Assembly (NCBI GenBank): GCA_008632985.1 | Contig: QPGO01000173.1 | Location: 124,001 to 161,501, forward strand | Length of the DNA: 37,501 nucleotides | Direction: 5' to 3' | Source of the DNA: Psammoneis japonica | Taxonomy: Eukaryota | Part shown: in pieces, positions 1 through 37,501 of the stretch | Layout: every line of letters begins with the position of its first letter | Position numbering within the stretch: position 1 is the stretch's first letter | Program-made: the position numbers and the translations under genes | The notes under the pieces: model-generated | What the model was told of the DNA's origin: nothing | Database searches by the model: none | Seen by the model: the letters and a program-made list of their open reading frames with translations, nothing else

Positions 1-328
1 ATATTTCTGGTCGATAGATATAAGTACTGTAAGCCTAGAGTACATGTTTTGCATTTGCAAGGTTGCGGTTCTCGTGAGATTTCTTGGTGTAGAGATTTTG
101 AGAACCTCTATAGCAAACCACAAGCAAACGAAAAAAAAAAAAAGAATCTCGTCATTAACAATGATCAACCAACCGCAGAAACATTTCTTTAGATTATACA
201 TATAATATCGTTAGATCTCAAGTAAGTACATCATGCAACAAACCCGTTCACCTCCTACCAGTATTGGCCGATCATTTGCAAAATCCAATTTAGATTACAT
301 GCAACATTAGATCAGACAGACACACACT

Positions 329-1525
329 TCAAGCCGCACACGTCTTTTCCTCGTCATCGTCTTGCACTAGATCCTGTACACCTTCAAAGTATTCCCACAA
401 ACCACCCAGTGGCCCGTGTGGACGATGGCGTTTGTGGGAAAGACGAAAGTACACCATGTAACGAATGTGAGGAGACGCATTGTGAGCCACACGATGAGGA
501 ATTTTTTGATGTGCCAACATGACATCTCCTGGCTCCAAGAGCACTTGTTGCGAATCGTTTTTTCCATCCAATACGGGCCTGCACTTGAACCACGATGGAC
601 CCATGTCATCGTTCTTGTCTTGGTCCTCGCGAGCTTGTCGTGCCTTCTTCACCGCCTCATGGAGTTCACGATGAAATCCGGGAAAGACAACAAGATTGCC
701 ACAATCTTCGGTTGGTTGACTTGACAGAGCAACTCCGACAAGAATTTGAAACGGAGTCATGTGAATGGTATCCGTTCCGTCAATGTGCCACGCCTTGTCG
801 TCGGGATTCCGATTCTTGGGAAACCGAAGTGCCACTTGACAAGTTTCACAACGCTTGGGTGGTTTGCCGAGCAATTGTGTGGCCACGTGTAAAATGGGAG
901 ATTGGTGTAATAGATTTAAAACATCTGGACTTTTACGCGATGTAGCAATCAAACCCGTTTCCGCATCATAATGACCATCGTCATTCGTTCCCAACCACGC
1001 CATGCCGAGAGCTTGATTAATCGTGGCAAGCGCGCTGTCCACGAGATGGTCTTGGACTAAACCCGGCAAATGCAAGACACCCGTATCGACAAAAGTTTGG
1101 CGTTCCTTGTCTGTCAAGGTGTGCGTGGGTGGAGGAGACGAAGACGACTCGACACTCATTTCTTCTTCTTCTTGACAGGTTTCCGAAATGGGTTGAATCG
1201 ACAGTGGCTGTGGAGATTCGACTGGAACAAAGACTCCATGACTCACTCCCAAATACACGGAATCGCCTTTTTCCTTGTGTCCCACATTTTGCAACGCCAC
1301 CATATCATTGTCTTGCAGTGGATCTACAATCCATCGCGACCATGCACCACGTCCACTTGCGTGTTTAATGTTGCGTTGTGGACCACACTTGAGATTGCCA
1401 TCCGTTTCGGCATTGTAAAGCAAAATGCTGTCACCACTTTTGGTGGCATTATCGACCGTGTACGCAAAATGATGGACACCACCAAGATAAATCTCCGAGT
1501 CTGTGGTGAGCAGGTCCGTTGTCAT
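329..1525 (-). CDS. Phytanoyl-CoA dioxygenase (PhyH)-like Fe(II)/2-oxoglutarate dioxygenase with an N-terminal beta-rich domain
   Basis: ORF 329..1651; likely start MTTDLL at 1525. Has the HxD motif (WHIDG), GNLVVFPGFH and LEPGDVMLAHQKIPHRVAHN..R..VYFR (distal His and 2OG-binding Arg), preceded by an LTDKERQTFVDTGVLHLPGLV segment typical of PhyH N-termini. Confidence 0.75.
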   Translation of the reverse strand: MTTDLLTTDSEIYLGGVHHFAYTVDNATKSGDSILLYNAETDGNLKCGPQRNIKHASGRGAWSRWIVDPLQDNDMVALQNVGHKEKGDSVYLGVSHGVFVPVESPQPLSIQPISETCQEEEEMSVESSSSPPPTHTLTDKERQTFVDTGVLHLPGLVQDHLVDSALATINQALGMAWLGTNDDGHYDAETGLIATSRKSPDVLNLLHQSPILHVATQLLGKPPKRCETCQVALRFPKNRNPDDKAWHIDGTDTIHMTPFQILVGVALSSQPTEDCGNLVVFPGFHRELHEAVKKARQAREDQDKNDDMGPSWFKCRPVLDGKNDSQQVLLEPGDVMLAHQKIPHRVAHNASPHIRYMVYFRLSHKRHRPHGPLGGLWEYFEGVQDLVQDDDEEKTCAA

Positions 1526-1899
1526 GGTGTTGACAATGTCACGAGAAAAATGGCAGCATCGTTCCGATGTTTGAAAAAAGTCACAATGTCGCGTGGGGTC
1601 ACGAGAAAATGTGAGGGCATAAAAAATAAAACCAAGATCCAACGGATGCATTTTGGAGAATTATATTCGTTAAATATGTACGAACATAAAATATGTTCTG
1701 ACGTCGTCCGTTCGTCCTCCACCCGTATCGGCGTTTGGTACGACACAAATCCACGTAGAACCTAACAGAGTCACGTTCCGTATGGTGCCTGTAGAAATGT
1801 ACAGGAGCAATCCAATCGGCCGCACAATCCTTTTTTCCATACCGGTAAGTTCAACGCATTGTTTTTTGTTTCACACAACCAAACAAAACACCATTCACC

Positions 1900-3421
1900 A
1901 TGTCGACCTTTCTCTTTACTTCCGAATCTGTCAATGAGGGACACCCTGGTATGTTCACTCTTTTGTGTGTGTATTGAAAAGGATTGTGGTGGAGATTGTT
2001 GATTTTGTTTTGTACCAAGAAAATACCCCTCCTCGTCGTGTGGCATGTTTTCGTCTCGTTCCGCCGTCTCGTGCATGGGCATGCGTTGTTGGCTATTTTT
2101 GTGATTATATTTGCAGTTACAGAGGGTAACTTTCACACACACGTTGATTGTAGTTGAATACGCATACAAAAAGGCCACTGTCGCATCAATAGTGTAGTTT
2201 TTCTTGCGCAACTTGAAACACGACGGGTACCTTTCTCTCCAACGTTCGTACTTGAACAACAACGTTCAAACAAATCATTTCACTCACTCACACACACTCC
2301 TCTTTCTCTACACAGACAAATTTTGCGATCAAGTGTCGGACGCTGTCTTGGACGCATGCATTGCCGGAGACGAATCGTCTCGTGTCGCATGCGAAACGTG
2401 TTGCAAGACGGGCATGGTGATGATTTTTGGTGAAATCACCACGGCCTCGACCGTCAATTACGAACAAGTCATTCGTGACGCCATCAAGGACATTGGTTAT
2501 GATGATCCCGCCAAGGGATTTGATTACAAAACGTGCAATGTCATTGTGGCCATTGAAGAACAGTCACCGGATATTGCTCAATCCGTCGATGCCGTCAAGG
2601 TGGAAGACATTGGTGCCGGTGATCAGGGCATTATGTTTGGGTATGCCACGGATGAGACGGATTCGTACATGCCCTTGACGCACATGTTGGCCACATCGAT
2701 CGGGTCCAAGTTGACGGAAGTCCGCAAAAAGGGAATCTGTGAATGGGTCAGGCCCGATGGCAAGACGCAAGTCACGTGTGAATACAAGTTGGAAAACGGT
2801 GTGCCCGTCCCACAACGTGTCCACACGATTGTCATTTCCACGCAGCATTCCGAAGACGTGTCGAATGAACAGATTGCGTCGGATCTCATGGAACACGTCA
2901 TCAAGCCGGTTGTGCCGGAAAAGTATTTGGACGACAAGACCATTTACCACTTGAACCCGTCCGGTCGTTTTGTCATTGGTGGTCCTCACGGCGATGCCGG
3001 TTTGACGGGACGAAAAATCATTATCGATACCTACGGTGGATGGGGTGCTCACGGTGGTGGAGCCTTTTCCGGAAAGGACACAACCAAGGTTGATCGCAGT
3101 GCCGCCTATGCCGCCCGTTGGGTGGCCAAGTCCCTCGTGGCGGGTGGATTGTGCAAACGTGCCCTGGTGCAGCTGTCCTATGCCATTGGTGTGCCGTACC
3201 CACTTTCGGTCTTTGTCGATTCGTACGGGACTGTCAAGGAGGGCATGACGGATGCCGATTTGACTGAAGTGGTCAACAAGAACTTTGATTTGCGTCCCGG
3301 ATGTATTATTCGGGATTTGGATCTCAAACGTCCCGTCATGCGCAAGACGGCCGCCTACGGACATTTTGGACGGGACGATCCCGATTTTACCTGGGAGAAG
3401 GTGAAGGAACTCAAGCTTTAG
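1900..3421 (+). CDS. metK: S-adenosylmethionine synthetase (MAT); exons 1900-1948 and 2316-3421, 367-nt GT-AG intron 1949-2315
   Basis: Exon 1 reads [17 protein letters not shown]|gtatgt and joins cag|AC AAA TTT TGC GAT (DKFCDQ). Signature motifs [14 protein letters not shown] and GGGAFSGKD are present; stop TAG at 3419-3421. Confidence 0.97.
2100..2137 (+). promoter_or_regulatory. Putative intronic hairpin containing a METTL16-like TACAGAG motif
   Basis: TGTGA..AGTTAC-AGAGG-GTAACT-t-TCACA: nested inverted repeats around TACAGAGG (2118-2125), preceded by an acceptor-like ttgcag. Function is inferred only. Confidence 0.4.
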
Positions 3422-3450
3422 AAGAACTACAGAGGTTTCTTGTAGTTTTT
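3422..3450 (+). promoter_or_regulatory. Putative 3'UTR hairpin containing a METTL16-like TACAGAG motif
   Basis: AAGAAC-TACAGAG-GTTTCTT directly after the metK stop codon (TACAGAGG at 3428-3435). An alternative pairing AACTACA(3425-3431)/TGTAGTT(3441-3447) is also possible. Confidence 0.4.
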
Positions 3451-3679
3451 GAAACAATAAAAAAAGTAAAATGAGGTTGTGTGTGTTTCAAAAAAAAAAA
3501 AGTGATTCTTCTCTCAATAGAGTTTAATAGCGCTGTTTATCGTTGGTGCCGTCTTGCTTTGTTTGTCTCTCATCACATTCGAATGATTTTTACAATGTTC
3601 TCGGGCCGTACGGCAAACGCAAAAGACTTGTTTTGTTCTTTGGTTCAAAAAGACAAAAGTAGCAGTTCTCTGTTCTCTA

Positions 3680-3775
3680 GTGGAGAGAGACGAGCGGGCT
3701 TTTTGTGCATGACCAAGACATGTGGGAGCAGGGGGCTCCGTCTCTGCATCGTGGTAAGGCACTCTAGTAGAGCAC
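3680..3775. repeat. Short dispersed repeat, copy 1 (related to 14590-14718), at the left edge of hypermutated block A
   Basis: tggagagagacgagcgggctttt ... cagggggctccgtctctgcatc ... aaggcactctagtagagca matches, in the same order, tggagagagacagcgcgggctttt ... caggggtctccatctccacatc ... aaggcaaaactctagagca. Confidence 0.5.
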
Positions 3776-6700
3776 GACTCTCTGACACAACACTGCTTGG
3801 ACTGCAGCTCTTTAAAGGTGCAGCACTGCACCACAGTGCAGGAGGTGGGGTGGGTGTTGTTCAAGAAACTGAACATGTCCAAGCCTGAAACAAAGCCAAC
3901 AAGGGGATGATGCCTGCAAGCACCAACACAGATGCCTTGACAGGACAGGCACTTTGTGATCTGTGCACTCCTGCCAGCTTTGCAATGTGCAGGACCAGCT
4001 GACCTCCAATGGAGAGAGCTGGTGGTGGATGTGGAGTTGTTGGCAAAGTCTGGAATGTTGCAACAGACACAAACCTCCTGCTTGATTGGACTGTGGGTGT
4101 TGAGCCTGCCCCCCCCCCCAAAACATCACTTGATGCTGTTGGGCACTTTGAAGCACCTTGCCTTGAACATCAAGATTGAGGGGGGAAGATGCTTGCTTTT
4201 TGGCAGCTTTCCAGTGCAGCTCGTGCCAGTGTGGATGTTTGACTCTGGCACTTTTCAAAGAGCACTTGGTTGGTGGCCTTCCTTTTTGGCAAGCTGCCCA
4301 CCTGCAAAAGTTGGTCCTTGGGATCTGAAGATGCAAAACAACAGTCGCTGCATCCTCAGTTGGACACCTGTGGTCAAAGTCAATGCCTTTGATGACATCA
4401 ACCACGCTGCGCCCTCCCAGGTGGGACCTTTGAAAGGCAGGTGGTTTGTGATGTGCTGTCCAAGTTGGCTGCACTCGTGCACAAGCCCTGGCTCATGTTG
4501 ACAGGGCTTGCAGTCATTGACATGGCTGAACAAGTTCCTTGAGAAGCAAGCACATGGTCTTTTGCTGCAACCCTCTTTGAGGATCTTGGAAAAGCTCACT
4601 CTGGGGCATTCACATTGACGTTGAAGGCATGGACCCTGGCTGGTGCAGCCAGATTTTGTGGGATGTGTTTTGAGCTCAGGGCATTGTGGCTGAGCCCAAC
4701 TTTTGCCAGTTTGCATGTCAGGTTTCTCGTGGCCAACTCTGCATTGAAAGTTGTTGCCCAGCTGCAAACTGCTGTTGTTGGAGCTCTTGCCAAAGAGGCT
4801 GGGAAATGCCTGCCAGTTCACAGGCTGGGCCAACCAATGCCCAGGCTCAAGGAGACAGCATGCCCACACTGAGAATGCCAAACTTTGGAGTGAGTTGAAA
4901 GAGACAAAGCACCTGACATGAAAGGAGGTGGGGGGGGAGCAGAGAGGGGGGCAGAGTTGCCCTCCAGTCACCACAGCCTGAGAGATGTCCTTCACAGTCA
5001 AAAGCTCTCGACCTTTCATGGAGTGTGTCTCCTCATCTGGTTTGCCCCCCTGCCCACTGTGGCCACTTTTTCTCCAACTGTTGAAGTGGGCAGCATCTCA
5101 GCGCACCTTGACAATTCCAAGTCATCACCTTTTGGCAGGACATTGCACCACAGCTGTTTCAGCCCCAGCGCAGGTTGACTTTCATGTGCATCCCCCAGTC
5201 TGAAGTTGTTCAAGCATCTGGAGCAGCAACCTCCCTTGATTTGGCCTTGGGGCCTCAACCTTTCTTGGGAGGCTGTCTCTCACATGAGGATTCTTGCAGG
5301 GGGTGTCAGCTGTCTGCTTCCCAGTGAGGGGGTTGTGGCCTGTCTCAGTGCTGGAGTGTGTGGGACCAATGAGGTCATGTTGCATGGAAAACTGCTTGTC
5401 ATCTGTCATTGGTGGCTGGGGTTGCCCCACTGCAAACAATCCTGTTTTTCCACCAAAACTCATGTTCCACACTTGGGGGGCAGACTGCATTGACACACAA
5501 GTGCAGGTGGGCTCTCTGACAAGATCTTTCTTCCTCCTTGTTTTGGGATTTGCACGGGGACAGCCATGGGCAACTTCAGGGGTGTGCATGCCAGGACCCA
5601 CCTCTGCCACCATTGCTCATGGATTGTGCAACACTTGGGGTGCAAGTTCTTGAGCAAATCTTTGGGAGCTCCTGGTGGTCATGGGACAAAGGCTTGTCTC
5701 TGCCACTTTGGTGCTGCTGGCCAACCCCAGCCTGGCAGTTGGCAGCCAATGGCAGCCCAGCACACCCATTTGTGTCAAGGGACCTCTCCCAAAGTGGTGG
5801 AAGCAACAACAAAGTTGGGGCGCTCCAGCCAAGGTCCAATGAATGGCCAAGAAGCTCCAACAAAAGAAGGTCCAGCCCCAGTTGAAAGCAGAGGGGATGA
5901 AGCAACACAGCTTCAGGTGGTGATTCAGTGGCTCAGCACAGCCAACTTGGAAATGTGATGTGGCTGCTCAACAAAAATGTGACATCACTTTGAAGATGAT
6001 GCCACATGAAAAAAAATGAAAAAAAATGTCATTGGCCCTTGAGCAATGCAGGGCACCCTGCCAAGTGCCAGATGTCCCACTTCATCAAAGTGCACCAGGG
6101 TCACAGTTTTGCTGACACACACTGCACCTGTTCTCTGCATGCTGGTGCAGATGACAGAGAAACAACCACTGCACAATCAGAGTTCTTAGCCAACCACCAC
6201 AAAGTCAGAGCAGTTCTGAGCTGTGCACCATTCTTGTGCAATGCAGCACTGCATCAAGTGTGATGATGGCCTCAGCAAAGCAGGAGAAAGCCAAGCTGAA
6301 GGCTGCTGTCAGTGGAGGAGCTGAGTGCAGCACCATGGCTGTGGGTGCAGCAGGGCAAGAAAGCTTTTGTGATCACCACCATGCTGGAAGAGGGTGCTCC
6401 AATCCAGCTCTCATTTGCCTGCCTTGGGCTTCAATTGAAAATGTGGGGAAAGCAAAGCCATTGAAAAAGCCTCCACCCTGGCCAGCTGCCACCAGAGTTG
6501 TGGCAAGCAATGCAAGCACATTGAGCAGCAGGAAAAACAAGTGGAGAGTCTCTTGTGTGACAGCAACAGCAGCAGTGATGAGAGGAGTGTTGAGAGCATT
6601 GCTGAGGTGTGACGTTGTGTGACATCACATCAGATGTTGTGCATGTGTTTGCACTGCACAATGTTGAGTGCTAAAGTGTGACACAATGTGCCGCTGTTTG

Positions 6701-9330
6701 CACCTGTCACATGCCAGAAGTGAAAAACAAAGCCAGCAAGAAGTGCAAGCAAAGGGTGAGCAAGATGTCAAAGTGAGAGCAAGGGACACACAAAGAGGTG
6801 CAAAACTGACAGCAGCAACAAGGGCATTGAGAAAGCAAGAACATGCAGCTGCACTGCAGTGTGCAACACTGCATTCTTTCATGTTCTCTGTTGTTTGTGC
6901 CAAACATGGGTGATGAAGTGACAAAAGACAAGCACAGTCAGGAGAAGCAGTGATTGCAACCACCACAGCAATGACCAGGAGAGAGCAGCGCCAAGAAGGA
7001 CAATCTTTTCAACGATGAATGGCAAGAAATCAGAGGTCAGCAATGTTGATGAGGGCAGTGTTCCAGCGCAACAGGACAGCAGGGCCAGTGAGAAACACAA
7101 GGTGAAAAAACAGCTGTCCTGCAGCTCTGTTGCAGTGCTCTTGTGACGTGCCATTGCATTGCATCTCATGCACCAGAACAATGACAAAGCAAAGGAGGAG
7201 GATTGCAGTGGTGGCAAGAATGTCACAAATGTCTTTGATGGCCACTCCACAGCATCAGGGCAAAGGGCATTGGATGGCTGTGTTGCTTTCCAGGTGGGTG
7301 CCAAAAGAGACCCTCCTGACTTCAAAACCATGCACAGCATGAAAAATTTCTTCGAAACCCTGGGAGGGTCTGTGCAACATTTGACATGGTGCCTTGAAAG
7401 GGCCACAAAAATGTTGCACAAGCAATCAAGGGTTGTGACCCAGGTGAGTTAAAGGCCAACAAATTGTGCTTTTTGTCTGATTGCACCTGAGATGGTGCAG
7501 GTTTTGGTGTCTTAGTGCAAGTGAAATTTGGCAGTCACCAAGGATGTCACACCACAAAATGTTGCGCAATGTTGTGCTGCAAGACACAGTGGAGTGCTGC
7601 ACAATGTGATGTGCTGGTTGCCAAGCAGTGCAGAGTGCAACACACATGTTGTTGAGCAAGCATCAAAAATGCTCAACACAAAATGTCATGCAATGGAGCA
7701 TGATGTGCTGCAATGAGATGTGTCGCAACTTTGCACCACACATGCCTTTTTTCCTTCTTTTTGTCATGAAGTTTGCTGCTGTTGAAAAAGAGTGCTCCAC
7801 ACTTCAAAGAAACAGCAGGTCACAGGACACAAGAGCTTCGCAAACACCTGGAAATGCAAGGGATCATTGGAGCTCTGCAAGAGAAAGATCAAACTTTGTG
7901 CAAATCACTGGAAAAAATGTGACAAGCACCTTTCACAGCATGACAGCTGTTTTTTTGAAACATTGCTGCCATGTCCTTCACAGCAGGCAACATGTGGCAA
8001 CACCACCGCTGCAATGAGAACATGGGTCATGTGTGTGTGCCAAAAAACAACCACCCAGCCCTCTGTCAACACACACTTTCATGCACTCTGTGCACTCCTC
8101 AATGCAATGAAGCAGCCCTTGTTCCATGAGTCCTTGTGTGAACAGAGGAAAAGATGACACAGAGCACACCGTGCAACAAGGTTGTTGGGGCCATTGTTCC
8201 ATGTGCCACCACACCACCCTTTGTCTGCTGCCCTTTCTGCCCATCCCTGGGGCACCCTGAGGTGTGGCAGAAGAGCAACTGTGAAAATGTTGTGTGGCAT
8301 CACAGTGTGTGGCAACATGCTCTCCAGCCCTGTTGGGCCGCAGAATTCCAGGCGCAAGCTCTGCAGCAAAGTTGCCCAGCAGTGAATTTTGCCAATGACC
8401 GCTGACAGAAAACAGGCAATTTTGTGAACAGAAAAAACTCCTTCATGCTTGAAGCACATCATTTCCGCTTTGCCTTGCTGCACTCTTCAAATGCACCAAA
8501 GACTGCACCCAGCCAGTGTTTTTGATCCCACAAAATCGTGAAGGCGAGCCTTTGGCTTTTGGCAGCTTTGCAAAATGGGGAGCGTGAAACAACTTTGTGG
8601 AAGATTGCAGGTGGAAATGTGCATGTGGCACATTGTCAAAAAACACTGACACCACAGTGCAGCAGTGTGAGGCCTCACCTCCAGAGCTGGCTCGGAGCAC
8701 GTCGGGCATTGAGCGCCGTGCATCTCAACAGTGCACTGCATTGCCTGCTGCCTCAATGTCACACAAAGGCACACCTTTCTCCATGTGTTTGGAGATGCAA
8801 AAGCAGCCTGCAACCATTGTTTGGTGCAGGTGGCTGCATTGCACAGGGGGCACCACACTGCGGGTTTGTGTGGCAAGAAATCCCGCAAAAGCTCCAAGCT
8901 TTGCCAAGCAGGGTTGGGTTGCCCCCTTTTCCAACACAGCAGCGTGCAAGAGCTGAGAGAGCTTGGGTTTTCCTGCTCTTGCAGCACATGTCCAGTTGAA
9001 AAGGGGCAAGCTGCTTTCCAGAGCAAGAGTTGGGGGTTGGAGGAGGAAGAGCACCTTTGCCTCGCCGTGTGGCGCAACAGAGAAGTGCCGTGATGCCGCG
9101 CCATGGTGCACGAGTGGCTCTGGTGTTGCGATTTCAAATGCTGTGCTCCGATTTCAAATGCTGTGCTGTGATCACTGTACAGTGCAGGAAATGCCGGCAC
9201 AGTGCATGACATAAAGCAGAAAGATGAGTGAGGATGAGGCTCAGGCCCGGTTCACCACTTGGTTCAGCAGAAATCAATTGCCCTCAACATCTTGAAGACC
9301 TCATGATGTGGGTTCAGCGATTCACTGACT
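3700..9330. other. Hypermutated block A: TpA- and CpG-depleted, TG/CA-rich decayed sequence (probable transposon or gene relics)
   Basis: No TA found by eye between ~3815 and 6186, and few CGs. ORFs in all six frames lack Tyr and are rich in Cys/His. The origin family is not recognisable. Boundaries are approximate. Confidence 0.85.
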
Positions 9331-9735
9331 GTTTACTTAGGATTCCCTATTTCTGGAAAATGTCTTCTGTCCATTCAATAAATAATGTCAATTGTCTTGC
9401 TCTGATCTGAGACATTTCTGGGCTATATGACATTATTTGTAATCATTTTCAAAACAACATCACATGATCGTCATCGGCAATCCTTTCTTTCCTTTTTTCT
9501 CATCACGGTAATTTAGCGGCCTCCTCGTCTCGTCTCGACTCTACTGTATGGTTTGTTTTGGATCCTCCTTGTCGCCTTATTCTGAAGTCTACGTTGCTCA
9601 GTTCACAGTTTGGAGTTCACACCATTCCCGGATATTTACATGGGCGATAAAAGGAATCTATTACAGTACAAATTCCCTGCTTTTCGCTCTTCGAAACGAC
9701 CTACATTTACGGCTGTTCAGCTGTTCAGCACGAGG

Positions 9736-12141
9736 ATGAAGGTCATCCCTTCACTGTTGCTTGTCGCTGCTGTGTCTGTGTCCCTCCATCTGCCAACGAC
9801 GGTTGCTGTTGCTTCCGAGGAGGATACGACCTTGCAGTTTGTCGGAAGACATGAAACACATCCCTTTCGTTTCCCACTTGGTCCATGTCAAGGGCATTGT
9901 CGAACAAGTAAAGACTGCCACGTAGGACTTTCGTGTCTATCCTACAATGGTGAAGAGCAAGGTGTGCCGGGATGTAAAGTTGTTGGAAACAACGGTTTGG
10001 GACGAAACTATTGTTCATACCCTGTACGAAACACTAGTTCCATAGAGAAGCCTCCACCGCTTCTAAAGTCATTGAAGAATGTGGAAGCTAAGCCAATGCA
10101 TCCACTAACTGTCGTGAAATCATCAGAGGCCCGTCCTCTTGGTCTTTGCCAGGGGCGCTGTTCCGGTCATGAAGACTGTAGATTTGGCTTGAACTGTTTC
10201 AGGAGACGAGGAGGCCAGCCAGTACCAGCCTGTAGTGGAAACGATAAAACGTCGCGCAGTTACTGTTTCAAGCCCCTTCAGGGTGTTCTAGTGAGACGTG
10301 GAGTCAACGGTGTACCCGAATCGGCTTTCTCACTGAGAAAGTGCCAAGGACACTGCGCTGGAGATGCGTTCTGCGGCCTGGGACTAATTTGTTTCCGGCG
10401 AATCGGAAAACAAGCTGTTCCTGATTGTCGTGGCAACGGTATACTTGGTGTCAATTATTGCACCGTTCCCACTGTTTCAAACACCTTGGTTCGTGTTGTG
10501 GAAAAAAGTCAAGTCCGCCGAGGAGGACAAGCGCTGCTTGCAGAGTGTGAAGGAGAATGCCTCCTGGACAGTCATTGCAAAAAGGGACTTCGATGTTTCA
10601 AACGTCAATCCAGTGAAAGCGTTCATGGTTGTACTGGCCAAGGTATTTTAGGTGGTTCCTATTGTATCAAGGATAAAAGAACAGGCACAGAGAAAGAAAA
10701 TAACAGCAAGAAGCCAGAAGATAAAAAAGACAATGTTGATTCAATCAGTCATCTCGACAATGCTGGCCGATGCACCGTTGCCGCACCTTGCTCAAAGTGC
10801 CAAGGGGATTGCGCCGGCAGCAATGATAAATGCAAGCGAGGATTAATTTGTTTTTCCAGGACAACAGATCACAGGATCCCGGGGTGTGCAGCCCGTGGTG
10901 TGTCCGGTATTGATTATTGCTCTGTTCCACCAAAGGACAAGCCGGTAACATATGTGCCTGGCAAGCTCTCCCACGTAGAAGAAGGCTTATTGCTCTCCAG
11001 TGGTCTGACGGCCCGTCTCATTGCCACGAAGCATCAACCAGTCAAGCTGGAGCACAATGGAAAACTGTCCAAAATAAGATTTCACCCAGCTGCAGATGGT
11101 GCCGCCGTATTTGCGAATAAACAGACGGGTGGTTGGAAGTACGTATCCAATGCGGAAAGCAGAATAACAGGAGGTGTGGGTGCAATTGAATTCGATGCTC
11201 AAGGTAAAGTCATTGGCTATGAGAGGCTGCTGTCTGGAAGCCAGAGAAATTGCGGTGGAGGCGCCACATTCTGGTCTACTTGGCTTTCCTGTGAAGAAAT
11301 AGAAGGCGGACAGATTTGGGAGGTAGACCCATTCGGAAAGCACCCACCAAGAAAGACTATCATCGGAGTCAAGGGTGGAGACACGTATGAGTCTGCTGCT
11401 TACGATAATCGGAAGCCTGAAAGACCAATCTTTTACGTCACCACTGACAATAAACGCGGGCCTGTTCTCAAGTTCACACCGGACAGTGAGGTGACTTCAA
11501 AAGCATTGAAAAGCAACGATTTTTCGCGGATTTTGCACTCAAATGAAACCGGCACTGCAAGAACCGAGTTCCTTGTACTTCGACCTAACAAGAGGAAAGC
11601 TAGCAAAGAAGGTACCTTTTCCTGGACCGAGGATTTGATAGCAGCTCGCAAGAACGCGTTTCAGGAATATTCCCAATGTGAAGGCATCGATGTTAGAAAT
11701 GGCATTGTCTACTTTACCTGCAAAAGGAATGCTCATTTATTCATTTTGGATACCGACCGAGGCACCTACACACGAGAATCAACAAAACAAGGAGCCTTCA
11801 ATGGAAGCCCCGATCAAGTAGCGAGAGTTCTCGGGGGGAATGAAAGTGATGCAATCCTTTATTTTTGCGAAGAAACGGCACCAAATGGTCAGGACTGTGG
11901 AGTGCACGGTCGAGACGGCAAGGGAAATTATTTCACTATTCTCGAAAATTTCGGTCACAGACCTGAGCTGGCTGGGGAAGTAACTGGTTTGGCGTTTTCT
12001 CCCGACAACATGCGAATGTATGTTTCCTACCAGAAACCAGGATACATTTTTGAAGTCAAGCGACTCGATGGCTATCCCTTTGGAGGTCAGCGATTGGACA
12101 TCAAGCACGGCACCACTGTGCTGCGGGAAATTAAAATTTGA
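9736..12141 (+). CDS. phoX: Secreted PhoX-family alkaline phosphatase with five N-terminal frustulin-like Cys-rich repeats
   Basis: Signal peptide MKVIPSLLLVAAVSVSL. Five repeats of C(Q/E)GxC..C..GLxCF.R....VP.C.G....YC. C-terminal PhoX motifs DGAAVF, YVSNAE, NCGGG.T.W.TWLSCEE, YESAA, EGID and EVTGLAFSPD..RMYVS.Q. Confidence 0.85.
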   Translation: MKVIPSLLLVAAVSVSLHLPTTVAVASEEDTTLQFVGRHETHPFRFPLGPCQGHCRTSKDCHVGLSCLSYNGEEQGVPGCKVVGNNGLGRNYCSYPVRNTSSIEKPPPLLKSLKNVEAKPMHPLTVVKSSEARPLGLCQGRCSGHEDCRFGLNCFRRRGGQPVPACSGNDKTSRSYCFKPLQGVLVRRGVNGVPESAFSLRKCQGHCAGDAFCGLGLICFRRIGKQAVPDCRGNGILGVNYCTVPTVSNTLVRVVEKSQVRRGGQALLAECEGECLLDSHCKKGLRCFKRQSSESVHGCTGQGILGGSYCIKDKRTGTEKENNSKKPEDKKDNVDSISHLDNAGRCTVAAPCSKCQGDCAGSNDKCKRGLICFSRTTDHRIPGCAARGVSGIDYCSVPPKDKPVTYVPGKLSHVEEGLLLSSGLTARLIATKHQPVKLEHNGKLSKIRFHPAADGAAVFANKQTGGWKYVSNAESRITGGVGAIEFDAQGKVIGYERLLSGSQRNCGGGATFWSTWLSCEEIEGGQIWEVDPFGKHPPRKTIIGVKGGDTYESAAYDNRKPERPIFYVTTDNKRGPVLKFTPDSEVTSKALKSNDFSRILHSNETGTARTEFLVLRPNKRKASKEGTFSWTEDLIAARKNAFQEYSQCEGIDVRNGIVYFTCKRNAHLFILDTDRGTYTRESTKQGAFNGSPDQVARVLGGNESDAILYFCEETAPNGQDCGVHGRDGKGNYFTILENFGHRPELAGEVTGLAFSPDNMRMYVSYQKPGYIFEVKRLDGYPFGGQRLDIKHGTTVLREIKI

Positions 12142-12639
12142 AAGCGCAACTTTGACAACTTGTTTGCTCGAGGGGTGTACCGCTTTTGTATCACGTTGGT
12201 TTCTGCATGCTTCCTTATCAGTTTCATTCTTCATGTAGTGCTTGTTGATTATTTGGCGGCAAGCATCTTTTGATGTTCTTAGACCATGCGTTTATTGAGC
12301 ATGATCGCTTCCTCTTGGCTGCGGGTTAACCAGTCCTCTTTTTCAACTTGCTAACCTCTACTACTGGCACTTCTTCCAAAGATACACAACTCAAACAACA
12401 GGCAAAAGACCAAACTGGCATAGTCTGACAATGTCTACGTTGTACCTTGAGCCCATGATTGTACCGTATTTTAGACACTTTTAAATTTTATCGGCGACGA
12501 GCTGCTGCCTCTAGAAACGCTTACCGCGTCCTGGTTTTTCCTTTCAATCCACGACCACATGGATGGGAGCAGAACACCAGTAACACATGTCATGCACATT
12601 GTCGCACGCAGAGTTGTGGGGCGATTGACACACTACACA

Positions 12640-15600
12640 ACTGAAAGAACCCTTCACCATTGTCTTGACAAAGCATTTCAATCAGCGTCTAGAAGGGCCA
12701 CAGCTTGCATTTCCACCGCAACTGCCCCTGGCCAATGTCTTTTGAAGTCAGTCTCCTCCACTTGAACTGACTCCATTGGCCTGGTGAACCATCTGGCAAG
12801 ATGGGTGTGGTTGGATGGGTTGTTGTGGAGGCAAGTGAGTTCTTCCTCGATCTGACCATCTGCAATGTTGTTGACAGTCAGTCTTGATCCAGAAGCCTCC
12901 AATCTTGGCCACTCACATGCAGCGCCACCACATGTCCCATGCCAAATGATTTTGCAGTTGTTGTGCCAAGCTGGAAAGCCAGCACAAACTGGTGTTCCAA
13001 AGCTCAACAAATTCACAGCAAGCCTGGGCTGCCATGCTGCTGCACACTCTGCTCTTGCAAAGAAGCTGCGTGCAAGAGAACTCTCGCCTGAGAATTCCTG
13101 CACCCTCAAAAACTGCTTGTGCCTGTGGATGGCAATTGGAAGTGGGTGCAGGTGTGTCCTGTTCATCATGCCATGATTGAAGTGACTGCACACACCCCCT
13201 GCAGCACAGGAAGGAATGAGCCACCAGTTGGTTGGCAAGCCATCATTTCAAAGTCCAGGCTTCTTTTGGTCCAAGAGGGCTGTGCAGCACAAGACAAGAT
13301 CAATGCCATCTTTGGATTCTCTGCAATGCAGACAAACTGGGCTTTTGAGTTCCTTGCAACAATGGAGGTTTTTGTCAGCTGGGGCAAATCCTGTGCTCTG
13401 CCGTGGCTCCGCCAGACTCTTCCAAAGGTGCAGCATTGGCTTGCTGCCTGATCTAGAGCTTCCCAATTGACTGGCAAGCATTGCAGCAGAGACTTCACTT
13501 TTGTGCCAGTGCCTTTGGCCAGTGGTCTGCACAAATGATTGGGGTGGACTGCTGGTGCCAGGAGGATGTGAGAGTTTTGCCACCAAGCTTTGCTGGCCAC
13601 ATGATGTCATTGACTGCAGCTCAAAGGGTTGCATTGTTGCCTTTCCTGGCTGTGCTGCAAGAGCATCTCCCAACAAGCTTTTGCAAGGAGATCCATTTTG
13701 GTGCTGGAACAACTTGTGAAAGGGGATGTGCCTGTCTCTCTGTGACCCTCAGCCCCTTGGCTGGTGTGCCACAAGCACTGCAGGAAGCTCCCAGACAACA
13801 GAACAAATTGCACAGACAGGTCAGATCACAGTGCTTGCAAGTTTTGGATCACTGTGCCAAATTGCAGAACAAGCATGCTCCAAGACTGAGGTCGCAACAG
13901 TTGCAGCCCAGAGTTGCCTTTCCTCATCTCATCTCAGCAAGTGCAGCAACAACCTCTGTTGGAAAGGTGGCTGTTGGAACATCAGGGTCAGAGGCAGTTT
14001 TCACAGGACAGAGACAGACAATGTTGCGGTGTAAGATGCACTGACAATTGTGTGGACAATCTGACAAGGTTGCACTCACAACTCAGGCTGAGTTGTGGGT
14101 CTTGTGCCAACTTTTTAGCTTCTGCACCCAGCTGACATGGCAACAGCAGTCAGCATCATTGGGGTGGTTGCAAGCCACACAGTGAGTTCAGGGTCAGCGA
14201 GGCTGTAAACGTGTGCCACTTGACAAGCCATGAAACTCCAACAGTGACTGGCTGTGTGCACCAAAAATGCCCCCAAGCTTGCCCCAATGTGCAGTGGAAG
14301 GTTTTTCATGCAGCAGGCCAGAGTCTGGCTCACCCCTCTGTGTCTGTGGAAGTTGTGCCTTTGCCAGGTGACAAAATTTTGCCTGAAGCCACCGCTGCAT
14401 TGTTGCTGCAAGGGGTTGTCCATGGCAGACACATGCTGACAATGCAGGCATCATCCCATCATTGTGTGTTGATGTGTGCTGCAAAACAAAAAGGGTTGGT
14501 GGCTCATGTGGGTTGAGGGTGCACTTGTACTCATTTTTGGTTGCTTGAACACATTTTTTGTTGCTCATGTGGGCCTGGCAGCTCTCTGCCTGGAGAGAGA
14601 CAGCGCGGGCTTTTTTGAAGGAAAGATCAAGAAAGAGACTTTTTTGGGGAGACGTTGGCCTGGATCAGGGGTCTCCATCTCCACATCTCTGGAGTGACAA
14701 GGCAAAACTCTAGAGCAGCTGTTGATTGTGGGCCCTCGCTCCAGGCCCTGGCTCTGTGAAGGATGGGTTCAGATGCATCAACCCTCACTTCTTTGCTGCC
14801 TTCAGCAAGACAAGCACAGCCTCTTTGGAGCAACAGAGGAAGCCAAGTCTAAGTTGCATGGAAGAGCAAAGAAAACAAACATGCAATGTCAGAAAAACTG
14901 GAAGTGGGCATGGGAAAGTTGGTTGCAGCAGCAAAGAATGAAGACAGGAGAAAAAGCACTGGAGGCAATGCAAGAGATCAAGGTGACTGAGCAAAGCACC
15001 CTGAAAACTTTGCAAGACTCGAGTCTTTGCCCAAGATGCAAAGCTCAACATGGTCAATTGGAACATGGAAGATCTCAAAAATCACCCAAGGAAGTCTTGG
15101 CAAGCTCAAATGACACACACAAGCAAGAGCTTGCAATCCAGAGCGCACCCCACCGGGGCAGTTTTGAGCACAGAGACAGTTCTCGCAACACCCGAAACAG
15201 CTTGGACCTCATGAAAACTGTGGCAAATGTTTGCCTGCCAATGTGATGAGAAGCAAATGGCAAGGGAGCAGCAACAAGAAAGAGGAGGTTCAGAGAACAA
15301 GAGCTCCAATGTGTCCAAGCAGCGGCTCCTGGTCAGCTGAGATTTGGCCCCCCAGCAACGCTCCCAGGCAATTGCAGGTCATGCTCAATGTCATGTGTGT
15401 CAACAGCAAAGAGGACAAAGAAGAACAGAAGCATTGCCCATGTGCTGAAAATCAACTCCTGGAAAGCCAAATGATCTGATGGGGGTTTGAAGGTCCGCAC
15501 ATTTTGGTGCTGACGGGAGAGGGAGATGTGTGATTTGTTGCTTGTGTGTGCATCAGTGTTCGAGTTCCAACACAGGCACTGCTGCATGTTGACAATCATT

Positions 15601-15840
15601 TGTGCATGTGAGGATGGATGGTGTCAGCAAAGGGAGGAGTCCTCCACTCTGTTGCTTTGGCATTTGAGTCAATTCATCAAGCAGATTGACAGTGCTGTCA
15701 AACCCCCACTTCTTTGAGGCAACATTGAGACTTGAAGATTGTGCAGCGTGTTTCGTTGTATGATGAAAAGATTCTTCATCGGAGCAAAGAATCACCATCC
15801 TTGTCATTCTCTCCTGCAAAAAGACTGCCAAGGTCAGACT
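12640..15840. other. Hypermutated block B: TpA- and CpG-depleted decayed sequence
   Basis: Same signature as block A: nearly Tyr-free ORFs and rare residual TA (e.g. ctag at ~13453 and ~14710). It contains protein-like relic segments on the minus strand. Boundaries are approximate. Confidence 0.85.
14590..14718. repeat. Short dispersed repeat, copy 2 (related to 3680-3775)
   Basis: Three colinear matching segments shared with 3680-3775. Confidence 0.5.
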
Positions 15841-16075
15841 GCTGCGCTAGAGAATAGATTGCACCTCGAACCTCGAACCTCGACCGGTGATGTGTGATTT
15901 GCGCGAACGCGCGAGAGCACGATCGCGCGACACCGAGTCGGGGCAATATGAGCGCCAGCGGCGCGCTGGAAGATTTCAAATTTTGCGATTTCCATTTCGC
16001 CAAAGCCAAAGCGATCGTGTTTTCTTTCATTGCTGTTGTTGCAACCTGCAAAGAAATAATACCGACGGTGGTGAA

Positions 16076-17116
16076 ATGCGAAAGGTAGCAAAACAAGCCT
16101 TGATCTATAGTGTGACTGCCGTTTGCTTGGGAGGATATATTCTTCGTTTTCAATCAAGTCAAACGAACGCGTTGAATCAATCGATAATACTACAGAACAA
16201 GAATGTCACGAATGTCACGTCAACATTCGTTCCGTTTCCGCACAGATTTCTCCCGTATGGAATAGATGCTGCTTGTCGTTGGTCCACAACAACCGCAAGC
16301 AAGCAATATAGAGCAATGGACGATTTTTACTGCAACAGTTACAGACATCTCGACACGATACAAGTAGCAGCGTTAAACGAGGGCATTTGCTTGCCGACCG
16401 ACAAGGTATTTAGGTCGAGGCTTCATCTTTTTTCCTCCCAAGAAGCCATCGACTGCCTCTCATCAAACAAAGATATTCGAGTAGCGGTATCTGGAGACAG
16501 CTACAACATTCAACTTTATATCGGACTGATTGACATTCTGTTGGAGAATCCTAGCAATGAAGAAATAATGAATGCTTCTCATAGACGAGAGGTTCTGAAA
16601 CTATCCATGCGGGCCCTTCACGATCATTGGCAGCAAAACAAGTCATATCCCGCAGTGGGCTATGTTTGCAGCGCTGAATGCTACGGACAGGGGGGATCGT
16701 TATTTCATCTCGAGTGCTCGAACTGCATCAATTCCATTTTACAAAACAAGACCAGCTTCGCGGCAATAGTGGGTGCTGGCATTCACATGTTAGGGTCGCT
16801 TAAAAGCAACATTACGAGATTTTCTCACGAAATCAAAGCGTTCCTTGACAGCGCGCCAAACGTTGTATTCAACTCTATGCCGTGTTATCAAAAGCAAAAA
16901 GTACCCGAAGAATACCGGCCTGATGTTGGCAGGAACGGACAAGCTTACCATCAAACTCTACCGCTGGTCAAGAATCGCCCATTTCTCGACTTTTATCAGT
17001 TAACAAGAGCTTGCTACATGGACAACTGCTCAACGGACGGGGGACATAGGGCTAGGTATGTGAATCGGTGGAAAGCACAGCTACTACTCAATACGTTATG
17101 CCAAGTCACGTGTTAG
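16076..17116 (+). CDS. Type II membrane protein with SGNH/PC-esterase-like GDS and DxxH motifs (putative acyl esterase or O-acyltransferase)
   Basis: N-terminal hydrophobic anchor (ALIYSVTAVCLGGYIL), several N-x-S/T sequons, VAVSGDS and a C-terminal TDGGH; normal TA/CG content. Start placed at MRKVAK within ORF 15887..17116. Confidence 0.6.
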   Translation: MRKVAKQALIYSVTAVCLGGYILRFQSSQTNALNQSIILQNKNVTNVTSTFVPFPHRFLPYGIDAACRWSTTTASKQYRAMDDFYCNSYRHLDTIQVAALNEGICLPTDKVFRSRLHLFSSQEAIDCLSSNKDIRVAVSGDSYNIQLYIGLIDILLENPSNEEIMNASHRREVLKLSMRALHDHWQQNKSYPAVGYVCSAECYGQGGSLFHLECSNCINSILQNKTSFAAIVGAGIHMLGSLKSNITRFSHEIKAFLDSAPNVVFNSMPCYQKQKVPEEYRPDVGRNGQAYHQTLPLVKNRPFLDFYQLTRACYMDNCSTDGGHRARYVNRWKAQLLLNTLCQVTC

Positions 17117-17371
17117 AACGGATTGATTAATGTTCGACATCTAAAACAACGAAAGCATTCGTGGTGCAAACACATCACTGCAATGCTAAAAAGTGTTCGC
17201 GGTAACCTTGTTTTAGTATGTCTCGGGCCAGTGATAGTTCACCGCGATCGTTATTTTCCCATCGCTCAATCGAAACAGAGCTCGTTGTCATCATAATATA
17301 GTGTGAGTTCATGTTGTATGTACTGTACAAAATTAACTGGCTTTGCCTCCTACCGTACTCTAGCTACCGTA

Positions 17372-18450
17372 GAGTCCACTTGAACTCCAATCACGCCGTC
17401 TCCGTCCGCACTGCCGGCGGGTCCACATGCCGTTTCGGTGTGTCGAAGCGTCATTTTCTCGGAGGCAACATTAGAACTTAAGCGTGCATCAAAGCAGGGG
17501 ATGAGGAAGAGCAAGGCCAAATCAGCCAAATTGAATGACGTGCAACAGCTTCCACTTTCCTTGATTACAGTCTTCATTGTGGCACTTCTAACGTGTTGTC
17601 CATTGCATGGTGATGTTCTCCATCTGCCAACTTGGACAGAGACACAATGGCCACACAAAAGGACAATCCTGACAAGACAGATGCCAAACAACCAAAATCC
17701 CAGTTTTCTGGATAGATTGGCAAAGAACCAGGGAGACAAAAGGCACAAAGCTGGCAATCATGATTGCCATGATGAAGGACAAATTGAGGCTGGCATCATG
17801 TGAAGAATCCAACAAGTCCATGTTGGCCACAAGGAGAAGAATCATGGCCCATGCCCAACAAGGAAATTTCAACCAAAGCTGATTCTTTGCCAAAGCCAAG
17901 TGAGCCCATCAAGCGCATCTCTAGACAGTGGGGTGCAGAGAATGACAAAAATGTCAATGAAGCTCAGCGCACTTGCCAACTGGCACTGAGTTTCAAAAGA
18001 AAAATGTTTGTTGTGTCTCCTCCAAGATGCTCTGTTTGAATTGTGCATGTGAGCAGCAGGAGGCACATGAAATGAGAGGCAACAACAAAGCACGCAGTTC
18101 TCAACCCCACACACTTCTTGCCTCTGTCATCTCACCATGGCAGCACAAAGATTGGCACACAAGGAGGCAACAAAAGACAAAGAAAAAATGTGTGGAGCCA
18201 AGCACAAGCTCATCTGGCAAGTTGTTTGACAAGAAACTGTCCCCAAAGTGGCACAAACCTCTTTCTTTCTCAGTGAAGACAACAATTTGTCACTGTTGGC
18301 TCCATCGCCAGCAGTGTCGGCTGCACTCTGATCTCCTTTTCAGCTTGAGCAAGCCAGCCACCAAGATTGCCTGCTCTCACAAGAGAGCATCTTAAAAGTC
18401 ACATCATTGGTTTGCCAGGTGTCACACCCATCAGTGGGAAAATGTTAAAA
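17372..18450 (-). pseudogene. Hypermutated partial copy 1 of the MFS transporter gene (3' part)
   Basis: Translation fragments FANLSRKLGFW, MILLLVANMDLLDSS and DGDGVIGVQV match 23180..23812. It has indels, and the intron donor is destroyed (cttacctc -> cttgcctc). Confidence 0.92.
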
Positions 18451-18484
18451 CCAACTGTGGCACAATGCTGAAAATTTCCTCAGC

Positions 18485-18566
18485 GGGCAGGAGACACGGG
18501 GCTGGATGTGTGAATTGGTGGGAGGTGCAGCTGCTTCTCAACATGTTGTGCCAAGTCATGTGTTAA
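18485..18566 (+). pseudogene. Hypermutated remnant of the 3' end of the SGNH-like gene
   Basis: ctgcttctcaacatgttgtgccaagtcatgtgttaa (18531-18566) aligns to ctactactcaatacgttatgccaagtcacgtgttag (17081-17116). Confidence 0.85.
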
Positions 18567-18839
18567 AAAAAGATCAATCACCACTCAATGTTCACAAAAC
18601 AACAAAAGTTTTTGACTCATGGTGCAAATCTTCGTGCCACTGCAGCGCTCATGGCTGCCTTGCTTCATCACACCTTGGGCCAGCAACAATTCTGCACCCC
18701 ATCCACCATGGTCATTGTTCCCTCCCACTCAATCAATCAGAGCTTGTTGTTGTCTTTCCAGAAGTGAGAGTCAATGCTGCTGGTGCGGCGTGCACAAAAT
18801 TGAGACACTGCCTCCTGCTGCGCACTCTCTGGCAGCTTG

Positions 18840-19770
18840 CACACTTGAGCTCCAGTCACGCTGTCTCTGCCCATGCTGCCAGCAGGTCCATGTTCCACAT
18901 TGATGTGTCAAAGAGAGCCTTTTCTTTCTTGGCTGCAATGTCAGAGCTTGAGTGGCATGAAAGCAGGGGACATGGAAAAGCAACACCAAATTGGCCATTT
19001 GGAATGGCATGCAATGGCTTGCAATTTCCTTGACCACAGTCTTCCTTGATGTGCACTTCAAATGTGCTGTCCACAACATGGTGTCATTCTCCATGAACCA
19101 AGTTTGAGAGAGGAACAATGTCCCAAATGCACAAAAGAGGACGGACCCAACAAGATGCCACAAAAACCCAAATCCAGTTTTCTGGGTGGGTTGGCAAAAA
19201 AGCAGGGAAACAAAAAGGCTCAAAATTCTGAACAACAGATGAAGCTGGCAACCGTGGTTGCCATGATGAAAGGAAGACACAACTGGGGCTGTGTTGCATG
19301 AAAAATCCAGTGTGTCCATGTCTGCCACCAAGAGGAGAATCATTGGACCCATGCCCAAATTTGCAGCCATGGCTGCTGCTGCACCAACAAGCACCCAGGC
19401 AGCAGTGCAGCTGCAGCAGTGGGCTGCAACAAAGCTCAGCACACTTGCCAATTGATGACAAATTTTAAAAGCATGCTTTTCCAAGCTGCTTGAGCTGCAA
19501 AACATCAATGGCAGGCATGCGTTGAAAAGCAATGCCAACACAAGTTGACTTGTCACACAGACTTGCCTTGTGGTCACTGTGGCAATGCAAAGGTGGGCAC
19601 AAAAGGAGGCAACAAGGAAGAGCACACACTGAGCATGGAGCACAAGCTTTGTTTGCCAGTTGTTGATGAAAAACTGTTTCTGTGAAGAGCGGACCTGTTT
19701 CTTTCTTGACCAAGGTTGGCAATTTCTTGCTGTTGGCTCTGCCAGCATGGGCAGCATTGTTTTCTTCTGA
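18840..19770 (-). pseudogene. Hypermutated partial copy 2 of the MFS transporter gene
   Basis: FLVASFCAHLCIATVTT vs intact FLVTSFYANLYIATVTT; LGMGPMILLLVADMDTLDFSCN vs LGMGQMILLLVANMDMLDSSYD. The intron sequence is retained. Confidence 0.92.
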
Positions 19771-21358
19771 TCAGCTCCAGGTGGCACAAAAATGTGCAAT
19801 CCATCAAATGTCACATTTTGCCTGCTTGCAAGCTCCCTTCAATTTAAGTTTTTTCCAAAACCAATCTCTCTGTGCAGCAATGCCAGGAAAATGTTTTTGG
19901 CATCATGGCGTTTTGTGTTTTTTTTTTTGAGTTTTTGGTTGTTGAAAGAGGAGTTTTTGAGCCAGCCACTTTGGAGAATTTGTCAACTTCCATGTGAGAA
20001 AAAAGCTTTGCATGGGACTTTTTTCATTGTTTTGGGAGCTTGCAATTGTTTTCTGCCTTCACTCTTTTTACATCACATGTGTGTTGAACTTTTGCGTGCA
20101 CCAGAGTGCTCATTTCATCTCAGAGTGCAAAAAGAAAAGCCCACCGCCCCTGTTGCTGCACTCTTTTTTTGCTTCACTGCTGCCACCCACATGACACTGT
20201 TCTGTGTGAAAGAAAAAGAAATGTTCCTCAGCCAGCTGCCAATGCAAACAGGCACCAATCCCAACAAAAACCACTCTTTTTGATGAGAAAAGTGCCCCTG
20301 TCCAACAGTGCTGCCGCTGCTTGCCCCCCCCCCCCCGTCTCATGCTGCAGCTGCAAAACAGCCACCTGAACCCCACCGGGCCACACCTCTGACAACTCTC
20401 CACTGCAACTTTTTCTCCCATGACAAAGCCACCGCGCCACTCCTTGCAGTGTGGCGACCCCTTTGCTGATGTTTGATCTGCAAGCTTTTGAGCATCATTT
20501 TGTGTGACAACATTCATCACAGAAGCAAGAAAAGCATCTTGAACCATGTCCAAAACAAACACCCTTTCTTGTGCCAACACTCCAGAGCAACAGGGTGTTG
20601 CATTCATGCGCGCATTGACAATGCCCGAAACTGCTGCTCCAATTGCTGCCGCTTGTGGTTTGAAGTTGCTTGTGAGTGCAGAAGCTTTTGTGGGGCAGTG
20701 CACAAGCAACCAAAACAGTGGCCAGCACCAAGCTGAGGACATGAAAGCTTTTGTTCATTTGCTGGTGATGGCAATTTCCAGCTCCCCCCAACAAATCAGA
20801 TGTGAACCCCCCAAAGAGAAGTGCTCTCCAAAGATGTGTGAAGAGGCACTGAATCTGCCCAAAACTGCTGTGTTGGCCACCACGTGAAATTCTTGGGAAA
20901 GAACATTAGAGCAGGAAATTTTTTTCTTGAGGTTTGTGTTGCATTTCGGCAATTGTTGGCCAGCCACAGTGGTTTCGCCGTGTGTGGCCAAGAAGACGAC
21001 ACACCATTTTGATCTCTGCTGATTTGGGTGGGAGCAAGAAACACGAGTTGGCAAATCTTGGTTGCTCTGTTGTTTGCCAGAGGCCAAAAACTCTAAATGG
21101 CTTTTGTCATTTGGCACTGGTTGTTTCAACTTTTTCACTGATTCTAGCTGTGCCATCGTGGCAAACAGATGATCATTCGTTCTGGGCATGACAGTGTCGA
21201 GAGATGCCGCCGTAACGGCTGAACAACGGTCGGCATCTTCACACTGCTTCCCAGCTGTTTTAGCTTCATTCATTTTTTCGTGTCACTCCCCGCTCTAGCC
21301 TCGCTAACCTTTAGGAGTACGGTATCACGTTGCTCCTCAGAAAGTCAAAATACACAAC

Positions 21359-22615
21359 ATGTCGTTATCGGGTGATAACGGATTAGAAAGAGATTTGCTC
21401 TTGGTCGGCATCGGAAACGTGGAACAAGTCGCATGGTCGTCGCATGTTCCGCCTTTGCCAGAACCACGGAGCGACCACGCGGCGGTCGCAATAAGCAATC
21501 AAAAATACATGATTATTGGTGGCAATGACGGAAACAAACGTTTATCAAGAGTATTAGTTTGCAATCTTGAGTCTAAAGAATGGGAGCAATTGTCGTCATG
21601 GCCTAATCTCAATCGTGCCCGTAGTCATCATGCGGCAGTTTTTACACAACACAAAGTTTATGTATTTGGGGGACTGGATGGAGGTACTCTTGATTCCATC
21701 GAATGCTTGGATTTATCTCTCAATGAACCAAAATGGCAAATACTCAAAGCAAAATTGACTTGCACACGATACGGATGCACAGCGGCTGCAGTGGGAGAAC
21801 GATATGTGTACATCTTTGGTGGATCGGGCAAAACGTCGGTAGACATTTTAGACACAGCGACGGACGAAATTCTGCAAGGTCCACCCATGACTACCGCACG
21901 ATGGGGAGGTGCAGCGGAAGCTGTTGGGACTAAATTATATGTTGTTGGTGGGGACAGTGGGTATGGTGAAGAAAATTTGAATACCATCGAGTGTCTAGAC
22001 ACTGACCTGAAGAGATGGAAATTATGTCAAGCAAAACTGTCAACACCCAAATGGCACATGCGAGTTCAAAAGTGGGGTGACTCTATCATAATTGTCGGTG
22101 GCGAAGACAATGACGGCGATAAGTTGTCTTCGGTGGAAGTATTTGATACGAATCGAGATGTATGTATTTCGCTGCCCGATTTGTCTATGGCAAGATCTAG
22201 TCTTGCCACTGTAGTGCTGGGCAACAAGGTGTATGCCATTGGTGGCCATGACGGTACAAAAGAAGTGGCTTCAGTGGAATGCCTTGTCCTACCAAGAGCG
22301 GATCCAAAAGCTCGCCATTTTGCGGTTGTGCAGGCAAGAATCGCACTCGAGTCCCAATTCCATGACTTGGACGATTCATCTTCTGCAGAGTATGAAAATT
22401 TACTTGGCAATCAAGAGGAACAAATTTACAAATTGGAAATGGAGTTAGACAAATTATCGTGGTATCCGTTTGGAAAAGCGGATCAAAAGCAACATATCCA
22501 GAAGTCCTTGGAGAAACTTAAGTTGAAGGCTGCATTGCAGAATCTACAGCTTTTGCAAGAGCAAATTTCTGCCGAAATAAAAAAGTCGACGGAAACTGAT
22601 TCTTCAGACAGTTAA
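21359..22615 (+). CDS. Kelch-repeat (six-bladed beta-propeller) protein with a C-terminal coiled coil
   Basis: Six repeats of the type R..HAAV....YxFGG.....S.E..D....W in an uninterrupted 418-aa ORF. Confidence 0.9.
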   Translation: MSLSGDNGLERDLLLVGIGNVEQVAWSSHVPPLPEPRSDHAAVAISNQKYMIIGGNDGNKRLSRVLVCNLESKEWEQLSSWPNLNRARSHHAAVFTQHKVYVFGGLDGGTLDSIECLDLSLNEPKWQILKAKLTCTRYGCTAAAVGERYVYIFGGSGKTSVDILDTATDEILQGPPMTTARWGGAAEAVGTKLYVVGGDSGYGEENLNTIECLDTDLKRWKLCQAKLSTPKWHMRVQKWGDSIIIVGGEDNDGDKLSSVEVFDTNRDVCISLPDLSMARSSLATVVLGNKVYAIGGHDGTKEVASVECLVLPRADPKARHFAVVQARIALESQFHDLDDSSSAEYENLLGNQEEQIYKLEMELDKLSWYPFGKADQKQHIQKSLEKLKLKAALQNLQLLQEQISAEIKKSTETDSSDS

Positions 22616-22738
22616 CTTGATGCCGAGATAGGAGGTGCCGTGTAGGTAGCTTGCGGTCGTTCATGATTTAATCCTACAAGGATCCAACGATAGACCTACT
22701 CTAGAGTATATGATGAGCACCGGTCGTTTCGGTCGATT

Positions 22739-22902
22739 TCAAACTCTACCGCTGGTTCAGAATCGCCAATTTCTCGACTTCTATCAGTTTACAAGAGCTT
22801 GCTACATGGACAACAACTGCTCAATAGACGGGGGGCATAGGGCTAGTGAATCGGTGGAAAGCACAGCTACTCCTTAACACGTTATGCCAAGTCACGTGTT
22901 AG
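22739..22902 (+). pseudogene. Non-hypermutated 3' fragment of the SGNH-like gene (third copy)
   Basis: Closely matches 16951-17116, with a 5-nt deletion (gctaggtatgtgaa -> gctagtgaa) and a 3-nt insertion. TA and CG are retained. Confidence 0.9.
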
Positions 22903-23179
22903 AAATTTGGAAAAGATTGAGTTTTGTTCGGATTGAAAACCACGCAAGGGTTTGATTCGTGGCGCAAATCTTCACATCACTGCAACGCTCAAAGTCGTCA
23001 TGGTAAAACATTGATTTATGATATCTCTGGTCTGTGAAAAACCCTGCATCCCGTCAACCGCGATCGTTGTCTTCCCCTCGCTCAAATCCAACAGACCAAC
23101 AGAGCTCGTTGTCTCCTTAGTATGAATTCATGTCGCGTGTGTAGTATGTACAAAATTAACTGAAGTTGCGTACTATATA

Positions 23180-24767
23180 CTAGTACACTTGAACTCCAAT
23201 CACACCGTCTCCGTCCGTACTGCTCGTGGATCCATATTCAGAGTCGGTGTTTTGAAGAGTCTTTTCCTCGGCCGCAGCAATGGAACTTGAGCGTGTATCA
23301 AAGTAGGGGATAAGAAAGAGCAATGCCAAATTCACCAACTGAATGACGTGCAACAGCTTCCAATTTCCTTGATCGCAGTCTTCATTGTGGTACTCTTCAA
23401 ACGTATTGTCCATGATGTGGTGGCATTCTCCGTCTACCAACTTGGAGAGAGGCGCAATGGCCAATTGACAAAGTCCAGACGCACAAAAGGATAATCCCGA
23501 CAAGATGCCAAAAAAGCGAAATCCCAGTTTTCTGGATAGATTGGCAAAAAAGTAAGGAAACAAAAAGGCTCGAAATGCTGCATAACAGATAAAGCTGGCA
23601 ATCATGATTGCCATGATGAAGGGAAAATCGGGACTGTCGTAGGAAGAATCCAACATGTCCATGTTGGCTACCAAGAGGAGAATCATTTGTCCCATACCCA
23701 AGGAAATTGCAACCACGGCTGCCGCGCCAAAACCGACCGAATCCAACAAGTATCCGGATAGTGGAGCGCAGAGAATGGCGGCGGCATCAATAAAGCTCAG
23801 CGTGCTTGCCAATTGATGCTGAGTTTCAAAAGTAAACTGTTGTGTGTCTCCAAGCTGTTCGAATTACGAAACGTGAATAGTAGGTATGAGATGACAAGTA
23901 ATGATAAAGCAAGTTGGTTCTCAACACATACACTTACCTCTGTCGTCACCGTGGCAATGTAAAGATTGGCATAAAAGGAGGTGACAAGAAAGAATATACT
24001 GAGCCGAATGTAAGCTCCGCTGGTGAGTTGTTTGATGAGCGACTGTTCCTGAAGTGGTGGATCTGTTTTTTCCTTGACTGAGGATAGCAATTTCTCGCTT
24101 TCGGTTTCTCCAGCGTCGGCCGTCTTATTTTCTTCTTCAACATGAACGTGTTCATACGGTGTGTCGGGCCAGATGCACAACGAGGTAATGGCCGAAAGTG
24201 CCACCAAGATTGCCTGTCCGTAAAAGAGCGTTTCAAAATCCACGTCATAGGTTTGCCAAATCACATCCATCAATGGGAAAACGGCAAAACTGAGTGTAAT
24301 ACATTCACCGACAAGTCCCATGACAAAATATCGATGGCCGGAAAGAGATTGGCTGTATGAATAACTGACGTCTGCACACCCGGTCCACCAAACGCCACCA
24401 TGGAAATTGCTACCGCAAATTGCCGAAAAGTGGTTGCTTGACCAAACAACAAACACCCGACCGCCACGAGGGCATTGGACACAAAGGACGCTGTTCGAGG
24501 CCCACGGTGATCTAAAATGGCTCCCAAGAAAATGGGTGACAAGTAATTGGAAGCTGCCGCAAAGCCGTACAAGGTTGTGGTTTCATCCAAGGTGAGACCC
24601 GCTCCACCACTGACTCGTGTTGCTGTCAAGATGGAACCCGCAATTCCAGCCCATCCAACCACCAAACCAGCGCCCAAGGTGATTTGGAGCATTCCAGTCG
24701 CAACCAGTATCCAACGTACCGTGTGCGAGGCGGGTAACGGAGCTCCTTGTTTTTCAGATGATGTCAT
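23180..24767 (-). CDS. MFS transporter, SLC43/LAT3/FMP42-like; intron 23855-23937; apparent 1-nt frameshift near 24338
   Basis: Multiple TM segments with MFS motifs GAILDHRGPR and GYLLDSVG. Splice GAG|gtaagt...aacag|CTT gives ...VTTE-LGDTQQF... The frame changes at ANLFP/GHRYFVMG with no room for an intron. Confidence 0.8.
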
Positions 24768-25187
24768 CTTGGACGAATCTGTTTTCCTCTACAGTTGTAG
24801 TAGTCGGAACGGAGAGCACTTGAGTGGGGATATTCGAACTTTAGCTCTCTCTTTTGTACCGTATTGACAAGTTGACGGCGATCCTTTGTTTCTTCCTGTT
24901 CCAAGTCAGGAGGTTGTGAAGATGGGAGATCTTTTTCGCGGAAGATTTTGACACGGGAAGAAACGTGAATGGAATTGTTTCAATCACGAGTTGTGAACGA
25001 TGACGTCATCCTCATTTTTGTTGCGCGGGCGCGCGATCGGTCTGCGGCTTCCCGGATCACCCGGATCGCACCATGAAAACGGCAACATCGCACACATCAT
25101 CGCCACAACTCCGGTCGTCGGTCGTTGCTGTGAAACAGAAGTAGGTAGAGCGAGGCCTTCCAAGCAAGGGCAGCCTGTCGATATCAC

Positions 25188-27257
25188 ATGCTTTCTATGC
25201 TTCATCCTTGGTTTACTGCTTGCATTACTGCTCTACAACTATTGACCATGACGTCCTCCCCGTGCCACGCATTAGCATCATCATCACCGCCTCCCGTTGT
25301 GTACACGATTGCCGGATCGGATTCGGGTGGAGGCGCTGGAATCCAAGCCGATTTGCATGCCATTCATGCCATGGGAGGACACGGATGTTCGGCCATTACC
25401 TGTCTTACGGCTCAAAATTCAGTGGGCGTGACGGACGTTCACACTCCTCCCGCTACATTTCTCACGACGCAACTAAACACACTCTCGAGTGACATGCCGC
25501 CACGAGCCATCAAGATTGGAATGTTGGGTACACGAGAATTGGCAGAGGCTGTAGGTGCCTTTGTCAAGGAGCAAGTGTCTCGAAAAGACCGGCCCTTTAT
25601 CGTTTTGGATCCCGTCATGATTTCCACTTCGGGGCACAAACTCATCAATGATGAAACCAAACAAGCCATGATGGACCAAATCTTTCCATATGTCGATATT
25701 TTGACACCCAACAAATTTGAAGCCGAAGCTCTATTGGACCGAAAATTGCAAACACCACAAGATGTTGAAAAAGGTGAGTACGAGTATATACAAGTGGTGT
25801 TCCTGTTTGATCGTCTTCTGTGGTTTGGGGTTGACCATAAAAACTAACGTGCTATTTTCGCGTAATGTAGGCGCACGCGACATGCTTGCCATGGGTGTCA
25901 AGGCCGTTCTCATCAAGGGCGGTCATACCTTGACGGAATCCTCCACAAATAATAATGCAGAAGCGTCAGAAGGTGTAAAGGTGACCTTGGGATATGCTCA
26001 AGACTATTTTCTTTCGACAAAACCTTCGAATGATGAAGAAGAAGAACGATTGTGTGATGGGCATTTGGGTGTATGGCTTCGGACCAATCGGTACGTCAAA
26101 TCGTTGATTATCATTAATGTGGGTCAATTCATGATGCTCATACTTATTCTCCTCCGCCCTTCCTTTTTCCATTGTAGCTACGATACAGAGCATACTCATG
26201 GGACGGGTTGTACCTTGTCGTCCGCTATTGCTTGCTCACTGGCGCTTGGCCACGCTGCACGAAGCAATGGTAGTAGTAGTAGTAGTGGTAGTAGTGGAGC
26301 CACGAGTGCAATCTTTTCAGTAGATGCTTGTTGCTTGGCCAAGGCCTATGTGACAAAGGGTATTGAGGTTGGAGGTGGTGTAAGTACTAGTAGTGTATTG
26401 CCTGTCTTGTGCCATAACAATACTGAACGCCGTCGCCAAACGCTTTTCTCTTTCTTTATTGTATGTTGCAGATTGGCCAAGGTCCTGGACCAGTTATTCA
26501 TACAGAATTCCCGTCCTCCTTTCGGTACTTTCCTTCCATTGTAATGGATCCAACAGCTTCTTCTGATGCTGCCACAGCGCCGTTTCGTCCCATGTCTCCT
26601 TGGAGTAGTAGCACCAACAATAACGACAATGCTTTGTGTTTGGGCCGCATTCTTCCCATTGTCGACACGGTCGAATGGGTAGAGCGTTTGGCTGCGACAG
26701 AGGGCGTGACAGATATTCAATTGCGTTTCAAAGACACCAACGATCCACAACAAATACTGGAACGGGTTCGAAAATGTCAAGACATTTGCGGCAAGAGCAA
26801 TGTCCGATTGTGGATCAATGATCATTGGGATGCGGCTTGTCAAGCCGGTTGCTTTGGTGTTCATTTGGGTCAAGAAGACTTGTACAAGTGCATTCAAAAA
26901 GGAGGTTTGGAAACCATGAAAGAAAACAACATGGCTCTAGGTATTTCGACACATTCCTATGGAGAGCTGGCGGTCGCACTCGGAGTGAAACCATCCTACA
27001 TTAGCATGGGTCCCGTGTTTGGGACGGCGAGTAAAAACGTGGCATTTGATCCACAGGGTTTGGAGACGGTTACGAAATGGCGACAATTGATACCACCCGA
27101 CATGCCATTTGTTGCCATTGGAGGAATTGGGAATGCCGAAACGGCATCCTTTGTCAAGCATGCTGGAGCCGATTGTGTGGCTGTCATTGGTGCCGTGACG
27201 AAAGCGCAAGATGTGGCCGTGGCTGTAAATGAGCTGAATGAGGCCATGTCTGTGTGA
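25188..27257 (+). CDS. thiDE: Bifunctional HMP/HMP-P kinase - thiamine-phosphate synthase (ThiD-ThiE); exons 25188-25773, 25871-26090, 26178-26379, 26472-27257
   Basis: ThiD motifs TIAGSDSGGGAGIQAD, DPVM, TPN..EA and HGTGCTLSSA; ThiE motifs QLR.KD, IND, GVHLGQED, STH and VAIGGI. Three frame-restoring GT-AG introns and an N-terminal signal-like extension. Confidence 0.93.
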
Positions 27258-27408
27258 CTTTTCATGTAAACTCTAGCTACAAGTAGTACATAAAACCAGA
27301 GTATTGTACTCCAGAGAAGGTATTATTTCTCCGCGACTGTGAGGGAGCTTTGTTTCCGCTTTGATGGTATGGATCTCGAAAGCTCTACAAAGACAAAGAG
27401 TACCTCTT

Positions 27409-29025
27409 TTACTGCAACGCCTTGATGGTTTCCTCCAATAGTTTCTTCTTTTCCAATCGAAACTGAATCGCCAACACATCCTCCGCATCGGTTCCCTTTT
27501 TGGGAAGTCTCTTTAACAATTCCTCGTCTTGTTGAATCGTGGTGGGTTTGGATTCGAGTTCCAATTCCAGTGCGGTCCGGGCCGCAATTTGGGTGGCACG
27601 CTCATTGTTAGGTCCCACTTCTTGGGCAAAATTACCAATGGCCTCACCGGCATTGGTCCATTCCTCTTGGGACGACACCAAAGCCCGCAAGGCTTGCATC
27701 ACGGCAGGATCGACACCACCCGCCCTTGTCACCACGACACCACGTGACCGATTGGCGGTTGCATTCTCCATGTCATCGTCTCCATTATTATTCTCATTAC
27801 TACTACTCCCCAACAATCCGGCACGATTTAATTTTTCCAATCGTCCCGGAGCAAATTGGCGTCCGGTGGCTTGTTCGAGTGCATCAACATTCCATTCTCG
27901 CAACGGCGGCATGACGTAGACATCATGAGGATTGTTTGCTTCACAAAATCCATAATATTGCAACAATTGATCATTGGATCGTGGTCCGTACGAAATGAAC
28001 AATTCGGAATTTCTCGGGATTTCCGCAGAAGTCACCAAACTGTAGGCATTACCAAAAAATTCAAATTCGACCTTTGCGGACGTTTGTTGCGAATTGTGAT
28101 TGGCCATGTCAATGTAGGGACAAATGACGTAGGTTTGTTTTTTCAGTAGTTTTGGAACGACAAAATCCTTGAGAATGGACGCACACACGACAAAGGCGGC
28201 ACCATTGGCGGCTTGTTCCAATGTGCCCAAATTCAAACCCACGTACACCACCACCAAGAGCAACGATAGCACGTAGGGTTTGGCATCAAAGGCGGCACCC
28301 GTCGTTCCCGAAAAGGCACGAGATCGAGCACATTCGGCGCCCCACACAAATTTCTCAAAAGAAAAATCGACAAAACACGACTTTTTCACAGTTTCGTAAT
28401 GGTTCTTCCATTCCGATTCTTGTCGTGACACGGCATTTTGTAAAAAGGAATACTGCAACTCATCTCGTGCCTCCTTGGACCAGTGCAGCGGCGTATCAAA
28501 GGACCGTGGCAACGAATCTAACCATACGCTCATGTCGACATTATCCTTTTGTTTGTCTAGATCCAAAACATGCAAATACGCTGAAAATTGAACAAACCAC
28601 GAAAGTTCTTGGAGAGACTTGCTATCAAAATACTCTTGTGGTAGATTATTCGATTGTCCGGGTACTTGTACCGACAGTGCGAGCGAAGACGGAACCGTCA
28701 CGACGACTTGACCTGCAGTTAAATCTTGGCTCGCAATCAAACCCAAACCGCCCAATTCACTCGTTCCCACTTCTACACCACCACCCATTTGAATACCCGC
28801 ATCATTACGTGCCCAATCCGTCAACAAATTGGAGGCTCGTCGTTTCTTGGAGCGTTCTTGTTCTTGTTTTGTTGTTGCGTAGAGTCTTGATGACGACTTA
28901 TTGGCATGATTAGTCAATGAATTTATAACAAAGGCATTGGTGGAAATCACGATACTACTTGCGAGTAGTAATAGTATGCATGCAAGGAACGGCGGCTGTC
29001 GTTTGGATGATGGAGAAGCCATCAT
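27409..29025 (-). CDS. Plastid-targeted SET-domain protein-lysine methyltransferase (Rubisco LSMT/SETD family)
   Basis: GLGLIA, RSRAF, PYIDMANH and FISYG.RSNDQLLQYYGF, followed by a substrate-binding C-terminus (TTIQQD...FRLEKK). The hydrophobic signal peptide ends in STNA-FVI (ASAFAP-like). Confidence 0.9.
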   Translation of the reverse strand: MMASPSSKRQPPFLACILLLLASSIVISTNAFVINSLTNHANKSSSRLYATTKQEQERSKKRRASNLLTDWARNDAGIQMGGGVEVGTSELGGLGLIASQDLTAGQVVVTVPSSLALSVQVPGQSNNLPQEYFDSKSLQELSWFVQFSAYLHVLDLDKQKDNVDMSVWLDSLPRSFDTPLHWSKEARDELQYSFLQNAVSRQESEWKNHYETVKKSCFVDFSFEKFVWGAECARSRAFSGTTGAAFDAKPYVLSLLLVVVYVGLNLGTLEQAANGAAFVVCASILKDFVVPKLLKKQTYVICPYIDMANHNSQQTSAKVEFEFFGNAYSLVTSAEIPRNSELFISYGPRSNDQLLQYYGFCEANNPHDVYVMPPLREWNVDALEQATGRQFAPGRLEKLNRAGLLGSSSNENNNGDDDMENATANRSRGVVVTRAGGVDPAVMQALRALVSSQEEWTNAGEAIGNFAQEVGPNNERATQIAARTALELELESKPTTIQQDEELLKRLPKKGTDAEDVLAIQFRLEKKKLLEETIKALQ

Positions 29026-29599
29026 GGTTGTTGATGGCAGAGAAAGTGTCACGTCCACCTTGGCCTCTCTCGCTCTAGTAGCTAGTACCGGTACCAGTAC
29101 TGGTACTATGGACAGACCGCACCTCTTCGTGTCTTGCTTGCGCGGTGACCGTACATACAATCAAAATCATACAGCCTCGCACACCAACACATCGTAGACT
29201 ATTCACACCTCACACCAGTGGGTAACCTGTGAGCAAAAAACACATCTTTGTTTCAAAACCTATGCTCTTGTTGCTCATTACAGTATCCTTTTCATACTCC
29301 ACACCGCACAGCTGCACGCCAATTTCAATGACGCTAAAACAACAAATGACAGTGACAATTTCACGCAGCGCCATTCAACTGGCCGTCGAACGTTCCAGAC
29401 GCGGCACCTGCAAGCGCCCGCCCATGAGAAGCAATCTATCATGGCAGTGATTATGATGATTCACCCAGACAAGAATGTATACAATTGTATCAAGACGTGG
29501 CTAAAAGCACAACGGCGAAGCGTCACTCGCATTCTCGCCTTGCGCACCGTGCTGCCAATTTGTTATTGTTACCGAAAAAAAAAACACACACACACACAA

Positions 29600-31118
29600 T
29601 GATGGCCAACAACAAGTGCACAAGAACTCTTGTATCAAACGCTGTACATTCAACAGGAGGATAGTGATGATATCGATTTTGTCATGTCTCAGCATGCGGC
29701 TGTTTTTGAAACTCTGGTCAAATTGCTCTTGTCCCGTGCCAACGTGTACCGTCCATCACAACAAGTCTTGTTGAAAGCAAGCCTTGGAATAATCGTGTCG
29801 GTCCCCAGGGAGCCCATTGCGTCGACGAGTGCATGGGCGTTGTCCTGAGAAGAATAAATCAGCAAGTGTCTCTGCTCAGTACCGACGACGAAACGACAAT
29901 GAGTACTACTAAGAGTGTTTACAATTCGTATCAACAAGCTGCTGTCAAATCACTCAATACGGCGGTGGATAGTTTTTTGTTGTTGAGTGGATCTTCTCAT
30001 CCAAACAACAAACAATACCCCTACGATTCACTTCCATCCCTACCCGTCACATACCAGGATGACAAACAACAAGGAATTCTTTGGAATCGGTTGATCAATC
30101 ATGTCATTCTCGCTGCCTTTGCAGTGCGCGAGAAGCAAACATTAATCCCAATCAACACTTGGAATATGGATTATTTCTCTTGGACTATATTGGAAGAACC
30201 ATAAAAGAACATTATTGATCCAGAGGTGGCTGCCGACTTGTTGAACAAAATGTTGGTGTTGTCTACAAGAGTCGAAATCAATTGGATACATGGCAGTCAC
30301 CTATTTTTTAAGCGTGCCCTTGAAGTTTATCCAAACGACGGACAGGCCCTTGTTCACAGCTGGCTTCCTTGGATATCATGCCACTGCTGCTGCTATAAAA
30401 TTACAAGACTCGTACGTGGCGGACTTGTTGGATGGATACTCGCAATGTTTTGAAAATGAATTGGTACAGGAACTGAACCACAAAAGGGACACGAGCTTGT
30501 GGCCGAGCACTCTTTTCCAAATGACAACCAGAAAAAAGGCGACAAGAGGAAGGTTATTACAATTGTCGATTTGGGTTGTGGTACTGGCTTGCTTGGAGAA
30601 TTGATGCGCAATTGGCTTCTCGTCGTCTTGTTCCGATGATCAACAATATTAGGCGAGACGATTTACGCGGAGTGGACTTGTCGCCACGCATGGCATAGAT
30701 TTATCGGTTAAGAAAGGTTCAGCTGGATACTGGTCAAAACGTTGCTGTGTATAGTCAAGTATCCGTGGTGGACGGTACTGCATTTTTACATAATCTCCCA
30801 CAAGGATCCGTCAGTGTCATTACAGCATGCGATGTCTTTATTTACATGGGTAACTTGCAAAACGTGTTTGTCGAATGCACAAGAACGCTACGAACCGGTG
30901 GCTATCTTTGCTTTACGGTGGAACTACTGTTGAATGACGATGACGACTCTGTGAGAGTTAAACTTCTAAAGAGTGGCTGGTTTGGACACACGCAAGCCTA
31001 CATTGAAGCTTTGGCAAAAACGAACGGGTTGGAAATAGTAGAATGGAAAGAGGAATACTTGAGAAAACAGGGAGCTGAAAATGTGTCGGGAGCAGTCGTA
31101 ACACTACTTACGCCATAG
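29600..31118 (+). pseudogene. Fragmented SAM-dependent methyltransferase (TPR-associated, COG4976-like)
   Basis: Pieces in different frames: YVADLLDGYSQCFENELVQEL, IVDLGCGTGLLG, GVDLSPRMA*, ACDVFIYMGNL...LRTGGYLCFTVE...SGWFGH..YIE. Multiple stops and frameshifts; the 5' boundary is uncertain. Confidence 0.7.
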
Positions 31119-31852
31119 CTACGAGTAGGTAACCTACTAACAACATCAGAGCTACCGGCAGTGTCACGTTGGAGGAAGAAAGGTCGAGCCGGTTTGATCC
31201 TTTTCGGATAGCACCTTGGAAAAGTCAAAAACAAATTCGACTTGGAGAGTAGAATTATACTCTTTATTACAAAGAAACTGTCGGGTATTCCGCGATTCTT
31301 CATGATGGCTTCCAGACATCCTCTTTTTCCAACTTGTCTAGCAAAACTTCATCCTGTTGAGTTGGCGAAGTAACGCTCTTCGATATGACGGTACCAAAGA
31401 TGCGCACCGTCCTACTAAAAGAAGCCATCTATGCGACAGCAACAGAGTATGGACCATCGTGCTTTGAATTCACTGGTTTGGGGTTGATGCGGTTCATGCA
31501 CATGGGTCGCATCGGGTCGCATGGTGCTCGAGTGCATGGTCGCGAGTCGCGAGTCGCGAGTGAGGAGGTAGGTGGCTGGCCTGGCTGGTACTTCTATCAT
31601 GGTATGGCTGGTTTTAGATACACCGGTAGGTACCGGTACGTCGTCGTACGGTAAGCTGCAGAGCAAGTCTCGAACTATGTCCGAATCATTCGGTGGTCAT
31701 CGATGTACTGGTCATTCTACGGAAAATACGTAGAAAGGGCTCGTCCGGTACAATCTACGGTGGCTACGTGAGAGTAGCATGGCTCCTCGCCAAAACTTCA
31801 AGGTTTTTGGTAAATACTTCAAGTTTGACAAAGTGTATCGTAGCCATCGTAG

Positions 31853-31964
31853 GTTTGTACTGGGCAGGTACTTTCTACGTTTGTACTGGGCAGGTACTTT
31901 CTACGTTTGTACTGGGCAGGTACTTTCTACGCTTGTACTGGGCATGTATTTTCTACGCTTGTAC
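31853..31964. repeat. 26-bp tandem repeat, about 4.3 copies (gtttgtactgggcaggtactttctac)
   Basis: Three identical copies (31853-31930), one diverged copy (31931-31956) and a partial copy; no spacers. Confidence 0.95.
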
Positions 31965-32903
31965 CGGTCGAGCGCTTTTTACGTATTTTCGCGTAGCACG
32001 CCCAGCCCAGATTGGAACCCCACGTACGCGTACGCACATACTGTACTACAGTAGATGTTCCGAGATTCAAATTTGAAATTTGGAATTGTTCTGTCCGTGG
32101 TGAGTCGCGGGATGGACGAGAACCACACAACATGCAACATGCATCCATGTCTGACGTCTGACAAGCGGCAAGAAACCTGACAATCGACCGCAGAGAATGC
32201 TCCATACAACTGAAGCCATTCATCAAAGCGAATTGGCATCCCTTCCATCCTTTCTGTCGTTTCTGTTTGCTGGTGACAACGCGACAAAGCCGGGCGCAGC
32301 ACGCAACGCAAAAACACAGTCGATGAACAACATCCTCCTAATGGATGATGGGCGTGCACGGTTTGACTCGCTTGATGCAAGGCTGACAAAACACGTGTAT
32401 TTCTAAGGTGCAGTGACAATGTGCTATCAACGGATCCGCTTGTTCAGTAGAGAATCCCAATCCCAATCATCCCACCTTATTCTACTCTTGCGATCGACGG
32501 TCGATGGGAATGAGTTGGCCTTTCAGCCCTACCTCGTCGCCTATGCCCTATGCTCGATACTACAATGACGCAGCACCTCTTTCTCGGGATTGAAGTGTCA
32601 TCGCTTGAATGTGACTGGCAGAGTTCGTGAATTGCCTCCAACGCAACGCGAATATGAAGCTGCACGTGTTGTGGGACGGACCGGTTCATCGACTAAAGTC
32701 CGAATCGATGGAGACGCGAAAAAACGCAAGAAACAATGAGTGGTCGCCGACTTGTATCAGCTTTCTACTATTGACAACTTTCCCCGTTCCAAGCCCAAGA
32801 ACAACAACACCGTACGCGATAAGATTCAATGAAAGCCAAACGAACAAAATAAAATCTGGACCGTCGCGGTAAGTCAGAAAAGTACCTAATCATACATGAA
32901 CGC

Positions 32904-33140
32904 GGCTAGGACTCTTGAAGGAGGATGCACTTCTCCGGACACTGATTGAAGCAGAAACGCCAAAGTAGCCGCCGATTACAAGTGGTTCAGCATTGCTACG
33001 TAGGTACAAGGCCGTTTCTGAAAGCAGTGCCGCGACAAGTAGAACGATCTGTTACAGCCAATAAAAAGAGTGATCCATGGACGATGGAGGAGGACGCAAA
33101 TCTTTTCGTCCTTCAAAAGGAACTGGGGAACCAGGAAGTT
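32904..33140 (+). pseudogene. Decayed Myb-repeat (R2R3-like) transcription factor fragment
   Basis: EDALLRTLIEA, KQCRDK* (the conserved Trp position reads TAG) and KKSDPWTMEEDANLFVLQKELGN, spread across frames. Confidence 0.7.
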
Positions 33141-33972
33141 TATCTTGCTTCGCAGAGAAACTACCACAACACAAACAACTCAAGTACTAACACCTGCCAT
33201 ACTCTTCACGTCGTTCCCATATAGGTAGACAATCATCGCGTGTCAACTTTCGAGATGGATAGATAACGAAGTCGAGAATAGATGATATTCCGTCATGCGG
33301 ACGAAGAACAAGAAGGCTATATAACGACCGAAGGAAACGTCTACTTCTAACAAAAAAAAGGCCGGAAAAATAGCTTCCAGCAGTCACGATGGCAGCTGTC
33401 AACTTTTACCTTCCAAGCATCATCCTAATGGGAAAATAGTACAAGAATCGGCCAATACTCCCCTTCTCCGCGCGCGCTGTTACCAATACAGCAATCCGGT
33501 ACGCCAACGCCATCAACAGGTATGAATCTGAACGATTTGGCGCCGTGGTGTTTTCTAACACATTTTCGTTTCGTCACAGCAATAAAAGATACGCAAGATG
33601 ACATAATGTATTATAATTGCTGTCATACTCTTTACAAATTACTCTTCCTCTGCTCATGGAACAGAGGTTACCAACGGGTCTGTGACATAAACTGCAGTCG
33701 ATTCCGTCTGCAGCTTATGGCCGATTTAGGAGCTCCGACGTGAAGGACACACGCAACGTTGCGTCGAGCAAACGAGCAACGACCGAGTTGACGATGTTTG
33801 TACATTGAAGCACAAAAGTGAATAGTTGCATCCTATTTACAAGGTTTTCATGATATCCGCCGACTATTATGAATTACTGTCCCTCGGTGAGGGACGTTTT
33901 TCTACCACTTGGTGTCAGTCAATTGCAGTTCATGATCAATGGTTCGAATCTTGGTGAATGCCATGACACGCT

Positions 33973-34825
33973 CTACGCAAGAGACAACTTCTGCTCAAGC
34001 TCTTCCTTGCGCTTGCAGATACGTCTGTACTCTTCATGGTCGGCATCCACAGAAGTCGGAACTGCTGCGACTGCGGTCTTCTCAGCACTGGTAGAGGCAA
34101 AAGGCTCAATGAGATCGAGACAGAGGTAACGAATGATACGGTCATGAAGCCTCGTTTTCAAAGCCTTGCCAGTTAGGAGAATCTCATGACGGAATCCGGA
34201 TTGTCGGCGAGTCCATTGTGGTGCAGCTTGTAGAGCACACTCATGCATTCATCGCGCGAAAGACGGCAAACTGCTGCCTTGGATGTCAAACCCGTATCAG
34301 CTCGGGCAAACGACATGGGATTCTTGGCATACTTCTTCTCCATGAAGCTCTGCGGAACCAGCCAGCGGTTTGGAGGGACTTCTGATTTGAGACGGCGAGC
34401 GAGTGTAGATCTTGGCACTTGAGAAAGGCTTGACCTTGAGCAGCTTTACAACGCTCCACTTCATCTTCCGCTTCACAGACCTGAGCTTGAAGCTTGTTCA
34501 AATTCGCTGAAGCTACACTGTACTTCCCCTTAGCCGCTTCAAAGTGATCGCTCTGGCCTTGGATTTTGAGCATGAGACGCGTTTGCTCATCACACGCCTT
34601 GTCGAAGCGAGCGCTCAACTCTTCTGGGCTACACTCCTCGCACTCCTTCTCGAACTCAGGGTGTAGATAAATCGCGATGCACAGACTTGGACAAGCAAAC
34701 TGCGAATGATGAGCCAGGAGACTTGCAGCAAAACCAGACAGTTCCTCGTTTCGGCGCTTCCTCTTGTTTGGCGTTTCGGCAACCGCCGCTCCCGCCGCCG
34801 CTTTGGCCGCTTGGCTAAAGTACAT
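33973..34825 (-). pseudogene. Frameshifted hypothetical coiled-coil protein
   Basis: Three overlapping minus-strand ORFs (34286..35017, 34173..34418, 33973..34248) appear to continue one another. Includes an NLS-like KRKRR and a helical heptad segment; no family recognised. Confidence 0.4.
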
Positions 34826-34840
34826 CGTGAAGGATCGGTA

Positions 34841-34903
34841 AAGACTGCTCGATGTAGATGGTGAACGGTGGTGAAGACTGCTCGATGTAGATGGTGAACG
34901 GTG
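34841..34903. repeat. 33-bp direct tandem duplication
   Basis: aagactgctcgatgtagatggtgaacggtg occurs at 34841 and again at 34874. Confidence 0.9.
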
Positions 34904-37403
34904 ACAGTGAGTGCGAACAACAAAATGACGAATGTCAAAATTGTGAGAGTGACTGAGGAGACTGATTTTGCTCTTCTCTTCTCTTGTGCGATCATCTCTC
35001 TGTAGAATCAATACCACATTCTACTGGTTCGAACGGCGCTTCCATTTCAAAAATTTGAAACACGTCCATTTTGAAACTCACGAAGTCTCTCGTGTGTTTT
35101 TTTCAAACCGAGCGACTTTTTTGGTGACTGGGGATTCAACTTGCTCATTCTACACAAAAGCTACGGGATTTGTCATACTGCTATTTTAATCGACTGTTTG
35201 CACCGCCACGACTTGATACGCGTAAGTGGAAGTGTACGAAGTTGCTCAGTAGATGACGTGGTCGCGATGAAAGCTATGTGAGAATGAAGCAGAGAATCAT
35301 CGTGCTGTCAAAGGTATTTTGTGACTATCTGCCGCTCAATCTTGCTCAATCAGCAAGTGGAGGTCTCTCGAACTAATCAAGTGCTGAATAAGGACATCCC
35401 ACTTATGGTGTCCTCCATGAACTCATTGATTTTTGGAAAACCAGTAGCATTGAAGCCGCCTTCGCATGACGCTGTAATTACGTCTTGCCAGCCTGCATGG
35501 TGCTGGTCTCTTTCGCGGCGTCAAAGAGTGTATTGAGCTGGAAAGAGACAGTGCGGAAGGCTTTCTATCGAACCTCACGTTTGGTGCTCGCCTCAAAGTT
35601 GATGCGGGTGCCTTATCGAACTTCGAAACGAAGACGGGTCTAATGAGTTCTACCGTGCAGCGTGCGTGGAGCCCTCGGGAGAGTGCGGGTTGGTCTCGCC
35701 TCGTTGAGGTAGAATCGTTTCTTATGTATCTATAATCGGCGACCTAAGCTTATCACTTCGTTTGGATGAGTTTTTGCCTTTCAACGACTGGCTGCTTGAA
35801 CTTGCTTCCCTTTTTCAAGGAGAACACACACGCAACCAACTCTGATTGGAACTAGAGAAAGAAAAATGGCAATAGAAAAGGGAGCTCCAGATGCTTCTGC
35901 GAAGCAGGAACTGACGGGATACACATGATGCTACACAAAACGTCAAAGAGAGAAGATTTTATCTACATTGGTTCCAGCAGCCTCTTACGGTATTTATATC
36001 TGAACACGCTTCCGAATAAGCGATAATTTCTGATACTGACTTTGCAAGCATGCTGCGAGAACCTTCACGGCTCCTTGAATCGCAAAGCTGTAGAGACAGG
36101 GCGTTTCTATTCGCGTTGACGGCATGTTTCCGTCCGACTCGACCAGCCTGTCATTATCTCTTTGCGAAGGTTCAATGGCACGCTCTTCACCACGATGATT
36201 CGAGATTCCAAAGCGGTTCAACATCATCGTTTCCGTAAAAAGGCGCCTATCATCCCTGGCTGGGGATTGTTTCTTCCATGTAATGAGTGCTCTCCATTCG
36301 TTTTTGCTTGTGGCAACGGTTTTTGGTGTATTGGTTACCATGATAGTCTCATGAGCCACACATGTTTTCCTGGTTAGCACTATCCGATATTAAAGCCCAA
36401 GACTATGGGCTCAAGAAAAGATCAAGCGCCGAGAAACGCGGTGCTATTTCCACCTCTATCAGGTCGTGGTTCCAGTGGCAAGATCAGTAGGGCGTATAGA
36501 AGAGGGAGAATAGAAAACCCAACGCATACGTGAGCTGACATAGTTGTAGTTCTATTTTCAATTTCACCTTGCAGATACTTCTACGAACTAACATCGTACG
36601 TTATCATTATTGTAGAAGTACCTACCGGTAACATAATGCGTAGAGTGAAATCATCACGTGACGACTCTCCCGCCAAGTGAGCATCAATACATCAGAAGCG
36701 ATTGCAGCGACAACTGAACAACAGAAATGGCGACCTTTTACTCTCTGTTTCGTTGGCGACTTGGCAGCATCGTATATCATATAGTCTCTGTCGGTGTAGA
36801 CTATAACGCGAAAATCTTTACAATTCTCTCAGGATCCTCCGGGCCAGCCATATTCGTAAAAGTTGATCTGGTCAACTCCAATTGCATACGAGATGGTGAA
36901 AGCAATACCGCGCAAAGAAAAACAAGAACGCCCAAAATTCTACTTCCGAAATGGGGCTTTCGGTTCAACTCCTCCAAAAATCGACACTTGAATGTCATGT
37001 GGTATCCATTGTACGACACTGGTTGATCTGAACTAAAGGCATGATTAAAAAATTTTTGAGAGCTTGAACAAACCGGTGAAAACTTGCATCCTCAAATGCC
37101 TAAAAAACATGAGCGTACTTGTTGCAATTATGCTGTCATGACTTGCCAAGGTGTCAGCTCCAGAATTGTCCAGTGTGGAATTGTTTCGTCTACCTTTCTT
37201 TAACAGAGCCGCAGAGCAGCAATGAAAATCGAAGACCCCCCCCCCCCCCCCCCTTAGAAGAGCCACAGAGCAGCAACGGCAATAGAAGTACTAGTTCAAA
37301 CGGATGGTGCTTTTGCACCCATGAAAATATTCAAGATGGTGAGGATCACATTACGTGCCAATAGCTTATCATACATACCCTCTTACCGGATTGATATATA
37401 TCC

Positions 37404-37501
37404 ACACCACCCATTTGAATACCCGCATCATTCTTCGTGCCCAATCCGACAGCGGCTCGTTTCTTGGAGCGTTCTTGTTGCTGTTTTGTTGTTGCGTCGA
37501 G
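37404..37501 (-). pseudogene. Diverged duplicate fragment of the 5' region of the SET-domain gene (runs off the window end)
   Basis: caccacccatttgaatacccgcatcatt...gcccaatccg...tttcttggagcgttcttgtt...ttttgttgttgcgt matches ~28778-28882 with indels. Confidence 0.88.

Follow-up and report, generated by a model that had tools for sequence, protein, structure and literature searches.

Saturated, domain-confined transition hypermutation in three TpA- and CpG-depleted blocks of the diatom Psammoneis japonica

A 37,501-nucleotide stretch of Psammoneis japonica DNA (hereafter the window) contains three kilobase-long blocks depleted of both TpA and CpG dinucleotides. We consider it likely that these blocks are silent, non-coding diatom nuclear DNA that was rewritten in place by a confined, context-specific transition hypermutation. 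The spectrum and sequence context of the changes, their saturation, their confinement and their action on host pseudogenes were directly observed. The features of the window are collected in Table 1.

Table 1. Blocks, neighbouring genes and gene copies (window coordinates).
Feature	Position	Strand	Counts or evidence
Block A (5364 nt)	3814-9177	.	TA 4 vs 222 expected, log10P -88; CG 48 vs 294 expected, log10P -70
Block B (3068 nt)	12691-15758	.	TA 7 vs 127 expected, log10P -44; CG 28 vs 168 expected, log10P -40
Block C (3504 nt)	17590-21093	.	TA 9 vs 145 expected, log10P -49; CG 37 vs 192 expected, log10P -42
S-adenosylmethionine synthetase gene (metK), intact	2204..3421	+	Pfam, three domains, E 3e-33 to 7e-64
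PhoX-like gene, intact, between blocks A and B	9610..12141	+	Pfam PhoX, E 6e-13
ORF of 409 aa, intact, between blocks B and C	15887..17116	+	no Pfam family
Kelch-repeat gene, intact	21359..22615	+	Pfam Kelch_1, E 1e-42
Possible decayed gene	20110..21273	-	388-codon frame with one TGA
Copy c1 of neighbouring gene	16951..18460	-	blastn
Copy c2 of neighbouring gene, fully erased	18440..19900	-	blastn, tblastn
Copy c3, intact source gene	22739..24456	-	ORFs 23797-24456 and 23180-23812

The whole window contains 1067 TA and 1500 CG. Expected counts were derived from the frequencies outside the blocks (0.0414 TA and 0.0548 CG per position) and compared with the observed ones by a Poisson test. The initial annotation had placed three nearly TpA-free domains between normal genes, and the counts bear this out; its sizes of 5.6, 3.2 and 3.9 kb were slightly too large and became 5.4, 3.1 and 3.5 kb upon re-measurement. 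The TA-free run that it gave as about 3815 to 6186 is exact, one TA lying at 3813 and the next at 6187 (gap of 2374 nt). Outside the blocks, no TA-free gap exceeds 280 nt. Pooling of the three blocks gives 20 TA in 11,936 nt, that is a TpA frequency of 0.0017.

All three blocks carry the same signature. Observed/expected ratios are 0.01-0.04 for TA, 0.14-0.19 for CG and 1.68-1.91 for CA and TG, in a strand-symmetric manner, while GC is raised (1.29-1.39) and AT is lowered (0.71-0.74). Outside the blocks, the ratios are 0.58 for TA, 1.01 for CG and 1.21-1.22 for CA/TG. The G+C content is 49.8% inside the blocks as compared to about 47% outside. The initial annotation stressed TpA; CpG is co-depleted throughout the blocks. 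TpA is however erased more fully than CpG. In block A, CpG depletion is strong at 3776-8338 and partial at 8339-9149, and in block C the CpG loss is partial at 20315-21093. A steady-state estimate from the counts, which is indirect, gives a loss rate ~140x the creation rate for TA versus ~24x for CG. The latter value is in the usual range for methylated DNA.

The edges of the blocks were then located in two ways. A two-state HMM delineated segments 3776-9062, 12635-15746 and 17593-21144. Maximum-likelihood steps were found at 3814, 9178, 12691, 17371 and 21094 for TA and at 3776, 9063, 12718, 15845, 17484 and 21157 for CG. The profile is stepwise rather than gradual, as had been proposed, with edges ~200 nt wide or less. 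At some edges the TpA-free zone overshoots the fully CpG-depleted core, by ~200 nt at the edge within gene copy c1 and by ~800 nt at the right edges of A and C.

Genes located 130-550 nt from the blocks are unaffected. The S-adenosylmethionine synthetase gene, 86-94% identical to diatom-type relatives, ends 393 nt left of block A, and the Kelch-repeat gene starts 266 nt right of block C. Relatives of the PhoX-like gene were found in diatoms. The ORF at 15887-17116 has normal TA (observed/expected 0.6-0.9) and CG (about 1.0-1.2) contents. Pfam thus confirmed three of the intact flanking genes named previously (metK, PhoX-like, Kelch), but the SGNH-like label given to the ORF at 15887-17116 found no Pfam match. 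At the codon 3-1 junctions of the four flanking genes, 142 CG were counted for 165 expected (ratio 0.86) and 71 TA for 144.5 expected (0.49), which is the background level. Because these synonymous junctions are normal, selection on proteins cannot set the block edges, and the spatial confinement of the process holds.

We then searched for the origin of the blocks. Six-frame Pfam scans of every block detected no viral or transposon domain, and blocks A and B gave no Pfam match in any frame. No homologue was found for the ORF at 4255-5019 (minus strand) of block A. Block B contains a high-copy segment in bin 13624-14287 (word depth 517 versus about 50-65 in genes). For blocks A, B and the right part of C, no origin was detectable by Pfam or homology search. 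The possible decayed gene of Table 1 begins in normal DNA and extends into block C; a purine/pyrimidine period-3 signal of 4.5-4.6 was measured at 20401-21000. The search for relatives of this frame returned none, its sole match (E 3e-4, 11 stretches) being judged low-complexity.

By sequence alignment, block C holds two decayed copies, c1 and c2, of a neighbouring host gene, c3. The ORFs of c3 are membrane-protein-like with ordinary TA and CG contents, and they have no match in Pfam. In blastn alignments, c1 (16951-18299) is 71.4% identical to 22739-24104 over 1436 nt, and c2 (18510-19768) is 66.9% identical to 22846-24136 over 1321 nt. In a tblastn search, the c2 ORF matched 24137-23184 with 28% identity over 351 aa (E 3e-20). 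Since TAA and TAG cannot arise, c2 retains 347 aa of open ancestral frame (18771-19814). Copy c1 has lost its single continuous reading frame. It is normal until about 17400, and erasure sets in at about 17600. In the gradient zone (about 17371-17621), TA conversions begin at 17409, while CG are kept up to 17592 and converted from 17621. As the edge falls within the duplicated sequence, homology or duplication is not what delimits the domain.

In order to read the mutation spectrum, c1 and c2 were compared to c3, used as a stand-in for the ancestor; part of the differences therefore arose on the c3 lineage itself. The spared part of c1 showed 57 transitions and 50 transversions over 613 aligned nucleotides, and its erased part 163 transitions and 50 transversions over 813. 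Transversions being constant while transitions about doubled, only transitions were added. Of the ancestral TA sites, 27 of 31 in c1 and 42 of 59 in c2 had turned into CA or TG, in line with the earlier claim of near saturation; for ancestral CG, the corresponding numbers were 27 of 35 in c1 and 50 of 66 in c2.

The context of the changes is well defined. With a 5′ T, A>G affected 79 of 175 sites (0.45), as compared to 158 of 995 with other 5′ bases (A, 63/383; C, 46/328; G, 49/284; rates of 0.14-0.17). The base in 3′ also matters, with rates of 0.61 for TAC, 0.55 for TAT, 0.31 for TAG and 0.19 for TAA. Even without a 5′ T, a 3′ pyrimidine favored A>G over a 3′ purine (102/438 versus 55/556, p = 1.4e-8), and the rate at non-TpA A-pyrimidine sites reached 0.21-0.27. 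Of the C followed by G, 83 of 194 had changed to T, versus 113 of 765 elsewhere. Surviving dinucleotides obey the same rules. Among the TA left in the three blocks, 15 of 20 are in YTAR, a context poor for A>G on both strands and hence predicted to be resistant, as compared to 128 of 1018 outside (p = 5e-10). Residual CG are mostly CGY (80/113), as expected if CAY>CGY keeps making CG. TG<->CA double changes were more frequent in the contexts predicted for CAY>CGY>TGY (25/144 versus 8/173, p = 3e-4).

TG and CA are mixed at short range in the blocks, and the strand outcome of adjacent sites is random (27 runs versus 26.6 expected; 41 versus 47.0). The pattern thus lacks the signature of a processive single-strand enzyme. 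Random outcomes fit many independent hits and do not by themselves point to a deaminase.

Overall, two mutation rules would be sufficient to produce the blocks. Under rule 1, A>G would be about 10-60x faster after T and about 4x faster before a pyrimidine; since it can act at TpA on either strand, TpA is erased to TpG or CpA. Under rule 2, C>T would occur at CpG. The two processes, superimposed with different rates, would repeat independently at each site and on both strands up to a steady state with TpA at ~0.2% of steps, a CpG ratio of ~0.15, CpA/TpG doubled, GpC up and ApT down. This scheme was evaluated by forward simulation, starting from the window's own normal sequence and applying A>G and C>T rules only. 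The simulation matched all 16 dinucleotide ratios with an rms deviation of 0.06 and gave a G+C content of 50.4% as compared to 49.8% observed. Simulations lacking the 3′-pyrimidine rule failed for AT and GC (rms 0.14-0.16). As has been proposed for the chlorarachniophyte Bigelowiella natans, whose hypermutation is restricted to TpA, rule 1 may reflect a deaminase, ADAT2/TadA-like or of another type, that acts on adenine in DNA. Rule 2 may correspond to deamination of methylated CpG. Silent chromatin would be the mark of the domain, which would end within ~200 nt of adjacent transcription units.

Other explanations were weighed against this two-rule hypermutation. TpA loss might be a by-product of CpG methylation, T:G mismatches being repaired by an error-prone polymerase that leaves A>G after T. 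In the second phase of somatic hypermutation, Pol eta acts at WA motifs. The TpA and CpG signatures do occupy the same domains, the overshoots of ~200 nt (c1) and ~800 nt (right edges of A and C) are what repair patches would leave, many separate repair events would account for the site-independent outcomes on both strands, and a literature on non-canonical mismatch repair of 5mC deamination exists. However, a WA preference would raise AA, and only 63 of 383 A following A were changed. Moreover, TpA is erased more completely than CpG by our own estimate (~140x versus ~24x). Finally, a preprint by Mettrop et al. on B. natans, whose integrated viral DNA undergoes TpA hypermutation, reports for two hypermutable regions in mutation-accumulation lines that 230 of 231 mutations were A>G or T>C; all of these lay on TpA, and C>T was essentially absent (bioRxiv 10.64898/2026.01.13.699255). 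The TpA process can thus operate with no visible mutation of CpG. We therefore regard the repair explanation as unlikely.

A rather improbable alternative takes thymine as the target: T in TpA would be modified in silenced DNA, for instance to 5-hydroxymethyluracil, and then miscoded or misrepaired, giving T>C. In dinoflagellates, this base prefers TpA. It has also been linked there to transposable-element silencing, as outlined in PMC11572971. T>C at TpA is indistinguishable from A>G at TpA on the opposite strand, and the flanking preference favors neither reading, a 3′ pyrimidine of A being a 5′ purine of T.

It is very improbable that the blocks are functional and that selection removed TA and CG words read by a nuclease, an RNA decay factor or a DNA-binding protein. 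Indeed, c1 and c2 decay like neutral pseudogenes: they are 67-71% identical to the parent in DNA and 28-39% in protein, and the c1 frame is broken. In addition, the excess is confined to transitions, surviving TA obey a mutational context rule, and a model with mutation only yields all 16 dinucleotide ratios.

That the blocks arose from a chimeric assembly, from contamination or from modified bases being systematically miscalled is just as hard to sustain, though a single sequencing sample contains the stretch and is probably the source of the assembly. All 30 bins are covered by independently built contigs from this public run, with a word depth comparable to that of genes, and the contigs bridge four edges: the left one of A, the two of C and the one within c1. 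Contig 3460-5132 spans the left edge of A with 0 differences, and contigs 17147-17776, 17749-19928 and 21016-22900 span those of C. Moreover, strand-specific misreading would be expected to yield all-TG or all-CA rather than the interspersed outcomes observed. Together with the derivation of block C from the adjacent host gene, this upholds the initial annotation, which had thought contaminant or chimeric sequence unlikely for block C.

Fungal-type repeat-induced point mutation (RIP) by the RID-like DNMT4 of many diatoms, which groups with fungal RID and has no known function (according to PMC9998398), is scarcely credible even though the DNA of block C is duplicated. RIP produces C>T, chiefly at CpA, and hence creates TpA, as described in PMC2621366. 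Here, TpA is erased (ratio 0.01-0.04) at a G+C content above that outside the blocks, and A>G accounts for half of the changes. RIP would also mutate all copies over their duplicated length, whereas c3 is left intact and c1 is spared over its first ~450-640 nt (normal from 16951 to ~17400).

The process was finally compared to known systems. Like the CpG decay of methylated DNA in vertebrates, plants and transposons, the blocks convert CpG to TpG/CpA down to a ratio around 0.15-0.2, with the conversions and ratios measured above following this pattern. Such decay leaves TpA alone, and thus explains one of the two signatures. As in RIP of Neurospora and other fungi, which kills duplicated or selfish DNA, transitions are near-saturating, sharply bounded and leave a dinucleotide signature. 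RIP however is C>T only, enriches TpA, lowers G+C and hits every repeat copy, whereas in the blocks TpA is erased at a G+C content near 50%, mutation has bypassed one copy and part of a second, and the edge ignores the duplication.

Deaminase editing, by APOBEC on retroelements or ADAR on double-stranded RNA, shares the use of base deamination as a weapon. ADAR and TadA/ADAT adenosine deaminases favor a 5′ U/T, as does A>G in the blocks, and the TadA substrate loop is U-A-C-G, matching T-A-Y. APOBEC/ADAR-type editing acts on RNA or replication intermediates, one strand in runs; in contrast, the blocks are chromosomal DNA altered in place on both strands, site by site. Antibody somatic hypermutation (AID plus error-prone repair) also combines local C>T with A:T changes at A preceded by T or A. 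It is however somatic, promoter-linked and far from saturation, and AA, which belongs to its WA motif, shows no increase in the blocks.

The closest system is that of B. natans. According to the main text of the preprint (10.64898/2026.01.13.699255, also the source for what follows on this alga), A>G/T>C transitions on one or the other strand turn TpA there into TpG or CpA, in kilobase clusters depleted of TpA and enriched in CpA+TpG within an otherwise normal genome, as here. The thresholds used for B. natans windows are a Rho of <= 0.43 for TpA and of >= 1.52 for CpA+TpG; our blocks lie beyond both (0.01-0.04 and 1.68-1.91) over 3.1-5.4 kb. The saturated TpA frequencies are also similar, 0.0018 in a low-TpA coding subgroup of B. 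natans and 0.0017 here. The large hypermutable region of B. natans is described as single-copy and transcriptionally silent, with which the chromatin targeting that we propose would agree, silent DNA being the target in both cases. An ADAT2-like candidate enzyme is named, and ADAT2/3 acting on DNA in Trypanosoma and amphioxus is cited.

Several features set the diatom blocks apart. The host belongs to the Stramenopiles and not to the Rhizaria. CpG is erased too; the main text of the preprint contains 0 mentions of CpG and none of diatoms. Here, A>G favors a 3′ pyrimidine and leaks to non-TpA sites, as compared to the TpA-only changes reported for B. natans. Either the specificity differs from that in B. 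natans or another process contributes over long times. A weak secondary preference acting over such times could also suffice. Block edges are resolved to about 200 nt. Finally, the only traceable substrate is a host gene duplicate rather than viral DNA. Because host-type domains are also reported among the TpA-depleted genes of B. natans, a viral or foreign origin of the target may not be a defining feature of this type of hypermutation. TpA-targeted rewriting of DNA of this kind has so far been reported in one unrelated alga only. The blocks are thus a real, saturated and domain-confined case of a barely described kind of hypermutation, in a new lineage and with added features.

Sliding windows combined with exact site lists resolved three TpA-poor domains, called here blocks A, B and C (Table). 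The initial annotation had described a long stretch of block A as free of TA, and this was exact: one TA lies at position 3813 and the next at 6187, a gap of 2374 nt, as compared to 280 nt for the longest TA-free gap outside the blocks. The three blocks share one profile of observed/expected (o/e) dinucleotide ratios, with TA at 0.01-0.04, CG at 0.14-0.19, GC at 1.29-1.39 and AT at 0.71-0.74, while CA and TG reach 1.68-1.91, alike on both strands, at a G+C content near 50%. Outside the blocks, the ratios are 0.58 for TA, 1.01 for CG and 1.21-1.22 for CA/TG. TpA depletion in the three blocks is confirmed. Biased gene conversion was rejected because AA/TT are not depleted (o/e 1.2-1.4) and the rise in G+C is small, at about 3 points. 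Nor were long ORFs inside the blocks accepted as a sign of function, since about 20 stop-to-stop frames of at least 150 codons are expected by chance, as estimated from trinucleotide counts with TGA as the only possible stop. The sole outstanding one is a 347-codon frame of the decayed gene copy c2, corresponding to the old frame of its parent gene.

Table. Features of the window. Expected TA and CG counts derive from the window's own frequencies outside the blocks.
Feature	Coordinates	Strand	Length (nt)	TA obs/exp	CG obs/exp	Poisson log10P (TA, CG)	Remarks
S-adenosylmethionine synthetase	2204-3421						Pfam; intact eukaryotic gene
Block A	3814-9177		5364	4/222	48/294	-88, -70	
PhoX-like protein	9610-12141						Pfam; intact eukaryotic gene
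Block B	12691-15758		3068	7/127	28/168	-44, -40	
Gene copy c1	16951-18460						first part normal, remainder erased
Block C	17590-21093		3504	9/145	37/192	-49, -42	
Gene copy c2	18440-19900						diverged tandem copy beside c1
Kelch protein	21359-22615						Pfam; intact eukaryotic gene
Gene copy c3	22739-24456	-					intact; membrane-protein-like, no Pfam family
SET/Rubisco-LSMT-type protein	27409-29160						Pfam; intact eukaryotic gene

Block C contains decayed relatives of a neighbouring gene. Three copies lie in the same orientation, two dead (c1, c2) and one intact (c3). The intact copy consists of two overlapping ORFs, 23797-24456 and 23180-23812, an arrangement that implies, near 23800, either a frameshift or a short intron. 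Because c1 is partly normal and partly erased, it holds its own control. Over 613 aligned nt, its spared part differs from c3 by 57 transitions and 50 transversions; over 813 aligned nt, its erased part differs by 163 transitions and again 50 transversions. Thus, the erased part gains transitions only. The corresponding values for c2 are 294 transitions and 164 transversions over 1414 aligned nt. Of the ancestral TA sites, 27 of 31 in c1 and 42 of 59 in c2 had turned into CA or TG; for ancestral CG, the counts were 27 of 35 in c1 and 50 of 66 in c2. Protein identity of c1 and c2 to the parent is 28-39%, and both decay as neutral pseudogenes. Copies c2 and c3 are separated by 1.2 kb of erased sequence with no traced origin and by the Kelch gene. 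The homology between c1 and c3 starts within the last ~55 codons of ORF 15887-17116, which has no Pfam family (16951-17116 matching 22739-22905); in the setting of c3, the matching sequence does not code for protein and lies downstream of the Kelch gene. The duplicated segment may have donated the C-terminus of this ORF, or the transfer may have gone the other way.

The mutational signature was extracted with both strands pooled and c3 as a proxy for the ancestor. At A preceded by T, 79 of 175 sites had changed to G, in the order TAC (0.61), TAT (0.55), TAG (0.31) and TAA (0.19), as compared to fractions of 0.14-0.17 after other bases. Where the 5′ base was not T, the change was also favoured by a 3′ pyrimidine (102/438 versus 55/556 otherwise; p = 1.4e-8). 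C>T changes occurred at 83 of 194 sites before G and at a fraction of about 0.15 elsewhere. This signature predicts YTAR, a TA context poor for A>G on both strands, as the refuge of surviving TA. Indeed, 15 of the 20 TA left in the blocks are in YTAR, a count that includes blocks A and B with untraced ancestors, versus 128 of 1018 outside (p = 5e-10). Residual CG in the blocks is CGY in 80 of 113 cases, as predicted if CAY>CGY feeds CG, and TG<->CA double changes are found at 25 of 144 sites favourable to CAY>CGY>TGY versus 8 of 173 unfavourable ones (p = 3e-4). The block totals are 20 TA and 113 CG versus 2727 CA plus TG; we estimate that loss would outpace the single transitions recreating each step ~140-fold for TA and ~24-fold for CG.

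A forward simulation, started from the window's normal sequence, was given just two rules: C>T at CpG, and A>G at a rate multiplied by 60 after T and by 4 before a pyrimidine. It matched all 16 dinucleotide ratios (rms 0.06), with a G+C content of 50.4% versus 49.8% observed. When the 3′-pyrimidine rule was removed, AT and GC were missed and the rms rose to 0.14-0.16. Processive single-strand editing was rejected by a runs test on the strand of the conversions, with 27 runs versus 26.6 expected (n=54) and 41 versus 47.0 (n=92). The strand at successive sites is random, so that the end state was reached by many independent hits. Overall, the blocks result from an in-place, strand-symmetric, site-independent and saturating pair of context-specific transitions, limited to non-genic domains.

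TadA/ADAT enzymes edit a U-A-C-G loop, which the T-A-Y preference resembles. Most likely, the underlying events would be adenine deamination of DNA at T-A-Y and deamination of methylated CpG, both presumably guided by silent chromatin. An unlikely alternative is that error-prone repair patches, set off by 5mC deamination, erase TpA. This is weakened by the fact that AA is not an A>G hotspot. It is further weakened by the chlorarachniophyte Bigelowiella natans, where, according to the main text of a preprint, a TpA-directed process runs without C>T (Mettrop et al., bioRxiv 10.64898/2026.01.13.699255). A miscoding thymine modification at TpA, which would also act on this step, appears distinctly improbable.

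The blocks occupy the space between transcription units. Their ends lie 293-550 nt past a stop codon and 130-560 nt ahead of the next start, and an HMM together with likelihood steps placed the edges within tens of bases of the coordinates in the Table. At codon 3-1 junctions of four flanking genes, CG (142 observed versus 165 expected) and TA (71 versus 144.5) were as in the background. Therefore, protein selection is not what sets the edges. Selection against TA and CG as the origin of the blocks is highly improbable. Within c1, TA conversions start at 17409 while CG is retained up to 17592 and converted from 17621, which gives a ~200-nt gradient with the faster process visible first. As the edge falls inside c1 and c3 is intact, duplication is not the trigger. 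The proposal in the initial annotation of a saturating yet spatially confined process is supported by the site fates in c1 and c2 and by edges of ~200 nt or less, a width of about one nucleosome. The right margins of block A (8339-9177) and block C (20315-21093) are TA-free and retain about 1/3 to 1/2 of CG. This fits later entry into the domain, the roughly six-fold rate difference leaving TA gone while CG is half lost; it fits equally a weaker methylation, the two readings being inseparable here. No motif was shared by the block edges beyond chance 11-mers. Exactly where block A ends on the right lies a perfect 20-nt tandem duplication (9129-9167, 2.0 copies), 10 nt before TA returns at 9178; the left edge showed nothing comparable.

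The authenticity of the sequence was examined with public sequencing runs. Independently built contigs of one run (X1) cover 30/30 bins of 3000-22900, in the one coded sample where the stretch is present and which may be the assembly's own source. Contigs bridge block edges at 3460-5132 (0 differences), 17147-17776, 17749-19928 and 21016-22900. Word depth is 27-80 in blocks versus 47-65 in genes, apart from two bins with depths of 517 (13624-14287) and 141 (8312-8975), which must therefore contain dispersed repeats. Several loose ends and joints occur at 13994-14243, and the repeats embedded in erased blocks are short. TG and CA are intermixed at short range, which argues against strand-specific misreading of modified bases; an artefact is very hard to credit. 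The second run (X2, recorded as 'DNA?') gave contigs on 10/30 bins, all over genes, and its missing coverage of the blocks says nothing either way on whether they are silent. Among the 186 X1 contigs, 92 are only 90-95% alike to the window over 3000-22900. Differences from the window are mostly transitions (193 transition versus 93 transversion places), among them TG/CA exchanges at neighbouring positions (5709-5710 and 7845-7846). They could stem from haplotypes that have diverged or from erased paralogues; in the former case, the process may be ongoing.

The origin of the remaining erased DNA was searched by several routes. Six-frame read-through of all three blocks (18 translations) gave no Pfam family. 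Self-comparison of the window after purine/pyrimidine (RY) recoding, on both strands in 150-nt windows at 80% or more, returned nine matches, all reflecting relations among c1, c2 and c3. For ORF 4255-5019(-) in block A, a word-indexed protein search gave 172 candidates, none with E <= 0.01. The 388-codon frame 20110-21273(-) had one phmmer match among 1.84 billion representatives (E 3e-4, 11 short stretches), read as low complexity. LTRs, terminal inverted repeats and tandem arrays were sought in the blocks and none was found. RY period-3 and RY codon models gave modest peaks only, such as 6250-7300 (+), and both are unreliable, misassigning the known gene at 23180-24456. Erased DNA evades homology searches, as seen with these blocks.

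Homology identifies the source as a diatom and not B. natans, and atlas leads point the same way. For the synthetase, the closest named relatives come from Astrosyne radiata (89%), a Nitzschia (87%) and Achnanthes kuwaitensis (86%), with unnamed ones up to 94%; the PhoX-like protein has relatives in Fragilaria crotonensis, a Bacillariaceae member and Seminavis robusta. When metagenomes were scanned with the PhoX-like protein, 194 pattern matches came up, none of which was confirmed. At the start of the SET protein, a signal peptide precedes an 'NAF' motif, an arrangement we take to be diatom plastid targeting. An X2 contig skips 106 nt at 11855-11962 with CT..AC ends, that is GT..AG on the minus strand, which suggests a spliced minus-strand transcript (ORF 11779-12234 (-)) that overlaps the PhoX-like ORF at its 3′ end. 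At 25188-27257, a phosphomethylpyrimidine kinase domain over two ORFs is followed by a thiamine-phosphate synthase ORF, probably one ThiD-ThiE gene broken by introns. Direct and inverted repeats of ~50-80 nt (79-85% identity) occur around 31850-31984 (zone 31708-32005), and the SET gene region (28779-28884) shares a 108-nt match (82%) with the window end (37405-37501). At 31500-32000, TA (o/e 1.39) and CG (1.30) are unusually high, opposite to the blocks. In normal DNA, comparison of 16951-17589 with 22739-23400 showed TpA as the most changeable step, with A>G at 13/54 sites having a 5′ T versus 15/266 with other 5′ bases, and no net TA loss (29 TA per copy; background TA o/e 0.58). A weak genome-wide form of the same TpA bias is possible.

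Fungal RIP was rejected on two defining tests: it creates TpA, whereas TpA is erased here, and it strikes all copies, whereas here c3 is intact and c1 partly spared. PMC9998398 presents diatom DNMT4 as RID-like with no assigned function, which would at most concern the CpG half. In the literature searched on TpA/CpG depletion, diatoms, RIP and A-to-G hypermutation, the sole fit and the one earlier report of targeted A>G mutation of chromosomal DNA was the 2026 preprint on a single chlorarachniophyte. As described there, hypermutable regions comprising an integrated giant-virus region and a virophage region carried 231 mutations in B. natans mutation-accumulation lines, of which 230 were A>G or T>C; every one of these fell on TpA, and the rate was ~6e-7 per site and generation (10.64898/2026.01.13.699255). 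Its main text proposes an ADAT2-like DNA adenine deaminase with a defence role, and mentions neither CpG, diatoms nor trinucleotide context (10.64898/2026.01.13.699255).

The 3′-pyrimidine preference found here resembles the natural substrate of tRNA adenosine deaminases. Tentatively, and with considerable doubt, the blocks may reflect a diatom DNA-editing defence guided by chromatin against any silenced DNA, in which an adenine deaminase acting at T-A-Y and cytosine deamination at CpG erase both self-complementary pyrimidine-purine steps. The targets would be dead host genes and invaders alike. For ADAT2-like enzymes, deamination of A as well as of C in DNA has been reported, so the two activities may belong to one such enzyme. 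If this defence reading holds, the TpA half shared by a diatom and a chlorarachniophyte would make it an old system, widespread in Stramenopiles-Alveolates-Rhizaria, that shapes intergenic DNA of major marine phytoplankton and offers a natural double-stranded-DNA adenine editor. If the process is general, recognition of intergenic DNA, pseudogenes and old insertions in diatom genomes would change, as would local mutation-rate modelling, and there would be a pointer to a natural DNA adenine-editing enzyme.

The blocks are a diatom case of a genome editing known from a single recent preprint, in an ecologically dominant lineage distant from chlorarachniophytes. In this window, the process is seen at its end point and against a clean internal control: the parent gene is intact and lies beside two erased copies. 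TpA frequency is 0.0017 in the blocks, as compared to 0.0018 in a coding-sequence subgroup described for B. natans (10.64898/2026.01.13.699255). Beyond what the main text of the preprint covers, the present data add CpG co-erasure, the 3′-pyrimidine preference, two-step cycling CAY>CGY>TGY, nucleosome-scale edges and a host pseudogene as substrate.

Follow-up and report, generated by a model that had tools for sequence, protein, structure and literature searches.

The few TpA steps that remain in three TpA- and CpG-depleted blocks of the diatom Psammoneis japonica are most probably (at a probability of roughly 0.7) the product of long-lasting, in-place, two-component transition hypermutation of silent blocks. 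Aligned gene copies show that adenine is lost by a T-A-Y context rule (Y, pyrimidine; R, purine; V, any base but T), that most residual TpA steps have been re-made and that the process acts in place. The window, i.e. the whole stretch analysed, comprises 37,501 nt (assembly GCA_008632985.1, contig QPGO01000173.1, forward-strand positions 124,001–161,501). The blocks (Table 1) are of kilobase scale with sharp edges located to ~200 bp, and have a TA odds ratio of 0.03 against 0.58 outside and a CG odds ratio of 0.15 against 1.00 outside, with limits that leave out two edge TpA sites (3813 and 21094). CpG is scarce in Block A, where TpG/CpA is about doubled. No family passed the Pfam cut-off among 60 block open reading frames (ORFs) of at least 90 aa, the best sub-threshold match being HTH_AraC (17 bits, cut-off 26.6), and no family was found in 18 six-frame read-throughs of the blocks in which stops were written as X. 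Block B contains a repeated element with a depth of 531, around which an inverted-repeat search found no convincing transposon ends. Of 80 metagenome loci examined as orthologues of the sequence that follows the SAM synthetase gene, none contained TA/CG-free blocks; the closest, 83% identical, extends only 1.2 kb past the gene, and one locus (L040) has two low-TA windows, but these hold 30–32 CpG and are hence unlike the blocks.

Table 1. Blocks, MFS gene copies and residual TpA sites in the window.
Feature	Position	Strand	Description
Block A	3814-9177	.	5.4 kb; 4 TpA, all YTAR: TTAG 6187, CTAA 6672, TTAA 7450, TTAG 7513
Block B	12691-15758	.	3.1 kb; 7 TpA, YTAR in 4/7: CTAG 13454, GTAA 14032, TTAG 14116, GTAA 14206, GTAC 14528, CTAG 14711, CTAA 14850
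Repeated element in Block B	~13778-14411		Contains two of the five non-YTAR exceptions
Block C	17600-21093	.	3.5 kb; 9 TpA, YTAR in 7/9, exceptions ATAG 17713 and TTAC 20069; includes MFS pseudogene copy 1 (3' part), the whole of copy 2 and a further 1.3 kb
MFS copy 1	16951-18451	-	Composition normal to ~17590 (5' 640 bp), hypermutated from there on
MFS copy 2	18479-19768	-	Hypermutated throughout; unchanged ancestral TpA 0/29, CpG 1/37
MFS copy 3	22739-24290	-	Unmutated paralogue, host MFS-transporter gene; C-terminal ORF 23180-23863; ancestor proxy
ATAG	17712-17715		True survivor, non-YTAR; copy 2 has GTGG
CTAG	17921-17924		Re-made from CCGG, both CpG positions having undergone transition; CCAG in copy 2
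TTAA	18392-18395		C>T from TCAA
TTAA	18445-18448		From GCAA; copy 3 has CGGCA, copy 2 TGCCA
TTAA	18563-18566		True survivor; ancestral TTAG (copies 1 and 3), flank G>A
TTAA	19465-19468		C>T from TCAA; TTTCAAAA in copies 1 and 3
TTAA	19844-19847		CCAC/TCAC in copies 3/1; probably re-made, alignment weak

The original prediction listed 22 residual tetramers within the blocks, mostly YTAR, and all 22 (17 YTAR and five exceptions) were found to within 1–2 nt of the stated positions; from 3813 to 21094 the blocks hold no TpA beyond these. Within the chosen limits, YTAR makes up 15 of 20 residual TpA steps against 141 of 1047 outside (Fisher p=1.3e-9), and the YTAR share of non-ORF outside sequence alone is similarly low at 72/482 (p=9.6e-9 versus blocks). 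YTAR is the sole NTAN class without T-A-Y on either strand. When TpA is expressed as a share of Y-R steps, RTAY falls from 23.3% outside to 0.14% in the blocks, YTAY/RTAR from 17.0% to 0.27% and YTAR, as a share of steps with Y..R flanks, from 9.7% to 2.3% (~4-fold depletion), giving a loss order of RTAY > YTAY/RTAR > YTAR. Orientation is also skewed within Y..Y flanks, with TG:CA at 911:520 in the blocks and 1046:937 outside.

Of three copies of a host MFS-transporter gene, the unmutated copy 3 served as a proxy for the ancestral state. The protein of copy 3 shares 49% identity with an MFS protein of Seminavis robusta, with PF07690 in 5/5 matches, and a purine/pyrimidine-coded 30-mer self-search of the window returned the three MFS copies alone, as did a BLAST self-search. 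The ancestor-based tests concern one gene family in one block (C), with 827 and 538 aligned sites. Ancestral TpA changed at 46 of 47 sites (0/29 and 1/18 unchanged in the two mutated copies), 39 becoming CA or TG and 5 becoming CG, while a single one of 57 ancestral CpG sites stayed unchanged and 47 of the 56 altered ones became TG or CA. Transitions are strand-symmetric (T>C 53, A>G 47, G>A 42, C>T 36), and the predicted examples CTAC>CTGC, GTAG>GCAG and ATAA>ACAA are seen in the paralogue alignment. Double changes from TG to CA at 29 of 214 ancestral TG/CA steps indicate repeated cycling. Since the edge of Block C falls inside the duplicated copy 1, whose 5' part is normal, the process acts in place, and the unmutated state of that part and of copy 3 shows that duplication by itself is no trigger.

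The depletion is extremely unlikely to be an artefact of miscalled modified bases. Logan contigs agree with the window at every position of 3460-5132 and 14159-15490, and k-mer contigs at depths of 27–60 are identical to the block sequence, which counts against a base-calling artefact, although these contigs come from the same source sample and are not independent. The three sequencing runs identified as carrying the sequence all belong to one sample and one study, with no RNA run among them. Relative to copy 3, the mutated copies carry transversions and indels as well, in the manner of old pseudogenes. Among 40 of the 301 places at which contigs differ in Block A, the differences include CA>CG changes and TG/CA swaps, haplotype and paralogue being indistinguishable.

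The predicted preference for T-A-Y was borne out by class depletion, by the direction of change, by per-strand rates and by forward simulation. At asymmetric ancestral TpA sites, the change fell on the T-A-Y strand in 23 cases and on the other in 8 (p=0.011), while CpG showed no directional bias (12:13). Per strand, A>G occurred at 5/26 TAA, 8/16 TAG, 17/26 TAC and 19/29 TAT, or at 36/55 TAY versus 13/42 TAR (p=0.001), and the residual triplets of the blocks (TAA 21, TAG 13, TAC 5, TAT 1) reverse this mutability ranking. A 3' pyrimidine also matters where the 5' base is not T, with A>G at 70/287 V-A-Y versus 36/368 V-A-R (p=6e-7); the corresponding values in an unmutated control stretch are 6/70 and 5/92. 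Among 5' neighbours other than T, adenine gives no increase (A 41/250, C 36/213, G 29/192).

These contexts bear on two explanations that dispense with a DNA adenine deaminase. In the first, T:G mismatches from methyl-CpG deamination would trigger patch repair by an error-prone polymerase and so cause nearby A:T changes. This would fit the equal involvement of both strands and the common domains of CpG decay and A:T transitions, whose edges coincide within ~200 bp. Polymerase eta, which acts in antibody hypermutation, has the motif W-A, and TAA is an antibody hypermutation hotspot, but here a 5' A brings no rise and TAA is the coldest TpA context, so that we regard this explanation as unlikely; moreover, the new mutations at TpA reported for Bigelowiella natans had essentially no C>T alongside (bioRxiv 10.64898/2026.01.13.699255). 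The second, ADAR-like RNA editing of double-stranded transcripts followed by copying back to DNA, agrees with the similar A>G and T>C counts and the 5' T preference and is nevertheless highly improbable, as it leaves CpG decay unexplained and the edge of Block C crosses a contiguous gene copy in place. ADAR also prefers a 3' G, where a 3' pyrimidine is favoured here, and to our knowledge ADARs are known in animals only.

The original prediction regarded the residual TpA steps as survivors of a context-dependent mutator, and this reading fails by a refuting condition that the prediction itself named, namely that YTAR sites prove to be secondary products. Of the seven residual TpA steps with an aligned ancestor, five were re-made, four TTAA from CpA by C>T and one CTAG from CCGG, and two are survivors, one of them non-YTAR. 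A single burst by a mutator restricted to T-A-Y, with YTAR sites as untouched originals, would account for the excess of the one class that lacks T-A-Y on both strands, and the YTAR site at 18564 is indeed a true survivor. We consider it distinctly unlikely, as the YTAR steps of Block C are largely secondary products, YTAR is itself depleted, T-A-R adenines change too, TG-to-CA double changes point to cycling, and a burst-only simulation (model M3) leaves zero TpA and far too few CpG. The re-made origin of most residual TpA steps, together with the ~4-fold loss of YTAR, indicates that the residue is the steady state of a long-acting process rather than the remnant of one burst. Selection keeping YTAR as functional motifs is, like artefact, scarcely credible, the re-made sites lying in pseudogenes without ORF or Pfam signal.

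Re-making could in principle generate the bias by itself if removal were blind to flanks and the C>T changes that make TpA preferred Y-C-A-R. The preponderance of TTAA among re-made sites (4/5, from TCAA twice, GCAA and CCAC) and C>T at 13/68 TCA would agree with this. C>T is no more frequent at YCA (15/124) than at RCA (17/90), so entry into TpA is not skewed to YTAR, and the pool of CpA and TpG in the blocks, one transition away from TpA, is just 23% Y..R (623/2725), so unbiased regeneration does not account for a residue that is 75% YTAR. Biased regeneration alone also leaves the 23:8 direction, the V-A-Y excess, the ApT loss and the GpC gain unexplained, and we judge it quite improbable.

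Forward simulation, started from the largely coding sequence outside the blocks as a proxy for the ancestors of Blocks A and B, required a 3' effect to reproduce ten dinucleotide ratios of the blocks. With the 3' rule, simulated odds ratios were 0.74 for AT, 1.36 for GC and 1.26 for AA (observed 0.72, 1.32 and 1.29), and the CG classes came to 19/67/51 (observed 14/58/40), matched with a flank-free CpG rate. In its absence, AT was 0.96 and GC 1.03, the CG classes were equal and YTAR made up 20% of TpA. The residual TA classes required a ~20-fold 3' effect at TpA, as a 3:1 ratio left 42 TA steps with 34% YTAR versus the observed 20 with 75%; because the TpA rates had been fitted to the residual counts of 15, 4 and 1, this part of the fit is circular, and creation at CAY and rapid removal of TAY are not fully separable. 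The first-hit direction of ~3:1 in the alignment, where only one ancestral YTAR site is alignable, lies far below this ~20:1, a difference that is possibly due to later TG/CA swaps and an effect of a purine at position -2.

Under the preferred reading of two-component hypermutation, the blocks would be silent stretches of diatom chromosome between expressed genes, one holding decayed duplicates of the MFS transporter gene, on which a long-lasting, block-confined, transition-type process would act in place and equally on both strands. The first component would convert A to G with a per-strand preference for T-A-Y far above T-A-R, followed by V-A-Y and then V-A-R, a 5' T leading to near-complete loss of adenine and a 3' pyrimidine raising the rate ~2.5-fold for ordinary adenines and, probably, ~20-fold where the adenine belongs to TpA. 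The second would be decay of CpG to TpG/CpA. Slow C>T at CpA would constantly re-make TpA in all contexts; new steps with T-A-Y on either strand would be removed almost immediately, whereas YTAR, being T-A-R on both strands and with TTAA as its longest-lived form, would persist longest and so come to dominate the residue. The 3'-pyrimidine rule would also re-make CpG from CAY, which would explain the observations that residual CpG is mostly RCGY, that TG/CA swaps are commonest at R[YR]Y and that ApT is lowered and GpC raised. The putative agent is a DNA adenine deaminase whose targeting follows chromatin state, and CpG loss probably reflects cytosine methylation.

The closest known system is that of the rhizarian B. 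natans, in which TpA-restricted A:T>G:C hypermutation affects integrated giant-virus and virophage DNA, with 210/211 and 20/20 new mutations being A>G/T>C at TpA; the authors of that study name a DNA adenine deaminase as the suspected agent (Mettrop et al., bioRxiv 10.64898/2026.01.13.699255). Both systems convert TpA to TpG/CpA by A>G on either strand, act in sharply local, kilobase-scale regions and leave low TpA with high CpA+TpG as a long-term signature, found in 124 clusters in B. natans. They differ in that the host here is a stramenopile, the TA odds ratio is 0.03 compared with 0.45 in the B. natans virus region, CpG is lost too, non-TpA adenines are affected (V-A-Y 70/287, control 6/70), and the targets include a host MFS gene present in duplicate. 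Pfam revealed no viral or transposon domain in the blocks, while Block B holds the repeated element. The main text of the preprint, whose Discussion notes that ADAR favours U 5' of the edited A, does not contain the words CpG, context, flanking, trinucleotide or diatom and describes no T-A-Y rule or CpG loss (bioRxiv 10.64898/2026.01.13.699255). Our literature search brought up neither TpA nor TpA+CpG hypermutation for diatoms, and the B. natans preprint was the only report of TpA hypermutation that it found in any organism.

Other systems share single features with the blocks. As in the RIP of ascomycetes, dense transitions wreck duplicated genes and leave a dinucleotide signature, but RIP makes TpA from CpA, so that TpA rises, whereas TpA is destroyed in the blocks (odds ratio 0.03), and here not all duplicated copies are mutated, composition being normal in copy 3 and, within copy 1, over 16951-17590. 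The conversion of CpG to TpG/CpA without any other context rule (12:13, and residual CG classes fitted by a flank-free rate) resembles methyl-CpG decay in animal silenced repeats and basidiomycete CpG hypermutation, which accounts for neither TpA, ApT nor the 3'-pyrimidine rule. Among adenine deaminases, the natural tRNA substrate of TadA/ADAT2 has U33 before the edited adenine, and eukaryotic ADAT2/3 substrates mostly have a purine at position 35. The suggested likeness to the U-A-C context of TadA holds for the T at -1, while C at +1 is no better than T (TAC 17/26, TAT 19/29), which makes the analogy loose. In amphioxus, BjADAT2 can use either C or A in DNA as a substrate for deamination (PMC10354150); its cytosine motif, TCG, coincides with the CpG context that changes most often in the blocks (15/26), whereas its adenine motif is GAA and not T-A-Y.

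The first report of TpA-directed nuclear hypermutation dates from 2026 and concerns one alga, with neither an enzyme nor a flank rule given in its main text. The blocks described here represent the same kind of process, nearly complete, in a diatom and hence in a different major lineage, and add a three-base motif, T-A-Y, which applies to both strands and makes no distinction between C and T at +1. This single rule covers the RCGY-biased CpG, the low ApT and the high GpC, and the steady state of the leftover sites indicates a long-lasting or recurrent process rather than a single event. The motif offers a biochemical test for candidate deaminases and can serve as a signature when other genomes are searched. 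We propose tentatively that diatoms may have an adenine deaminase that is guided by chromatin and acts at T-A-pyrimidine in the double-stranded DNA of chromosomes, a genome defence related to that of Bigelowiella that would erase silent DNA together with CpG decay. Such a relationship would make the system possibly old within the stramenopile-alveolate-rhizarian group and, if true, a T-A-pyrimidine deaminase would represent a naturally occurring editor of adenine in DNA whose three-base motif is defined.

The three stretches depleted in TpA and CpG (blocks A, B and C) lie in diatom nuclear DNA, in which an intronless SAM synthetase ORF has best matches at 92% identity, the named relatives being Nitzschia, Achnanthes and other stramenopiles. 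The blocks occupy gaps between long plus-strand ORFs and have distinct dinucleotide odds ratios within versus outside (TA 0.03 vs 0.58, CG 0.15 vs 1.00, CA/TG 1.83 vs 1.22, AT 0.72 vs 0.93, GC 1.32 vs 1.00). Borders defined by TA and by CG agree to ~200 bp, and three block edges have few TpAs but normal or high CpG counts; there the adenine process appears to extend ~200 bp beyond CpG decay. Read contigs, all from the source sample, match the blocks exactly over two intervals, and the blocks are therefore taken as real sequence. Judged by contig depth, block B contains a multi-copy element, which holds two of the five residual TpA sites that are not YTAR (GTAA 14032 and 14206); this element may therefore have been inserted more recently and mutated less. 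The left part of block A may not be the same in the two haplotypes.

Features of the window and origin of traceable residual TpA sites
Feature	Position	Strand	Observation
SAM synthetase ORF	2198–3421	+	Borders block
Identical read contigs	3460–5132; 14159–15490
Left part of block A	3634–4901		Contig depth 26.9 vs 48 in neighbouring gene
Block A	3814–9177		TpA and CpG nearly absent, TpG/CpA doubled
Block edge	9000–9200		TA 1, CG 10
PhoX-like ORF	9586–12141	+	Borders block
Block B	12691–15758		TpA and CpG nearly absent, TpG/CpA doubled
Multi-copy element	13778–14411		Summed contig depth 531 vs ~60 nearby; many loose ends at 14089–14243
Block edge	15800–16000		TA 3, CG 22
ORF	15851–17116	+	Borders block
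MFS copy 1	16951–18451	−	Partly mutated
Block edge	17400–17600		TA 4, CG 12
Block C	17600–21093		TpA and CpG nearly absent, TpG/CpA doubled
ATAG	17713		Survivor
CTAG	17922		Secondary, from CCGG, both CpG positions changed
TTAA	18393		Secondary, from TCAA
TTAA	18446		Secondary, from GCAA
MFS copy 2	18479–19768	−	Mutated
TTAA	18564		Survivor, ancestral TTAG
TTAA	19466		Secondary, from TCAA
TTAA	19845		Probably secondary, from CCAC, weak alignment
Kelch ORF	21308–22615	+	Borders block
MFS copy 3	22739–24290	−	Intact
Intact MFS gene	23180–24582	−	Overlapping ORFs 23180–23863 and 23797–24582
Tandem repeat	31850–31979		26-bp unit, four to five copies; unusually high TpA (odds ratio ~1.0)

All 22 residual TpA tetramers listed in the original prediction were found within 1–2 nt of their positions, the list had no omissions, and the predominance of YTAR was confirmed: excluding two edge sites, YTAR makes up 15 of 20 sites within blocks against 141 of 1047 outside (p = 1.3e-9) and 72 of 482 in outside non-ORF sequence alone (p = 9.6e-9 vs blocks). 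Read by strand, the block triplets (n = 40) are TAA 21, TAG 13, TAC 5 and TAT 1, compared with 416, 433, 695 and 550 outside.

The origin of these sites could be traced in block C, which holds two decayed tandem copies of a host MFS transporter gene with an intact paralogue nearby (C-terminal ORF sharing 49% identity with an MFS protein of Seminavis robusta; PF07690 in 5/5 hits). The split of the intact gene into two ORFs is due to a frameshift or to a short intron. With intact copy 3 as ancestor stand-in, we retained alignment columns that were gap-free within 3 columns and had ≥80% identity-or-transition per 21-column window, giving 827 sites in copy 2 and, in copy 1, 538 from the mutated portion and 364 from the unmutated portion, the latter serving as control; this ancestor-based evidence covers one gene family and one block. 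Among seven traceable residual TpAs (18446, in both overlapping alignment ranges, being one site), two are survivors and five secondary, the outcome that the original prediction had named as its refutation; the proposal that YTAR sites are survivors is mostly wrong.

The accompanying proposal of an (R)TAY-preferring mutator fared better: a preference for adenine between T and a pyrimidine (T-A-Y), broader than proposed, is supported by four lines of sequence evidence independent of survivor status. Since transitions leave the purine/pyrimidine skeleton unchanged, TpA shares among Y-R steps can be compared per flank class outside and inside; they fall from 23.3% to 0.14% for RTAY, from 17.0% to 0.27% for YTAY/RTAR and from 9.7% to 2.3% of Y[YR]R steps for YTAR, itself also depleted, in the order of two, one and zero T-A-Y strands. 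At asymmetric ancestral TpA sites the change fell on the T-A-Y strand in 23 cases and on the opposite strand in 8 (p = 0.011), while CpG change direction is unbiased (12:13). The TG:CA ratio in Y..Y orientation is 911:520 within blocks vs 1046:937 outside. A>G changes by strand affected TAA 5/26, TAG 8/16, TAC 17/26 and TAT 19/29 (TAY vs TAR p = 0.001), and adenines lacking a 5' T follow the same rule (V-A-Y 70/287 vs V-A-R 36/368, p = 6e-7; control 6/70 and 5/92). C>T changes creating TpA (15/124 at YCA vs 17/90 at RCA) show no bias towards YTAR, and the YTAR excess therefore comes from slower removal. The mutated copies are 67% alike and each 70–72% identical to the intact copy, and their shared TpA sites have the identical product in 8 of 12 cases (~7.5 expected if hits were independent); they were therefore counted as independent. 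A −2 purine, suggested by the "(R)", may strengthen the effect, but is confounded with opposite-strand +1, the two being separable by the extreme classes only.

The first 640 bp of copy 1 are normal and the block C edge passes through this copy, showing that hypermutation acts in place; because copy 3 is untouched, duplication alone is not the trigger. Both strands are equally affected (T>C 53, A>G 47, G>A 42, C>T 36), and the process adds transitions (21.5% in copy 2 vs 8.2% in the control), not transversions (7.1% vs 5.2%); it went on for so long that the re-made TpAs have been filtered according to their context. The adenine component would be enzymatic DNA adenine deamination aimed at silent chromatin, and the CpG component may be methyl-cytosine decay. 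A polymerase-eta-like repair process is disfavoured by the absence of a rise at 5' A (41/250 vs C 36/213 and G 29/192), as is ADAR-like RNA editing by the favoured 3' pyrimidine and the in-place edge of block C. Where copy 1 is "unmutated" (16951–17560 vs 22739–23340), half of its TpAs (7 of 14) do not match copy 3, most other dinucleotides being 73–87% unchanged (CG 15/20, GT 12/19); these small, unpolarised counts hint that TpA is slightly unstable either beyond the blocks or in copy 3.

A>G is also favoured at C-A-Y (26/99 vs 10/114 at C-A-R), so that CpG is re-made preferentially as RCGY. Residual CpGs within blocks comprise 40 RCGY, 58 YCGY/RCGR and 14 YCGR, and GCGC (21 inside vs 57 outside) is barely depleted. 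Only 2 of 18 aligned residual CpGs are clearly retained ancestral CpGs, and no fewer than 8 stand opposite TA or CA; in the aligned part, TA or CA is the source of most. Adjacent double transitions swapping TG and CA occur at 29 of 214 ancestral TG/CA steps (17600–19960 vs 22700–24320), and such swaps also separate same-sample contigs from the window at 5709–5710 and 7845–7846. TG-to-CA double changes are most frequent at R[YR]Y (14/40, other classes 5/65 and 10/109), and one 3'-pyrimidine rule explains both this excess and the RCGY-biased CpG.

Forward simulations were seeded with outside sequence using non-TpA rates from the alignment; TpA rates were tuned to residual counts, making the TpA fit, unlike the remaining fit, circular. 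The misfit of the 3:1 model implies an effective T-A-Y:T-A-R ratio well above the first-hit 3:1; modelling would put it at roughly 20:1, with wide confidence limits owing to counts of only 15, 4 and 1.

Observed and simulated block composition (dinucleotides as odds ratios)
Quantity	Observed	3' rule	No 3' rule	3:1 at TpA
AT	0.72	0.74	0.96	0.78
GC	1.32	1.36	1.03	1.27
AA	1.29	1.26	1.12	1.22
AG	1.09	1.04	0.93	1.02
GA	0.86	0.90	1.04	0.93
CG classes YxxR/YxxY/RxxY	14/58/40	19/67/51	32/75/32	19/69/49
Residual TpA, YTAR share	20, 75%	20, 73%	35, 20%	42, 34%

The proposed likeness to the U-A-C context of TadA goes no further than the 5' T, since at +1 T is as good as C. Fungal RIP acts in the opposite sense, and the blocks fail two of its defining tests. 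Amphioxus ADAT2, described as deaminating C and A in DNA at TCG and GAA motifs (PMC10354150), resembles the present case in its cytosine motif, TCG being the most mutable CpG context here (15/26), but its adenine motif disagrees with T-A-Y. No diatom report was found in the literature searched. The closest known case is Bigelowiella natans, in which two integrated viral regions were reported to have gained 231 new mutations, all but one of them A>G/T>C and every one of these at TpA, with 124 TpA-poor, CpA+TpG-rich clusters in the genome and an ADAT2-like deaminase proposed by the authors (bioRxiv 10.64898/2026.01.13.699255); in the text of that preprint the words CpG, context, flanking, trinucleotide and diatom do not occur. 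This kind of hypermutation has been described only very recently, and it comes here with a usable three-base fingerprint, T-A-Y.

Follow-up and report, generated by a model that had tools for sequence, protein, structure and literature searches.

Domain-wide loss of TA and CG in a diatom genome, with A-to-G changes at T-A-pyrimidine

Mutational systems that rewrite dinucleotides

Fungal RIP converts C to T at CpA, which yields TpA; it needs a duplication and mutates both partners. In the methylated repeats of vertebrates and plants, CpG decays through deamination of 5mC. TadA and ADAT2/3 target an A that follows U or T and deaminate it to I, which is read as G; the natural members of this family act on tRNA. 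The natural site of E. coli TadA is U33-A34-C35, and in the substrates of eukaryotic ADAT2/3 the base after A34 is mostly a purine. ADAR of metazoa hyper-edits double-stranded RNA with a 5' U preference, also favouring 5' A and 3' G. Among modified bases, 5-formyluracil is mutagenic, and 5hmU and base J are biased to TpA. Pol-eta, in phase 2 of somatic hypermutation, follows the WA motif, A being hot after A and T.

The closest described process comes from the alga Bigelowiella natans, in which localised TpA>TpG/CpA hypermutation strikes integrated NCLDV and virophage DNA (Mettrop et al., bioRxiv 10.64898/2026.01.13.699255). According to the text of that preprint, 230 of the 231 mutations in two regions of mutation-accumulation lines were A>G or T>C, all these on TpA. 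The long-term footprint is described there as depletion of TpA and gain of CpA+TpG in clustered 1-kb windows, and an ADAT2 homologue, an adenine deaminase, is the enzyme that the authors propose. The same source describes DNA activity of the TadA/ADAT2/3 family as engineered, or as reported for a few ADAT2 proteins only. In a review, a TadA-8e variant is said to edit A in a 'YAC' context (PMC13109818). Diatoms are described as carrying CpG methylation on silent repeats and genes (Hoguin et al. 2023, PMC9998398).

A local A-to-G mutator mark has so far been reported only in this one 2026 preprint, on an alga unrelated to diatoms. It overtakes the statement, made in a first-pass annotation of the DNA studied here, that no described mechanism was known. 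Our literature search for TpA erasure in diatoms or other stramenopiles found no report, the B. natans preprint being the only relevant item.

Three domains nearly free of TA and CG

The stretch of DNA analysed here (the window) comprises 37,501 nt of the diatom Psammoneis japonica. The first-pass annotation had flagged 17370..19770 as the target of a TpA-directed A>G process. The flagged signal is real, but the interval is too narrow, as the window holds three domains nearly free of TA and CG:

2204..3421, plus strand: SAM synthetase gene (Pfam PF00438, PF02772, PF02773), intact, 392 nt left of domain A
3813..9178 (5366 nt), no strand: erasure domain A, between the SAM synthetase and PhoX-like genes
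9610..12141, plus strand: PhoX-like gene (Pfam PF05787), intact, between domains A and B, TA and CG normal
12690..15759 (3070 nt), no strand: erasure domain B, between the PhoX-like gene and the ORF at 15887-17116, with a short dispersed repeat
15887..17116, plus strand: open ORF of 409 aa bounding domains B and C, no Pfam family, TA and CG normal
17530..21094 (3565 nt), no strand: erasure domain C, made of the decayed part of copy Y1, the whole of copy Y2 and ~1.2 kb of further DNA
21359..22615, plus strand: Kelch-repeat gene (Kelch families, E 1e-42), intact, 265 nt right of domain C
23180..24788, minus strand: MFS-type transporter gene, intact, the source of the decayed copies

The named relatives of the SAM synthetase are diatoms: a MMETSP0418 record 'Astr…' (88%), a 'Nitzs…' record (86%) and Achnanthes kuwaitensis (83%).

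Together the domains cover 12,001 nt, about one third of the window, and contain 24 TA where ~489 are expected and 114 CG where ~652 are expected. Domain A has 5 TA (O/E 0.02) and 48 CG (O/E 0.14), domain B 8 TA (O/E 0.04) and 28 CG (O/E 0.14), and domain C 11 TA (O/E 0.04) and 38 CG (O/E 0.19). TG+CA rises accordingly, with O/E of 1.88, 1.79 and 1.78 in A, B and C. The gain of TG+CA equals the loss of TA+CG, and the summed pyrimidine-purine steps are unchanged, their fraction being 0.247 outside the domains versus 0.245 (A), 0.236 (B) and 0.236 (C). Both strands are hit alike, as the ratios of TG to CA are 638/622 (A), 351/336 (B) and 380/412 (C). TA-free runs in domain A reach 2374 and 1665 nt; at the TA frequency of the window itself, a run of 2374 nt has a chance of ~1e-42. 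Surviving CG in the domains are richer in G/C flanks (45/114 versus 264/1386 outside).

The origin of the DNA in domains A and B was sought by several searches. Self-BLAST in purine/pyrimidine space gave no source for them within the window, only noise-level matches of at most 66 bits. Among 54 stop-to-stop ORFs of at least 90 aa in the domains (29 in A, 18 in B, the rest in the right part of C), none reached the curated cut-offs of Pfam. One domain A ORF (6155-6619) was compared by phmmer with 1.84 billion representatives and matched no protein; it had been picked by a purine/pyrimidine coding score trained on the genes of the window, a weak score that missed the known pseudogenes Y1 and Y2. 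The 47 ORFs of A and B searched against Pfam and this single domain A ORF searched by phmmer gave no sign of foreign or transposon DNA. Most of A and B lies at a k-mer depth of 27-80, that is, single-copy or half. In the bin 13717-14317 of domain B the depth is 564, against ~50-60 over genes, and several loose ends fall at 14089-14146.

The letters of the domains are reproduced by k-mer contigs of a DNA run over 3500-5132 (1633 nt, domain A) and 14159-15490 (1332 nt, domain B), each with 0 other letters. These contigs were taken from Logan and have depths of 27-65 and lengths of up to 315 kb; the run, whose sequencing technology is not on record, may be the one from which the assembly was made. 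At several places in domain A, the sole covering contig differs from the window. The stretch was traced to one study with three runs, and no RNA data set was listed as containing it.

For a comparison with relatives, 80 metagenome loci were fetched by their SAM synthetase and passed through a filter for TA-poor, TG+CA-rich windows. Only 5 windows passed, all of them in two G+C-rich loci (58-75% GC). The sole close relative, a 6.5-kb locus of 83% identity, has normal TA and CG and only the SAM synthetase gene in common with the window. This locus and the 80 metagenome loci are uninformative on other species.

Substitutions and domain edges in the duplicated transporter segment

The flagged region consists of two decayed copies, in tandem, of the MFS transporter gene whose intact form lies at 23180-24788 on the minus strand. 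The last exon of the intact gene has five homologues at 44-53% identity, all with a precomputed PF07690 assignment and one named Major Facilitator Superfamily [Seminavis robusta]. The duplicated segment is present in three copies:

22739..24300, minus strand: intact paralogue X, made up of plus-strand coding sequence that follows the Kelch gene (22739-22904), intergenic DNA and the MFS gene's 3' two thirds
16951..18460, minus strand: copy Y1, intact over 16951-17480 and a decayed MFS pseudogene (minus strand) over 17480-18460
18479..19768, minus strand: copy Y2, decayed from end to end, even over the part left intact in Y1

Copy X has TA O/E ~0.6 and CG O/E ~0.8-1.0 and served as the reference in all substitution tables. 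By blastn, Y1 is 72% identical to 22739-24057 over 1392 nt, and Y2 is 70% identical to 23185-24136 and 67% to Y1. In purine/pyrimidine space these values rise to 83% for Y1 and 85% for Y2 against X. The Y1 piece 16951-17116 doubles as the 3' end of the plus-strand ORF 15887-17116, whose final ~50 codons derive from the duplicated segment; over its residues 342-389, this ORF shares 71% identity with the one at 22650-22877.

Only 2 of 85 TA sites of X are retained (Y1 1/30, Y2 1/55), and 69 of the 85 have become CA or TG. In Y1 they gave 17 CA and 10 TG, in Y2 24 CA, 18 TG and 6 CG. Retention is likewise low for CG, at 5/86 overall (Y1 4/28, Y2 1/58), with TG and CA arising in equal parts (8 and 9 in Y1, 24 and 22 in Y2). 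The other dinucleotides of X are retained at 35-85% in the Y copies. Counted per strand-site, A>G occurs at TpA with frequencies of 0.47 and 0.50, higher than the 0.11-0.18 at other NpA (Fisher p 4e-9, 2e-12), as the hypermutation claim predicted. Since a single hit destroys the site, values of 0.47-0.50 correspond to saturation. C>T at CpG stands at 0.43 and 0.44 versus 0.07-0.18 elsewhere (p 2e-7, 7e-10). The examples on which the first-pass annotation had built its case all hold. Its 24-mer differs between 23291 and 17482 at three positions, all TA>CA/TG, and FYANLYIAT of the intact gene (minus strand) reads FCAHLCIAT in the second copy. The minus-strand splice donor GTAAG is GCAAG in both copies, and 22739-22902 carries the intact states. 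The 30-mer compared between 17081 and 18531 shows TA>TG twice, TA>CA once and CG>TG twice, with one A>T transversion. The overall picture of A:T>G:C transitions at TpA on both strands, TG equal to CA, alongside decay of CG to TG/CA, is confirmed.

TA and CG are the ancestral states, as had been argued for TA from the third copy. At 11 sites Y1 shares a TA with X, and Y2 has lost 10 of them; where X and Y1 share CG (17 sites), Y2 has 9 TG and 8 CA. Five outgroup MFS proteins also side with X far more often than with the decayed copies. Of 19 TA-type amino-acid differences, they support X at 11, the decayed copy at 1 and neither at 7; of 14 CG-type differences, the corresponding figures are 8, 1 and 5. 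The same ancestral site was resolved differently in Y1 and Y2 in 7 of 22 cases for TA and 8 of 10 for CG. Y1 and Y2 were hit independently, after the tandem duplication. The damage to coding capacity in Y2 includes Arg98 changed from CGA to TGA and conserved Tyr changed to Cys or His.

The target of the TA process is T-A-pyrimidine, a motif that is new here. After a changed A the next base is C 30, T 24, A 8 and G 6 times, whereas after a spared A it is A 27, T 16, C 14 and G 11 times (chi-square p 2.5e-4). The A>G fraction falls from 0.64 at TAC and 0.59 at TAT to 0.36 at TAG and 0.21 at TAA. Outside TpA it is 0.17-0.28 at other NAY and 0.05-0.11 at other NAR. By the preceding base, the ranges are 0.08-0.24 for ApA, 0.05-0.28 for CpA and 0.10-0.24 for GpA, and TpA alone stands out. 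An alignment-free count agrees, as 18 of the 24 surviving TA in the domains are in Y-TA-R, compared with 137/1040 outside (p 2e-11). TGC/GCA is enriched in domains A, B and C. Unlike the TA process, the CG process shows no third-base preference (p 0.26).

The domain edges are 100-300 nt wide, and the adjoining genes have normal TA and CG. In domain C the left edge (~17485-17600) lies within the duplicated segment, and the right edge (~20900-21100) comes 265 nt ahead of the Kelch start codon. Where domain A ends on the right, CG recovers ~120 nt before TA. The first 530 nt of Y1 (16951-17480) are duplicated in Y2 and X and yet spared, while their counterpart in Y2 is mutated; 364 nt of this spared stretch (17117-17480) lie beyond the stop codon of the ORF. 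Partner X has normal TA and CG, non-coding parts included, and domain C extends ~1.2 kb past copy Y2. These edges resemble the boundaries of chromatin domains. Erasure leaves active genes untouched, along with a few hundred bases of surrounding DNA, which suggests that targeting follows the chromatin domain and not sequence duplication.

Candidate mechanism and rival explanations

The process seen in this window appears, by analogy, to be of the same kind as the live TpA>TpG/CpA hypermutation of B. natans. In both, A>G/T>C changes fall on TpA, on both strands, and are confined to discrete regions. The host there is a chlorarachniophyte (Rhizaria), whereas ours is a diatom (Stramenopila), and the targets described there are viral insertions, whereas domain C consists of copies of a host MFS gene. 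The preprint gives 3.3% of dinucleotides as TA in the insertions, and here erasure is near-total, at 0.1-0.3%. CpG is co-erased here but is mentioned nowhere in the B. natans paper (0 occurrences), so the two systems may differ. That text also gives no flank beyond TpA, though a preference like the 3' pyrimidine found here may exist there. Activity was measured live in B. natans and is read from the end state in the diatom.

We think it probable that the domains are silent chromatin in which a T-A-Y A>G process, with a TadA/ADAT2-type deaminase as candidate enzyme, acts together with CpG decay. The domains would be silent nuclear DNA between active genes, made up of pseudogene copies, a dispersed repeat and unrecognised DNA. 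One process would change A to G where T precedes and preferably a pyrimidine follows, on either strand, turning TA into TG or CA. The other would be ordinary decay of CG to TG or CA through spontaneous deamination of 5-methylcytosine. Judged from the end state, both transition processes would be near saturation. The likeliest agent of the first would be a deaminase of the TadA/ADAT2 type (CDA fold, HxE...PCxxC zinc site), recruited to methylated silent chromatin and converting adenine to inosine in DNA. A deaminase was among the candidates of the first-pass annotation, and it gains from the T-A-pyrimidine preference. The likeness to the TadA/ADAT family lies in the substrate signature only, T before A and C or T after, and T-A-Y would fit bacterial TadA better than ADAT2/3, whose substrates mostly have a purine after A34. 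The hottest context here, T-A-C (0.64), also matches the 'YAC' given for TadA-8e in the review cited above. ADAR resembles the process in that it produces clustered A>G changes and prefers a 5' U, but in this window a 5' A brings no advantage and a 3' G is unfavourable (TAG 0.36, below TAT and TAC). ADAR acts on RNA, whereas the switch between intact and erased sequence in Y1 occurs along one continuous piece of genomic DNA, so no RNA intermediate is involved. The CG changes resemble 5mC-type decay in their symmetry (Y2, 24 TG and 22 CA) and in their G/C-flanked survivors, but such decay alone leaves TA untouched, and here TA is lost too.

It is tempting to propose, although we do so tentatively, that diatoms possess a chromatin-guided DNA editing defence in which a natural enzyme changes A to G at T-A-pyrimidine and, along with the decay of methylated CpG, erases every TA and CG in silenced DNA. 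If this is true, silenced DNA would lose signals of the TATA and AATAAA types, the stops TAA and TAG, codons for tyrosine and splice donors of the form GTAAG, and the editing would be the work of a DNA adenine deaminase that is natural and sequence-specific. Silent diatom DNA would then decay by TA and CG erasure, and genome defence by mutation would not be limited to fungal RIP, animal APOBEC or ADAR. An active process with the same TpA signature exists in a rhizarian alga, so the system may be ancient and occur widely across the SAR supergroup. A second, independent lineage with natural A:T to G:C rewriting at a defined motif, here at saturation, would offer a comparative handle on the enzyme; what is new here is the refined T-A-Y motif and evidence that targeting is chromatin-like, with sharp boundaries next to active genes. 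A motif-specific natural DNA adenine deaminase would also interest base-editing work.

In several respects the domains recall RIP of ascomycete fungi, whose transitions are likewise regional, saturating and dinucleotide-directed, inactivate gene copies and leave behind an island of altered composition. As had been noted in the first pass, the two run in opposite directions: RIP raises TA, whereas here TA O/E is 0.02-0.04 and TG+CA O/E 1.8-1.9. The first-pass annotation accordingly spoke of a 'reverse RIP', in which a homology-sensing machine would find repeats and mutate TA in the copies. The best-resolved target does consist of tandem copies of a gene with a third copy 4-6 kb away, and a dispersed repeat makes up part of domain B. 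However, RIP mutates all copies along the duplicated length, and here partner X is spared together with its non-coding DNA, as is the 530-nt piece of Y1 whose Y2 counterpart is mutated. Domain C has an edge within the repeat unit and continues past the repeat. Most of A and B is single-copy or at half depth with no source in the window, although diverged old copies may exist elsewhere in the genome. Duplication as the trigger is therefore unlikely. Similarly unlikely, and slightly more so, is that a TET/JBP-type dioxygenase in silent chromatin caused both erasures by oxidation of 5-methylpyrimidines. The enzyme would turn thymine at TpA into 5hmU or 5fU, whose mispairing with G yields T>C; from 5mC at CpG it would make 5fC, yielding C>T. 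Such an enzyme would account for the occurrence of both losses in the same domains with equal strand symmetry and edges that agree within 100-300 nt. In each of the two losses, a 5-methylpyrimidine undergoes a transition at a pyrimidine-purine step that is self-complementary. The flank rules of the two processes differ, however, the TA process reading the third base and the CG process not, and for this reason a single mechanism was demoted to a rival. CG also returns before TA at the right end of domain A, and the raised A>G at N-A-Y outside TpA is easier to reconcile with a loose deaminase pocket than with a TpA-specific thymine oxidase.

A coupling of CG decay with A:T mutation in the same domains would also be expected if T:G mismatches from 5mC deamination were processed by mismatch repair with a Pol-eta-like polymerase, giving A>G at WA. 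This candidate of the first pass has become very unlikely: WA predicts a hot ApA, which is no hotter than CpA or GpA, and neither the near-complete loss of TA (2/85 kept) nor the strong 3' pyrimidine requirement resembles the Pol-eta pattern. A still smaller probability falls to a sequencing artefact, with modified bases (e.g. 5mC at CG, modified A or T at TA) misread by a long-read base-caller. The platforms of the assembly and of the supporting run are not on record, and a single study contains the stretch. Against this, contigs of such depth and length, exact over 1.3-1.6 kb of TA-free DNA, would hardly come from noisy long reads. The distance of the decayed copies from X is ~15-17% in purine/pyrimidine space, with numerous indels besides, so Y1 and Y2 are old pseudogenes however their TA and CG sites are called. 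Single sites also read TG in one copy and CA in the other, and TA>CG double changes are present. Least credible is selection on composition, by which functional elements would avoid TA and CG, for instance so as to lack stop codons, nuclease sites or particular binding sites. The MFS copies in domain C carry a stop, indels and destroyed conserved tyrosines, the domain ORFs match no Pfam family and the one compared by phmmer no protein, and the change is strand-symmetric and independent of frame. What would favour selection is that, once TA is gone, TGA is the sole remaining stop, so that long ORFs open in all six frames. Gene finders will call long spurious ORFs in such TA-free DNA.

Extent and composition of the erased domains

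The stretch flagged in the first-pass annotation is part of a wider pattern in the window, where three domains are nearly devoid of TpA and CpG. They were delimited with a table of observed/expected dinucleotide ratios in 500-nt sliding windows, together with an inventory of intervals lacking TA or CG.

Domains depleted in TpA and CpG
Domain A, 3813-9178: TpA and CpG nearly absent
Domain B, 12690-15759: TpA and CpG nearly absent
Domain C, about 17530-21094: TpA and CpG nearly absent

Together they cover 12,001 nt, one third of the window, and retain 24 TA and 114 CG, against about 489 and about 652 predicted from the rest of the window. One TA-free run measures 2374 nt; given how often TA occurs in the window, the probability of such a run is about 1e-42. 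TG and CA rise to 22.2-23.5% of dinucleotides inside the domains, from 15.2% outside, while the fraction of pyrimidine-purine steps stays constant (0.245, 0.236 and 0.236 in A, B and C; 0.247 outside), as expected from transitions of TA and CG to TG or CA. TG and CA are nearly equal in number (638/622 in A, 351/336 in B, 380/412 in C), so both strands are equally affected. ApT is lower and GpC higher inside the domains, which is what a general drift of A>G ahead of pyrimidines would produce.

Since TAA and TAG are gone, long ORFs open in all six frames: the 12 kb contain 54 stop-to-stop ORFs of at least 90 aa (90-280 aa), and gene finders are likely to make false gene calls there. TA recovers some 120 nt after CG where domain A ends on the right, and a perfect tandem duplication of a 20-nt unit that includes a CG (9129-9167) lies exactly at this edge.

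Polarity and sequence context of the changes

Self-BLAST and a three-way MAFFT alignment revealed a single duplicated unit present three times in the window.

Copies of the duplicated unit
X, 22739-24300: intact copy; plus-strand coding piece, intergenic stretch and 3' two thirds of a minus-strand gene
Gene partly in X, 23180-24788, minus strand: MFS-type transporter by its homologues
Y1, 16951-18460: intact to about 17480, decayed beyond
Y2, 18479-19768: decayed over its full length

Five database homologues of the transporter's last exon carry PF07690, and one, from Seminavis robusta, is named Major Facilitator Superfamily. All sequence examples of the first-pass annotation were reproduced.

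Three independent lines of comparison show TA and CG to be the ancestral states. Where X and intact Y1 share TA (11 sites), Y2 has lost it at 10; where they share CG (17 sites), Y2 reads TG at 9 and CA at 8. Moreover, Y1 and Y2 resolve the same site differently, one to TG and the other to CA, at 7 of 22 common TA sites and 8 of 10 common CG sites, which requires that the ancestor was unmutated and that each copy was hit independently once the tandem duplication had taken place. Finally, we aligned five outgroup MFS proteins. For the 19 amino-acid differences due purely to TA-type changes, the outgroups agree with X in 11, with the decayed copy in 1 and with neither in 7; for the 14 CG-type differences the figures are 8, 1 and 5. 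Conserved tyrosines are replaced by Cys, His or Arg in the decayed copies. The earlier reading of the changes as TA loss is upheld on all three lines, and the outgroups do not point to TG/CA as ancestral, the outcome that the annotation had set against itself.

Erasure is close to complete. Decayed Y1 keeps 1 of 30 TA sites of X (17 became CA, 10 TG) and Y2 1 of 55 (24 CA, 18 TG, 6 CG). CG survives at 4 of 28 and 1 of 58 sites, with TG and CA as products in even shares, and other X dinucleotides are retained at 35-85%. A>G per strand-site reaches 0.47 and 0.50 at TpA, a ceiling because a single hit destroys the site, against 0.11-0.18 at other NpA, a contrast that confirms the TpA-directed A>G process proposed beforehand as real. 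C>T amounts to 0.43 and 0.44 at CpG and to 0.07-0.18 in other contexts; each of the four Fisher tests on the two changes gave p <=2e-7. From the substitution tables, the per-A rate at TpA is estimated at no less than about twenty-fold that at V-A-R sites (V, not T; R, purine), a lower bound owing to saturation.

The third base also matters, an aspect new in this analysis: the preferred target is T-A-pyrimidine (T-A-Y). The base following the changed A at TA sites is C in 30 cases, T in 24, A in 8 and G in 6, and that following the spared A of the opposite strand is A in 27, T in 16, C in 14 and G in 11 (chi-square p 2.5e-4). A>G fractions are 0.64 for TAC, 0.59 for TAT, 0.36 for TAG and 0.21 for TAA, with a weaker preference outside TpA (N-A-Y 0.17-0.28, N-A-R 0.05-0.11). 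Independently of any alignment, 18 of the 24 TA surviving in the three domains are Y-TA-R, against 137 of 1040 outside (p 2e-11), mostly TTAA, CTAG and TTAG/CTAA, with T-A-Y on neither strand; TGC/GCA is in excess across the domains. The same changed/spared comparison gave no flank rule at CG sites (p 0.26), and G/C flanks are commoner at surviving CG (45/114 vs 264/1386, p 1.5e-6).

A sequencing artefact at the TA and CG letters seems very improbable to us. In purine/pyrimidine space the decayed copies diverge from X by about 15-17%, with many indels, so Y1 and Y2 are old pseudogenes whatever those letters are. In addition, k-mer contigs reproduce erased stretches letter for letter, matching 3500-5132 and 14159-15490 with 0 other letters. 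These contigs derive from a single study, possibly the assembly's own data (depth 27-65, longest 315 kb). Depth over the two matching stretches is 27 and 33, roughly half that of the genes, and these parts may be haplotype-specific. The contigs also reproduce 17749-19928, with 14 other letters and 4 gaps. In parts of domain A the only covering contig deviates from the window, which may reflect alleles or paralogues. TG/CA flips between contig and window at 5709-5710 (T>C with G>A) and 7845-7846 (C>T with A>G) would be the footprint of one ancestral TA or CG resolved two ways in alleles or copies.

Domain edges and neighbouring genes

The domains occupy the gaps between intact genes (SAM synthetase, PhoX-like, ORF 15887-17116 and Kelch), ending 130-550 nt from the gene ORFs. 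ORF 15887-17116 (plus strand, 409 aa) matched no Pfam family. Its last ~50 codons are the start of Y1, and show 71% identity to a short plus-strand ORF (22650-22877) just past Kelch. ORF 15887-17116 has the appearance of a chimeric gene, its 3' end taken from the beginning of the duplicated unit.

Hits were independent in the sister copies, and targeting is domain-wise with transcribed genes spared. The left edge of domain C falls within about 17485-17600, a position in the duplicated unit roughly 370 nt beyond the stop codon of ORF 15887-17116. Consequently 530 nt of duplicated DNA in Y1 are spared, 364 nt of them non-coding, and their counterpart in Y2 is erased; X is spared over its whole length, and domain C extends about 1.2 kb beyond Y2. 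For domains A and B no source was found within the window, even after purine/pyrimidine recoding, which hides transitions; none of 47 ORFs of at least 90 aa in them matched a Pfam family, and phmmer of one (6155-6619) found no homologue. Judged from these sequence features, targeting would be that of a chromatin domain. Fungal RIP, or repeat-induced point mutation, is homology-triggered, and such a duplication trigger, which the first-pass annotation had assumed, is contradicted by the sparing of the partner X and by the edge within the repeat. The annotation was right that the direction is opposite to that of RIP, as TA is lost.

K-mer depth rises to 564 at 13717-14317 (domain B) and 152 at 8308-8908, from about 50-60 over genes. 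The jump in B, together with a number of distinct loose ends at 14089-14146, points to a short dispersed repeat within part of the erased DNA.

Candidate mechanism and related systems

We infer that an adenine deaminase of the TadA/ADAT type, with DNA as its substrate, is the best fit. Such an enzyme would sense both neighbours of an adenine flipped out on one strand, in the manner of nucleic-acid deaminases, and the resulting inosine would be read as G. The E. coli TadA site is U-A-C and, to our knowledge, U33 always precedes A34 in tRNA. A TadA-8e variant edits within 'YAC', according to a review (PMC13109818). CG loss would be most simply explained by 5mC deamination, as diatoms methylate CpG in silent repeats (PMC9998398; PMC12344493).

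Oxidation of thymine and 5mC by a TET/JBP-type enzyme is attractive in that one process would account for both losses, but we do not favour it, as the flank rules of TA and CG loss differ. Pol-eta-type error-prone repair (WA>WG), a candidate of the first-pass annotation, is contradicted by the A>G table, where ApA is not hot. An ADAR-like pattern is contradicted by the disfavoured 3' G, and an RNA intermediate is impossible since Y1 switches state within contiguous DNA. Selection on composition is a minor rival explanation.

The TpA-directed process has a precedent, so that the earlier claim of an undescribed process does not stand. For the chlorarachniophyte Bigelowiella natans, the available text of a preprint reports that 231 of the 302 nuclear point mutations of mutation-accumulation lines lie in an integrated giant-virus region and a virophage region, 230 of the 231 being A>G or T>C, each of these on TpA, at a regional rate about 1000-fold over background; it also describes 124 genome-wide clusters of TpA-poor, CpA+TpG-rich windows and proposes an ADAT2 homologue as the enzyme (Mettrop et al., bioRxiv 10.64898/2026.01.13.699255). 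That text does not mention CpG, diatoms or a flank beyond TpA. In our full-text literature search it was the sole relevant work, and TpA erasure in diatoms was not found. The window is best placed with this type of TpA hypermutation, as a variant in a second, unrelated algal lineage that differs by saturation, CpG co-erasure, the T-A-pyrimidine motif and chromatin-like edges. The best named relatives of the SAM synthetase are all diatom (MMETSP0418 'Astr…' 88%, 'Nitzs…' 86%, Achnanthes kuwaitensis 83%; top match overall, 92%), and the long intron-poor ORFs are consistent with a diatom.

Outside the domains, DNA of normal composition at 31853-31964 holds 4.3 tandem copies of a 26-nt unit with 96% matches, and a ~100-nt repeat of 82% identity occurs 8.6 kb apart, at 28779-28884 and at 37405-37501, the latter truncated where the window stops. 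At 25188-27257 (plus strand), consecutive ORFs that differ in frame carry phosphomethylpyrimidine kinase (ThiD) and thiamine-phosphate synthase (ThiE) domains and are probably a single fused thiamine gene with introns.
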